This document shows positions 1-64,000 of a stretch of 64,000 bases of DNA, piece by piece. Where the stretch lies: positions 124,001-188,000 of the forward strand of contig JASTWF010000323.1 in NCBI GenBank assembly GCA_030390025.1, in the 5' to 3' direction. Under the pieces are notes generated by a model, which saw only the letters and a program-made list of their open reading frames with translations, did not search any database and was not told the DNA's origin. Both the position numbers and the translations under genes were made by a program. This DNA is from Squalus acanthias. Its lineage: Eukaryota. Numbering within the stretch: the first letter of the stretch is position 1; each line of letters opens with the position of its first letter.

Positions 1-410
1 AGCCGAGTGGTCTTAGCGGAACTCAAACTGCGCATCAGTGAGCAGGTTATTGGTGAGGAAGTGCCGCTCGACAGCACTGTGGATGACACCTTCCATCACT
101 TTGCTGATGATTGAGAGAAGACTGCTGGGGCGGTAATTGGCCGGGTTGGATTTGTCCTGCTTTTTGTGGACAGGACATACCTGGGCATTTTTACACATTG
201 TCGGATAGCTGCCAGTGTTGTAGCTGTACTGGAACAGCTTGGCTAGAGGTGCGGCTAGTTCTGGAGCACAAGACTTCAGCACGTTCTCCGGACTGTTGTC
301 GAGGCCCAAATGCATTTGCTGTATCCAGTGCGCTCAGCCATTTCTTGATATCACCTGGAGTGACTCGAATTAGCTGAAGACTGGCTTATTTGATGGAGGG
401 GACCTCAGGC
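1..410 (-). mobile_element. CR1-clade LINE ORF2 fragment (type 2 family), start of RT region
   Basis: ORF 13-315 reads APELAAPLAKLFQYSYNTG...KSNPANYRPSSLLSIISKVMEG, a typical non-LTR RT lead-in. Confidence 0.8.
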
Positions 411-419
411 GGAGGTTTG

Positions 420-1540
420 TTTACTTCATCAAAAGACATTTGTAATTTTGAACACCTCATCAAATCTCCACTTAATCTTCTCTACTGTAAGGAAAGCAGC
501 CCAATCTTATTCAGTCTCTCCGTATAACTGAAGTCCCTCATCCCTGATATTACTCTAAGAATTATCTTCTGCACCCGCTCCAAGGCCTTGACATCCTTCC
601 TAAATTGCGGTGCCCAGAATTGGACACAATACTCCAGCTGAGGCCTAACCAGTGGTTTATAACGGTCTAACGTAACTTCCTTGCTTTTGTACACTCGTCC
701 TCTATTATTAAAGCCAAGGATCCCGTAAGTTTTTTTTGTAGCCTTCACAACTTGTCCTGCCCACTTCAAAGATTTGTGTCCATACACCCCATGTCTCTCT
801 GTTCCTGCACCCCCTTTAAAATTGTACCATTTAGTTCTTATTGTCTCTCCTCATTGTTAATTCCAAAATTTATCAATTCACACTTCTCTGTGTTAAATTT
901 CATCTGCTCTGTGCTTGACTATTTCAACAGTCAGTCTATCTCCTCCTGAAGTCTGTTACTATACTTCACATTGTTTACTACTTTTCCGAGTTTTGTGTCA
1001 TCTGCAAACTTTGAACTCATGCCCTGTGACCCTGGCCCAGGTCATTAATATATATCAAAAAGAGCGGTGATCCCAACACCGGCCAATGGGGAACACCGCT
1101 GCACACTTCCCTCCAGTTCAAGAACAATCGTTCACCACTTCTCTCTGTTTTCTGTTCCTTAGAAAATGTTGTGTCAATGCTGCCTCTGTCCATTTAATCC
1201 CATGGGCTTTAATTTTTCTAACAAGTCTATTATGAGGTACATTACCAAATGTCTTTTGAAAGTCCATATACACAACCTCAACCGCACTACCCTCATCACC
1301 CCTCGCCTTCAATTCATCGAAGAACGCGATCAATTTATTCAAACACGATGTGCCTATAATAAATCCATGCAGACTTTCATTTGTTAGACCATACTTTTCC
1401 ATGGGTAACTTAATTTTGTCCTGGAATAACGTCTCTAATAGTTTGCCCACCACCGATATTAGGCTGACTGGTCTGTAGTTGCCGGGTTTATCCCTCTCCA
1501 ACTTTTTATGGAGGTGCAAAATTTGCATTCCATCAGTCCT
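420..1540 (-). mobile_element. Degenerate CR1 LINE RT fragment
   Basis: ORFs 1118-1549 (GNYRPVSLISVVGK, VYMDFQK) and 482-787 ([15 protein letters not shown]). Confidence 0.85.
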
Positions 1541-1554
1541 CTGACACAACTGTC

Positions 1555-2125
1555 ACAGGCTCAGTACGAGGTCCCTTGCTTTTTGTGGTATAAATCGATG
1601 ATTTACACTTCAATGCAGGGGGCATGATTAAGAAGTTTGGAGCTGATTCAAAAATTGGCCGTGTGGTTGATAGTGAGGAAGAAAGCTGTGGACTGATCAG
1701 TTGGGCAGAAAAGTGGCAAATGAAGTTCAATCAGGAGAAGAGTGAGTTAATGCATTTGGGGAGAGCTAGCGAGGAAAGGGAATACACAATAAATTATCGG
1801 ATATTAAGAAGCGTAGAGTAACAGAGGGACCTTGGAGTGCATGTTCATAGATCCCTGAAAGTTGCAGGACAGGTGGGTAAGCTGGTAAAGAAGGCATACG
1901 GGACAGTTTACTTTGTTAGCTGTGGCATAGAATATAAGAGCACGGAAGTTATGCTTGAACTGTATAAAACACTATTTAGTCCACAGTTAGAATAGTGCCT
2001 GCAGTTCCTGTCGCCACATTACCGGAAATATGTGATTGCACTGGGGAGGGTACAGAGGAGATTTACGAGGAATGTTGCCAGGACAGGAGAATGTCAGCTG
2101 TGAGGAAAGATTGTATAGGCTGGCG
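1555..2125 (+). mobile_element. Degenerate CR1 LINE RT fragment, opposite orientation to its neighbour
   Basis: GSVRGPLLFVV, KFGADSKIG and WAEKWQMKFN motifs (ORF 1624-1821). Confidence 0.8.
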
Positions 2126-2256
2126 TTTTCCCAAAGCGCTTTACAGCCAATGAAGAGGCGAGAGCGCAACCACTTGAGATACTGCTGACATAAGGACTAA
2201 AAACAGTTCAAGGCGCTTTATAAAGTCAGGTTGTTGTTGTTGTTATTGTCATCCAG

Positions 2257-3300
2257 GGAGCTCGAGCTTTGGAGGCCCTTCCTTTCCCCCTCATGGGTAT
2301 GTGTCTAGTCTGTACGCGAACCATCTCCTCTTTGAAGGTCTCCCGTTGTTCAATTACTGTTTGGCCGACCAACCTTCAAATCCAATGTACCTGGGCCAGA
2401 TCCCTTTAAAACTCCATGAAAATACCCCTCCTCCATTTAATTATTATTACGTTTGATTGTTACCCGACCATTTCCATAAATATTCTAAACCTGATGATAT
2501 TATGATCGCTGTTCTCCTAATCCACCCCCGCCACTGAAACATGCTTCACTTGCCCCACTTCATGCCCCAGAACTAGATCCAGCACTGATTCCTTCCTCTT
2601 TTATCTGGTCAGGAATGTCCCCTTGAACACATTCGAGGAAATCCTCCCCAACTTTGCCATTTACACTGTTACAATCCCAGTCTATATTAGGATAATTGAA
2701 GTCCCCCGTTATCACTACTCTGTAGTTCTTGCATCTTTCAGTAATTTGCCAGCAAATTTGCTCCTTTATCTCCTTCCCACTATTTGGCGGCCTATAGTGT
2801 GCATCGAGAAGTGTAATATCTCCTCTACTGTTCCTTAATTCTAAACAATTAGATTCTGTCTTTAGCCCCTCAACTACCTCATCCCTTTCCAATGAAGTAA
2901 TAGTTATTTTCATCAATACTGCTACACACCGTCCTTTCTTTTCTTCCCCATCTTTCCTGAATACCTTGTAGCCAGGAATGTTATGTTCCGAATCCTTTTT
3001 TCTTTGATCCAGGTCTCTGTTATTGCCACTATATCAAAGTTGCATGTGGCGACTTGTGCCTGCAGCTCACCAACCTTATTTAACACACGCTGTGCATTTA
3101 CGTGCATGCACTCCAAACCCGTCTTAGACTGCCTCGCATTTACTTTCAGTCTGATCCCTCCTATTTCTGAACTATTCTTTACTCTAGTGCTACTTGCCTC
3201 TCCCAGTCCTCTGTGCACCTTGTTTCTCATCTTCTAATGTTTAATCCTAGTGTCCATCTCCCAGCCAAATTAGTTTAAACCCTCCCAACAGCACAAGTTG
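2257..3300 (-). mobile_element. CR1 LINE ORF2 AP-endonuclease fragment
   Basis: ORFs 2922-3230 (MHVNAQRVLNK, DIVAITETW) and 2560-2916 (YRPPNS, GDFNYPNIDW). Confidence 0.85.
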
Positions 3301-3544
3301 GGAGAAGAAGGAATGACAGAGGGGAGACGAGGAAAATAAATGTGGGAAGGGGAAAGAAATGGGAGACGCGGGAAAGAAATGGGGGGAAGCCGGTGTTAGG
3401 ATTTCCGGTCCGCGGAGTGCGCGGGGAATGTGGGCTCAGTGCGTCTCACAGGAAATGACTAATTCCTGCAGAGGTTATCGCCAACATGCCCCCGCCAGTA
3501 CCACCTTCCTGACGACCATCTTGTCAATACCCACGGCATAGACC

Positions 3545-3790
3545 AATCAGTGTCAGAGTGAGAGAGAGAGGGACAGAGAAAGCCGAGTAAAGTGAGTGGG
3601 TCAGAGGGAGTGAGATGAAGAGAGGGAGAGAGATAGAGATGGCCCAAGTGGGAAACAGAGACATTTATAGAGAAAGATAAAGGGTGAGAGGGGAGAGAGG
3701 CACAGAGGGAGATGAAAGAGAAAGAGAGGCAGATAACTGGGAATGCTACATGCTGTTCCAGGAAAGAGAGACACGGCATGAAAGGGCGAA
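3545..3790. repeat. GA-rich low-complexity tract
   Basis: Purine-rich (GA)n-like sequence. Confidence 0.7.
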
Positions 3791-3809
3791 CAGATACACC
3801 TTATCAGAA

Positions 3810-4805
3810 TGTAAGAAATAGGAGCAGGAGAATGCCATTCGGCCCCTCCAGACTGCTCCACCATTATAGAAGTTCATGGCTGATCTTCAACCTCAACTCC
3901 ACCATCTCGCACTATCCACATATCCCTTGATTCCCTTAGATTACAAAAATCTAGCTCAGCATTGAGTATAAGCAACGACTGAGCATCCACAGCCCTCTGG
4001 GCTACAGTATTCCAAAGATTCACAACCTTCGGAGTGAAAAAAATGCTCCTCATCTACGTCCTAAATGGCCGACCCCTTATGCTGAGACTATGCCCCCTAG
4101 TTCTCGGCTCACCAGCTAGGGAAACATCCTCTCAGCATCCAGCCTTTCAATCCCCCTGAAAATGTTAGATGTTTCAATGAGATTACCTCTCATTCTTCTA
4201 AACTCCAGAGAGTATAGGCCCATTCTACTCAATCTCTCCTCATAGGACAACCCTCTCATCGAAGGAATCAATCGAGTGAACCTTCGTTACAACTCCTCGA
4301 AGGCAAGTATTTAATTCCTTAGGTACGGGGACCAAAACTGTATACAGCACTCCAGGTGTGGTCTCACCAAAGCCTTGTACAATTGCAGCAAGACTTCCTT
4401 ACTGTTGTGCTCCAAACCCCCTTGCAATAAATGGCACACAAATCCCGCTGAACACCAACATTTAAAAGTTTCCCAATATTTTAAAATATTCTGTTTTTCT
4501 ATTCTTCCTACCAAAATGAATAACCTCACACTTCCCCACATCATACTCCAACTGCCACCTTCTTGCCCACTCATTTAACTTGTCTATATTCCTTTGCAGG
4601 CTCTTTGTATCCACCTCGCCGTTCATTTTCCCACCAAGCTTTGCATCATCAGCAAACTTCGATACATTGCACTCGCTCCTTCATCTAAGTCATTAATATA
4701 GATGGTAAATCGCTGAGGACCCAGCATTGATCCTTGCGGCATCCAACAAGTAACAGCCTGCCAACCTGAAAATGACCCGTTTATTCCTACTCCCTTTTTT
4801 CTATC
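3810..4805 (-). mobile_element. 5'-truncated CR1 LINE with 3' UTR
   Basis: PQGSMLGP, LYKALVRPHLEC motifs; CR1 3' tail taagaaataggagcaggag at ~3812. Confidence 0.85.
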
Positions 4806-4977
4806 CTTATAGAAACCACATGGACTTACCAACGTCTGCTGGTACAATTCTAGACTCCTCGGGGAACGTAGCTGAGCCAATGCAAATATGGAAGCAAGGA
4901 GAGGGGAACCAGGATTGGCGGCGATTTGGATCGTGCTGTGCCCCAGCCGAGCTCTGCAGGGAGCAGTTTTGTTTCCA

Positions 4978-5988
4978 GTTTTTCTTATTCAATCCCGAGA
5001 TATGGGCGTCGCTGGCAAGGCTGTCATTTATTGCTCATCCCCAATTGCCCTTGAGAAGGAGGTGGTGAGCGGCTGCAGTCCACAGTGCTGTTATGGGTGG
5101 GGTGGTGGGGGAGAATTCCAGGATTTTGACCCGGAGATGATAAATAAACGGCGATATATTTCCAAGTCAGGGTTTGGGACTTGGAGGGGAGCTTGGAGGT
5201 GGTGGTGTTCCCATGTGCCTGCTGCCCTTGTCCTTCTAATTGGTATAGTTCGCGAGTTTTGGGAGGTCCTGCCGAAGAAGCCTTGGCTAGTTGCTGCAAT
5301 TCATCTTGTAGATGGTACACACTGCAGCCATGGTGCGCCGGTGGTGGAGGAAATTATTGTTTAAGCTGGTGGATTGGGTGTCAATCAAGCAGGCTGCCTT
5401 GTCCTTGATGGAGTCAATCTTCTTGAATATTGTTAGAGCTGCACTCATCCAGGCAAGTGGAGCGTATTCCATCGCACTCCTGACTTTTGTCTTTTAATGG
5501 TGGAAAGGATTTGGTGAGTGAAGTGATGTCAGTCGTTGATGAATACCCAAATTCTGACCTGTTCTTGTAGCCACAGTATTTATGTGGCTGGTCCAGTTAA
5601 GTTTCTGGTAAATGTTAACCCCCAGGACGTTGATGGTGGGGGATTCAATGATAGTAAAGTCAATGAATGTCAAGGAGCGGTGAGTAGACATTCTCTTGTT
5701 ACTCGCCACTTATCAGCTCCATCCTGAATATTGTCCAGGTCTTGCTGCATTTTGACACGGACTACTTAATTCTTTTGAGGAGTTGCGAATGGCACTGAAC
5801 ATGGTGCAGTCATCAGCAATCTTCCCCACTTCTGACCGTATGATGGAGGGAAGTTTATTTATGAAGCAGGTGAAGATGGTTGGGCCTAGGAAACTGCCCT
5901 GAGGAACTTCAGTAGCGATGTCCTGGACCTGAGATGATTGACCTCCAACAACCACAAACATCTTCCTTTCTGCTAGGTATGAGTCTAG
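4978..5988 (-). mobile_element. CR1-clade LINE (type 2 family), RT C-terminus and 3' UTR
   Basis: VPQGSFLGPTIF, IADDCT, LNWTSHINTVA, MEYAPLAWMSA; same 3' tail as 13725-13800. Confidence 0.8.
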
Positions 5989-8125
5989 TCATTTTACATG
6001 ATTTGGAACCGAGGTGGAAAGAGGAGTGGGATTCACATTGACTGCTAACAGCAGCTTGGGTCGAGCTGGGTAATTGGGTGGAAGCCTGCAGGATGACAAA
6101 GCCGAGTGGGCTGTTGAAGGAACTCCAGGAACTTTATTCCCCATCTGAGCCAAACTGAGGCCATTGGCATCGCTGGAGGCACAAAGAACAAGGTCCATCT
6201 ACATAAGAACATAAGAAAATAAGAAATAGGAGCAGGAGTAGGCCAATTGGCCCCTCGAGCCTGCTCCACCATTCAATAAGATCATGGCTGATCTGATCCT
6301 AACCGCCAATCTACTATCACAGAACCATCTCCTGAACATAACAGAATTGGACACACGAAATAGGAGCAGGATCAGGCTACACGGCCCCTGGGCCCGCAAC
6401 GCTACCCACAGGGCCATGACCGATCCGAACCCAGAATCATGTCCAAGTTCCTTCCCGCTCCCCGTTACCCTTAATTCCCTTTACTTCTAGGAAAATCTCT
6501 ATTTCTGTTTTAAATTTATGTAATGATGTAGCTTCTACAGCTTTTTGGGGCAGCATATTCCATGGACCTACCACCCTCTGATTGAAGTAGTTCCTTCTCA
6601 TCTCAGTTTCGAAACAGCAGCCCCTTATTCTAAGACTACGCCCCCTAGTTCTAGTTTCACCTATCATAGGGAACATCCTCCCCGCATTCACCCGATCCAA
6701 CCCCTTCACAATCTTATATGTTTCAATAAGATCGCCTCTCATTCTTCTGAACTCCAATGAGTAGAGTCCCAATCTGCCCAACCTCTCCTCATCTGTCCAT
6801 CCCCTCATCCTCGGGATTAACCGAGTGAACCTTATTTGTACTGACTCGAGAGCAAGTATGTCTTTTCTTAAGTATGGACACCAAAACTGTATGCAGTATT
6901 CCAGGTGCGGTCTCACCAATACCCTGTACAACTGAAGCAATACCTCCCTATATTTATATTATATCCGCCTAGCAATGAAAGCCAACAATCCATTGGCCTT
7001 CTTAATCACTTGCTGCACCTGCATACTAAGCTTTTGAGTTTCGTGCACCAGGACCCGCAGATCCCTTTGTACTTCAGTACTTTCCAGTTTCTTGGCATTA
7101 AGATAATAGCTTATTCTACTACTTTTCCTACCAAAGTGCATAACCTCACACTTTCCAGTATTGTATTCCATCTGCCAAATCTCTACCCACTTACTTCGCC
7201 TGTCTATGTCCCCTTGCAGATTTTTTATGTCCTCCTGACTCACTACTTTCCCTCCCACATTAGTATCATCTGCAAACTTGGATATGTTACACTCGGTCCC
7301 CTCCTCCAAATCGTTAATATAGATTGTAAAGAGTTGGGGACCCAGCACTGACCCCTGTGCATCACCACTAGTTACTGATTGCCAGTCTGAGAATGAACCA
7401 TTTGTCCCAACTCTCTGCCTTCTGTTAGATAGCCAATCCGCTGTCCATGCCAGAATATTAACCCAATTCCAGGTTGTTTAATCTTAAGCAACAATCTTTT
7501 GTGTGGCACCTTGTCAAATGCCTTTTGGAAGTCTAAATACTCCACATCCACTTGTTCTCCTTTATCCACCCTGTATTTTACTTCCTCAAAGAACTCCAGC
7601 AAATTTGTCAAACATTACTTCCCCTTCATAAAACCATGCTGACGTTGTCCTATTAAATTATGATTATCCAAATGTCCCGTTACTGTCTCCTTAATAATGG
7701 ACTCCAAAATTTTACCTACCGCAGATGTTAGGCTATAGTTTCCAGCCTTCTGTCTACTGCCCTTTGTAAATAAGGGTGTTACATTTGCAGTTTTCCAGTC
7801 TGCCGGGATCTTTGGTGAGTCCAGGGAGTTTTGGAAAATTATTACCAATGCATCCACAATCCCTACCGCCACTTCCCTCAAGACCCTAGGATGTAAGCCT
7901 TCAGGTCCAGGTGATTTATCCGCCTTGAGTCCCATTATTTTACCGAGTACCACTTCCTTATTGATTTTGATCGTGTTTAGCTCCTCCCCCCCATAGCCCC
8001 CTGTTTGTCCAGTGTTGGGTTATTCTTAGTGTCCTCTACTGTAAAGACTGATACAAAATATTCATTCAGGGAATTTGCCATCTCCATATTTCCCACCATT
8101 ATTTTCCCGGTCTCATCCTCTAAGG

Positions 8126-10477
8126 CAGCGGTTCCCAACCTTTTCCTTTATGCGGACCACTACATTGTCATCAAAAGCTTTTGCGGACCACTAGCCGTTT
8201 AAAACATTTTTAACATCGCCTATGGCTGACGGGAGTCAAACTTATATATCAACAGGTATTAAAAATGCAGCAGTTTCTAATCATTTATTATGCTCACTCA
8301 CAAATACATTGCACTCGTCACAGCACTTTTACCTGCAGTAGGCCTACCAGTGGGGAAAAGATAACACTTACCTAATGAGAAGGCTGATGTTGTTTTGCAG
8401 ATGTCAAAAGCTGGATATCAGGTTCCAGCGATGACAGTCTCAATCGGTGATCTGGTTCAACGTGAAGTTTATTCCGACATTTGGTCTTCAAAGCGACAAG
8501 CGCAGAAAATCCAGTTTCGCAAAGGTAGGTTGTGGGAAAGTGCTGGATATTCCGAAGCAGCTTTAAGCCAAAGGTCAGTCAGGTATTAACGAGAAAATTC
8601 CTGCTTTAAAGCACTGTCACAGGACAGTTCCACAACGCTGTCTTGCTTATTCGATGTCAGGCTTGCGAGAATGTCATCATCAATTCTCGCTAAGGGATTT
8701 CGTCTCCAGTTGAATTTTGTGTCGGGCACAGGGAAGTACTCACGTAGGTTTATTTTCAAACTTTGGAGCTGCTCTCTGGTGATATGGTCCACACTGTTTG
8801 GAAGCTGCATCTCTGCCGTGACCAAAAAATCAGACAGATTCGCAAACGAGTCGTTATTTGACTGCTCAAGTCGTTTGGCCCACATCTCTATTTTCTTGAT
8901 CATCGCTTCTATTTTGTCCTGCACATGAAAGAATGTCACTGATTTTCCCTGAAGACGCAGATTGAGAACATTCAAGTGATCGAAAATATCTGCCATATAA
9001 GCCAATTTGGCAAGCCACTGAAAATCAACGAAGCGATGTGAAAGTTCAAACTTTGAGTCCAGTAAAAACATTCTCACCTCATCATGCAACTCTAAAAGAC
9101 GAGTGAGTACCTTTACTCGGGACAGACAGCGGACCTCGGTGTGCAGAAGTAGTTGAAGGTGATCTCTGCCCATCTCGTCACAAATAGCTGCAAATATCTG
9201 CGAATTCAGTGGACGGGCCTTGATATAAGTAACAGTTTTAACGGCTTCCTCCAAAATGGTCTTGAGATCAGCAGGCATTTTCTTTGCAGGTAACACCTCC
9301 CTATGGATGCTGCAGCTGACCCACTGCTCTTGCAGGTGCAACAACCCCACTGTGTTGCCCTAACATCGCACGGGCCCCATCTGTGCCAAGACCGACACTT
9401 TTTGACCAATCAATCCCATTTTCAATAATGAAACTGTTCAACATTCCAAAAATAGCCTCTGCAGTTGAGCGTGTGGGCAACGATTTACAAAAGAGAAAGT
9501 CCTCATGTATCTCTTCATTGTGTTCATACCTTATATAGGTGATCCGGTTTGAAAGGTTTGCAATGTCCGTTGATTCATCCATGTGAAGTGCATAAACACG
9601 ACTCGCTTGCATTCTCGCTATTAGCTGATCACACAAATCCTGAGCCATCTCATCAATTCTGCGTTGAACTGTGTTATCCAACAATGAAATCATGTTAATT
9701 TGCTTGCAGGCCCCCTCTCCCAGCATAATACCCACCATCTCCTTTGCCGCTGGCAATATCAACTCCTCCCCAATTGTGTGCGGCTTCCCTGTCTTTGCTT
9801 TGAGCCTAGCTACCCGGTATGAGGCCTCCACCGCCTTAGCAGTATCACTACCTTTAGATGTGCATTCCATAATTGTCTTGCTGTGTTGAAATTCTTTGAG
9901 CTGGTTGTAAATAAATCCAATTGGCTTGGATACGTATTCCCCATGCTTAGTCTCAAGATGACGGCGAAGATTAGCGGGCTTTAGGCTTTCATTCGACAGA
10001 ACATCATAGCACATGACACATACTGGTAACGGTTCGTTCTCAGTTCCAGTGTAAGTAAATGCCAGTTCTAAGTATTCGCTGCTGTATTTTCTTCTCACTT
10101 TTCGCTTACTTTTTTTGTGCTCAGTTTCATTTGCTAATGTCTCACTGTCATTTTGACCATAGTAGAGAGTTCGCTTACACGTGCCAGATAAAAGCCACCG
10201 ATCCATTTTTTGATTTCCACGCTCTAACCGTCGAATATTCTAGAATCTATGAGCGTCGATTCACATTGATGTCACGCAAAAGCGCCACACCCCCACACTA
10301 TTAAAATTCAGAGAATCACAAGGATGCTTGTGAAGCATATTACATTGCTAATAATAACGTAATATCGCATATGATACATACGAGGTACACGTGATGATAT
10401 TATTATTACAGTATCATAATTATTTTTTTCACGGACCACCTGCAGTACCCTCGCGGACCACTGGTTGGGAAACGCTG
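8126..10477 (-). mobile_element. hAT superfamily DNA transposon (Charlie/Buster-type), full length
   Basis: 15-bp TIRs cagcggttcccaacc / ggttgggaaacgctg (14/15 match); 8-bp TSD ctctaagg (8118-8125) / ctcgaagg (10478-10485). Confidence 0.93.
8372..10206 (-). pseudogene. hAT (ZBED5/SCAND3/Buster-like) transposase pseudogene
   Basis: BED finger CVMC...LRRHLETKH, DESTD, TDGARAM, HTEVRCLSR and C-terminal PTTYLCETGFS...HQPSH*; frameshift near 9340, stop at 8586, small deletion near 8540. Confidence 0.9.
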
Positions 10478-10967
10478 CTCGAAGGGACCAACATTTACTT
10501 AAACCACCCTTTTTCTTTTTATATAACTATAAAAACTCTTACTATCTGTTTTTATATTTTTTGCTAATTTACTTTCATAATCTATCTTCCCTTTTTTAAT
10601 CAATCTTTTTGTTATTTTATGCTGTCTTTTAAAGTTTTCCCAATCCTCTATCCTCCCACTAGATTTGGTTACCTTATAACACTTGTTTTTAGTCGAATAC
10701 TATCCTTAATTTCTTTACTTAGCCACGGATGACTGTCTTTTCTTTTACACCCTTTTCTTCTCAGTGGAATATATATTTTTTGGAAGTTGTACGATAACTC
10801 CTTAAATGTACACCACTGATCATGTATCATCTTACCCTTTAATCTATTTTCCCAATCCACTCTACTCAATTCCGCTCACATACTTTCATCGTCTCCTTTA
10901 TTCAAGCTTAGCACGCTTGTTTGAGATCCAACCTTCTCACCCTCTAATTGAATATGGAATTCAACGT

Positions 10968-11700
10968 TGCAATTAATTGTAAAGCTGGACATATTAAACA
11001 ATAGAGGGTAAACACAAACTACAGTTATTAAAATTTGATATGATCAATAATACACTAGTGCATAAAGATTGTTAAATGTTAAATTGGGCATGATAATCAA
11101 TACACAGGGTAAAACTGTCACAGGTAATTGTTAAATTGGGTATGATAATCAATACACAGGGTAAAACTGTCACAGTTAATTGTTAAATTGTGTATGAGAA
11201 CCAAAACACAGTGTAAAACTGTCACAGTCAATTGGTAAATTGGGTATGATAACTAATACACAGGGGAATAAAGTTAGTTAATTGTCGAATTGAACATAAA
11301 AATCACACAGCCAGGTAAAATTAGTTCATTGTTAAATTTGGCTTGTAACGAGCGCGCAGGGTACAAATCGGAGGAATAAATTGATCAATTGAGTAATTAT
11401 TAAACTGTCTAATAAAATTAGTAAATTTTTAAATTGGTTGAGTTAACGTGTGCATGGAGTACAAAACTACAGTTAATTGTTAAATTGAAATGATAAAGAA
11501 TTCACAAGGGAATACATTTACAATTAATTGTGAAATCGTGCTTGATAATCAATACACAGGATAATACTGTTGAATTTAATTTTTATATTGGACTTGATCA
11601 AAATACACAGGGGAATAAATTTACAGTTAATTTGTATCTTGGGCATGATAACAATAAACAGGGGAATAAAGGTTACTGTTAATTCTTAAATTGGACATAA
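10968..11700. repeat. AT-rich ~52-bp minisatellite, degenerate
   Basis: gttaaattgggtatgataatcaatacacagggtaaaactgtcacagttaatt recurs at 11078, 11130, 11182 and onward. Confidence 0.85.
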
Positions 11701-11704
11701 GCAA

Positions 11705-11975
11705 TACAAAACAACAACAACATGTATTAACATAGCGCCTTTAACGCAGTAAAACGTCACAAGGCGCTTCACAGGAGTGATTATCAATCAACATTTGACA
11801 CCGAGAAACGTAAGGCGATATTAGGGCTGATAACCAAAAACTTGGTCAAATAGGTAGGTTTTCAGGAGCGTCTTGAGCGAGGGAGAGAGCTTTACAGACT
11901 GAATTCCAGAACATAGGTCCCAGGCAGCTGAAGGCACGGTCACCAATAGTGGAGCGATTAAAATCCGGGATACAT
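11705..11975 (-). mobile_element. L2-type LINE/SINE 3' end
   Basis: (aac)n tail followed by atagcgccttt; reverse strand reads LKTLLKTYLF, GDRAFS. Confidence 0.7.
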
Positions 11976-12115
11976 AGAGAGGGAGATTGAGAGGGAGATT
12001 GAGCGAGCAAAGATGGAGAGAGGCAGTTAGAGACAAAGTGAGAGAAAGAGAAACAAAGAGAGTGGGCAGACCTAGAGATAGAAACAAAGAGACAGAAAGA
12101 GAGGGGGAGAGCCAC

Positions 12116-12156
<41 letters not shown>

Positions 12157-12215
12157 GGGGTGGAGAATAGAAGAGAGATACAGATGGAAGAGAAAGATAG
12201 GTATACATAGTGAGA
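11975..12215. repeat. GA-rich tract with (AGAC)n microsatellite
   Basis: (agac)n at ~12122-12154. Confidence 0.8.
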
Positions 12216-12219
12216 GTTA

Positions 12220-13700
12220 GAACATAGGAAATTAGAAATAGGAGCAGGAGTGGTCCATTCGGCCCACCGAGCCTGATCTGCCATTCAATAAGATCATGGC
12301 TGAACTTCTACCTCAACTCCACTTTCGTGCACTATCCCCATATCCCTTGATTCCCTCAATATCCCAAAATCTATCAATCTCTGTCTTGAATATACTCAAC
12401 GACTGAGCCTCCCCTGCCCGCTGGGGGAGAGAATTCCAAAGATCCCCCACCTCTGAGTGAAGACATTCCTCCTCATCTCAGTCCTAACTGGCCGACCCCT
12501 TATTCTGAGACTGTGATCCCTGGTTCTAGGCTCCCCAGCCAGATGAATCATACTCGCTGCATCTACCCTGTCAAACCCTGGAACAGTTTTGTATCTTTCA
12601 ATGAGATCACCTCTCATTCTTCTAAACTCTAGAAAATATAGGCCTAGTCTACTCAATCTCTCCTCATAGGACAATCCCCCCATCCCAGGAACTAGTCTGG
12701 TGAACCTTCGTTGCATTCCCTCTGTGGCAAGTATATTGTTCCGTAGGTAAGGAAACCAAAACTGTACATAATACTTCAGGTGTAATCTCACCAGGGCCCT
12801 ATATAATTGCAGTAAGACGTATTTACTCTTGTGCTCAAATCCTCTTGTAATAAAGGCCAACATACCATTTGGTTTCCTAATTTCTTGCAGTGCCTGCATG
12901 TTAACTTTCAGTGATGCATGTACAAGGAAACCCAGGTCCCTCTGAGCACCAACATTTCCCAATCTCTCACCATTTAAAAACTACCCTGCTTTACTATTTT
13001 TCATAACTTCACATTTCTCCATATTACATTCTATTTGACATGTTCTTGCCCAATCAGTTAGCCTGTCTATATCTCCTCCTTGCATCTTCCTCACAACTTA
13101 CATTCCCACCGAGCTTTGTATCATCAGCAAACTTGAATATATTACATCTGGTCCCTCATCCAATTCATTGATACAGACTGTGAATAGCTGAGGCCCAAGC
13201 ACTAATTCCTGTGGTACCCCACTGGTTACAGCCTGCCAAACCTAAAATCACCCATTTATTGCTACTCTCTTTTTTGTGTCCGTTAACCAATCCTCAACCC
13301 ATGCTAATATATTACCCCCAATCCCATGAGCCCTAATTTTGTTTAATAACCTCTTGTATAGCACCTTATCGAATGCCTTCTGAAAATCCAAATCCGCCAC
13401 CTCTACTGGCCCCCCCCTTATCTATTCTGCTAGTTACCATCTCAAAAAATTGTAACAGAATCGTCAAACACAATATCCTTTCCTAAATCCGTGTTGACTC
13501 TGCCCAATCCTATTATAATTTTCTAAGTGCCCTGTTACCACGTCCTTTATAATAGATTCCACCATTTTCCCTACTACTGATGTCAGGATAACTGGTCTGT
13601 AGTTCCCGGTTTTCTCTCTCCCTCCATTCTCAAATAGTGGGGTTACATTTGCTACATTCCAATCGGTGGGAACCGTTATAGAATCTATGACATTTATGGA
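12220..13700 (-). mobile_element. 5'-truncated CR1 LINE
   Basis: ORF 12396-12962 is an RT C-terminus; CR1 3' UTR at 12220-12390. Confidence 0.88.
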
Positions 13701-13724
13701 AATGCATCTGCCATCAGTCTTGTT

Positions 13725-15025
13725 TTTTCTTTTTTATTCATTCATGGGATGTGGCATTTGTTGCCCATCCCTAGTTGCCCTTGAGAAGGAGGTGGTGAGC
13801 TGCCTTCTTGAACCGCTGCAGTCCGTGAGGTCCAGGTGCTCCCACAGTGCTGTTACGTAGCGAGTTGCTGGATTTTGACCCAGAGACAATGGGGGAAAGG
13901 CGATATACTTCCAAGTCAGGACGGTGTGTGACTTGGACGGCAAATTACAGGTGATGGTGTTTCCATGATCCTGCTGCCCTTGTCCTTCTAGATGGTAGAG
14001 GCTGCGGGTTTGGGAGGTGCTGCCAAAGAAAGTTTGGCAAGTTGCTGCAGTGCCTGTTGTAGTTGGTACACATTGCAGCCACGGTACGCCGGTTGGATGG
14101 ACTGAATGTTTAAAGTGCTGGATAGGGTACCAATCCAGTGGGCTGCTTTGTCCTGGATGATGTCGAGCTTCTGAAGTGTTGTTGGAGCTGCACTCACCCG
14201 GACAAGTGAAGAGTATCCCATCACACTCCGGACTTGTGCCTTGTAGATTCTGGAAAGGCTTTGCGGAGTCAGGAGGTGACACACACGCTGCAGAATACAC
14301 AGCCTTGAACTGCTCTTGTTGCCACAGTATTCATTTGGCTGGTCCAGTTAAGGTTCTGGTCAATGGTAACCCCCAGAATATTGATGGTGATGGATTTGGC
14401 GAAGGTAATCCCATTGAATGTCAAGGGAAAGTGGCTCTTGTTGGAGACAGTCATTGTCTGGCACTTGTGTGGTGTGATTAGTAATTGCCACTTTTCAGCC
14501 CAAGACTGAACGTCGTCCATGTCTTGCTGCATGTGGGCAAGGACTGCTTCATTATCTGAGGAGTTGCGAATAGAACTGAACACTGAGCAATAATCAGCAA
14601 ACGTCCCCACTTCTGACCATATGATGGAGGGAGGGTCATTGATGAAGTAGCTGAAAATGGTTGGGCCGAGGGCACTGCACTGACGAACTCCTGCAGCGAT
14701 GTCCTGGGGCTGTGATGATTGACCTCCAAAAACCACAACCATCTTCCTTTGTGCTAGGTATGACTCGAGCCAGTTGCTTCCCATTGACTTCAATTTTACT
14801 GGGGCTCCTTGATGCCATACTCATTCCAATGCTGCCTTGATGTCAAGGGCAGTCACTCTCACCTCACCTCTGGAATTCAGTTATTTTGTCCATGTTTGGA
14901 CCAAGGCTGTAATGAGGTCTGGATCCAAGTGGTCCTGGCGGATCTCAAACTGAGCATTGGTGAGCAGGCTATTGGTGAGTAAGTGCAACTTAATAGAACT
15001 GTCGACGACACCTTTCATCACTTTG
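13725..15025 (-). mobile_element. CR1-clade LINE (type 2 family), 3' part
   Basis: ORF 14269-14793 (SALGPTIF, FADYCS); 3' tail cccatgaatgaataaaaa on the minus strand. Confidence 0.82.
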
Positions 15026-15029
15026 CTCA

Positions 15030-15760
15030 TTTCACTTGTCTGTCTATGTCCTCCTGAAGCCTACCACTATCCCGTTCAGTGTTTACTACATTTCCGAGTT
15101 TTGTTTCATCTGCAAATTTTCAAATTATGCCCTTTATATATATGTCTGTATCATTAATATATATCAAAAGGAGCAGTGGTCCGAATAGCGACCCCTGGGG
15201 ACACCACTGTACATCTCCCTCCAGTCTGAACAACAACCGTTCACCACTACGCTCTCTTTTCCGTCCCTTATCCAATGTCAGATCCCCACTGCCACTGTCC
15301 CTCCCTTTGGTCCTAACAAGTCTATTCAATTGCACTTTATCAAAAGCATTGTTAAAGTCCATATACACAACATCAACTGCACTACCCTCATCAACCCTCT
15401 CCGTTACTTCATCACAGAACTCAATCAAGTTTGTCAGACACACTTTGCCGGTAACATATCCGTGCTGGTTGTCATTTATTAATCCTTGTTTTTTCCAAAG
15501 AAAGATAATTTTCTCCGGGAATATGGCCTCTAGAAGTTTCCCCACCACTGACGTTAGGCTGACTGTCCTGCAGTTATAGGGTTTATCCCCCTCTCCTATT
15601 TTAAACAGCGTGCAACATTTTCAGCACTCCAGTCTTCTGGCAACACTCCCATATCCGAGGAGGATTGAAATATTCTGGCCAGATCGTGTGCTATTTCCAC
15701 CATTTCTTCCCTCAGCAACCCTCATATATCCCATCCGGACAGGGTAAACATTCTACTTTC
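15030..15760 (-). mobile_element. CR1 LINE RT fragment
   Basis: ORF 15120-15548 (CLTNLIEF, VDVVYMDF, PQGSLFGP). Confidence 0.82.
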
Positions 15761-15789
15761 CTGTTGTACAAAAAGTGCTGGATTGAAAG

Positions 15790-15945
15790 GGGTTAACTGA
15801 ATCTGTTTGTTCAGTGACTGTAATTAATGTCAGTCTCCACGGGTTAACTGAAGCTTTTTGTTTATTGACTTTAATTAATGTCAGTCTCCATGGATCCTAA
15901 TTGCTTCAGGGCAGGGTTTCCCTCTTCTATTAATAAGGGACACCT
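15790..15945 (+). promoter_or_regulatory. Putative proximal promoter of GPCR exon 1a
   Basis: 51-bp tandem duplication (15790 and 15841) with TAATTA; kB-like gggtttccc at 15914; TATA-like tattaataa at 15928; homologous to the region upstream of exon 1b. Confidence 0.45.
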
Positions 15946-16026
15946 TTCAATGGGTTATCCCATATGTTAGTGACAGCATCACCTCCGACACTAACAGGGA
16001 TCAGCACGCTGCTCCACAGAGCGGGA

Positions 16027-16152
16027 GTCGGACTCTGAGAACAGTAGATTGGAATGTTGCAACAATGGATCAGAATCTGAGAACAGTTGATTGGAATGTT
16101 ACACCAATGGGTCGGAATCTGAGAACAGTAGATTGGAATTTTACAACAATGG
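16027..16152 (+). repeat. 3 x 42-bp tandem repeat spanning the GPCR start codon
   Basis: Units start at 16027, 16069 and 16111; each ends in ATGG; the translated units encode (D/G)xNLRTVDWNxTxM. Confidence 0.92.
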
Positions 16153-16287
16153 GCAGGAGTTTATCCTGGCAGTTTGACATTCTTTCAGAATATTATGATA
16201 TAATATCATTAGGCTGGCGGATCTATTACGCACTTCAGATCATTCAATACATTTACTATCCGCTCCTTGCTGCTGTTGGAGTTCCAG
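16065..16287 (+). CDS. GPR139/GPR142-like class A GPCR, coding exon 1 (exon 1a)
   Basis: MDQNLRT...IQYIYYPLLAAVGVP is an N-terminus plus start of TM1; ends at consensus donor CAG|GTAAGT (16288), phase 1; G+TG gives V and joins exon 2 in frame. Confidence 0.88.
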
Positions 16288-16554
16288 GTAAGTCTCTCTC
16301 TCCAACTATTAATTCGATAAATCATGTTTTATTGAATTACTGTGCTTGTCATTTACTCTCCCCTCCTTTCTGTTGTTAGTGTTCCTGGTAAGTCTTTGTA
16401 TCTAACTATTAGCTCTGCAAACCTTTGCTAACTGTGCTACTGTTCTCGTAAGTTACTCTCTCATCTTTGGAGCTGTTGTTGTCCGTGGTAATTCTCCATA
16501 TCCATCAATTAGATCTGTAATCCTCTGATTCACCAGGCCTGCCGACCGCCATCG

Positions 16555-16850
16555 CCACAAAAACGCCCGTCTCCACCACGCCTCAGCCCTTCCACTGCAT
16601 AAACCCTCATCGATGCCTTTGTTAAATCCAGACTCGACTCTTCCAATGCTCTCCTGGCCGGCCTCCCAGTTACAAGCCTCCATAAACTAGAGCTCATCTA
16701 AAACTCTGCTGCCATTATCCTAACATGCATCATGTCCCCATCACCCAACATCTCTCTGATCACTGACCTGCATTTGCTCCCATTTCGGCAACGCAATAAC
16801 CTTAATATTCTAGTCCTTGTGTTCAAATCCCACCATGACCTCACCCCTCC
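16555..16850 (+). mobile_element. L2-type LINE RT C-terminal fragment
   Basis: AFVKSRLDSSNALLAGLP, then LITDLHLLP. Confidence 0.75.
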
Positions 16851-17194
16851 AAATATTCCCATTCTCCTGCTCTTTTCCCATAGAGCTGCAAATTGTTCCC
16901 CTTCAAATATTTATCGAATTCCCCTTTTAAAGTTATTTTTTTCCCTATGTACCTCTACCAGTCTTTCGGTCTTTATTTTAATTTCTCTCTTTCTCTCTTT
17001 ATCTCTCTCCCTCTTGACTCTTCTCTCTCCGTCCCTTGCTCATAGAGTCATAGAATAGTACAGCACAGAAGGCGGCATTCGGCCCATCATTTCCATTCCG
17101 TCTCTTTGAAAGTGCAATCTAATTAATCCAACTCTGTAGTCAGAGCCTTCTAAAAATGTCCCCTTCAACTAATTATCCCAGTCCCTTTCAAAAG

Positions 17195-18670
17195 TTACTA
17201 AAAGAGGAAATAGCGGAGGCTCAGACTATCATGTTTCAATCCTCTCTGGCTGCTGGTGTGGTGGCAGAGCACTCCTAACGTTGTGCCGTTGTTTAAAAAA
17301 GGAAAAAGGGTTAGACCGATCAATTACAGGCCCGTCAGCCTAACTTCGTTGATTGGAAAAAGTATTAGAAACGTTCTCAGGGATATTATAAATCGGCATT
17401 TAGAAAGACACGGATTAATCAAGGACAGTCAGCGTGGATTTATAAAGAGAAGGTCGTGTCTGACTAACTTGAATGAATTTTTTGAGGAGGTAACGAGGAG
17501 GGTCGATTAAGGTAGTGCATTTGATGTAGTCCACATAAATATTAGCAAGGCCTTTGACCAGGTCCCACATAAGAAGCTGGTCAAAAAGTAAAAGCCCATG
17601 GGATCCAAGCGAAAGTGACCAGTTGGATCCCAAATTGGCTCAGTTACGGAAGCAAAGAGTAATGGTCGACGGGTGTTTTTGTGAAATAAGGCTGTTTCCA
17701 GTTGGGTTCCCCTTGGCTCAGTACTAGTTCCCTTGATTTTTGTGGTATTTATCAATGATTTAGACTTCAATGTTGGGGACATGATTAAGAAGTTTGCTGA
17801 TTATACAAAAATTGGCTGTGTGGTTGATAGTGTGGAAGATAGCTTTAGACTTCAGGAAGAAATGAATGGACTGGTCAGGTGGGCAGAAAATTGACAAATG
17901 GAAGTGTGAGATAATGCATTTTTGGAAGGCTAAAAAGGCAAGGGAATACACAATGAATGGCAGTGAAATGAGAAGTGTAGAGGAACAGAGGGACCTTGGA
18001 GTGCATGTCCATAGATCCCCGAAAGTAGAGGACATGTAGATAGGGGAGTTAAGAAGGCATACGGCATACTTTGCTTTATTAGCCGAGGCATAGAACATAA
18101 GAGCATACGAGTTAGGCGAAGCTTGAGTACTGCATACAGTTCTGGTCACCACATTACAGGAAAGATGTGATTGCCTGAGAGACGGAACAGAGGTGATTTA
18201 CGCGGATGTTGCTGGGACTGGGGAGTTTTAGCTATAAGGAAAGATTGGATAGGCTGGGGTTGTTTACTTTGAAAAAAAGGAGGCTGAGGAGAGATTTAAT
18301 TGAGTTGTATATAATTGTGAGGGGCCCAGATAGAGTCGTAACAAAGCAGCTATATCCCTTAGAAGCGAGGTGGATAACCAGGGGGCATAGATTTAAAGTA
18401 ATTGGTAGAAGGACTAGAGGGTAGTTGAGGAGAAGCTTTTTCACCCAGTAGGCGGTGGGGGTTTGGAAAGGATGGTAGAGGCAGAGACCCTCATCACTTT
18501 TTTTAAAAGTACTTGGATATGCACCTGAAGTGCCGTAAAGTGCAAGGCTACGGGACAAGATCTGAAAAGTGCGATTCGGCTGGCTAGCTCCTTTTCGACA
18601 GGCGCAGACACGATGGGCTTTATGCCCTCCTTCTATGCCAATTTTTTTTTGATTCTATAATTTTATGATT
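17195..18670 (+). mobile_element. Degenerate CR1 LINE with 3' tail
   Basis: NVVPLFKKG...NYRPVSLTS; ERLDRLGLFTL; tail near 18650. Confidence 0.85.
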
Positions 18671-18674
18671 CTTA

Positions 18675-19450
18675 ACCTTCTATGCTCTAAAAAGAACAAT
18701 CCCAGCTTTTCCAGTCTTTCCACGTAACAGAAGTTCCAGATGCCTGGTCCCATTCTAGTTAATCTCCTCTACACCTTCTCTAATCCGTGCCATGCTTTCC
18801 AAAGTGTGGTGCTCCGAATTGGACACAATACTCCAGCTGGGGCCTAACAATGATTTATAAAAGGTTTGCATAACTACTTGTATTTTGTTACTCTGTGTTT
18901 CTGTTTGTAAAGCTAAGGCCTCTGTTTGCTTTAACAGCCGTCGCTGCTTGTCCTGCCACCTTCAAAGGTTTGTATAAGTACACCCCAGGTCTGTCTGGTC
19001 GCGCACCCGCTTTGAAATTGTACCGTTTAGTTTATATTACCTCTGCTCATGCTTCCTACCAACATTTATCACTTCACCCTTCTCTGTGTTAAATAGTAGC
19101 TGCCATGTGCCTGCCCATTTCACTAACCTGTCTATGTCCTCCCGAGGTCTGTTAATATCCTTCACACTGTTTATGAACATTTCTGAGTTGCCTGTCATCT
19201 GTAAACTTTGAAATTATTTGCTTCGCACCCAAGTCCATGGCATTGATGTACATATAAACAGCAATTGTCCCAATGACGACTCCTGGGGAACACCAGTATA
19301 TACTTCCCTCCAGTCTGAAAAACAAGCACAGCTCTCTGGTTTCTGGCTCTTAAGACATTTTTCGAGCCATGTTGCCACTGCCCCTTTAAACCCATGGGCT
19401 TTAATGTTGGTATTATGTGGTACTTCATCAAGCACCTTTTGAAAGGATAG
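18675..19450 (-). mobile_element. Degenerate CR1 LINE fragment
   Basis: FSDWREVYTGVPQES (ORF 19214-19537). Confidence 0.75.
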
Positions 19451-19820
19451 GGACATTGGGAAAGAATGGGCAGTAACAATATATAGAATTATAGAATTGG
19501 TGATCCAAGTTGTGAGACAATTTCTTTGGCGGAGCATGACGCCACTCTCTGATCACAGACCTCGCCTGGGTTAAATCAATGAATTACAAAATCATTGAGT
19601 TTATTCCCATTTTATTATTTCTATGTATTTGTTCTCAGCATATGCGTAACGCTGTCAAGGCCAGTATTACTTGCCCATCTCTAGTTACGCATCAGAAAAT
19701 GGTGGGCCTTCATCTTGAGCCGCTGCAGTCTGTGTGGTGAAGGTGCTCCCACAATACTGTTACGGAAGGAATTTCGGGCATTTGACTCAGTGACGATGAA
19801 GGGACGGCGATATATTTGAA

Positions 19821-20237
19821 GGGTACGGTAGCGCAGTGGTTATGTGTTGCTGGTCTAGTAAACCAGATGCCTGGACAAATGACCCAGAAGTTCAAATCCC
19901 ACCAGCTGGGGAATTTAAATTCAATTAATTAAACATATCTGGAATAAAAAGTTGGTGTCAGTGATGGTGACCATGAAACTCCCGGCTTGTTGTAAAACCC
20001 CATCTGGTTCAGTAATGTCCTTCAGGGAAGGAAATCTGCCGTCCCTACCTGGTCAGACCGAAATGTGACTCCAGACCCACTGCAATGTGTTTGACTTTTA
20101 ACTGCCTCTGAAATGGACCAGCAAGAAACTTAGTTGTATAAGGCGGCTCACCATCACCTTCTCCAGGGCAATTAGGGTCGGGCAATAAATGCTGGCCTTG
20201 CCAGAGATGCCCACATCCCATGAATGAATAAAAAATA
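19821..20237 (+). mobile_element. tRNA-derived SINE whose 3' tail matches the type 2 CR1-clade LINE
   Basis: A-box-like tagcgcagtgg and B-box-like gttcaaatcc; tail gggcaataaatgctggccttgccagagatgcccacatcccatgaatgaataaaaaa resembles the LINE tails at 13725 and 4978. Confidence 0.75.
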
Positions 20238-20479
20238 ATGTCCACGTCTAGATGATGTGTGATTTGACGGGGGAACTTGGAGATGATTCTGTTTTGTGCT
20301 ACAGTCCGAGCCGAATTCTAGCCTCTACCCTGTGCCTCGTCCCCTTGATGCCAATTGTAGGAATTCAACTGCTGCCCTTGGGGTGAAAATTACTTACTAC
20401 AAAATATAAAATACAAACAAAGTAACATTTGGCATTTTCGGGATGCAGATCCTTTACTCGACACTTGGTAATGAGATGG

Positions 20480-20615
20480 GGCTGAACACAAGAGATGAGC
20501 ATGTTAAAATCGAGGCATTGTCGGACCGGGAGACAATGTAGGTCAGCGAGCACAGGGGTGATGGGTGAACAGGACTTGGTGCGAGTTAGGACACGGACAG
20601 CAGAGTTTTGGATGT
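20480..20615 (-). mobile_element. L2-type LINE fragment
   Basis: IQNSAVRVLTRTKSCSPITPVLADLHCLPV. Confidence 0.75.
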
Positions 20616-21144
20616 GACAGAAATGCTCGTAATTAATTTTAGATAAAAGTCTTATATCTCCCCACGCCTCGAGCAATCTGTCTCGGATAACAAATGACTC
20701 TGAATGGGTTCAGGCCGAGCCTTTTGGAGGCAAAGTCTTAGTCCAATTCGTCAGCACGCTGTGACATTTGATATCTGCAGATGTCTGCAGACAAGGGCTG
20801 AGGAATTCGTCTTGGGCGGTGGCGCTAACCGGGCGGTATCGGATCGGCCGCCTGTTACTCACAGCGCCTGATATTCAGTTCCACTGCAGTCAATGACGGA
20901 TTTCTATGCCTAGGTTTTCAATTCTTAACACTTCGTTTCCAGCAAAGGCTTCTCCGTAACGCAGTGAAGCCACTTCAGTGTCAAAGAACTAGTCTCTGTA
21001 ATCCTGCACCATCGAAACCCCTGTGGATCCAAAACCGATGGTCCGCTGTTTAAAAACAAACTTTTCTTAATTGTATAACATGCAATGAACACCTAAACAA
21101 GAGTGCAGAGTCACAGTCAATGACACAGAAACATTGACATAAGC

Positions 21145-21465
21145 TGTTTAAAGAGACAGGACCAGTCACACAGGCTTTTTAAAGAGAAAGGACTATTCAC
21201 ACAGGCTTTTTAAAGAGACAGGACAAGTCCCACAGACTTATTAAACAGACAGGACCAGTCACACAATCTATTTAAAGAGACAGGACCAGTCACACAGGCT
21301 TTTTAAAGTGTCAGGACCAGTCACACAGGCTTTTTTAAGTGACAGGACCAGTCACACGGGCTTTTTAAAGAGACAGGACCAGTCAGAAAGGCTTTTTGAA
21401 GAAAGGACCAGTCACACAAGCTTTTTAAAGCGACAGGGACAGTCACAAATTATTTTTAAAGAGGG
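21145..21465. repeat. 31-bp minisatellite, about 10 copies
   Basis: ggaccagtcacacaggctttttaaagagaca at 21159, 21190, 21221 and onward. Confidence 0.92.
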
Positions 21466-22344
21466 AAAAGGCTGCAAACAAAAAGCCCGAGAAATTGTTT
21501 TCGGGCGATGGCACAAAGCGGGCAGTATCGGTTCCGAAATTCTGATCGGAAATTCTCGGCCCTCATATCTGTCCTTACAGTTTATTAATCCATTAATGTT
21601 CTTTCACAGATTCTAATCTTGTACTGAAATAGGCCCCTTAGAAACTGCTTATTTTGCGGACATTTCGTTTTATTCTTTGTACGTGTCCTTAATATAGAGA
21701 AATGTGAAATATGTTATTAGAATTAGTAGGGTCTTGATCACATGGCATCCCTCTGTCAACAGACAGTATTCCATAACACTCTTGAATTGTGCCTTGTAGG
21801 TGTTGGAGATATTTTCTGGAGTCAGGAGGTGAGTTACTCACCGCAGAATACCCAGCATCTGACCTGCTGTCGTACCCACGACATTTATGAGGCTGGTCCA
21901 GTTGAGTTTCTGATCAATGGCGACCCCTAGGATTTTGAAGTTGGAGGATTCGGTGATGGAAATGTCGTTAGCTGTCAAGTGGAAGAGGTTAGACTTCCAC
22001 TTGTTTGAGGTGGTCATCGTCTGCCACTTGTATGGTGAGAATTTACCATAATGACACCAGTGATGAGCGATTTCAGTTATGTGGTGAGACGAGTGAAGCT
22101 TGGATTGTTCTCCTTAGAGCAGAGAATGGTAGGGGGAGGTTGAATAGAAGTGTTCAATATGATAAGGGGTTTTGATACATTAAGTAAGGAGACAATGTTT
22201 CAACTACTTGTCTTGTCATTACCAAAATCACACAGATATAAAATAATTGGTTAAAAAAAGGGAGCAGATGTGAAGAGCGTTGGTCACGCAGTGAGTTTTT
22301 ATAATCTGGAATGAACTCTGAAAGTCTGGTGGAAGCCCATCAGT

Positions 22345-23160
22345 AGGGTCAGTTCGTAGCACTCTCGGCTCTGAGTCAGCAGATTGTGGGTTCAAGTCCC
22401 ACTCCAGCGACTTGAGTCCAAAAATCTAGGCTAACACTGCAGTGCAGTACTGAGGGATCGCTGCACTGTCAGAGGGGCAGTACTGAAGGAGCACTGCACT
22501 GTCAGAGGAGCAGTACTGAGGGAGCACCGCACTGTCAGAGGGGCAGTACTGAGGGATCGCTGCACTGTCAGAGGGGCAGTACTGAGGGAGCACTGCATTG
22601 TCAGAGGGGCAGTACTGAGGGAGCACAGCACTGTTAGAGGGGCAGTACTGAGGGATCGCTGAACTGTCAGAGGGGCAACACTGAGGGATCACTGCAGTGT
22701 CAGAGTGGCAGTACTGAGGGAGCACTGCCCCGTCAGAGGGGCAGTACTGAGGGATCGCTGCACTGTCAGAGGGTCAGTACTGAGGCAGTGCTGCACTGTC
22801 AGAGGTTTAGTACTGAGGGAGTGCTGCAGTGTTGGAGGGCTGTCTTTCAGATGAGTCGTTAGACCGAGGCCCCGTCTGTTCCCTAAGATGGAAATAAAAG
22901 ATCCCATGGAACGAAATCGAAGAAGAGCAGCAGAGTTAACCCCGGTGTTCTGACCGATATTTATCTCAATCAACATCACTAAAGCAGATTATCTGGTCAT
23001 TATCACATTGCTGTTTGTGGGAGCTTGCTGAGCACAAATTGACTGCCACGTTTCCGACAGTACAACAGTGACTACAGTTCAAAAGTACTTCATTTGCTGT
23101 AAAGCGCTTTGGGAAATCCCGAGATAGTTAAAAGCGCTATATCAATTCAATTATTTCTTT
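22345..23160 (+). mobile_element. tRNA-headed DeuSINE (SacSINE1/AmnSINE1-like) with internal minisatellite expansion
   Basis: B-box ggttcaagtcc; Deu-domain-like gtctttcagatgagtcgttagaccgaggccccgtctg; L2-like tail ctgtaaagcgctttggga...gcgctatat; family recognised from memory. Confidence 0.8.
22440..22838. repeat. 33-bp minisatellite, about 12 copies, inside the SINE
   Basis: cagtactgagggagcactgcactgtcagagggg; 11-aa periodicity in ORF 22426-22725. Confidence 0.93.
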
Positions 23161-24156
23161 CTTAACTGTAACTTCCAAAAGATAATGGGTATATACTCGG
23201 AAAGAAGAAACATTCAGTGCTATGTGCAAATGATTCAGTCGTCATTCACCTTCATGACAGGATATGACAGCTTTGAGATAATTTGATTTGTTGGTTGTGA
23301 GATCGCTTGGCTCTGTCTAATTTCATTCCATTGATCACCATGGTAGTGGCACATGATATGATGGAGGGTGGCCTCAGGGTGAAGACGAGACTTATTCTCA
23401 GCAAATATTGTGCAGTTATCATTCCTACCAATAACGTAATGGACAGATGGTGAGGACGAAGTCAAGCAGGCTATTCGCTCATGTTGGTTTTCCCACCACC
23501 TGCCGCAATCCCAGTCTGGCAACTGCGTTTTTCAGGGCTCGGCTAATGATGGTACTTCCGAGGCACTCTTGGTGATGGACATTGAAGTTTCCCCCTCGAC
23601 ACCCAGAGTATAATTTGCGCCCTTTCTGCTCTCGGTGCTCCCATTAACTGGTGTTCAGCATGACGATATGCCGATTCATCAACTGAGGGATGCTGATAGG
23701 TGATAATCAGCAGGAAGTTACCTTGCCCATGTCTGACCGGAAAACATGAGACTTCATTATGACCTTAGAGAATGTTGAGGACTCACAGGGTCTCGCCAAC
23801 GCGAATGTATACCCCTGTGCTACCTCCACTGGTTGGCCTGTGCAGACACTGGGATGGTGATGGAGGATTCTGGAATGTTGAATGATAGTTATGTTTCTGT
23901 GAGTATGACTATGCGAGAATTCAATGTTTCCAGAGCGTTTCATGAAGTGTTGAAATGCTGAACGGTAATTTATCTCATTGGTTAATATTTTAAGCGGTTT
24001 CCTTTGATTCTTTTTTATTAACCCTTTGCTCATTTTATTTATTCTTCCTCTCGCTAAAGCAACATGACATGTTTGTCTGGGTGAGGTCGCTCTTTAGAAA
24101 TAGGTTGTTCTTGTTCTTGTTCTAGTTTCAGGCAATAGAAACATGAACTGGAATGA

Positions 24157-24805
24157 AATTCCTGGACTGAGGCGCTAGCAGTGTAAGGTAGGCAGCCCTG
24201 AGAATTAAATTCCTGGATTGAGGCGGGAGCAATGTATTCCATGCGGCCCTGGGAATCTAATTCCTGGACTGAGGCGGGAGCAGTGTAATCTAGGCGGCCC
24301 TGGGAATTAAATTCCTGGACTGAGGCGGGAGCAATGTAATCTAGGCGGCCCTGGGAATGAAATTCCTGGACTGAGGCGGGAGCAGTGTAATCTAGGCGTC
24401 CCTGGGATTTTAATTCCTGTACTGAGGAGGGAGCAGTGTAATCTAGGCGGCCCTGGGAATGAAATTCCTGGACTGAGGCGGGAGCACTGTAATCTAGGCG
24501 TCCCTGGGATTTTAATTCCTGTACTGAGGCGGGAGCAGTGTAATCTAGGCGGCACTGGGATTGAAATTCCTGGGCTGAGGCGGGAGCAGTGTAATCTAGG
24601 CGGCCCTGGGAATGAAATTCCTGGACTGAGGCGGGAGCACTGTAATCTAGGCGTCCCTGGGATTTTAATTCCTGTACTGAGGCGGGAGCACTGTAATCTA
24701 GGCGGCCCTGGGAATGAAATTCCAGTGCTGAGGCGGGAGGAGTCTAATCTAGGCAGCCCTGGGAATGACATTCCTGGACTGAGGCGGGAGCACTGTAATC
24801 TCGGC
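24157..24805. repeat. 51-bp minisatellite, about 13 copies
   Basis: aattcctggactgaggcgggagcagtgtaatctaggcggccctgggaatga; 17-aa periodicity in ORF 24307-24834. Confidence 0.93.
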
Positions 24806-24989
24806 GAGTCCCATCGTTCCAACACTAGGATCATCTCTCAGATCCTGCCGTTTAGGAACATTTATTTATTGTTTTTTTATCATAATGGCCTAGTATGGAA
24901 TAAATCAGAGAATAACAGTGGAAAAATCAGTTTTTCAGTTTTCGAAACAGAGTGCTCAGGTTGAGTTTTTGGAAAAGTAGGAATTAGTG

Positions 24990-27900
24990 GCAGAGGGGGA
25001 AGGAGGAGAGAGCGAGAGGAGCCGTCGGAGATAAAGGTCGGCCAGAGAACCCGGTCCCCGGAGGGAGCATAAGGTTTTCGAGGTAAGTGACGTCAGCACA
25101 AGGGAAGACGCTGCAAAGAAAATAAATGTTGAGTAGATGTTAATTTTAATTCTGTTAAGTTAGTAAATTGTCCATGAAATAGAGGCATGGCAGTGCACAT
25201 CCGTCCCATGGAATGCACATCTTGTGCCATCTGGGAACTAGATTGATTCCTGGGATGGCCGGTCTGACATATCAAGAAAGATTGGGTCAACTGAACTTGT
25301 ATCCTCTGGAGTTCAGAGGAATGAGGGGGGATCTTATAGAGACATTTAAAATCCTGACTGGTTTAGACAAATTAGATGCGGGCAGAATGTTCCCAATGTT
25401 AGGGAAAACTAGAACCAGGGGTCACAGTCTAAGGATTAAGGGGAAGCCATTTAAGACTGAGCTGAGGAGGAACTTATTCACCCAGAGAGTGGTGAATTTA
25501 TGGAATTCTCTTCCACAGAAGGTTGTTGAGGCCAGTTCGATAAATATATTCAAAAGGGAGTTAGATATAACACTCACAACTCGGGGGATCAAGGGGTATG
25601 GCGAGAAAGCAGGAATGGGGTACTGAGGTAGCATGTTCAGCCATGAACGCATTGAATGGCGGTGCAGGCTCGAAGGACCGAATGGTCTACTCCTGTACCT
25701 ATTTTCTATGTTTCTATGTTTCTATGATACAGCTCACGGGTTTCGGAGCTTGAGCAGCAGCTGGCATGACTGCGGTGCATACGTGAGGCTGAGAGCTCTG
25801 GGGATAGTACGTTTCAGGAGGTGGTCACAACGCAGCATAAGATTGTGCAGGCAGAGAGAGAATAAGTGATCGTCAAACAGACAAGGAGGACCAGGCAGGT
25901 AGTGCAGGAGTCCCCTGAGTGCATCTCATTCGATTGTTCCTCTGGAGAGTACAGCCAGAGCCAAGTCCACGGCACAACGGGTGGCTCAGCTGTATGTGGG
26001 GGGAGGAGAAAGATCGCGAAAGCAATAGTGATAGAAGATTGGATAGTTAGGGGAAGAGACAGGCCTTTCTCCGGCCGCAGACCTGACTGCAAATGATATG
26101 TTGCCTCCCTGGTGTCAGGGTCAAGGATGTCACTGAAATGCTGTAGAACATTCTGAGGGTGGAGTGTGAAAAGCCAGAGGTCGTGCTCCATATCAATAAC
26201 AACGACATAGGTAGAAAGAGTGATGTGATCCTGCAGCCAGATAATAGGGAGCTAGAAAAGAGATTACAAAGCAGGACCTCGAAGGTAGTAATCTTCTGAT
26301 TACTCCCAGTTCCACTAGATAGTGAGTATAGAAATAGGAGGAAAGAGCAGATGAAAGCGTGGCTGGAGACATGGTGCAGGAGGGAGGGCTTTAGATTCCT
26401 GGGACAATTGGGACCGGTTCTGGGGGAGGTGGGACATGTACAGATCAGACGGGTTGCATAGAATCATAGAAATTTACAGCACAGAAAGAGGCCATTCAGC
26501 CCATTTGTCCGTGCCGGCCGACAAAGAGCTATCCACCCTAATCCTACTTTCCAGCACTTGGTCCGTAGCTTTGCAGGTTACGGCACTTCAAGAGCATATC
26601 CAAGTACTTTTTAAATGTGATGAGAGTTTCTGCCTCGACCACACTTTCAGGCAGTGAGTTCCAGACCCCCACCACCCTCTGGATGAAAAGATTTCTCCTC
26701 AAATTCCCTATAAACCTCCGAGCAATTACTTTAAATCTATGCCCCTGGCTATTGACCCTTCTGCTAAGGGAAATAGCTCCTTCCTATCCACTCTATCTAG
26801 GCCCCTCATAATTTTATACTCCTCAATTAGATCTCCTCCTCAGCCTCCTATGTTCCAAAGAAAACAGCCCCAGCCTCTCCAATCTTTCCTCACAGCTAAA
26901 ATTCTCCAGTCCATGAAACATCCTCGCAAATCTCCTCTGTATCCTCTCTAGCGCAATCACATCTTTCCTGTAATATGGTGACCAGAAATGCACGCAGTAT
27001 TCTAGCTGAGGCCGAATATAGCGTTTTATACAGTTCAAGCATAACCTCCCTGCTCTTGGCCTCTGCTAATAAAGGCAAGTATCCCGTATGAACTTCCTAG
27101 CCACGTTATTTACCTGTCCTGCTACCTTCAGGGATCTGTGCACATGCACTCCATGAGCCCTCTCTTGCTCTGCACTTCTCAGTATCCTACCATTTATTGT
27201 TTATGCCCTTGCATTGTTAGCCCTCCCCAAATGCATTACGTCACACTGCTCCGGATTGAATTCCATTTGCCACTGTTCTGCCCACCTGACCAGTCCATTG
27301 ATATCTTCCTGAAGTCTGCAGCTTTCTTCTTCATTATGCACTTTTTGTTTCATCTGCAAACTTCTTAATCGTATCCCGTACATTCAAGTCTAAATCATTG
27401 ATATATATATCAAAAAGCAAGGCAACTCAACAGAGCTGGGATCACTGTTCTGGCAGGGAGGTGGGTGTGTTAGTGTTGTTGGGGAGGGTTTAAAATAATC
27501 TGCCAGGTGGGTGGGCACCAGGATGTGGCATTAGAAAGGAGAAACAAGGTGCACAAAGGATTGGGAGAGACAGATAGCAGTAGAGTATGAAATAGCACGG
27601 GATTAGGTGGGATCAGACGAAGAGAGAATCCAAGAAGGTCTAAGATAGAAATAAAAAATGTTGGAAACACTCAGCATGTCAGACAGCTTCCGTGGAGAGA
27701 GAAACAGAGTGAACCTTTCAGGTCTGTGACCCTTCGTCAGAACTGGAAAAAGTTAGAGATGTAACAGGTTTTAAGCAGATGCAGAGGCAGTGAAAGCGGG
27801 GAGGGAAGGAAATAAGGTAAGGGACGGTCTGAAATTCAGATAGGAAGTGAAAAAGGAAATAAGAGGGCCAAAGAGAGAGTATGAGAATAGATTGGCAGCT

Positions 27901-29488
27901 AACATTAAATGGAATCCAGAAGTCCTCTATCGGCATATAAATATTAAACGGGTATTAAGAGGAGGGCTGGGCCGATTAAGGACCTATGAATGGAGGCAGA
28001 AGGCATGGCTGAGATACTGAATGAATAATTTGCATCTATTTTTAGCAAGGAAGAAGATGCTGCCGAAGTCATAGTGAAAGTGAGGTAGTTGAGATACTGG
28101 GAGGTGTAAAAATTGATAAATTGGAGGTACTATAAAGGTATGTTTTACTTAAAGTGGATAAATCCCCAGGAGCGGATGGGATGCCTCCGCGGATGCTGTG
28201 GGAAGTAAGGGTGGACATTGTGGAGGTACTGGCCATAATCTTTCAATCCTCCTTAGATACGGTGTGGTGCCAGAGGACTGGAGAATTGTAAATGTTACAC
28301 CCTTGTTCAAAAACGGGTGCAAGGGTAAACCCAGCAACTATGGAGCAGTCAGTTTAACATGGTGGTGGGGAAGATTTTAGAAACGGTCACTTGGAGAAGT
28401 GTGGATTAATTCAGCAAAACCAGCATGGATTTGTCAAAGGCAAATCATGTTTTAACTAACTTGACGTGTTTTTTGATGAGGTGACAGAGGGTTGATGAGC
28501 TCAATGCGGTTGATGTGGTGTACATGGACTTCAGAAAGACGTTTGATAAAGTGTCACATAATAGGCTCGCCAGCAAAGTTGATGCCCGCGGAATAAAAGG
28601 GACAGTTGCAGCATGGATACGAAATTGGCTGAGAGACAGGAAACAGATGGGCAGAACAGTGGCAAATGGAATTTAACTCTGAAAAGTATGAGGTGATGCA
28701 TTTTGGGAGGACTAACAAGGCAAGGGAATACACAATGAATGGTAGGACCCTAGGAAGGACAGAGGATCAGAGGAAACTTGGTGTGCATGTACATAGATCC
28801 CTGAAGGCAGCAGGACGGGTAGCTAAGGTGATGAAAAAGGCAAATGGGATACTTGCCTTCATTAACCGAGGCATACAATTTTAGAGCAGGGAGGTTATGA
28901 TGGAGCTGCACAAACCGCTAGTTAGACCACAGCTGAAATACTGTGTGCAGTTCCTCTCGCCACACTATAGGAAGGATGTGATTGCATTGGAGAGGGTGCA
29001 GAGGAGATTCACCAGGATGTTACCTGGGCTGGAGCGCTTCAGCTATGAAGAGAGACTGGGCAGGCTGGGGTTGTTTTCCTTAGATCAGAGAAGGCTGAGG
29101 GGGGACCTGATAGATGTGTGCAAAATTATGAGCGTCATAAATAGGGTAGATACAAAGGAACTTTTCCCCTTAGTAGAGGGGTCAATAACCAGGGGGCATA
29201 GTTTCAAGGTAAGGGGCAGGAGGTTTAGAGGGGTTTTGAGGAAAAACTTTTTCACCCAGAGGGTGGTTGGAATCTGGAACTCACTGCCTGAAAGGGTGGT
29301 AGATGCAGGAACACTCACAACATTCAAGAAGCATTTAGTTGAGCACTTGAAACGCCATAGCATACAAGGCTACGGACCTAGTGCTGGAAAATGGGATTAG
29401 AATAGACAGGGCTTGATGGCCGGCGCGGACACGAACGGCCGAAGAGCCTCTTTCTGTGCTGCAAAATTCTATGACTCTATGAATCTAT
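24990..29488 (+). mobile_element. Fragmented CR1 LINE (5' UTR, ORF1 zinc finger/SGNH esterase, partial ORF2, tail) with nested insertions
   Basis: ORF1 start MAVHIRPMECTSCAIW at ~25187; CLPGVRVKDV; RT ORFs 28666-29400; tail ttctatgactctatga. Nested: CR1 fragment 25234-25725 (+), CR1 26458-27420 (-), Penelope-type repeat 27650-27835. Confidence 0.75.
27650..27835 (-). mobile_element. Penelope-like terminal repeat fragment; related copies at 49680-49820 (+) and 50765-50862 (-)
   Basis: Shared motif ctcagcaggtcaggcagcatctgtggagagagaaacagagttaacgtttcaggtc...cccttcgtcag in three places; hammerhead-like core. Confidence 0.6.
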
Positions 29489-29714
29489 GACATGATCTCA
29501 TTCAATGAAATGCTCGAATTGCCGTGCGGCCTAAACCTGCTCCTAATTCTTATGTTCTTATGTTTAAGGGCGGGTGAAATATTGCGAATTCGCTCACTTT
29601 TAATTTGAAACTGTGCACAATAAGTTGAGCTAGATTGTGTTGCAGTAAAGTGTTGTGGTGATAATGGTTCAATGAGTTGGTTTGTTCTTTGACAAAAATC
29701 AATGCCAGATACAG

Positions 29715-29790
29715 AGAGACGTAATGATGTCACTCGGGGATTTCCCTCTGCTCTAAATAAGGAGCTCCCTTCACTGTTTCACCTCACACA
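29715..29790 (+). promoter_or_regulatory. Putative promoter of alternative GPCR exon 1b
   Basis: gggatttccctctgctctaaataaggagctcccttcactg aligns with gggtttccctcttctattaataagggacacctttcaatg upstream of exon 1a; consensus kB site GGGATTTCCC at 29737-29746. Confidence 0.5.
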
Positions 29791-29844
29791 GTCAGCGCAC
29801 TGCCTACAGCACAAAAACCACCAGCCACTCTGAGAAGGGAAGAC

Positions 29845-29935
29845 ATGGATTGGAATGAAGTGTTTAGGATATTAGGAACAAGTTATGTTATGCAAAATAT
29901 GTACTATCCCCTCCTCACTGCTGTTTATGTTCCGA
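29845..29935 (+). CDS. Second GPCR first exon (exon 1b): alternative N-terminus or orphan paralogue exon
   Basis: MDWNEVFRILGTSYVMQNMYYPLLTAVYVP (30 codons + 1 nt), homologous to YYPLLAAVGVP; followed by GT at 29936 (A|GTATGG), phase 1 like exon 1a; not in the ORF track. Confidence 0.65.
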
Positions 29936-30031
29936 GTATGGATCTATGTCCAGTTATTAATTCTAAGTAATGGAGAGGCCCTGAGAATGAGTTGGCACTT
30001 CAGCTACAAAGCATTGATGGCTCTGTTTGGC

Positions 30032-33000
30032 CCAGTGACCTCTGGGTTAGAGAGGAGGTGAATCATCCCAGGTTCCTGCTCCTGATCAGTGTCCAGTGAC
30101 AGCTAGCTTAGAGGGAGATGTTGAATCAGCCCTGGTTCCTGCTCCTGATCCCAGTCTAATGACCACTGGGTTAGAGGGAAAGGGTGAATCAGCCCACACT
30201 CCTCCTCCTGATCGCTGTCCAGTGACCCCTCGGTAGGAGGGAGAGGGTGGGTCAGCCCGGGTTCCTGCTCCTGATCCATGTCCAGTGATCCCTGGGATAG
30301 GGATTCGGTGAATGAGCCCAGGATCCTAATTTAAGGAAAGATATAGTTGCATTAGAGGCAGTTCTGAGAATGCTCACTAGGTTGATTCCTAAGTTGAAGG
30401 CGTTGTCTTATGATGAAAGGTTAAGCAGGTTGGGCCTATACCCATGGGAGTGTAGAAGAATGAGAGGTGATCTTATTGAAACATATCGGATTCTGTGGGG
30501 GCTCCACAAGGTAGATGCAGGGAGCATGTTTCCCCTCGTGGGGGAATCTAGAACTTGGAGGCATAGTTTCAGAATTAGGGGTCGCCCATTTAAAACGCAG
30601 ATGAGGAGGAATTTATTCTCTGAGGGTCGTGATTCGTTGGGATTCTCAACCCCAGAGAGCTGTGGAGGCTGAGTCATTAAATATATTCAAGGCGGAGATT
30701 GACAGATTTTTAATAGACAGGGGAATCAAGGGTTATGGGGAGTGGGAAGGAAAGTGGAGTTAAGGCCAAGATCAGATCAGCCATGATCTTATTGAATGAC
30801 GGAGCAGGTTTGAGGAGCGGAATGGCCTATTCCTGCTCCTATTTATTATGTTCTTGTGTCCAGTGACCCCTTGGTCCGAGGGAAAGTGTGAATCAGCCCA
30901 GGTTCCTGTTCCTGATCACTGTCAAGTGACCCCTGGGTTAAGAAGAGAGTTAAGTAACCCAGGTTCCTGCTCCTGATCACGGTCCAGTGACCCCTGGGTT
31001 AGGGAGGTGGTAAATCAGCCCGGGTTCCTGCTCCTGATCCCTGTCAAGTGACCCCTGGGCTAGGGAGGGGGTGAATCACTCCACGTTCCTGCTCCTGATC
31101 CCTGTCCTGTGACACCTGGTTAAGGGAGAGGGTGAATCAGCCCGCGGTCCTGTTCCTGATCCCTGTGTAGTGACCCCTGGGTTAGAAATGCGGTGAATGA
31201 GCCCATGATCCTTATTTAAGGAAGGATATAGTTGCATTGGAGGCAGTTCTGAGAATGCTCAATAGGTTGATTCCTGAGTTGAATGGTTTGCCTTACACGG
31301 AAAGGTTGAGCAGGTTGGGCCTATACCCATTGGAGTTCAGAAGAAAGAGACGTGATCTTATTGAAACATATAATATTCTGAGGGGGCTCGACAAGGTAGC
31401 TGCAGGGAGAATGTTTCAACTCGTGGGGGTATCTAGAACTAGGGGACATAGTTTCAGAATAAGGGGTCGCCCATTTAAAACGGAGATGAAGAGAGTTTTC
31501 TTCTCAGAGGGTCGTGAATCTTTGGAATTCTCTACCCCAGAGAGCTGTGCAGGCTGAGTCATTGAATATGTTCAAGACGGAGATCGATAGATTTTGAAAA
31601 ACAGGTGAATCAAGGGTTATGGGGACCGGGCAGGAAAGTGGAGTTGAGTCCAAGATCTGATCAGCCATGATCTTATTGAATGACAGAGCAGGCTTGAGGG
31701 GCGGAATGGCCTATTCCTGCTCCTATTTCTTATGTTCTTATGTCCAGTGACCCCTGGGTCCGAGGGAGAGGCTGAATCTGCCCAGGTTCCTGCACCTAAT
31801 CCCTGATAAATGACGCCTGGGTTATGGAGGGGGCGAATCAGCCCAGGTCCCTGTACCTGTTCTCTGTCCAGTGACCCCTGGGTTAGGAAGGGGGCTGAAT
31901 CAGCCCGGTCTCCTGCTCCTGATCCCAGTCTGATGACCCCTGGGTTAGAGGGAGAGGGAGAATCAGCCCAGGTCCCTGCTGCTGATCACTGTCGAGTAAC
32001 TCCTGGCTAAGGGAGGGGTGAATCAGCCTGGGATTCCTGATCCTGATCCCTGTCCAGTGGCCCCTTGTTTAGGGAGGGGTTGAATCAGACCGGGTTCCTG
32101 CTCCGGATCCCTGTCCAGTGAACAATGGCTTAGGGAGGGGGCGCATCAGCCCGGATTCCAGCTCTTGATCCCTGTCCAGTGAGCCCTGGGTTAGGGATGG
32201 GGTGAATCAGCCCAGGTTCCTTAATTAAGGAAGGATATATTTGGGGAGAAAGCAGGGACAGAGTACTGAATTTGGAAGATCAGCCATGATCGTATCGAAT
32301 GGCGGAGCAGGCTAGAGGGCCCGTATGGCCTATTCCTGCTCCTATCTTCTATGATTCTATGATTCTATGGTTTGCATTGGAGGCAGTTCAGAGAAGTTTC
32401 ACTCGGTTGATTCCTGAGTTGAAGGGGTTGTCTAATGAGGAAAGTTTGAGAAGCTGGGACCTATACTCATTGAAGCTTAGAAGAATGAGAGGTGATCCTA
32501 TTGCAACATATAAAATTCTGAGGGGGCTTGACAGGGTAGAAGAAGGGAGGATGTTTGCCCTCGTGCGGGAATCTAGAAGTAGGGGGCATTGTTTCAGAAT
32601 AATGAGTCGCCCATTTACAACGGATATGAGGAGGAATTTCTTCTCTCAGAGGGTCGTCAATCTTTGGAATTCTCTACCCCAGAGAGATGTGGAGGCTGAG
32701 TCGCTGAATATATTCAAGGCGGAGATAGACAGATTTTTGAAAAACAGTGGAATCAAGGGTTATGAGGAGCGGGTAGGAAAGTGGAGTTGAGGCAAGGATC
32801 AGTTCAGCCATGAACTTATTGAATGACGGAGTAGGCTTGAGGGGAAGAATGGCCTATTCATGCTCCTATTTCTTACGTGTTATGTTTTTATATCCAGTGA
32901 CCCCTGGGTTCGTGGGAGAGGGTGAATGAGCCCAGGTTCCTGCTCCTGATCACTGTCCAGTGACCCCTGGTTAGAGGGAGGGGGTGAGTCAGCCCGGGTT

Positions 33001-34972
33001 CCTGCTCCTGAGCCCTGTCCAAATACCCCTTTGTTAGGAAGGGGATGAAATAGTCCGGTTTCTTCCTCCTGATCACTGTCCAATGTCCCCTTTGTTATGC
33101 AGGGTGTGAATTAGCCCGGTTTCCTGCTCCTGATCCCTGTCCAGTGACCGCTGGGTTAGTGAGGGGATGAATCAGCCCTGGTTCATGAGGCTGATCCCTG
33201 TCCAGTGACCCCTGGGTTAGATTGAGTGTGAATCAGACCGGGTTGCTGCTCCTGATCACTTTACTGTGAAACCTGGGTGAGGGAGGGGGTGAATCAGCCC
33301 AGGTTCCAGCTCCTGATCACTGTCCAGTGAACCCGGCGTTAGGTTGAGGGTGAGTCAGGCCGGGTTCCTGCTCCTGATCCATTTCCAATGACCCCTTTGT
33401 TAGAGACGGGGTGAATTAGCCCGGTTTCTTACTCCTGATCGCTGTGCCGTGACCCCTGGGTTAAAGGGAGAGGTTGAATCAGCCCGGATTCCTGCTCCTG
33501 ATCCCTGTCAAATGACCCTTGTGTTAGGGAGATGTTGAATCAGCCCAGTTTCATGATCTGATCCCTGTCCAGTGACTCCTGGGTTAGGGTGATGGTGAAT
33601 CAGACCGGGATCCTGCTCCTGATCACTGCCCAGTGAACGCTGTGTAAGGAAGGAGGTGAATCAGCCCAGATTCCCCTTTCTGATCCCTGTCAAGTGACCC
33701 CTGGGTTAGATGGAGAGGTTGAATTAGTCCAGGTTCCTGCTCCTGATCCCTGCCCAGTGACCCCTGGATTAGGGATGGGGTGAATCAGACCAGCTTCCTC
33801 ATTTAAGGAAGGATATACTTGGATTGGAGGCAGTTCTGAGAATGTTCACTAGATTGATTCCTGAGTTGATGGGTTGTCTTATGAAGAAAGGTTGAGCAGG
33901 TTGGGCCTAAACTCATTGGAGTTGAGAAGAATGAGAGGTGATCTTATTGAAACATTTAACATTCTGAGCGGGTTTGACAGGGTAGATGCAGGGGGGATGT
34001 TTCCACTCGTGGGGGAATCAAGAACTCGAGGGCATCATTTCAGAATAAGGGGCCGTCCATTTAAAACGGAGATGAGGAGGAATTTCTTCTCTCAGGGGGT
34101 CGTGAATCTTTGGAATTCTCTACCCCAGACAGCTGTGGAGGCTGAGTCGTTGAATATATTCAAGGCGGAGATAGACAGATTTTTGAAAAACAGGGGATTC
34201 AAGGGTTATGAGGAGAGGGCAGGAAAGTGGAGTTGAGGCCAAGATCAGATCAGCCATAAAATTATCGAATGACGGAGCAGGCTCGAGGGGCCGAATGGCC
34301 TATTCCTTCCCCTATGTCTTATGTTCTTATGTCCAGTGACCCCTGGGTTAAAGGCAGAGGGGGAAATGAGCCCAGGTTCCTGATCCTGATCATCTGTTCA
34401 GTGACCCCTCGGTTAGAGGGTGAGGGTGAATCAGCCCGGGTCCCTGCTCCTGATCCCTGTCACATGACCCTTGTGCTAGGGAGATGTTGAATCAGCCCAG
34501 GTTCATGATCTGATCCCTGTCCAGTGACTCCTTGTTTAGAGTGATGGTGAATCAGACCGGGTTCCTGATCCTGATCACTGCCCAGTGAACGCTGTGAAAG
34601 GAAGGAGGTGAATCAGGCCAGATTCCTCTTTCTGATCCCTGTCCTGTGACCTCTGTGTTAGAGGGAGATGTTGAATTAGCCCAGGTTCCTGCTCCTGATC
34701 CCTGCCCAGTGACCCCTGGTTTAGGGATGGGGGGAATCAGCCCAGGTTTCTGCTCATGATCCCTACCCAGTGATCCCTGGGTTAGGGATGTGGTGAATCA
34801 GACCAGCTTCCTTATTTAAGGAAGGATATACTTGGATTGGAGTAAGTTCTGAGAATGTTCACTGGGTTGATTCCTGAGTTGAAGGGGTTTTCTTATTAAG
34901 AAAGATTGAGCAGGTTGGGCCTATACTCATTGGAGTTGAGAAGAATGAGATGTGATCTTATTAAAACATATA
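30032..34972 (+). repeat. Composite tandem array: ~60-bp satellite blocks alternating with five copies of one CR1 3' fragment
   Basis: Monomer ccagtgacccctgggttagggagggggtgaatcagcccaggttcctgctcctgatccctgt; CR1 pieces all start at tttaaggaaggatata (~30328, 31212, 32221, 33799, 34811). Confidence 0.92.
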
Positions 34973-35484
34973 GGGGTAAAAATTCACTTGGTTGCGCCTC
35001 CCGTTAGCGCCTTAAGAGGGCGCTAATGGGGCGTTAAGCCGCTAACGCCCGGGCGCAGCGCTGTTTGCGCCGCTCGAGAACTTAACTTGAGATTGTGCGG
35101 CGGCGCTAAAACTTACCGCTGCGACCACCTGCGCGCGCAGATTGTGACGTCATTCCATGGTGCAACGCCCTTGGGGCGCCCCGGAGCGGAAATTGAGTGG
35201 CGCCCCCTGCCTTACCGCCTGGCGCTTCCAACGACCGGAAGACTGGAACGTTATCAATCGGTGTGGGGCTGGGGGGGGGCGCTATTTAAAGGGGGCCTCT
35301 TCCTGTCTTTTTCTGTGGCCGACATTTAAGCACCACTCGTTCTGAGAGAGAGAGAGAGATTCAGAGAGAGAGAGAGAGAGACTTCTACATTGACTCAACG
35401 CTTTGTGAGGTAGTTTTGCCTAGTTCATCCTAACTTTGTTGCTACTTTAGTTGCTGTACCTCATACTTTTCTGGCAAAGAGAAT

Positions 35485-36645
35485 ATGGGGGCTGCAATGA
35501 TTGGGGGCGTCGTCCTGCTCCAGCTGAATCGGAGGATACTGAGACGCAGACAGAGAGTGGCAATGATGGCCAGACGGAGTAGGGCCATCAGGCGCATGTA
35601 CAGGAGAGCTTACCCTCCCAGGGTATATCGTGAACAGCTCTCCTACATCCATATGTCCGAGGAGCTGTGTTTGCGAAGGCTGCGATTCCGCAAGGAGGTG
35701 GTCACTGAGCTCTGCAACCTGCTGCAGCCAGATCTGCAGCCTCAGCTGAGGTCCAGGACGTCTCTGTCGGTGGCAGTGAAGGTCACAGTGGCTTTGAACT
35801 TCTACGCCACTGGCTCATTCCAAGCTGCTGTTGGGGACCTCGCCAATATCTCCCAGTTTGCGGTGCATTGCTGCATCCGGCAGGTCACCAATGCCCTCTT
35901 CAGAAGGAGACGAGACTTCATCTCTTTCCCTATGACCCCAGACAAGCAGCGTGACCGTGCTCTGGGCTTTGCGAGGGTAGCGGGCTTCCCCATGGTGCAG
36001 GGCGCCATTGACTGCACGCATGTGGCTTTGCATGCTCCGCGAGAGAATGCAGAGGAATTCAGGAACAGAAAGGGGTTCCATTCCTTGAATGTGCAGTTGG
36101 TCTGTGACCACAGACAGGTGATACTCGCTGTCAATGCCCACTATCCGGGCAGCTGCCACGATGCTTTCATCCTGCGCCAGACTACTGTGGCAGAAGTTTT
36201 CGAGGCACCGCATCAGCCAGTTGGTTGGCTTCTGGGGGACAAGGGGTACGCATTGAGCACCTGGCTGATGACACCGCTCCGTACGCCAAACACCCCTGCT
36301 GAGCTGCGGTACAATGAAAGCCATCAAGCAACCAGGAACATTATTGAGCGCACAATCGGCGTGCTGAAACAACGGTTCCGCTGTCTGGACCATTCCGGAG
36401 GAGCCCTGCAGTACTCGCCTGAGCAAGTTTCGAACTTCGTAGTCGTGTGCTGCATGTTGCACAACATGGCAATCCTCAGGACCCAGCCAATGCCACCAGG
36501 CCTTGTAGCACCACCAGAGGAGGAGGAGGAAGAGGAGGAACAGGACGAGGACGATGATCATCAGCAGCACCAAGGCAGGAGGGCGGCCCACAATGGTCAA
36601 ACTGCAAGGGCCGTCCGTCAACGACTAATAGCAAGCCGCTTCTAG
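35485..36645 (+). CDS. Harbinger DDE transposase (HARBI1-like), 386 aa, uninterrupted
   Basis: GAIDCTHV, NRKGFHSLNVQLVCD, YPGSCHDA, LLGDKGY, IERTIGVLKQRFRCL; TATA-like tatttaaa at 35283. Confidence 0.95.
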   Translation: MGAAMIGGVVLLQLNRRILRRRQRVAMMARRSRAIRRMYRRAYPPRVYREQLSYIHMSEELCLRRLRFRKEVVTELCNLLQPDLQPQLRSRTSLSVAVKVTVALNFYATGSFQAAVGDLANISQFAVHCCIRQVTNALFRRRRDFISFPMTPDKQRDRALGFARVAGFPMVQGAIDCTHVALHAPRENAEEFRNRKGFHSLNVQLVCDHRQVILAVNAHYPGSCHDAFILRQTTVAEVFEAPHQPVGWLLGDKGYALSTWLMTPLRTPNTPAELRYNESHQATRNIIERTIGVLKQRFRCLDHSGGALQYSPEQVSNFVVVCCMLHNMAILRTQPMPPGLVAPPEEEEEEEEQDEDDDHQQHQGRRAAHNGQTARAVRQRLIASRF

Positions 36646-36939
36646 GGCCCCTGCCATTGCTACAAACACTAATCAACCCAGCACGCAACCCCTAAGCCGG
36701 CCAAGGCACCAATAATTCCAACCACCAGCCATGTATATTTTGAATACAGAAACTTATTTATTTTACAAACTCTGTGTGTGTCAATTCCTCATGACAAACT
36801 CATAGAAATAAACACAAAAAAACAGTCAATAACATAACTGGTTCTCACAACCTGGAGATAATGTCCAAAACACTAAACAAAAGTTGGACCATGAACCTCG
36901 GCCTTTAATAAAAAAATGACCAGCATTTTGGCACACCTC

Positions 36940-38719
36940 CTACTTTTTGCCCTTCGAGGGTGATCTCCTTCCCTTGCGCACTTCCCCCCTTCTAACCCTA
37001 CTGCTCCTCCGTAATGGGACTTCAGTGGCTGCAGCAAGGCTGGTGGAAGGCTGCTGCTCGTCAGACCCTGACACTGCAGATGCCCCTGAAGGACGGCCTC
37101 GACCACTTCTGGGCCTGGAGGGCCCGGCTGCAGACTGCACCAACTCTGCATGGGCGGCAGCAGTCTGTCCTACAGGCGGTGGCAAGTGCAGTGGAGAAGT
37201 GACAGTGTTGGCAGCAGGAATGCTGTCATCGTGAGAGAGGCCAGCAACTCCCTGCTCGCCCGACACACTGGCACTCCCACGGGGCAGCTCTTCAGCATCC
37301 GGAGCAATTTGCCGGAGAACAGATTGCTGGCCTGCTGCGGCGCGGTGACAGCCCTGGGGACATGTGCACGAACCATCGAGGTTGGCAGCAGTCTGTGCTC
37401 GCGTGGCCTCCATCTGTGTCTGTATGAGAGCAGTCAGAGGTGGGATCACGGCAGCCAGTGACTGAATTGCAGCACTAAGCGTTAGTGTGGCATCCGCCTG
37501 TGCTACAGCGAAGTGCTCCACACTCCTTGCCAGTGACTCAATGCAATCGGGCACCCTTCCCACTGCACCCATGAGCTCAGTGTGCATGCCCACCGCCTGG
37601 GTGTTCATTTCTGCAATCAGCCGCTCCTCCTCTGCGTCCATTGCAGTAGGAGTGTCTGGCATACTCTCCCTCTGGGGAGAAGGCCCCCGTTCTTCCCTAC
37701 CCCCCCCATGGCGTTGCTGCAGCCCGCTGGGTCCTGGAGCTTCACCATCATCAGCCCCTTCCCCCCTGCTCCCCTCCGGGGAAGGCGTGTTCCCAGTGTG
37801 GGCATGGGCTTCCTCGGGAGAGGGTGGCACTGATGCTCCGGCTTCCTCTTCCTCCTCAGCTGCAGCATCACTCCCAGTGGCAGCTTCAGGGCCCGTCTCC
37901 TCAGCTGGTGAATCACCATCTGAAAGCAGGGAGGTAAAGAGTGGCTTTAGCGTGAGGGCAGGGTGGCAGTAAGGGAGGAATAAGTGCAGCGAGTTAGCAA
38001 GTTGGATTGAAAGTGTCAAAGGCTCGTATTGTGAGGGACAAGTGGAAGGACAGAGGACAAAAAGGTGATGACCTTACCATTGCTGTCCAGAACGGGGTCG
38101 GCGTCTCCAGTGGCGACGGGACCGATCACCCGGCTGGCCACAATCCTGTGGACGCGCTCCTCAAGATCGCTGAGGGGTTGCAGCTGAGGCCGCCCTCCAC
38201 CTGTCCGTTGCTGCTGTCTCGTACTATGCACCAGCTTGGCCTGCAAGAAAAAGGACAGCATCTGAGTAAATATACAGCCATGGTCTTGCCTGATGTGCCT
38301 CCCATAGGTGAATAGCCCTTACTGTATGCAAAGTGTGGAATGTGTGTGTGTGTTTGATGAAAGGGCCATAGGTGTTGGATGAGTGTTGTGCGTTGGGGTT
38401 TTAAGACCCTCTGGCCATAGAGTGAGGTTGAGATGGAGGGATGGAGAGGTATTGAGAAAAAGCCACTCACCCTGACGACCCGAGTGAGGTCGTTGAACTT
38501 TTTGCGGCGTTGAACATGGGTCCTGGGCACCATGCTCCTGGAGGAGACGCTCTGAGCCACCTCCCTCCACACTCTTCTGAACTCGCGTGGCAAAGGCCTC
38601 CTGCCACTCTCTGGGAACAGCATGCATCGTCTGCGCTCCACTGCGTCAACCAGAGCATCCAAGGCCCGCTCGGTGAAGCGATGAGCGCGTTCTCTCACCC
38701 TCTCCATGCTTGGCAGCAA
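36940..38719 (-). CDS. Harbinger Myb/SANT (trihelix) DNA-binding protein; exons 38719-38471, 38240-38078, 37919-36940; 463 aa
   Basis: RFTERALDALVDAVERRR...WREVAQSV...RTHVQRRKKFNDL; both introns GT-AG with compatible phases (0, then 1); TGGG motif in exon 2; acidic and coiled-coil middle, basic C-terminus. Confidence 0.88.
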
Positions 38720-39077
38720 AATGGATTACAGGTCTCTCCAGGCTGAGATTCAAGGCTGCAATGAGCAGGGTGTGGCTGGGGAGCAAGTGCCCCCCCCCCC
38801 CCCCCCCCGCTTTTAGAAGTGTCCGGCGCCAGTGTGTCTGTGTTCCCTCGCTAACTGGCAGCAGCTGCGCTGCGCTCGTGCGCTGAGTTAGGGCCTCACT
38901 CCTTGGCCTTTGCGGCTTAAGAGAGGTGTGCAGCGCCTACTTTAGCGCTCCACTCACCTCCCGGGGCGGTAAAAGTGAAGTTTCATGTCAGTGCCGATAA
39001 TTAGCACCAGGCGCTAATATTTGCGTCCGGACGATATTTGCGCCCCAAATGGGGCGCGACCTAATTTCTACCCCATA

Positions 39078-42000
39078 GTGTTGGGAGGGGGGGGCGGTGG
39101 AGGATACAGGGGAACAGGAAAATGAAAAGTCAATGAGAAATGAGAAAGCAATGGACCAAGCTGGAGATGGGGGAAATAATAACCAGGATGTGAAAGGAAG
39201 GGAAAGAATGTTTAAAAATAAGAGTGTAACAGAAAAAAAGGCCAAAACAAGGGAAAATGGTAAAAACACAATGTTAAAGGCTCTATATCTGAATACACGC
39301 AGCATTCGTAACAAGATAAATGAGTTGACGGCACAAATAGATAGAAATGGGTATGATCTGATCGCCTTTACAGAGACGTGGTTGCAAGGCGACCAGGGCT
39401 GGGAAATGTATATTCCAGGGTATATGATAATTCGGAAGGAAAGAAAGAAAGAAAGGAAAGGGGAATGGGATGGCTTTGTTGGTAAATGATGGGATCAGTG
39501 CGGTGGTCAGAAGTGATATTGGTTCAGAAAATAAACATGTAGAATCGGTTTGGGTGGAGATAAAAAACAACAAGTGGAAAAAGACACTGATGGACGTAGT
39601 CTACAGGCCCCCGAACAGTAGCAATGCTGTTGGACAGAGTATAAATCAACAAATAATGGATGCCTGTAAAAAGGGTAAGGTAATAATCAAGGGTGATTTT
39701 AATCTCAATATTGATTGGACAAATCAAATTCACCATGGTGGCCTGCAGGAGGAGTTCAAATAGTGCATCAGGGATGTTTTCCTAGAACAGTAAATAGAAA
39801 TGTTGCAGTGGTAGGGGATAGTGTTATTAGGGGGATAGATAGAGTTCTCTGCAGCCGAGAGCGAGTGTCCCGTGGGCTGTGTTGTCTGCCCGGTGCCAGG
39901 GTTAAGGACATCTCCAGTGGGCTGGAAAAAACTTGCAGTGGGAGTGGGTGGATCCAGTTGTCGTGGTCCATGTTGGTACAAACGACTTAGATAGGACACG
40001 GAAGCAGGTTCTTTTAAAGGAGTATGAGCAGCTCGGGTTCAAATTAAAAAACAGAACCTCAAGGATATTAATCTCTGGATTATTACCTGAGCCACGAGCG
40101 AATTTGGCTAGGACAAATAAAATTAGAGATTTAAATGAGTGGCTCAAAGACTGGTGTGGGAGAAATGGGTTTTGCTTCCTGAGACACTGGCACCAGTAAT
40201 GGGGCAGGAGGGAGCTGCTCCGTTGGGACGGGTTTCACTTGGCCAGTGTTGGGACTAGAGTCCTGGCGGATCATATAACTAGGGCTGTAGAGAAGGCTTT
40301 AAACTAACTAGTGGGGGGGCGGGGGGGGGGAGATTCCGAGAGAGCAAATAATAAAACTGAGAACAGAGAAGGTCATAGACTTAGGTAGCAGTGGGGAAAT
40401 TAAAAAAACAGAGTGTGTCAGGAAGGGGCAGAAGTTATGGAGTAAAAGGTAAAGTAATAAAAAGGGCAAAAGCAGGAACTAAGTGTCACAAAACATGTTT
40501 GAAAGTTCTCTATCTGAATGCACGTAGCATTCGTAACAAAGTAGATGAGTTAATGGCACAAATAACTACATATGGGTATGATCTTGTGGCCATTACAGAA
40601 ACATGGCTGCAGGGCGACGATGCCTGGGAATTAAACATACCAGGTTATTTAACGATCAGGCAGGACAGGCAGGAAGGAAGGGGTGGTGTGGTGGCTATGT
40701 TAATAAAGGAAGGAATCACTGTAATACAGAGAAATGATATTGTGTCAAAAGATCAGGATAATGAAACAGTTTGGGTGGAGATAAGGAATAATAAGGGGGA
40801 AAAAAAACACTAGTGGGCATAGTCTATAGGCCTCCGAACAGTTGCAACTCTGTTGGACGGAGTATCAATCGGGAAATAGTTGAGGCTTGTAATAAGGGAA
40901 CATCTTTAATTATGGGGGATTTTAACTATCATATTAATTGGACAATTCAAATTGTGCAGGGCTGCCTTGAAGATGCGTTCATTGAGTGTATTAGCGATGG
41001 GTTTCTTGAGCAGTATGTAACCGAACCGACCAGGGGGCAAGCAACCTTAGATCTAGTCCTGTGTAACGAGACAGGATTAATTAAAAATGTCCTAGCAAAG
41101 GATCCCCTTGGAATGAGTGACCATAACATGGTTGAATTCCATATTCAATTAGAGGGTGAGAAGGTTGGATCTCAAACAAGCGTGCTAAGCTTGAATAAAG
41201 GAGACTAAGAAGTTGTGCGAGCGGAATTGAGTAGAGTGGATTGGGAAAATAGATTACAGGGTAAGACGATACATGATCAGTGGTGTACATTTAAGGAGTT
41301 ATTTTACAACTTCCAAAAAATATATATTCCACTGAGAAGAAAAGGGTGTAAAAGAAAAGACAGTCATTCGTGGCTAAGTAAAGCAATTAAGGATAATATC
41401 CGACTAAAAACAAGGGCTTATAAGGTAGCCAAATCTAATGGGAGTATAGAGGATTGGGAAAACTTTAAAATACAGCAAAAAATAACAAAAAGATTGATTA
41501 AGAAAGGGAAGATAGATTATGAAAGTAAATTAGCAAAATATATAAAAACAGATAGCAAGAGTTTTTAAAGTTATATAAAAAGAAAAAGGTTGTCTAAAGT
41601 AAATGTAGGTCCCTTGGAGGATGAGACCGGGAAATTAATGGATGGCAATATGGAGATGGCAAATACACTGAATGAATATTTTGTATCAGTCTTTACAGTA
41701 GAGGACACAAAGAATATCGCAACAGTGGACAAACAGGGGGCTATGTGGGGGGAGGCGCTAAACACCATCAAAATCACTAAGGAAGTGGTACTCGGTAAAA
41801 TAATGGGGCTCAAGGCGGATAAATCACCTGGACCTGATGGCTTACATCCTAGGGTCTTGAGGGAAGTGGCGGTAGGGATTGAGGATGCTTTGGTAATCAT
41901 TTTCCAAAACTCCCTGGACTCAGCAAAGATCCCGGCAGTAAAAAAGGCAGTAGACAGAAGGCTGGAAACTATAGACCGGTTAGCGTAACATCTTTGGTAG

Positions 42001-45000
42001 GTAAAATTTTGGAGTCCATTATTAAGGAGACAGTAACGGGACATTTGGATAATCATAATTTAATAGGACAAAGTCAGCATGGTTTTATGAAGGGGAAGTC
42101 ATGTTTGACAAATTTGCTGGAGGTCTTTGAGGAAGTAACACACAGGGTGGATAAAGAGGAACCAGTGGATGTGGTGTATTTAGACTTCCAAAAGGCATTT
42201 GACAAGATGCCACACAAAAGATTATTGCTAAAGATAAAAAATCACGGGATTGGGGGTAATATTCTGGCATGGATAGAGGATTGGCTATCTAACAGAAGGC
42301 AGAGAGTTGGGATAAATGGTTCATTCACAGACTGGCAATCAGTAACTAGTGTTGTTCCGCAGGGGTCAGTGCTGGGTCCCCAACTCTTTACAATCTATAT
42401 TAACGATTTGGAGGAGGGGACCGAGTGTAACATATCAAAGTTTGCAGATGACACTAAGATGGGAGGGAAAGTAATGAGTGAGGAGGACATAAAAAACTGC
42501 TAGGGGACATAGACAGGCTAAGTAAGTGGGCAGAGATTTGGCAGATGGAATACAATAATGGAAAGTGTGAGGTTATGCACTTTGGCAGGAAAAATAGCAG
42601 AGCAAGTTATTATCTAAATGGCAAGAAACTGGAAAGTACTGAAGTACAAAGGGATCTGGGGGTCCTGGTGCACGAAACTCAAAAGGTTAGTATGCAGGTG
42701 CAGCAGGTGATTAAGAAGGCCAATGGAATTTTGGCTTTCATTGCTAAGGGGATAGAATATAAATATAGGGAGGTATTGCTTCAGTTGTACAGGGTATTGG
42801 TGAGACCGCACCTGGAATACTGCATACAGTTTTGGTGTCCATACTTAAGAAAAGACATACTCGCTCTCGAGTCAGTACAAATAAGGTTCACTCCGTTAAT
42901 CCCGGGGATGAGGGGATGGACATATGAGGAGAGGTTGGGTAGATTGGGACTCTACTCATTGGAGTTCAGAAGAATGAGAGGCGATCTTATTGAAACATAT
43001 AAGATTGTGAAGGGGTTGGATCGGGTGGATGCGGGGAGGATGTTCCCGATGATGGGTGAAACTAGAACTAGGGGGCATAGTCTTAGAATAAGGGTCTGCT
43101 CTTTCAAAACTGAGATGAGAAGGAACTACTTCACTCAGAGGGCGATAGGTCCATGGAATATGCTGCCCCAAAAAGTTATAGAAGCTAAATCATTACATAA
43201 ATTTAAAACAGAAATAGACAATTTCCTAGAAGTAAAGGGAATTAAGCGTTACGGGGTGCGGGCAGGAATTTGGACATGAGTCTAGGTTCGGATGGGTCAT
43301 GGGCCTGTGGCTAACGTAGAGGGCCCAAGAGCCGTGTAGCCTGATTCTGCTCCTATTTCTTGTCTCCAATTCTGTTAGGTTCAGGAGATGGTTCTGTGAT
43401 AGTAGATTGGCGGTTAGGATCAGATTAGCCATGATCTTATTGAATGGCGGAGCAGGCTCGCGGGGCCAGTTGGCCTACTCCTGCTCCTATTTCTTATGTT
43501 CTTATGTTCTTATGTAACACTATCTAATGGAACCAACTAGGGAGCAGGCTATCTTGCATCTGGTACTATGTAATGAGACAGAATTAATAAATGATCTCAT
43601 AGTAAAGGATCCTCTCGGAAAGAGTGATCATAGCATGGTGGAATTTCAAATTTCTTGGTGGGTGAGAAAATTGTATCCCAAACCAGGGTCCTGATCTTAA
43701 ACAAAGGCAATTATAATGGCATGAGGGCAGAACTGGCTAAAGTGGACTGGAAAAACAAATTAAGGGTAAGAATGTTGAAATGCAGTGGCGGACATTTAAG
43801 GAGATATTTGAAAGCTTTCAAGAAAAATATATTCCAGTGAGGAAGAACGATTTTAAGAGAAGGGAGCACCATCCGTGGCTAACTAAGGAAGTAAAGGATG
43901 GTATCAAATTGAAAACGAAGGCATACAATGTTGCCAAGATTGGTGGGAGACCAGAGAATTGAGAATTTTTTTAAAACGAGCAAAGCATGACAAAAAATGT
44001 AATAAAGAGAGAGAAGATGAATTATGAGAGTAAGCTGGCAAGAAACATTAAAACAGATAGCAAGAGCTTCTTCAGGTAAATAAAAAGGAAGAGGGTAGCT
44101 AAAGTAAACCTTGGTCCCTTAGAGGATGAGGCTGGGGAATTAATAATGGGGAACGGGGAAATGGCTGAGCCCCTAAACAAATATTTTGCATCTGTCTTCA
44201 CTGTAGAAGACACAACATACCATAATGGATGATCAAGGGGCCACAGGGAGTGGGGAACTAAAGACAATCACTATCACTAATGAAATAGTACGCGGTAAAA
44301 TAATGCGCCGAAAAGACGACCAGTCCCCTGGACCAGATGGCCTGCATCCCAGGGTCTTAAAAAAAGTGGCTGCTGAGATAGTGGATGCATTGGTTGCAAT
44401 ATACCAACATTCCAGGAATCTGGAGAGGTCCCAGCGGATTGGAAAACCGCTAATGTAGCACCCCTATTTAAGAAAGGAGGAAGACAGAAAGCAGGAAAAT
44501 ATACACCAGTTAGCCTAACATCTGTCGTTGGGAAAATGCTGGAGTCCTTCATTAAGGAAGCAATAGCAGGGCATTTAGAAAAAAAATACTGCAGTCAAAC
44601 AGAGTCAGCATGTTTTTAGGAAAGGGAAATCATGTTTAACAAATTCTTGAGGATGGAACAAGTAGGGTGGACAAGGGTGAGCCAGTGGATGTGGTGTATT
44701 TAGATTTCCAGAAGGCATTAGATAAGGTGCCACATAAAAGGTTACTGCATAAGATATGCGCTCACGGAGTTGGGGTAATACATTAGCATGGATAGAAAAT
44801 TGGCTAACTAACAGAAAGCAGAGAATCGGGATTAATGTGTAATTTTCTGGTTGGCAAACGGTAACGAGTGGGGTGCCAAAAGGATCGGTGCTGGGGCCCC
44901 AACTATTTTCAATCTATATTAATGACTTGGATGAAGGGATCGAGTGTAATGTAACCAAGTTTGCGGATGATTCAAAGATGGGTAGGAAAACAAGTTGTGC

Positions 45001-45885
45001 AGAAAACTCAAAGAATTTGCAAAGGGCTATAGGCAGGCTAGGTGAGTGGGCAAACATTTGGCAGATGGAGTATAATGTGGGATAGTGCGACGTTATCCAC
45101 TTTGGCAGGAAAAATTAAAAAAAAGTATTATTTAAATGGAGAGAGATTGCAAAATGCTACAGTTAGAGAGATCTGGGCGTCCTTGTGCGCGAAACACAAA
45201 AAGTTAGCATGCAGGTACAGCAGGTAATCAAAAAAGCAAATGGAATGTTGGCCTTTATTTCAAGGGGGTTGGAGTATAAAAGCATGGAAGTCCTGCTAAA
45301 ACTGTACAAGGTAAGGTGAGACCACACCTTGAGTACTGCGTACAGTTTTGGTCTCCTTATTTAAGGAAGGATATATTTGCATTGGAGGCAGTTCAGAGAC
45401 GATTCACTAGGTTCATTCCAGAGATGAGGGGTTTGACTTATGAAGAAAGGTTAAGCAGGCTGGGACTATACTCTTTGGAATTTTGAAGAATGAGACGTGA
45501 TCTTCTCTAAACGTATAAGCTACTGAGGGGGCTCGAAAGGTTAGATGCAGAGCAGATGTTTCCCCTCATGGGAAAATCTAGAACTCGGGGGCACAGTCTC
45601 AAAATAAAGGGTCGCCCTTTTACAACTGAGATGAGGAGGAACTTCTTCTCTCAGAGGGTCGTAAATTTGTGGAATTCTCTGCTCCAGAGAGCTGTGGAGG
45701 CTGTGTCATTAAATACATTTAATGTGGAGATAGGCAAGATTTTGCAAGATAAGGGAGTGAAGGATTATGGAGAGCGGGCTGGGAAGTGGCTTTGAGCCCT
45801 AGATCAGCCATGATCTTATTGAATGGCGGAGCAGGCTCGAGGGGCCAAGTGGCCTATTCCTGCTCCTATTTCTTATGTTCTTATG
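39078..45885 (+). mobile_element. CR1 LINE ORF2 (host; 39078-39792 plus 43516-45885) split by a nested CR1
   Basis: Endonuclease reads ...DVFLEQ | YLMEPTREQAIL across the insertion; TSD aacagta (39786-92) / aacacta (43516-22); tail ttcttatgttcttatg at 45870-45885. Confidence 0.88.
39793..43515 (+). mobile_element. Near full-length CR1 family A (ORF1 SGNH esterase part, endonuclease, RT, 3' UTR), frameshifted
   Basis: VVGDSVIRG, VVVHVGTNDL; YLNARSIRNK; VPQGSVLGP, KFADDTK; (ttcttatg)n tail. Confidence 0.93.
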
Positions 45886-48800
45886 AGCTTAGAAGGGTGT
45901 GGAGGGAGGTGGGTCAGCACGTCTCGTCGAGGAACCTGGTTCCGAGGACCCACACCCAATGTCGGAAGAAGTTCAACGACCTCGCTCGGGTGGTCAGGGT
46001 GAGGACCTGCTTTACAATACCTCTATATCCCTCCATCTGAACTTCACTCTGTGCACAGAGGGTTTAAAAACCCAAATGCCCAACACTCATCCAAGACCTA
46101 TGGTCATCTCATAAAACACACACGCACATCCCACACCTTGCACACATTAATGGCTATTCTACTAGGATAGGCACATCTGCCAAACACATGCCTGCACACT
46201 GTAACGGTTATTCAACTGTAGTAGGCACATCTGCCAAACATGCCTGCACACTCACTCACACGCTGTGTTTTTTCTTGCAGGCCAACCTCTCTTAGAACAG
46301 ACGGGAGCAGCAACGCACGGGAGGAGGACCGGGAAAACTACACCCCCTGACTCAGTTGGAGTACAGAGTACACAGGATCGTTGCCAGCCATGTCATAGGT
46401 GCCATGGCCACTGGAGAGGTCGACCACCTTGGGTCAGCAATGGTATGTTCATCTGCTTTCTCACCTCACTCATATCACTTGCACCTCACAACACCAGCCT
46501 TTAACGCATTCAATCCAACTAACTGTCACCAGTCCTTGCTTCCTTCCTGCATCCATCGCCCGCACGCTAAAGCCACTCTTGTACATTCCTGCTTTCAGAT
46601 AGTGAACCACCAGCTGACCAGTTTGTCCCTCAGACTGCCAGTGGCAGCGATGTGTCGGATGAGGAAGAAGAGGAAGCCGGAGCCTCACTGCCTGCGTCTC
46701 CCGAGGGTGACATATCAGACACTGGGGCCACGCCTTCCCTGGAGGGGAGCAGGGTGTTAGGGTCTGATGAAAGCGAAGTTCCTCGTCCGGCGGGCTGGAT
46801 CAATTCCATGGGGGTAGGGAAGCTCGCGGACCAGCTCCCTTGAGGGTGAGTAGGCGCGCGAGTTCTGCTGAACAGGATTCGGCTGAGGTCCTCGACATCG
46901 CTGCCAAGAATACCCAGGTCTTGAGCAAGCAGACTGAACTGTTGGGTGCAATGGCAAGGGTGCCCGACAGCATGGATGGACTGGCTAGGAGCGTGGAGGA
47001 GTCCGCCACTAGCACAGCTATCATCTCTGCACAAACCCTTGAACACATCGCTGCCTCATTGCAGAGGATGGTTGAATTGCAGGGAAACTGTGATGAATCA
47101 GAGCCGCCTGTAATGGGTGAGCTGACACGATCCATTGCAGCACAGGCTGACGCAAAACAATGGCTTAGTGATGCAATTGGGTCATTGGCTTGTGCCATCC
47201 ATTCTCAGGCTGCTCTCATCCAGTCTCAGATTGATGTCACACAAGCACTGACTGCTGCCAACCTCGCTGGGTCGCCCACAGTCCCCCTGGAATCTCACAG
47301 TACTGCCGTGGAACAGCAATCTGTGTTCGAGCAGATTGCTCAGGATGCTATGGTTCTGCTCCGAGAGAGTGGCAGTGTGTCGGTCGAGCAGGAAGGTGCT
47401 GTCCTCTCTCAGTTTGACAGCATTCCTGCTCCCACCACTACCAATTCCCCATTGCAATTGGCATGGCCTGCAACACAGCCAGCCCAGACGGCTGCAGCCC
47501 ATGCAGAGTTGGTGCAGTCTGCAGCCGGGCCCTTCCGGCCCAGAGCTAGTCAAGGTTGTTCTTCAAGGCAATCTCTGGAACCAGCATTCAGCAGCCTTCC
47601 ACCAGTTTGCTGCAGGCACTGGGGCCACATTATGGAGGAGCAGTAGGGTGGGAAGGGGTAAAGTGCACAGGGGATGGAGGTGACCCTCGAAGGCCCAACG
47701 GTGCAATCTGTAAATAAATCGGGGGAATGTTTGTGCGGAAGGTTCTATTTTGTTGTTATTATATTTGTTGACTGTTTTGCCGTTTATCTCCATGTTGTGA
47801 GAACGAGTTTCGTTAGTTCATGAATTAATGGGTTTGTTTCCAACTGTTTGTCCTGAATAAATGGGACAGATTTTGGAATATAATTTTTTTTTAAATTCCA
47901 GCTTTACATCTTTGGTCATTTGACTCATTGCAGCTTTGCCTTTCAATAGCGGGTGCGGGATGCTTTCAATGATGTGCTTCTACATCCCACAGCCATCTTC
48001 TCTGTAAGGGGTTAGAATAGGTGTCTTATGAACTTTTCACGGATGGCTCTTGCAGTGGGAACATTGTGCGCCTCCCTCCCAGGTTGGTGCTGCTGATCCT
48101 CCTCTTCATCCTCCACCTCCTCCTCCTCTCCCTCTTCCTTCACTTCCTCAGGTGGTGCACCAATCCCTGGTGGCAATGGCTGGATCGTCTTGATTGCAAT
48201 GTTATGAAGCATGCAGCATACAACAATAAAGAGGGAGACTCACTCGGGGGAGTACTGCAGGGCTCCTCCTGAGTGGTCCAGACGTCGGGGCCGTTGTTTC
48301 AAGACGCGGATCGTATGCTCAATGAGGTTCCTGTTAAACTATGGCTCTCATTGTATTGCAGCTCAGCAGGGGTGTTGGGGTTACGGAGCGGTGTCATCAG
48401 CCAGGTGCAGAGTAAATAGCCCTTGTCCCCGAGGAGCCATCCACTAGGTTGATGAGCTGGTTGGAAGGATAAAAGTATCGTGGTTACTGCCAGGATAGCG
48501 GGAATTGACGGCGTGTTTGAGCTGTCTGTGGTCACAGACCACCTGGATATTCAGAGAGTGGAAGCCCTTGTGGTTTCTGAACACCTCTGCATTTTCATGA
48601 GGTGCCCACAATGCCACATGCAGGCAGTCAATGGAGCCCTGAACCATGGGGAAGCCCACTATCCTCGAAAAGCCACATGCGCATTCGCGTTGTTTGTCCC
48701 GGGTCATGAGGAGAGATGTACTGGCGTCTCCTCTTATACAAAGCCTCTGACACCTCTCGGATGCAACAATGAGCATGAACTGGGAGATATTCGGAACCGC

Positions 48801-49483
48801 TGACTTAGAAATTCAGAGCCACTGTCACCTTCACTGCCACCGACAGAGAAGTCCTGGTCCTGAGCTGAGGCTGGAGCTCTGGTTGAAGGATGTGCCAGAG
48901 CTCAGTGACCACCAGCTTGCTGAAGCGCAGCCATTGGAAACACTGCTACTCAGATAAATGGACATAGGAGGAAAATTGCTTCCTGAATACACTGGGAGGA
49001 TAAGATCTCCTGTGCAGTGGCCTTTTGGCCCTCATCCTTCTGGCCACGTTTGCCACACTCTCTTCACCTCTGCTGCCTCTGAAGGTGAAGTTGGACGATG
49101 ACGACGCCCCGAGTTTTTGCAGCCCCCATTGATATCGTTAGAAGGAAGGTGAAATAAAAATGAAGCTCCAAAGAGGTACTCAGGACCCAAAACTCCTTCG
49201 GTCAGCTCTCTCCCTCTCAACCTGCATGTCAAAAATAGCTTCAATACTTGAAAACGTTCCCCTCTACCTGTCGTTCCCAGCGGCAGGCGGAAAGGCAGGG
49301 GGCGTGAATCAATATCCGGTCTGGGGCGCTACCGGGGCGTTGCACGCTCGCATGACGTCATCATCTGCGGCCGCAGGAGATCGTGGCGGTAGTGATTAGC
49401 GCCAGCGCAAAACGACTGGTCAATTTCGCGAGCGGAGCTGAAACAGCGCCAAGGGGAGGCGCTAACCAACCGACTTTTCTCCC
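45886..49483 (-). mobile_element. Older, degenerate PIF/Harbinger element in opposite orientation, truncated on the left
   Basis: Myb/SANT remnants on + (WREVGQHVSSR...QCRKKFNDL, same intron positions; ORF 46840-47646); transposase remnants on - at 48013-49130 (GSIDCLHV, LLGDKGY); TIR-like gggagaaaagtcggttggttagcgcc ending at 49483. Confidence 0.88.
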
Positions 49484-52400
49484 GCGTGTTTAACTGTGAT
49501 TCTCTCTTTGTCGTTCCCCATCCCATCTGTGCTGCCGTCGGATATTCATTCTGAAGGTGATCTCGTGTTACCAAGATTCAACTCCAGCAATTTAATGAAG
49601 GTGACATTTTATTTAACGAATTTACAATCAACATTGGTAACAGATCAGAAGAATGCTGTCTTGTTTACGGAGACTTTTCACTTAATGGCGACAAGTCAAC
49701 AACCTGTAACGTTAACTCTGGTTCTTTCTCTCTCCACAGATACTGCCTGACCCGCTGAGTATTTCCATATGTTTCTCTTTTCATTTCAGATTTGCAGTAT
49801 CCGCAGTATTTTGCTTTTGGTTTCATCTAATGCTCGTAACGTTACTTACAGAGTAACAGGAACAAATCCTGGCAGATCACATCCACATCTTTAAATGCCT
49901 GAAATATCCACTAATCATTTAGTTCCAGTCAGTGTCTCCTTTCCCACCCTCTCCAGTTCTACATTAGTGGCACTGCTTCTGATGGTTAAAGTAGGAATAC
50001 AAGGATAATTTACATTCTCAAAAAATGTTCATTCAGCCAGATTTCAATACATTTATTTCCAATCATTGCTTTGAATTTACAATTGGCTCCCATGCCCGTC
50101 TGTCAAAGTTCAGTGGATCTCTCAGTGAGACCCAGAGTGATTCTCTATTGCCTCCTGCTGTACTTCAGGATAAATAATCCCAGCTGATTGAAATTGAAGT
50201 AGTGAGGTTAAGATATTCCTTTTATATCTTCTCGTCTAATATTCTCTGCACAAGTTGGATCAACAGGTGAAAAAGAACAAGGATAAATATCTTCCATTTG
50301 TGTTCACAAACTTTACAACAGCATTCGGCGGCACTTTGCAAGTGTGATTTCGATCGTGATAAATGCATTTGGTGGGACATTACCTGGTTAATCATCACTA
50401 TTTACTTTAATTCAGAGTCCATTATTTGCAAAGTTACTCCGCAAACCTTCCCTTGAATGAGCTACAATTTGTGTATTTCAACAAAAATGCAGAAAATTAA
50501 TCTTCAAAACATATCTGATAGCCCAGTTATCTGAATAACTGCAGTGAACTTTTATTTATTATCAGAGCATTATCATATTACATCCGTACATTTTACATAA
50601 AATTGCCTGTAATTATTGCATGCCAATGTTTGCAGTTTCTCTATTTTGCCGTTGTATTCATTTCCAGTTCTAAATATAATGGATATTCTAACCAGAGGCA
50701 GGAATCCAATCGAGATTTCCCGTTCCCCATTCACAGGTGCACAGAAGCAAACTGCACCACTCCAAAATAAAAACAGAAAACGCTGGAAAAACTCAGCAGG
50801 CCAGGCAACATCCGTGGAGAGAGAAAGAGAGTTAACGTTTCAAGTCGGAACCCTTCGTTGACAGCTCCCGGGACACGAAGGCTTCATGAGAGGTTCTGGT
50901 CCTTTGTCATAGAGTCATACAGCATAGAAAGGCGCCCTTCGGCCCATCGTCTCCGCGCCGGCCAACAAGCCCTATCTATTCTAATCCCATTTTCTAGCAC
51001 TTGGTCCCTAGCATTCTAAGCTATGACGTTTCAAGTGCTCATCTAAATGCGTCTTCAATGTTGTGATGATTCTTGCCTCTACCAACCTTTCAGGCACTGA
51101 GTTCCAGATTCCAACCACCCATTGTCAGAATTTTTTTTCCCTCAAATCCGCTCTAAACCTCCTGCCCCTTAACTTGAATCTATGCCCCCTGGCTTTTGAC
51201 CCCTCTACTAAGGGGAAATGTTCCTCTCTATCTATCATATCAATGGCTCTCATGATTTTGTGCACGTCAATCTGGTCTCCCATCAGCCTTCTCTGCTCTA
51301 AGGAAAACAACCGCAGCCTGTCCAGTCTCTCTTCATAGCTAAGCGCTCCAGCCCCGTTAATATCCTGGTGAATCTCCTCTGCACCCTCTCCAATGCAATC
51401 ACATCATTCCTATAGTGTGGCTAACAGAACTGCACACAGTATTCCAGCTGTGGTCTAACTAACGTTTTGTATAGCTCCATCATAACCTTCCTGCCCTTAT
51501 ATTCTCTGCCTTGGCTAATGAAGGCAAGTATCCCATATGCCTTTTTAACCACCTTATCTACCTGTCCTGCTGCCTTCAGGGATCTATGTACATGCACACC
51601 AAGGTCCCGCTGATCCTCTGTCCTTCCTAGGATCCTACCATGCATTGTGTATTCCCTTGCCTTGTAAGTCCACCCAAAATGCATCACATCACACTTTTCA
51701 GGGCTAAAATCCATTTGTCACTGTTCTGCCAATCTGACAAACCCGCCTATATCGTCCTGTAGCCTGGGGCTTCCGTCCTCGCTATTTACCACTCCACCAA
51801 TTTTCGTGTCATCTGTGAACTTACTGATCATTCCTCATACATTCATATCTAAATCATTAATGTACACTACAAACAGCAAAGGACCGAGCCCAAATCCTTG
51901 CGGTATACCACTGCACACAGGCTTCCAGTCACAAAAACAATCTTCGACCATCACCCTCTGCCTCCTGCCACTAAGCCAATTTTGGAAACAATTAGCCAAA
52001 TTGCCCTGGATCACATGGGCTCTTACCATCTTGACCAGTCTCCCATGTGGGACTTTGGCAAAAGCCTTACTGAAGTCCATGTAGACTACATCAACTGCAC
52101 TACCCTCATCCAAACACCTAGTCACACCCTCGAAAAATTCAATCAAATTGTTTAGACATGATCTCCCCCTGTGAAAGGCATGCTGACTATCCTTGATTAA
52201 TCCTTGAATAATAGTTCTATGTTACGTGTCCTCCAGTCCTCTGGCACCTTCCCTGTGTTCAAAGAGGTTCTGAAAATTTGTGTCAGAGCCCCTGCAATTT
52301 CCTCCCTTGCCTCATACAGCAGCTTGTGATACATCTCGTCTGGGCCTGGGGATTTATCCACATTTAAGCCCGCTAAAGCCGTAAGTACCTCCTTCCTCTC

Positions 52401-54630
52401 AATAATAATTTGTTCAAGTATATTACAATTCCCCTGCCTGATTTCTAAGGCTACATCGTCCTTCTCCATAGGGAACACAGATGCAAAATATTTATTTGAA
52501 ACATCACTTACATCTTTCGGCTCTACACACAGATTGCCACTTTGGTCCCTAATGGGCCCTACTCTTTCCCTGTTTATCCTCTTGCCCTTAATATACTTAT
52601 GAAACACCTTCGGATTTTCCTTTATTTTGCTCACCAGTGTTTTTGTCATGCCCCCTCTTCGCTCTCCGAAGTTCTTTCTTAAGTACCACCCTGCATTTTC
52701 TATACTCCTCCAGGGCTTCCACTGATTTAATCCTTTGTATCTGCCAAAAGCATCCCTTTTTTTCCTAATCCTGTATTGTATATCCCTTGACATCCAGGAT
52801 TCCCTGGGCTTCTTGGTCCCACCCTTGACCTTTACAGGAACATGATGACGTTGTACTTTCTCTATTTGCTTTCTGAAAGTCTTCCACTGCTCTGATGTGG
52901 ATTTTCCTGCATGTAGCTTATTCCAATCCACTTTGGCCAGGTCTTGCCTTATCATATTAAAATCGGCCTTCCCCCAATTTAGAACCTTTATTTCTGGTCC
53001 ATCTTTTTTCCAATTCCTTGACGACCTTAAATGTCGCCGAATTGTGGTCACTGTCACCAAAATGCTCTCCTACTGACACTTCTACCACTTGCCCGGGTAC
53101 ATTCCCTAGAATTAGGTCCAGTAAGGCCCCTCTCTTGTAGGACTTTATACATGCTGGTTCAAAATAGTCTCCTGGATGCACTTTAATAATTCTGCACCCT
53201 CTAAGCCTTTCACATTCTGACTATACCCGTTAATATTGGGGAAGTTGAAATCCCCTACTATTAATACCCTATTATTTCTACACTTCTCTGAGTTTTGCCT
53301 ACATATCTGTTCCTCTATCTCGCCCTGACTGTTTGGGGCCCTATAGTACACTCGCAGCAAATGGCTTGCCTCCTCTTTGTTTTTAAGTTCTACCCATATG
53401 GACTCATCAGAGGAACCTGCTAAGATATCATCCCTCCTTACAGCAGTAATTGACTCGTTAATTAATATTGCGACACTCCCACCTCTTTTACACCACTCTC
53501 TGTCTCGGCTGAAGATCCCATACCCCGGAATATTGGGCTGACAGTCCTGCCCCTCCCTCAACCATGTCTCTGTGATAGCAACAATATCATACTCCCATGA
53601 GTTCATCAACACCTACAATTCGTCTGCATTACTCGCAAGACTTCTTGCATTAAATAAATTCCATCCAGCCTTGCCATACTCCCTTGTGCCGTTACATATT
53701 TACTCTGCCTTCCAGGCTGACTTGTTTTTTCCTCTATATTTGGCTGTGCATCACCCACTACTATAGCTCCACACCGTATCCCATCACCCTGCCAAGTTAG
53801 CTTAACCCACCCCCGCCCGCCCCCACAGTACTACCAATCCTCCCCGCAAATTTGTTGGTCCCGCTCCGGTTCCAGTGCTACCTGTCCGACTTTTTCCTTC
53901 CCCAGGAGCAGACCCAGTGATCCAGGAAACTAAAGCCCTCCCTCCTGCACCAGCTCTATCCTTCTATTCCTATACTCACTAGAACGTGGCACCGGGAGTA
54001 ATCCAGAGATTACAACCTTTGTGGTGCTGCTTTTTAATCTGCTACCTAGCTCCCTAAATTCGTGTTGCAGGACCTCATCACTCTTTCTACCTATGTCGTT
54101 GATACCAATGTGATCCACGACCTCTGACTGTTCACCCTCCCCATTCAGAAAGCCCTGCAGCCGTTAGTGACACACTTGACCCTGGCACCAGGGAGGCAAC
54201 ATACCATTCTGGAGTCATGTCTTCGGCCACAGAAACGTCTATCTGTTCCGCTTACGATAAAATCCCCTATCACTGTTACTCGAACACCCTTTTCCTCCCC
54301 TCATGTGCAGCTGAGCCACTCGTAGTGCCACGGATTTGTCTCTTGCTGCATTCCTCTGAGAAACCATCAACCACAGCAGTACCCAAAACGCAAAATCTGT
54401 TGTTGAGGGAGATGGACCCAGGGGACTCCTGCACTTCCTTCCTAGTTATTTTACTTTGGCTGGCGGTCAGCCATGCCCTTTCTGCCTGTGCACTCTTTAC
54501 CTGCGGTGTGAGCACCTCTTTAAAGATGGTTTCCCCGAAGATCTCAGCTTCGCGGATGGTCCACAGTGTCTCCAGCCGCAGCTCCAACTCCGAAACGCGG
54601 ATTTCGAGTTGCTGCATCTGGAGACACTTA

Positions 54631-55496
54631 GGGGTAGAAATTAGGTTGTGCCCCATTTGGGGCGCAAATATCGTCTGGACGCAAATATTAGCGCCTGGTG
54701 CTAATTACCGCCCCGGGAGGTGAGTGGAGAGCTAAAGCAGGCGCTGCACACCTGTCTTAAGGCGCAAAGGCCAAGGAGTGAGGCGCTAACTCAGCGCGCT
54801 GGCGAAGCTCATGTAATGACAGTCAGCAATGGAACACACACACAATGGCACGGGCCAGTTCTTAAAGGGGATGGTTAATCTTGCTTTCCATCCACATCCT
54901 GTTCATTGCAGCCTTCAATCTCGGCCTGGAGAGACTTGCACATCAAATGTGCTGGAAAGAACAATGGAGAGTACCAGGCAAAGAGCTCAGAGTGCAGCTC
55001 CCACAATCTCTGCTAAATCGATACAAGAAATGGCAAATCAAAATGAACCTGCAAAGTGCTGCTCAGTACCCAAAACTCCTTCACACAACGTTGAATCTCT
55101 CCAGAAGTCTCTCCCTCTCTCTCTCAGAATGCGTAGTTCAAAAATGCCACCAACAATAAAAGACAGGAAGAGGCCCCCTTTAAATAGCGCCCCCCCCCAG
55201 CCCCACAGCGATTGATAGCGTTCCAGTCTTCTGGTCGTTGGAAGCGCCAGGCGGTAAGGCAGGGGGCGCCACTCAATTTCCGCTACGGGGCGCCCCAAGG
55301 GCGTTGCACCATGGAATGACGTCACAATCTGCGTGCGCAGGTGGTCGCAGCGGTAAGTTTTAGCGCCGCCGCACAATCTCAAGTTAAGTTCTCGAGCGGC
55401 GCAAACATCGCTGCGCCCGGGCGTTAGCGGCTTTGCGCCCCATTAGCGCCCTCTTAAGGCGCTAACGGGTGGCGCAACCAAGTGAATTTTTACCCC
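54631..55496 (-). mobile_element. Non-autonomous Harbinger deletion derivative (866 bp), inverted relative to 34973-39074
   Basis: Same TIRs (ggggtagaaatt ... aatttttacccc); terminal ~340 bp and ~170 bp nearly identical to the full element; flanks TTA / ATA. Confidence 0.93.
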
Positions 55497-58400
55497 ATAG
55501 AAACATAGAAAATAGGTGCAGGACTAGACCATTTGGTCCTTCGAGCCTGCACCGCCATTTAATGCGTTCTTGGCTGAACATGCTACCTCAGTACCCCATT
55601 CCTGCTTTCTCACCATACCCCTTGATCCCCCCAGTTGTGAGTATTATATATAACTCCCTTTTGAATATATTTAGCGAACTGGCCTCAACAACCTTAAGCG
55701 GTAGAGAATTCCACAGATTCACCACTCTCTGGGTGACAAAGTTCCTCCTCATCTCAGTCTTTAATGGCTTCCCCTTTATCCTTAGACTGTGACCTCTGGT
55801 TTTAGTTTCCCGTAACATTGGAAACATTCTGCCCGCATCTAATTTGTCTAAACCAGTCAGGATTTTAAACGTCTCTATAAGATCCCCCCTCATTCTTCTG
55901 AACTCCAGAGGATACAAGTTCAGTTGATCCAGTCTTTCTTGATATGTCAGTCTGGCCATCCCAGGAATCAATCTAGTGAACCTTCGTTGCACTCCCTCAA
56001 TAGCAAGAATGTCCTTCCTCAAGTTAGGAGACCAAAACTGCACACAATACTCCAGGTGTGGCCTCACCAAGGCCCTGTACAACTGTAGCATCACCTCCCT
56101 ACTCCTGTACTCAAATCCCCTTGCTATGAAGGCCATCATGCCATTTGCTTTCTTGACTGCCTGCTGCACTTGCCTTCCCACCTTCAGTGACTGATGTACC
56201 ATGACATCCAGGTCTCCTTGCACCTCCCCTTTCCCTAATCTGCCACAATTCAGGTAATAGTCTGCCTCCCTATTTTTAACACCAAAGTGGATAACCTCAC
56301 ATTTATCCACATTGTACTTCATCTGCCATACATTTGGCCATTCACCGAACGTGTCCAAGTCACTCTGTAGCCTCCTAGCATCCTCCTCATTGTTCGCACT
56401 GCCTCCCAATTTAGTTTCATCCGCAAATTTGGAGATATTACAATTAATCCCTTCGTCCAAATCATTAATATATAATGTAAACAGCTGGGGCCCCAGCACC
56501 GAACCCTGCGGTACCCCGCTGGTCACTGCCTGCCATTCTGAAAAGTACCCATTTACTCCTACTCTTTGTTTCCTATGTGCCAACCAGTTCTCAATCCACG
56601 TCAACACATTACCCCCAATCCCATATGCTTTAACTTTGCACACCAATCTCTTGTGTGGGACCTTGTCGAAGGCCTTCTGAAAGTCCAAATACACCAGATC
56701 TACTGGTTCCCCCCCCCCCCGTCCACCCTATTGGAAACATCCTCAAAAAATTCCAGAAGATTTGTGAAGCATGATTTCCCTATCACAAATCCATGCTGAC
56801 TTGGACCTATCATGTCGCCACTTTCCAAATGGTCTGTTATGACATCTTTAATAATTGATTCCATCATTTTACCCACCACCGATGTCAGGCTGACCGGTCT
56901 ATAATTCCCTGCTTTCTCCCTCCCTCCTTTTTTAAAAAGAGGGGTTACATTAGCCACCCTCCACTCCTTCGGAACTGATCCAGAGTCTAAGGAATGTTGG
57001 AAAATGATCGGCAATGCATCCACTATTTCCAAGGCCACCTCCTTAAGTACTCTGGGATGCAGACCATCAGGCCCTGGGGATTTATCAGCCTTCAGTCCCA
57101 TCAATTTCCCCAACACCTCTTTCCGACTGATAAGGATTTCCCTCAGCTCCTCCCTCTTACCAGATCCTTTGATCTCTTTTATTTCCGGAAGGTTGTTTGT
57201 GTCCTCCACAGTAAACACCGAACCAAAGTACTTGTTCAATTGATCTGCCATTTCTTTGTTCCCCATTATGACTTCCCCTGTTTCTGACTGCATGGGACAT
57301 AAGAACATAAGAACATAAGAAATAGGAGCAGGAGTAGGCCAATCGGCCCCTCGAGCCTGCTCCGCCATTCAATAAGATCATGGCTGAAATGATCCTAACC
57401 GCCAATCTACTATCTATCACAGAACCATCTCCTGCATCTAACAGAATTGCACACACGAAATAGGAGCAGAATCAGGCTACACGGTCCCTGGGCCCGCTCC
57501 ACTACCCAAAGGGCCATGACCGATCCGAACCTAGACTCATGTCCAAATTCCTGCCCGCTCCCCGTAACCCTTAATGCCCTTTACTTCTAGGAAACTGTCT
57601 ATTTCTGTTTTAAATTTATTTAATGATGTAGCTTCTACAGCTTTTTGTGGCAGCATATTCCATGGACCTACCACCCTCTGAGTGAAGTAGTTCCTCCTCA
57701 TCTCAGTTTTGAAAGAGCAGCCCCTTATTCTAAGACTATGTCCCATAGTTCTAGTCTCACCCGTCATCGGGAACATCCTCCCCGCATCCACCCGATCCAA
57801 CCCCTTCACAATCTTATATGTTTCAATAAGATCGCCTCTCATTCTTCTGAACTCCAATGAGTAGAGTCCCAATCTACCCAACCTCTCCTCATATGACCAC
57901 CCCCTCATCCCCGGGATTAACCGAGTGAACCTTTTTTGCACTGCCTCGAGAGCAAGGATGTCTTTCCTTAAGTAAGGACACCAAAACTGTATGCAGTATT
58001 CCAGGTGCGGTCTCACCAATACCTTGTACAACTGAAGCAATACCTCCCTATTTTTATATTCTATCCCCCTAGCAATGAAAGCCAACATTCCATTTGCCTT
58101 CTTAATCACTTGCTGCACCTGCATACTAACCTTTTGAGTTTCGTGCACCAGGACCCCAAGATCCCTTTGCACTTCAGTACTCTCCAGTTTCTTGCCATTA
58201 AGATAATAAATTGCTCTAGGATTTTTCCTGCCAAAGTGCATCACCTCACACTTTCCAGTGTTGTATTCCATCTGCCAAATCTCTGCCCACTTACTTAGCC
58301 TGTCTATGTCCCCTTGCAGGTTTTTTATGTCCTCCTCACTCACTACTTTCCCTCCCATCTTTGTATCATCTGCAAATTTTGATATGTTACACTTGGTCCC

Positions 58401-60752
58401 TTCCTCCAAATCGTTAATATAGATTGTAAAGAGTTGGGGACCCAGCACTGACCCCTGTGGAACACCACTAGTTACTGATTGCCAGTCTGAGAATGAACCA
58501 TTTATCCCAACTCTTTGCTTTCTGTTAGATAGCCAATCCTCTATCCATGCCAGAATATTACCCCCAATCCCGTGATTTTTTACCTTAAGCAATAATCTTT
58601 TGTGTGGCACCTTGTCAAATGCCTTTTGGAAGTCTAAATACACTACGTCCACTGGTTCTCCTTTATCCACTCTATATGTTACTTCCTCAAAGAACTCCAG
58701 CAAATTTGTCAAACATGACTTCCCCTTCGTAAAACCATGCTGACTTTGTCCTATTAAATTATGATTATCCAAATGTCCTGTTACTGTTTCCTTAATAATG
58801 GACTCCAAAATTTTACCTACCACAGATGTTAGGCTAACCGGTCTATAGTTACCAGCCTTCTGTCTACTGCCCTTTTTACTAACCTCTTTCTTTTTACATA
58901 TTTATAGAAGCTTTTGCAGTCCGTTTTAATGTTCTCCGCAAGCTTCCTTTCATATTTTATTTCCCCTGCCCTAATCAAACTCTTCGTCCTCCTCTGCTGA
59001 GTTTTAAATTTCTCCCAGTACCCGGGTTTGCTGCTACTTCTGGCCAATTTGTATGCCACTTCCTTGCTTTTAATACTATCCCTGATTTCCCTTGTTAGCC
59101 ATGGTTGAGCCACCTTCCCTTTTTTATTTTTACGCCAGACAGGGATGTACAATTGCTGTAGTTCATCCATGCGATCTCTAAATCTCTGCCATTGCCCTTC
59201 CACTGATAACCACTTAAATATCGCTTGCCAATCTAACCTCGCCAATTCACGCCTCATACCCTCAAATTTGCCCTTATTGAAGTTCTGGACCATGGTCTCT
59301 GAATTAACTGTTTCCTTCTCCATCCTAATGTAGAACTCCACCATACTATGGTCACTCTTCCCCAAGGGGCCTCGCACCACAAGATTGCTGATTAGTCCTT
59401 CCTCATTGCACAACACCCAGTCCAGGATGGCCTCCCCTCTAGTTGGTTCCTCAACATATTGGTTTAAGAAACCATCCCTTAAACACTCCAGGAAATCCTC
59501 CTCCACCGTATTGCTTCCAGTTTGAGTAGACCTATCTATATGCATATTAAAGTCACCCATGATAACTGCTGCGCCTTTTTTGCATGTACCTCTGATTTCC
59601 TGTTTCATATCCTCCCCCACCTCACTACTACTGTTTGGAGGTCTGTACACAACCCCCACTAAAGTTTTCTGCCCTTTGGTGTTCTGCAGCTCAACCCATA
59701 TTGATTCCACATCCTCCAAGCTAATGTCCTTCCTAGCAATTGCATTAATCTCTTTTTTAACCAGCAATGCTACCCCACCCCCTTTTCCTTTTATTCTATC
59801 CTTCCTGAATGTTGAATACCCCTGGATATTCAGTTCCCAGCCTTGATTGTTCTGGAGCCACGTCTCTGTAATCCCAATCACATCATATCCATTAACATCA
59901 ATTTGCACAGTCAATTCATCCACCTTATTACGGATACTCCTTGCATAAAGACACAGAGCCTTTAGGCTTGTTTTATTAACACCCTTTGTCCTTTTAGACT
60001 TATGATTTATTATGGCCCTTTGTGTTTCTTGCCTTTGTTTACTCGGATTTCCCTTATTGTTTCTCACCCTTCTAACATTTGTTTCTGACTGCATATTACT
60101 TCCCCCTGTTTCGCTACATAGGTTCCAATTCCCCTGCCATATTAGTTTAAATCCTCCCTAACTGCCTTAGCAAATATTACCCCGAGGACATCGGTTCCAG
60201 TCCTGCCCAAGTGCAGACCGTCCCTTTTGTACAGGTCCCACTTGCCCCAGAACTGTTTCCAATGCCTCAGGTATTTGAATCCCTCCCTCCTGCACCACTG
60301 CTCAAGCCACGTATTTAATCTCGCTATCCTGTTCATGCTACTCTGATTAGCACGTGGCACTGGTAGCAACCCAGAGATTAGCAACAGCTCCACCTATATA
60401 CGGGTACCAATGAATTGGCCCCGCCCTCTGACTTTGACCCCCTGCTGATTGATTAGAAAACTGGTTTCCACTGCCTGCTCTGCCAATTTACTGCTACTGC
60501 AGTGTAACCTTGTTTTAGTCTTCTTAAAGCAACAGAATCCCAAATAGTTAACTTTTCCCCTTCACTTAAACTGCTTAAGTACTCTTATCAAGAATGAGTT
60601 AAAGAGAATTAACAATTAAAGAACTACTCCCAATTACCCAAACTCACAACAATCTCTGCTGACTTGCACTCAGTGCTGGCTCGCACTCACACTGGTCTCT
60701 TTATACGTTTTGTTTACAGCCAAATGAGTCACCCCTGCTGATTGATTAGAAA
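55497..60752 (-). mobile_element. CR1 family B (55497-57296 plus 58878-60752), young, interrupted by a CR1 family A copy
   Basis: Endonuclease ORF 58829-60094 ends KRKRLVK and resumes PMQSETGEVIMGNKEMA at ~57296; RT ORF 55588-56694; ORF1 C-terminus 60142-60381. Confidence 0.88.
57297..58877 (-). mobile_element. 5'-truncated CR1 family A with an uninterrupted 428-aa RT ORF
   Basis: ORF 57537-58823 with QHGF, YLDFQKAFDKVPH, VPQGSVLGP, FADD; (acataaga)n tail at 57297. Confidence 0.93.
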
Positions 60753-61394
60753 ACTTCCTGCACATGTGTTCGCCCTGGACACCGAAAGATTCCCAGACTT
60801 CCGACATAGCACAGGAGGGGTACTCCACGCTGCCGATCTGCCCTGCCATGTCCTACCCTTAACTTACTCCCTTTACTTCCTTTAAATTAAAGAATATTAA
60901 TACACTAGGGACCTTACTTCACTTTAAACAGTATTACTCTGAACTAAAGACGTTAATTTTACGTCAACGATTGGACTGCAGAAATACTCGCCAGGTCCTA
61001 CTTACCAATCAGCTCTTTCCCTGGTTGTGACGTCACTTCAGCGGTTTCGCAGTTGTTGTTGTTTGACTGCTCCCGCTCTCGGACTCTTTGTTTCCCTGGT
61101 ACCTCTGGCGGTGCATTTGTCTGCTGGGCTATATATAGATCGATCATTTCAAATCTCCTTGATTAAACATCTGTTACTTTCATATTCTAATTATTGCCAT
61201 ATCATTTAATGATTCCACAATGTATTCCGATTATTCTTGCAATATACCCTGTATTCAGCTCCACAGGTAATAGGATTAGATTATATGATTAAATGTCACT
61301 AATGAGTTGCAGATTTCTCCCTGAATTCCATCAAACTTCTGCTTTTGCTCCCAGCCTGATGTATAATTTCTCTGTTTATTTCCATTCCTCACAG

Positions 61395-62296
61395 TGAACT
61401 TAGTGACGATTGTGATCCTGTCTCGGGGAAAGTGCGGTCTCTCCAAATGTGTCACTCGCTACCTGGTGGCCATGGCAGTGGCGGATCTACTGGTCATTAT
61501 TCTGGACCTGATATTGAGGCACATTCCGATTGTTTATATGGAACAGTTTCATTTCGTGCGGTCCATCCCAGTGTGTAATATCCACGCCGTCCTGCTGTTC
61601 GCAGCCACAGACTGTTCTGTCTGGTTCACCGTCACTTTCACTTTTGATCGATTTGTGGCCATTTGTTGCCAGGAGCTGAAAACTAAATATTGCTCCGAGA
61701 AAACTGCGGCTGCGGTTCTGGGAACAGTGACTGTGCTGAGCGGTTTAAAGAACATCACATGGTATTTTATGTTCAGAGGTCAGTATTGGCTTCAGAACCT
61801 CCCCTGGTTTTGTGATGTCATAGACGATGTTCGGTATTCACGGGTCTGGGGAACAATTGAGTTCCTTCATTACATTCTCACCCCGGGGGTACCATTTATG
61901 GTGATTCTGCTGCTCAATGCTTTCACCGTCAGACACATTTTAGTTGCCAGCAGAGCCCGCAGGAGACTCCGGGGTCCCAGCAGTGGGGACAGTCCCAGAG
62001 ACCCAGAGATGGAGAGCCGCAGGAAATCAATCATTTTACTGCTTGTTATCTCCGGCAATTTCATGCTGTTATGGGCAGTGTTTATGGTGTATTCTATATG
62101 GAGCCGGATGTGGTTTTTGGGGTATTATTCTGTAATTCTACATGAGTATGTTCTGGACCTGGGATTCATGTTGCAGCTGCTAAGTTGCTGCACAAACACT
62201 GGGATTTACGCCGTGACTCAGGCTAAGTTCAGAGAGCAGTTGAAAAATCTGGGGAAATATCCCTTTACTCTGATTGTAAAATTCATTAAAGGATGA
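61395..62296 (+). CDS. GPR139/GPR142-like class A GPCR, coding exon 2 (end of TM1 to C-terminus)
   Basis: Polypyrimidine tract and cacAG acceptor (61393-94); NLVTIVIL, MAVADL (TM2), FDRF (TM3), PF..ILLLN (TM5), NTGIY (TM7 NPxxY variant), FRE helix 8; no stops. Confidence 0.93.
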
Positions 62297-62349
62297 GAAT
62301 AATAGGAGACTTTGCAGCCTGAGAGTTTAGAGCTCCCTGGGACTGATAT

Positions 62350-64000
62350 TATGGCGCACCGCACAAAGTGGCGGCTATGGAGGACCCGAAGAAAATGGCG
62401 GCTCTGTGGGCCGGGCACAAAGATGGCGGCTCAGGTTCACGTAAAAAGATGGCACTTCTGGTGAGCAGTACAAAGGTGTCAGCTCTGGGGCCCAGTACAA
62501 AGAAGGCGGCGCCCGCTCTCCGCACAAAGATGGCGGCGCTGGGGCCCCGCACAAAGAAGGCAGCTCAGTTGCCCCGCACAATTATGGAAGGTCTGGGAGA
62601 TTCGCACAAAGATGGCGACTCCGGGGCTCCGCACAAATATGGCGGCACCCGCGAGCGGCAAAAAGATGACGGCTCTGGGCTCCAGCACAAAATGGCGCCA
62701 ACCGGGCAAAGCATAAAAATGGCGGCACCCTCGCCCAGCACAAAGATGGCGGCTGTGTGGTCCCGCGCAATGATGGCGGCTCTGGGGACCTGCTTAAATA
62801 TTGTGGCTCTGCGGCCCAGCACAATGACGGCGGCACTGGGGCCCAGCACAAAGCTGGCGTCTTCGGGGGCACGGGACAAAAATAGCATCTCTGGGCTCCT
62901 GCCTAATACAAAGATGGAGGCACTGGGCCCCACACATAGATGGCGGCTCTGGGGGCGCGGAATTTAAATAGCGGCTATTCTGCCAAGGACAATGATGGCG
63001 GCTCAGGGGCACAGCACAAAGATGGCGGCTCTGGGGCACAGCACAATGATGGCGGCTCTGGTGCCGCGCACAAAGATGGCGGGACTTGGGCCCAGCACAA
63101 ATTTGGCGGCTGACCGGAAAAAGATGGCTGCTGCGGAGACCCGCTAAAAATGGCAGCTCTGGTGCCTTGCAGAAAGACGGTCGATCTGTGGGCCACGTGC
63201 AAAAATGTCGGATCCGGTGCCCCGCACAAAGATGGGGGTACTGGGGTGCAGTACAAAGATGGGGGTACTGGGGTCAAGCACGAAAATGGGGGCACCCGCG
63301 ACCCGCACAAAAATGGCGTCTCTGGCCACCCCGCCCAGCTCAAATTTGGCGGCTGTGGGGCCCTGCACAAACATGGCAGCACCTCCGACCCACACAAAGA
63401 TGGCGGGACTTTGTCCCAGCAAAAAGATGGCGGCTGACCGCACAAAGATGGCGGCAGCGGGGCCCCGAAACAAAATTGCAGCTCCGGTGCCCCACACAAA
63501 GATGGGGGCTCTGGGGCTGCGTACAATAATGGCGGCTGTGAGGACCCGCACAAAAATATCTGCTCTGGCGCCCAGCACAATAATGGCGGTTCTGGGGCCC
63601 AGCACAAAGCTGTCGGCTCTGGGGCCCCGCACGAAGAAGGCGTCTCTGCGGACTCCTCACAAAAATGGCGCCACCCGCGCCCCGAAAAGCTGGCGGCTCT
63701 GGGTCCCCGGACAGAGATGGCGGCTGTGGGGGCCCGCAGAAACATGGCGGCCCTGGGGCCCAGCACAATGATGGCGGCTTTCGCACCCCGCACATAGATG
63801 GCGGCGCCGAGGCCGCGGAAAAAATGGCGGCTCTGGGACCTAGCACAAAGATGGTGGCTCTGGGCATCGCACAAAGGTGGCGGCTCTGGGGGCCCCGCAA
63901 AAAGATGGCTGCTCTGGCGTCCTGCACAATGTTCCCGGCTCTTGGGGCCCTGCACAAAGTTGGCGGTTCTGCGGGCCGCGCACAATGAGGGCGGCTCTGG
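62350..64000. repeat. CpG-rich ~27-bp satellite, about 60 copies, carrying YY1-type AAGATGGCGGC motifs; runs off the window end
   Basis: Consensus gcacaaagatggcggctctggggccca; 9-aa KMAALGPST periodicity in spurious ORFs. Confidence 0.93.

What the first reader, a model, noticed from the sequence alone, without database searches (positions are those of the whole stretch)
29715..29965. Hidden second promoter and first exon inside the GPCR intron: possible variable-N-terminus receptor
Seen: an unannotated 91-nt ATG-initiated exon (MDWNEVFRILGTSYVMQNMYYPLLTAVYVP) is paralogous to exon 1a. The similarity covers the coding end, the upstream tttccctct..taataagg block, the actctgagaa and gattggaatg motifs, and the intronic tcca..tattaattc. 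Its GT is phase 1, so A+TG = Met joins exon 2 in frame and gives a 330-aa receptor with a short N-terminus lacking N-glycosylation sequons. No other exon 2 was seen between 16.3 and 61.4 kb. Inference: two promoter/first-exon cassettes share one constant 7TM exon, an architecture known from clustered protocadherins and UGT1 but unusual for a GPCR. The donor (A|GTATGG) is weaker than that of exon 1a.
Basis: partly seen in the sequence, partly recalled or inferred. Interest (0 to 1): 0.82.

Follow-up and report, generated by a model that had tools for sequence, protein, structure and literature searches.

The report
Decaying spare first exon in receptor intron
The hidden second first exon of this shark receptor gene is real and recurs in the first intron of dozens of sampled sister genes, but it mutates like junk DNA and is broken in over half of them, so it is likely a leftover duplicate, not a working alternative start.

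Summary
An ATG-initiated 91-nt exon (29845-29935) with a phase-1 GT donor would join exon 2 (61395) in frame and give a 330-aa receptor. It is a paralogue of exon 1a, including a TATA-like promoter block found only twice in the window.

New here: the gene belongs to a huge shark "probable GPR139" family (at least 4655 exon-2 candidates in this genome). The triad 1a, then 1b, then one exon 2 recurs: 14 of 15 sampled units with 1b have 1a 11-21 kb upstream. So 1b is an old, inherited cassette.

- Of 94 distinct 1b copies, only 42 keep ATG, frame and GT. 29 read ATA, 16 carry stops and 11 have length changes. Neutral simulation predicts about this much retention.
- The 1b coding part changes as fast as or faster than its intron flank.
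- In a matched set of 71 copies the promoter block is no better conserved than the flank.
- Exon 1a is intact in 32 of 32 copies, and in all 14 units where 1b is intact in only 7.

No RNA data could be found, so use of 1b in this gene is not excluded. This scan had already noted the family on other DNA, but not the second cassette.

The parts
15790..15890 (+). 51-nt x2 repeat upstream of exon 1a. Each unit carries the TGTAATTAATG block, which is also the best-conserved block between the 1a and 1b cassettes.
   Evidence: Tandem repeat finder. In the consensus alignment of the 1a and 1b upstream regions this block matches almost fully.
15917..15938 (+). TATA-like promoter block of cassette 1a (TTTCCCTCT..TAATAAGG). 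Promoter activity is inferred, not shown.
   Evidence: One of only two matches to the shared block in the window, with 0.05 expected. It changes at 0.78 per site against 1.49 in the intron flank among 32 copies picked by similarity.
16065..16287 (+). Exon 1a coding part: 74 codons plus one base, with two N-x-T sequons, a 42-nt x3 repeat and the start of TM1. The donor is CAG|GTAAGT, phase 1.
   Evidence: ATG, open frame and GT are intact in 32 of 32 distinct copies and in 14 of 14 triad units, whose last 12 residues are identical.
16340..16490 (+). Two short decayed copies of the exon 1a end plus donor, lying inside the intron.
   Evidence: Read. There is a weak tblastn row at 16351-16386. Secondary hits of query part 351-416 lie about 100 nt behind most 1a copies in the genome.
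29672..29700 (+). Position of the TGTAATTAATG-type block of cassette 1b. It has decayed in this window copy.
   Evidence: 8 of 29 positions differ from the consensus of 36 other copies (alignment). The motif is found, with at most 1 mismatch, in 80 of 94 copies, but not in the window copy.
29741..29762 (+). TATA-like promoter block of cassette 1b (TTTCCCTCT..TAAATAAGG). Activity is not shown.
   Evidence: The second of the two matches in the window. It is present, with at most 3 mismatches, in 91 of 94 copies.
29763..29844 (+). Predicted leader of exon 1b, with no upstream ATG. It holds AG dinucleotides (29790-29791) that would be in phase 1 and in frame with 1b.
   Evidence: It changes more slowly than the flank (0.96 against 1.42 per site). 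It adjoins the 17-mer used to pick 55 of the copies, so this may be a sampling effect.
29845..29935 (+). Exon 1b coding part: ATG, 30 codons plus one base, no sequon. The donor is CGA|GTATGG, phase 1. It is intact in this window.
   Evidence: Of 94 distinct genomic copies, 42 are fully intact. The change rate is 1.89 per site against 1.42 in the intron flank.
29491..30037 (+). Extent of the 1b cassette that still aligns with distant copies elsewhere in the genome.
   Evidence: blastn of locus L001 against nine other copies. Six distant ones (L004, L006-L010) start at the same base and end at 30003 or 30037 in window coordinates.
61395..62296 (+). Exon 2, the only one in the window: the rest of TM1 through TM7 and the stop codon. 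The acceptor is ...cctcacag|TG.
   Evidence: Pfam 7tm_1 at E 1.6e-18. In pairwise comparisons with eight paralogues, dN/dS is 0.43-0.66 in seven and 1.00 in the closest one.

Best explanation
Exon 1b with its promoter-like block is an old duplicate of the receptor gene's promoter-plus-first-exon cassette that was carried along in the first intron as the gene family multiplied. It is likely no longer a selected coding exon.

Shown:
- The cassette is a paralogue of 1a.
- It lies between 1a and the single exon 2 in 14 of 15 sampled units.
- Across 94 copies it loses its ATG, frame and donor at about the neutral rate, while 1a stays intact.

Inferred:
- The mature mRNA of this gene would start at 1a and join 16287 to 61395, with 1b removed as part of the 45-kb intron.
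- The window copy of 1b is still intact by chance. It could at most act as a weak cryptic start, because its upstream TGTAATTAATG-type block is lost and its donor is weakened.
For: 1. The cassette is inherited and family-wide.
- The 291-nt 1b stretch has at least 559 candidate copies, of which 40 were scored at 89-100% identity.
- The 1a stretch has at least 602 candidates.
- The exon-2 peptide has at least 4655 candidates. Of the 131 scored, 130 have no stop.
- 14 of 15 units with 1b have 1a 11-21 kb upstream on the same strand with no exon 2 between. The fifteenth has a 700-N assembly gap there.

2. The coding part decays. In 94 distinct copies (40 picked by similarity, 54 by a 17-mer around the start):
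- 83 keep 91 nt.
- The start reads ATG in 64, ATA in 29 and AGA in 1.
- 16 carry stops.
- 87 keep GT.
- 42 of 94 are fully intact.
- Whole sub-clades carry the same lesion: 7 copies share a stop at codon 5, and 4 share a frameshift.

3. This is what neutrality gives. The observed substitutions were placed at random on the copy tree. That leaves ATG, no stop and GT in 34.7 +/- 22.9 of 94 copies, against 46 observed (P 0.40).

4. Change rates in a matched set of 71 copies, per site:
- coding part: 1.89
- promoter blocks: 1.56
- intron flank: 1.42

5. Contrast with 1a.
- 32 of 32 copies are intact.
- The TM1-start codons change at 0.53 per site against 1.49 in the flank.
- In the same 14 units, 1a is intact in 14 and ends in the same 12 residues. 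1b is intact in 7, reads ATA in 6 and has a stop in 1.
- Exon 2 shows no stop in the 13 of these units that one search lists.

6. The reconstructed ancestor of the 1b copies ends in the same 12 residues as 1a. The 1b copies have since drifted away from them.

7. The window copy has lost the most conserved upstream block (8 of 29 differences). It has GTATGG where 65 of 94 copies have GTAAGG.
Against: - The window copy keeps ATG, frame, GT, a good start context and the TATA-like block, so nothing in the sequence forbids its use.
- With 1a as outgroup, the earliest 1b branches carry ATG. The cassette was therefore probably coding-competent when the family began to expand.
- In the first sample of 36 copies the promoter and leader changed about half as fast as the flanks (57 changes in 144 sites against 54 in 89).
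- In one clade of 25 copies, ORF integrity exceeded the simulation (23 of 25 against 14.0 +/- 5.5, P 0.024).
- Overall dN/dS of 1b in the first 40 copies was about 0.62. With 90 sites this cannot be told apart from the family's exon-2 values of 0.43-0.66.
- The leader stretch stays slower than the flank in the wide sample (0.96 against 1.42 per site).
- Some units are recent duplicates of each other, so counts of copies are not counts of independent events.
- No RNA evidence of any kind was available.
Confidence: 0.65

Rival explanations
1. First reader's reading. 1b is a live alternative promoter and first exon. The gene would then make two receptors from one 7TM exon: a 374-aa form with a glycosylated tail (1a) and a 330-aa form with a short bare tail (1b).
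For: - The cassette is complete and in phase in this window.
- The triad is kept in 14 of 15 sampled units.
- ATG was probably ancestral.
- 42 of 94 copies are still intact.
- The TATA-like block is present in 91 of 94 copies.
- One clade keeps the ORF better than simulated (P 0.024).
- Gene models of other sharks include short N-termini of similar length and ending (for example P0065, P0111, 331 aa).
Against: - 52 of 94 copies are disabled, as often as neutral simulation predicts.
- The coding part and promoter blocks change no slower than the intron flank.
- The TM1-start residues drift in 1b but are fixed in 1a.
- The donor is weak, and the upstream block is lost in this copy.
- A search of 5.8 billion proteins with the 58-aa 1b frame found no longer protein carrying it. 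This is weak evidence, since the species is not in that collection.
Confidence: 0.2
2. The coding part of 1b is dead, but the promoter-like block would still work in transcription control. It could be an internal promoter giving non-coding or unproductive transcripts, or an intronic enhancer derived from a duplicated promoter.
For: - The TATA-like block is kept in 91 of 94 copies, and the TGTAATTAATG block in 80 of 94.
- The latter block is the best-conserved stretch between the 1a and 1b consensus sequences.
- The promoter and leader looked twofold conserved in the first 36 copies.
- The leader is slower than the flank in the wide sample.
Against: - In the matched set of 71 copies the two promoter blocks change at 1.56 per site against 1.42 in the flank (P 0.43). 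The early signal therefore came from sampling two young clades.
- The slow leader adjoins the 17-mer used to choose 55 of the copies.
- The window copy has lost the upstream block.
Confidence: 0.1
3. 1b is an internal cassette exon, not a first exon. An acceptor at 29790-29791 (cacag|TC) would be in phase 1 and in frame. That gives a 144-nt symmetric exon that could be included between 1a and exon 2, so the ATA copies would need no start codon.
For: - The frame is open from 29761.
- The AG lies behind a pyrimidine-rich run and is kept in all 40 copies shown.
- 144 nt is a multiple of three (my count).
Against: - Being in frame has a one-in-three chance.
- The product would repeat the TM1 start after a 36-residue spacer.
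- Stops and frameshifts in many copies count against this reading as much as against the first-exon reading.
- No RNA evidence is available.
Confidence: 0.03

Closest known systems
[quoted passage not shown]
   Same: Paralogous first exons sit in tandem, each behind its own promoter-like block, upstream of shared downstream coding sequence. From recall only, the UGT1 cluster also holds dead first exons among the live ones, which is what 1b most resembles.
   Different: - There are only two cassettes here.
- The first exon encodes just the outer tail and half of TM1, not a whole variable domain.
- Splicing of 1b to the shared exon is not shown.
- 1b shows no sign of selection.
- The arrangement is repeated in the sampled genes of a large dispersed family, not present as one cluster.
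GPR35 short and long isoforms, a class A receptor (abstract seen: PMC9450150)
   Same: [quoted passage not shown]
   Different: The GPR35 isoforms are expressed and differ in signalling according to that abstract. Here the short form is only a prediction, and the evolutionary evidence is against its being selected.
RefSeq-type shark gene models named 'probable G-protein coupled receptor 139' (Heptranchias perlo, Heterodontus francisci, Pristiophorus japonicus, Stegostoma tigrinum)
   Same: - The exon-2 peptide is 56-81% identical to the 120 best hits, all of which carry that name.
- The domain is 7tm_1.
- Most models start with the same NLRT.DWN.T repeat tail as exon 1a.
   Different: - The window's species is not among them; the best identity is 81%.
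- None of the 120 models begins with a 1b-like peptide that I could recognise with certainty.
- A few have short N-termini of similar length.
- Whether those genes have a second cassette could not be checked, because no shark genome other than the window's own can be searched here.

Membership tests
Class A (rhodopsin-type) GPCR, shark 'probable GPR139' expansion | Seven-transmembrane rhodopsin-family domain | tested here: met
   Pfam 7tm_1: E 1.6e-18, 67.5 bits against a cut-off of 30.5, covering residues 1-271 of the exon-2 peptide.
Class A (rhodopsin-type) GPCR, shark 'probable GPR139' expansion | Closest relatives are the shark models of that name | tested here: met
   All 120 best hits carry the name, at 56-81% identity. 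2561 proteins have E <= 0.001.
Class A (rhodopsin-type) GPCR, shark 'probable GPR139' expansion | Two coding exons split by a phase-1 intron inside TM1 | tested here: met
   Window: 16287|GT ... AG|61395, giving 374 aa with no internal stop. The same 1a end and GTAAGT donor occur in all 14 units.
Variable-first-exon gene (protocadherin / UGT1 type) | Two or more paralogous first exons in tandem upstream of one shared exon | tested here: met
   Paralogy z scores are 17.7 and 6.5. The window holds one exon 2 only. The triad is seen in 14 of 15 units.
Variable-first-exon gene (protocadherin / UGT1 type) | Each first exon has its own active promoter | not testable with these tools
   A paralogous TATA-like block precedes both exons. 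Activity needs CAGE, 5' RACE or a reporter assay, and no RNA run was found.
Variable-first-exon gene (protocadherin / UGT1 type) | Each first exon is spliced to the shared exon in mature mRNA | not testable with these tools
   No RNA holder was listed. The four runs laid are contigs of related organisms that run across the acceptor, so they behave as DNA.
Variable-first-exon gene (protocadherin / UGT1 type) | Each first exon is kept by selection | tested here: not met
   1a: 32 of 32 copies are intact and the TM1 start is constrained. 1b: 42 of 94 copies are intact, retention fits neutral simulation, and its change rate is at or above that of the flank.
Relic (pseudo) first exon inside an intron | Homologous to the working first exon of the same gene | tested here: met
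Relic (pseudo) first exon inside an intron | Disabling changes accumulate at the neutral rate while the working exons of the same units stay intact | tested here: met
   In the matched 14 units, 1a is intact in 14 of 14 and 1b in 7 of 14. Exon 2 is without stops in the 13 of these units that one search lists.
Relic (pseudo) first exon inside an intron | Not represented in mature mRNA | not testable with these tools
   No RNA data.

The most novel reading that the evidence does not exclude
In the genes where it is still intact (42 of the 94 sampled copies, this gene included), cassette 1b is a live second promoter and first exon. Many members of a giant shark receptor family could then each switch between a long, glycosylated, fast-evolving outer tail and a short bare one. 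That would be protocadherin/UGT1-style first-exon choice repeated gene by gene in a GPCR family.
Probability: 0.2. Interest if true: 0.65.

Novelty: new member of a known kind. Interest (0 to 1): 0.33.

Why it matters
If 1b were used, a receptor family with thousands of members in sharks would have a built-in way to make two versions of each receptor. That would bear on how these undescribed, chemoreceptor-like genes are regulated.

As the evidence stands, the practical points are these:
- Annotators should not add a 330-aa isoform for this gene without RNA support.
- The conserved 1a - 1b - exon 2 triad is a useful marker of one large subfamily and of its duplication history.
- The case shows how an intact-looking, in-phase spare exon can persist by chance in a young, rapidly copied gene family.
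- It also shows how sampling copies by similarity can fake a conservation signal.

Tried and rejected
- **Reads laid on exon 2.** Four listed runs (X1, X5, X9, X10, coded organisms A, B, D, E) were laid on 61000-63000. All are contigs, mostly 90-95% alike. Several run from the intron across the acceptor at 61395, so they behave as DNA of related species and give nothing on splicing.
- **Reads laid on the first exons.** The same runs were laid on 15700-30100. The output is dominated by interspersed repeats. The bins holding 1a and 1b have cover in all four runs, but the 481-nt bins and summed contig depths allow no conclusion on 1b.
- **Protein database.** The 58-aa open frame that contains it, searched against longer proteins at E up to 10, gave 53 word-sharing candidates and none scored. 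This is weak evidence, because the species is not in that collection.
- **Annotated isoforms.** I looked among the 120 best database proteins for pairs that share exon 2 but differ in N-terminus. There was one pair, and neither member is 1a- or 1b-like.
- **Mobile element idea.** I considered that 1b belongs to a mobile element, because the first search gave hundreds of copies with sharp ends. I rejected this: the copies sit at the same place inside the same gene unit.
- **Derived ATG idea.** I considered that ATG was gained late, from a 40-copy midpoint-rooted tree and my hand alignment to GTA in 1a. I rejected this after rooting 94 copies with 1a. The earliest branches carry ATG, and the 1a letters at that place depend on the alignment.
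- **Promoter conservation claim.** A claim of twofold promoter conservation was withdrawn after the matched 71-copy set. An intermediate count was inflated by copies whose flanks are unrelated sequence. A masked version normalised poorly.
- **First DNA alignment.** The first MAFFT alignment of the two cassettes misaligned the exon ends and was replaced by local alignments.
- **Literature.** 'GPR139' with 'shark' gave 4 papers, none on this family by title and abstract. 'GPR139' with 'cartilaginous' and 'expansion' gave 1 general review.
- **Earlier notes of this scan.** Look-ups by place, words and sequence found the family noted before but nothing on a second first exon.

Full report
**What is in the window**

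The + strand holds a two-exon class A receptor gene.

- Exon 1a starts at the ATG at 16065 and ends at 16287 with the donor CAG|GTAAGT, in phase 1.
- Exon 2 runs from 61395, behind ...cctcacag, to the stop at 62294-62296.
- Together they give 374 aa with no internal stop and two N-x-T sequons in the tail.
- The exon-2 peptide is a 7tm_1 domain at E 1.6e-18.

- The ATG is at 29845, followed by 30 codons plus one base, and the donor is CGA|GTATGG behind 29935, in phase 1.
- A+TG gives Met at the join. The joined product is 330 aa with no sequon in the exon-1 part and no ATG in the predicted leader.
- No second exon 2 exists in the window: the exon-2 peptide finds only itself, and the next row has E 0.6.

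**Is the similarity more than chance?**

Yes. Local alignment of the two cassettes was compared with 200 dinucleotide shuffles.

| Part compared | z score |
|---|---|
| Exon end, donor and first intron bases | 17.7 |
| Promoter block | 6.5 |
| Short ctgagaa/gattggaatg part | 2.8 |

The shared block TTTCCCTCTNCTNTWAATAAGG occurs twice in 64 kb, at 15917 and 29741, with 0.05 matches expected. Consensus sequences of the two cassette families also share an upstream TGTAATTAATG block almost letter for letter.

**What the surroundings and the genome add**

The window is G000:C2484:124001-188000, in a 3.7-Gb genome.

- The 291-nt 1b stretch has at least 559 candidate copies. The 40 scored are 89-100% identical over their full length.
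- The 1a stretch has at least 602 candidates.
- The exon-2 peptide has at least 4655 candidates. Of the 131 scored, 130 have no stop.
- The 120 best database proteins are all shark models named "probable G-protein coupled receptor 139", at 56-81% identity, so the window's species is not among them.
- Earlier notes of this scan (e1-7939187 in this genome; e1-7813824 and e1-9870320 in others) had already met this family. None mentions a second first exon.
- Two literature searches found no paper on the family.

At first the many sharp-ended copies looked like a mobile element. Fetching the DNA around copies showed otherwise. The order 1a, then 1b 11-21 kb further on, then one exon 2 another 5-40 kb on, recurs on one strand with no exon 2 between 1a and 1b.

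- It holds for the window, for seven further units together, and for six more. That is 14 of 15 units with 1b.
- The fifteenth unit has a 700-N gap where 1a might lie.
- Some units are recent duplicates of each other: two pairs have identical 1a peptides.
- A more distant neighbour gene 66 kb upstream has 1a and exon 2 but no 1b.

The cassette pair is therefore older than the expansion of a large subfamily and was copied with it.

**Is 1b kept by selection?**

I gathered 94 distinct copies. Forty were picked by similarity to the window, and 54 by an exact 17-mer around the start codon that allowed ATG or ATA.

| Feature | Copies of 94 |
|---|---|
| Length 91 nt | 83 |
| Start ATG | 64 |
| Start ATA | 29 |
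| Start AGA | 1 |
| Stop in frame | 16 |
| GT donor kept | 87 |
| Fully intact | 42 |

Whole sub-clades share one lesion: seven copies have a stop at codon 5, four share a frameshift, and there is a large ATA clade. The units evidently went on being copied after 1b was disabled. Among the 80 exact genome-wide matches to the 17-mer, 52 read ATG and 28 read ATA (the listing was probably capped at 40 per strand).

I placed the observed substitutions at random on the copy tree. This leaves ATG, no stop and GT together in 34.7 +/- 22.9 of 94 copies, against 46 observed (P 0.40).

In a matched set of 71 copies that align in all regions, the changes per site are as follows.

| Region | Changes per site |
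|---|---|
| Coding part | 1.89 |
| Two promoter blocks | 1.56 |
| Leader | 0.96 |
| Intron flank | 1.42 |

Exon 1a behaves quite differently.

- It is intact in 32 of 32 copies.
- Its TM1-start codons change at 0.53 per site against 1.49 in its flank.
- In the 14 triad units it is intact 14 times, with the same last 12 residues and GTAAGT each time.
- In those same units 1b is intact in 7, reads ATA in 6 and has a stop in 1.
- Exon 2 shows no stop in the 13 of these units that one search lists.

Exon 2 of the family evolves at dN/dS 0.43-0.66 in seven of eight pairwise comparisons, and at 1.00 in the closest pair. The decay is therefore specific to 1b. The reconstructed ancestor of the 1b copies ends in the same 12 residues as 1a, and the copies have since drifted away from them.

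**Results on the other side**

- With 1a as outgroup, the earliest 1b branches carry ATG. The cassette was probably coding-competent when the expansion began.
- In my first sample of 36 copies the promoter and leader changed half as fast as the flanks.
- One clade of 25 copies kept the ORF better than simulated (P 0.024).
- dN/dS over the first 40 copies was about 0.62. That is too few sites to tell from either 0.5 or 1.
- The wider, matched sample removed the promoter signal. The early sample consisted of two young clades.
- The leader stays slow in the wide sample, but it adjoins the 17-mer used for picking copies.
- The TATA-like block is still recognisable in 91 of 94 copies, and the upstream block in 80.

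**The window copy itself**

It is among the intact 42. However, its upstream TGTAATTAATG-type block has 8 differences in 29 positions from the family consensus. Its donor reads GTATGG where 65 of 94 copies read GTAAGG. By the vertebrate donor consensus as I recall it, 1a fits at all nine positions and this 1b at five.

**Expression**

No RNA run was found. The four runs I could lay are contigs of related organisms that cross the acceptor and so behave as DNA. A protein search with the 1b frame found nothing. Whether 1b is ever transcribed or spliced in this gene is therefore untested.

**Verdict**

The most likely account (about 0.65) is an old duplicated promoter/first-exon cassette that now drifts as part of the first intron. 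The gene would be expressed from 1a.

A live alternative first exon in the copies that remain intact is not excluded (about 0.2). A purely regulatory role of the promoter-like block (about 0.1) and an internal 144-nt cassette exon (about 0.03) are minor rivals.

The closest known kind is the variable-first-exon arrangement of the protocadherin and UGT1 clusters (abstracts of PMC1885805 and PMC3325998). The long and short N-terminal forms of GPR35 (abstract of PMC9450150) are the nearest receptor example. The feature "each first exon is kept by selection" was tested and not met for 1b.

Noticed in passing
window 61395-62296 and G000 genome-wide: The receptor belongs to an enormous family. The exon-2 peptide has at least 4655 candidate matches in this 3.7-Gb genome. 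Of the 131 scored, 130 are open at 83-100% identity, and exon-2 dN/dS is about 0.5. Earlier notes of this scan met the family on other DNA, and I found no paper on it.
   Followed up: partly
window 16027-16153: Exon 1a holds a 42-nt x3 tandem coding repeat. Each 14-aa unit carries an N-x-T sequon and an ATG. Unit number varies from 1 to 3 among paralogues here and from 1 to 6 in gene models of other sharks.
   Followed up: partly
window 16149-16250: The tail segment of exon 1a between the repeats and TM1 changes 2.5 times per site on the copy tree, against 1.49 in the intron flank. Overall dN/dS of exon 1a is about 1.4. This looks like diversifying selection on the outer tail. The alignment near the repeats is shaky, so the figure is rough.
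   Followed up: partly
window 16340-16490: Two short decayed copies of the exon 1a end plus a GT donor lie just behind exon 1a. The same extra copies follow most 1a copies elsewhere in the genome (secondary hits). They could act as decoy donors.
   Followed up: no
window 15790-15890: A 51-nt x2 repeat carries a TGTAATTAATG block about 60-110 nt upstream of the 1a TATA-like block. The same block precedes most 1b copies. It resembles a homeodomain-type site by recall only.
   Followed up: partly
window 29728-29750 and family copies: Between the upstream block and the TATA-like block, most 1b copies keep TAATGATGTCAC and GGGGATTTCCC. By recall these look like CRE-like and kappa-B-like sites. No test was made.
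   Followed up: no
window 30032-30327, 30857-31212, 31741-31993: Satellite arrays with 61-63-nt units start exactly where the 1b cassette's homology to distant copies ends.
   Followed up: no
window 21143-24806: Further tandem arrays lie inside the big intron: 31-nt x10, 33/99-nt x12 and 51-nt x13. The rest of the intron is mostly interspersed repeats, including reverse-transcriptase-like fragments near 27.2, 28.3-29.1 and 57.8 kb.
   Followed up: no
G000:C2484, 66 kb and 41 kb upstream of the window's 1a and exon 2: A neighbouring gene of the same family lies on the same strand, with a 1a-type first exon and exon 2 about 25 kb apart and no 1b cassette. No further family member lies in the 100 kb downstream of the window.
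   Followed up: partly

Follow-up and report, generated by a model that had tools for sequence, protein, structure and literature searches.

Receptor gene and genomic setting

The window, that is, the whole 64,000-base stretch of DNA analysed here, was found to be shark-type DNA rich in CR1-like, L2-like and Harbinger pieces and to carry an intact two-exon GPR139-like gene, the spliced product of which is 374 aa in length with 0 internal stops. Exon 1 (16065..16287, plus strand) contains an N-terminal 42-bp coding repeat of the NLRTVDWN type, which is also present in named relatives, and is separated by an intron of 45,107 bp from exon 2, the main coding exon (61395..62296, plus strand), with its acceptor CAG at 61394 and its TGA stop codon at 62294-62296. 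Exon 2 matches Pfam 7tm_1 (E=1.6e-18) and has 2408 relatives among database proteins at E<=1e-20. The best 120 of these 2408 are all named 'probable G-protein coupled receptor 139' and are all from sharks, nearly all of them from Heptranchias, Heterodontus and Pristiophorus, with the ten best sharing 72–81% identity.

Several other repeats were observed around the gene. The 14-residue repeat in exon 1 (window 16027-16153) is of variable number, with about 1 to 6 copies across shark paralogues, and includes an N-glycosylation-type NxT motif. Degenerate repeats of the exon 1 donor region are found at 16370-16500, 3' of the true donor at 16288, and are possible alternative donors. An AT-rich 51/52-bp array at 10960-11710 showed no 26-bp sub-period; it precedes exon 1 by about 4.4 kb, with transposon pieces in between. 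Between 30032 and 34812, blocks of a 61/63-bp satellite and 3'-end fragments of CR1 follow each other in turn, about five times over, which suggests a compound repeat composed of a CR1 tail and a satellite. A Harbinger/PIF element at 34974-39081 has an open transposase frame of 403 aa (DDE_Tnp_4) and, running in the opposite direction, a Myb/SANT frame, and its ends are CpG-rich (observed/expected, O/E, 1.10 and 0.79). A second, inverted relative of it at 45885-55500 is more decayed and interrupted by CR1 pieces. An Rfam search of the whole window returned 0 matches.

Structure of the tandem array

The stop codon is followed by a spacer of 55 bases (62297..62351, plus strand), which is at least 80% alike in several paralogues from three organisms, and then by a GC-rich 27-bp minisatellite (62352..64000, plus strand). 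The latter was identified by TRF (period 27, 61.1 copies, 65% matches, 6% indels) and by wraparound alignment, and its consensus contains the YY1-type motif AAGATGGCGGC. The array continues past the window end, its right end lying outside 64000. These data bear out the sequence-only reading made previously of this DNA, in which a tandem array was placed directly 3' of the receptor stop codon, beginning about 55 bp after the TGA and with no canonical AATAAA. No AATAAA occurs from 62200 to 64000, and the sole ATTAAA in the same interval (at 62285) falls within coding sequence. As no canonical polyadenylation signal precedes 64000, the array probably lies within the 3' UTR of the receptor gene. 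The motifs do lie in one orientation, as had been claimed, with GCCAT being found 0 times on the plus strand and 32 times on the minus strand within the array; this is an automatic result of head-to-tail repetition and carries no weight.

A motif-free wraparound alignment resolved the array into 63 rows, of which 60 full units were analysed, the first two and the last partial unit being dropped. The spacing of these units is exactly 27 in 40 of 59 intervals, and they are approximately 80% identical to the consensus and approximately 67% identical in pairwise comparison. No fixed higher-order period was detected within the array, with mean unit identity being 0.64–0.70 at all distances to 40 units. 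Two flank subtypes can be distinguished, an ACCCGC-type flank being carried by 7 of the 60 units, with the core identical between the two. An internal block duplication (63069..63452, plus strand) with an offset of 324 bases, or 12 units, was detected over 60 bases at 88% identity and is tagged by matching 21-bp deletion units at 63094 and 63418. The array thus possesses the hallmarks of a minisatellite, namely head-to-tail units of 10–100 bp, variant units and block duplication. Its transition/transversion ratio is low (0.51), a value which is not special, as other repeats of the window range from 0.27 to 1.21.

No other copies of the array were identified in the remaining 62.3 kb of the window, where profile scores did not exceed 11.4 bits, compared with mostly 15–43 bits for units in register, and where the best blastn match had E=1.0. 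On the basis of these scores an origin from the local Harbinger, CR1 or L2 pieces was rejected. Among the 34 TRF rows of the window there was no telomeric repeat array.

Coding potential and RNA structure

As 27 bases correspond to 9 codons, the array could in principle encode a repeat, whether in a frame of its own in one of the two directions or as an extension of the receptor by stop-codon read-through. The longest stop-free frames are indeed long, about 206–207 aa on the plus strand and 341 aa on the minus strand, but frames of such lengths are usual when arrays are resampled (p=0.60 and p=0.34, respectively), and 17 of the 59 unit spacings shift the frame. No Pfam families were found in the frames. 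The plus-strand frame has no protein relatives at near or longer lengths, while the minus-strand frame returned 5 matches, all of them to unrelated short-period repeat proteins, and none of the best 120 of the 2408 GPR139-like models has a tail matching the array. A coding role was consequently rejected and is considered extremely improbable. The RNA structure predicted for the first 299 nt of the array was no better than that of shuffled sequences (z=+0.56).

YY1 motif content and retention

From EMSA work it is known that YY1 requires GCCAT, the CG and the two T (PMC11602158), and these critical bases were used to build the mask AANATGGCG. All 8 critical positions are present in 17 of the 60 units, corresponding to 17 sites per 1.65 kb, while on neither strand of the other 62.3 kb was an intact site detected. 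By stricter or looser patterns the array has 6 perfect AAGATGGCGGC sites, 9 of AARATGGCGGC and 19 of ATGGCGGC. The array had been described as about 60 YY1-motif repeats, which is correct in that the repeat unit carries a YY1 motif, but most units (43 of 60) lack an intact site.

It had also been proposed that the core is preferentially retained over degenerate flanks. A column permutation over the 60 aligned units gave a mean identity of 0.844 for the core compared with 0.771 for the flank (p=0.033), but stratification by base raised this to p=0.11, so that the proposal holds only weakly. A star simulation with base-specific rates, in which subtypes are ignored, gave p=0.009 for the gap between core and flank. 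When the 7 units of ACCCGC type and the 2 deletion units were dropped, the values became 0.843 and 0.806 (p=0.13, stratified p=0.39). The 5' flank GCACA, which lies outside the motif, is equally conserved (0.86), and in a ranking of the 27 circular windows of 11 bases the core takes 6th place. The excess of the best window is 0.10 in the array and slightly lower, 0.05–0.09, in six minisatellites nearby. The small core signal can be explained by homopolymer slippage in the G/C-run flank together with one amplified variant.

These data bear on the possibility that this is a functional YY1-loading array. In that case every gene of the receptor subfamily would have, on its 3' side, a hypomethylated cluster of sites which serves as an enhancer tether or loop anchor and thereby contributes to the choice of the paralogue to be expressed out of hundreds. 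In its favor, the 17 intact units exceed the expectation from random columns (p=0.05), there are no intact sites elsewhere in the window, and the YY1 mask comes first among the 27 slid masks, with 17 intact units compared with 16, 16 and 16 for the next three. Furthermore, the free N is the most variable core position, with the consensus letter in 38 of 60 units, and a top-ranking mask combined with a variable N is the pattern that would be expected from selection on YY1 binding. Against this, the site has been lost in 43 of 60 units, the mask test gives p=0.15 when matched for base and p=0.33 for the main subtype alone (12 of 51 units intact), and the GCACA flank is as conserved as the core. 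Judged from the letters of the array, selection on the motif appears weak and not robust, and the functional reading is regarded as distinctly unlikely. YY1 could nevertheless bind the 17 intact sites if these were unmethylated.

CpG content and methylation

The array was also claimed to have a CpG density far above that of most of the window. Its density is 6.8 per 100 bases compared with 2.4, and its O/E is 0.72 compared with 0.45, which upholds the claim in general, but the two Harbinger ends described above exceed the array in O/E. The array O/E is not below the value of the consensus (0.60). Transitions at CpG relative to GpC have a ratio of 1.72 in the array and 1.97 at positions 2-17, compared with 1.3–2.0 in pairwise comparisons of dispersed transposon copies from the same window (1.74 for Harbinger pairs). 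In counts, 18 of 120 CpG and 18 of 180 GpC showed transitions in the array (p=0.21).

Transposons have been described as hypermethylated in a cartilaginous fish (PMC5437953). The match in CpG decay between array and transposons suggests that the array decays like DNA which is presumably methylated, and this counts against a hypomethylated site cluster. The earlier description of the array as unmethylated is thereby left unsupported rather than refuted, the comparison being a weak test. Array methylation may even be low, given the O/E of 0.72 against 0.60 and the p of 0.21. Window-wide, dispersed repeats were observed to have transition/transversion ratios of 0.7–1.1 and a CpG excess of just 1.3–2-fold. 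Mammalian repeats have a much stronger CpG excess and transition pattern than that found in this window. The low CpG hypermutability limits what can be deduced about methylation from CpG in sharks.

Copies in the same species and in other organisms

Contigs of four of 21 listed sequencing runs were compared with the window at 80% likeness, these being X1 (organism A, the same species as the window), X6 (organism B), X7 (organism C) and X15. In X1, 8736 contigs were matched to the window, of which 2352 fit two places; the other contig tallies given below for each run are examples among the pieces listed and not totals. The array repeat is abundant in the DNA of its own species and is present in two other organisms, every bin of the array being covered by contigs in one DNA-like run from each of the three organisms.

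Among the longest collinear pieces, copies in X1 have 16 differences in 184 nt (62881-63063) and 28 in 266 nt (63591-63853), and copies in X6 have 9 in 214 nt (62398-62611) and 7 in 181 nt. Collinear copies are therefore 89–96% alike, compared with approximately 0.67 between units in pairwise comparison, which indicates that the copying of arrays as blocks came later than the divergence of their units and that the arrays have remained stable thereafter.

The joint between the stop-codon side and the array, from 62367 to 62994, was found both in X1 and in X7, in at least one contig per run, where its shorter side measures 75 and 89 letters, respectively. A variant letter of the spacer region at 62358 occurs in at least 7 contigs of X1, at least 3 of X6, at least 8 of X7 and at least 1 of X15. 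Together, the joints in two organisms and the spacer variants show that the array flanks other GPR139-like paralogues, as had been suggested for testing, in a subset only. Loose ends at 62299 were seen in at least 6 contigs of X6 and at least 10 of X7, and a 2166-nt contig of X7 departs from the window sequence at 62327, from which it follows that some paralogues have other sequence downstream. That the array follows the stop codon at a constant place in several paralogues and in two organisms is in favor of a functional YY1 array, while the divergence of other paralogues just past the stop (62299, 62327) is against it.

A second alternative concerns the source of the repeat. The array could be one copy of a dispersed or clustered satellite, or a set of tandem 5' or terminal monomers from a transposon located past the window end, which landed behind one ancestral receptor gene, with most copies being unrelated to the receptor family. 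The summed contig depth in X1 is 331,670 and 366,516 over the units most like the consensus, compared with about 1,220–3,970 at the spacer; summed depth is no copy number and was used as a hint alone, but it hints at many more units than the stop-array junction accounts for. Consistent with such a source, the right end of the array lies beyond the window, and tandem YY1 motifs are known from transposon promoters, as in mouse L1 Tf (PMC11602158). In addition, a pattern scan of metagenomes for the 15-base core returned 3 contigs, all from an unrelated dispersed repeat which shares just that core and carries CACAAAGATGGCGGC two or three times. The presence of the core in an unrelated repeat implies that the motif by itself is not rare in animal repeats. 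Arguing the other way, no copy was found among the many transposon pieces (CR1, L2 and Harbinger) in the rest of the window, stop-to-array joints occur in two organisms, and the TRF rows include no telomeric array. A dispersed origin is on balance rather unlikely. The YY1-like core sites of the metagenome contigs lie at 4083-4290 in L001, 1075-1155 in L002 and 70-210 in L003, with an inverted copy also present, and the cores of L001 and L003 were observed to be spaced 27 bp apart.

None of the twenty runs containing part of the window is on record as RNA. Run X15, which is RNA by guess alone, covers the array thinly and covers the intron too, so its array cover is uninformative on expression or on the extent of the 3' UTR. 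A search of viral contigs for the array repeat gave 0 matches. No paper was found on the 27-bp repeat or on the flanks of shark GPR139-like genes; subscription papers as well as Repbase and Dfam, which lay outside the search, may catalogue it. The motif was not found in passages of PMC11406177 or in 2 of its supplementary files, and satellite tables of that study may be elsewhere.

A different repeat predicted behind horn-shark receptor genes

Four of the 120 listed models, all of them Heterodontus francisci GPR139-like proteins (P0089, P0101, P0102 and P0105), were observed to extend past the usual stop into repeat peptides, the tails of P0089 and P0101 being identical. According to the gene models, these tails are different frames of one GC-rich repeat with a period of 32. 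Of 1000 shuffles, 4 reached the self-match at lag 32, and 3 and 0 reached the two cross-matches to P0089, while the match of P0105 with P0102 was not significant (264 of 1000). The 32-bp repeat would accordingly be positioned directly behind the horn-shark receptor stop, as far as the models allow. It has no match to the 27-bp consensus on either strand, and when back-translated it contains motifs which we take to resemble an RFX X-box and a GC box.

Among the side results of this analysis, the different GC-rich repeat which the horn-shark models show in this slot is of the greatest interest, and it also lends something to the functional YY1 reading. A broader proposal is that shark GPR139-like genes, with hundreds per genome, use lineage-specific 3' repeats, built from sites for factors of housekeeping promoters, as per-gene chromatin hubs by which receptor expression is chosen or coordinated, which is considered very unlikely. 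If it were true, the 27-mer YY1 repeat described here and the 32-mer RFX X-box-like and GC-box-like repeat of horn shark would be two instances of it, and the former would be a YY1 array of the Peg3 kind in a non-mammal and with no link to imprinting.

Origin and significance

The reading preferred here, with a probability of roughly 0.6, is that the array is an old, inherited gene-flank minisatellite of a GPR139-like subfamily, in which the YY1 sites were probably carried along as passengers. By this reading, slippage and unequal exchange would have multiplied a unit which happened to hold a YY1-type motif into a head-to-tail array downstream of an ancestral receptor gene, after which the units would have decayed by about 20%. 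Whole arrays would then have been copied as blocks together with the gene end during duplication of the receptor family, a step of which the collinear copies are observed and the mechanism is conjectural, and related species would have inherited them. The same-strand YY1 motifs would be a by-product of tandem amplification. It is also plausible that, as a side effect, paralogues recombine ectopically through the array.

An inherited gene-flank minisatellite would represent an apparently undescribed shark repeat by which one subfamily of the expanded GPR139-like genes can be recognised. It could help to date duplications and to address the question of whether flanking repeats drive the expansion through unequal recombination. 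Should YY1 prove to occupy the arrays, they would provide a first handle on the regulation of a very large family of shark orphan receptors, and clustered YY1 control elements would reach back to cartilaginous fish.

Comparison with known systems

The Peg3, Xist and Nespas clusters of mammalian imprinting control regions resemble the array in having many strong YY1 sites on the same strand at a similar density (PMC4196374, PMC2761279), with Peg3 having 12 YY1 sites per 2 kb (PMC2761279). This similarity of density to the Peg3 and Xist clusters is a further point for a functional YY1 array, which has 17 AANATGGCG and 6 AAGATGGCGGC sites in 1.65 kb and 0 elsewhere in the window. However, the Peg3 repeat motif is GGCGCCATCTT, the exact reverse complement of which occurs 0 times in the shark array, where motif retention is weak. 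Elements of the Peg3 and Xist type are single-locus and located in a promoter or first intron, the Peg3 array adjoining the promoter within the first intron, whereas the shark array belongs to a high-copy family and is positioned 55 bases 3' of a stop codon. The mammalian elements are furthermore differentially methylated and have had their YY1 function tested, while the sites of the shark array are predicted from sequence. The role of insulator or allele-specific switch which had been proposed for the array finds no support. According to PMC4196374, YY1 sites do not block enhancers but may serve to tether them, a statement which makes an insulator role less likely and was also counted against a functional array. 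Differences in locus number and position separate the shark array from the Peg3 and Xist elements. Genomic imprinting is, to our knowledge, not known in sharks.

The macrosatellite D4Z4 is a tandem repeat bound by YY1. The macrosatellite DXZ4 is likewise bound (PMC3287207) and is similar to the array in being a tandem repeat with a YY1 site in each unit; were YY1 to occupy the array, occupancy would follow chromatin state, as in DXZ4. DXZ4 differs in having homogeneous units of kb size with proven binding, compared with candidate sites in 27-bp units which are approximately 33% divergent. The 5' UTR monomers of mouse L1 Tf are also tandem units each with a YY1 site, and their YY1 monomers act synergistically (PMC11602158), an observation in keeping with a functional array. 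The L1 Tf monomers are, however, an active retrotransposon promoter, whereas the shark array has no adjoining transposon body inside the window.

In human 19p12, beta-satellite travels with the KRAB zinc-finger genes. Unlike the beta-satellite cassette, the shark array sits 3' of a stop codon, is GC-rich and has a period of 27, but the two are alike in their fixed position beside a large gene family and in a spread which appears to follow gene duplication.
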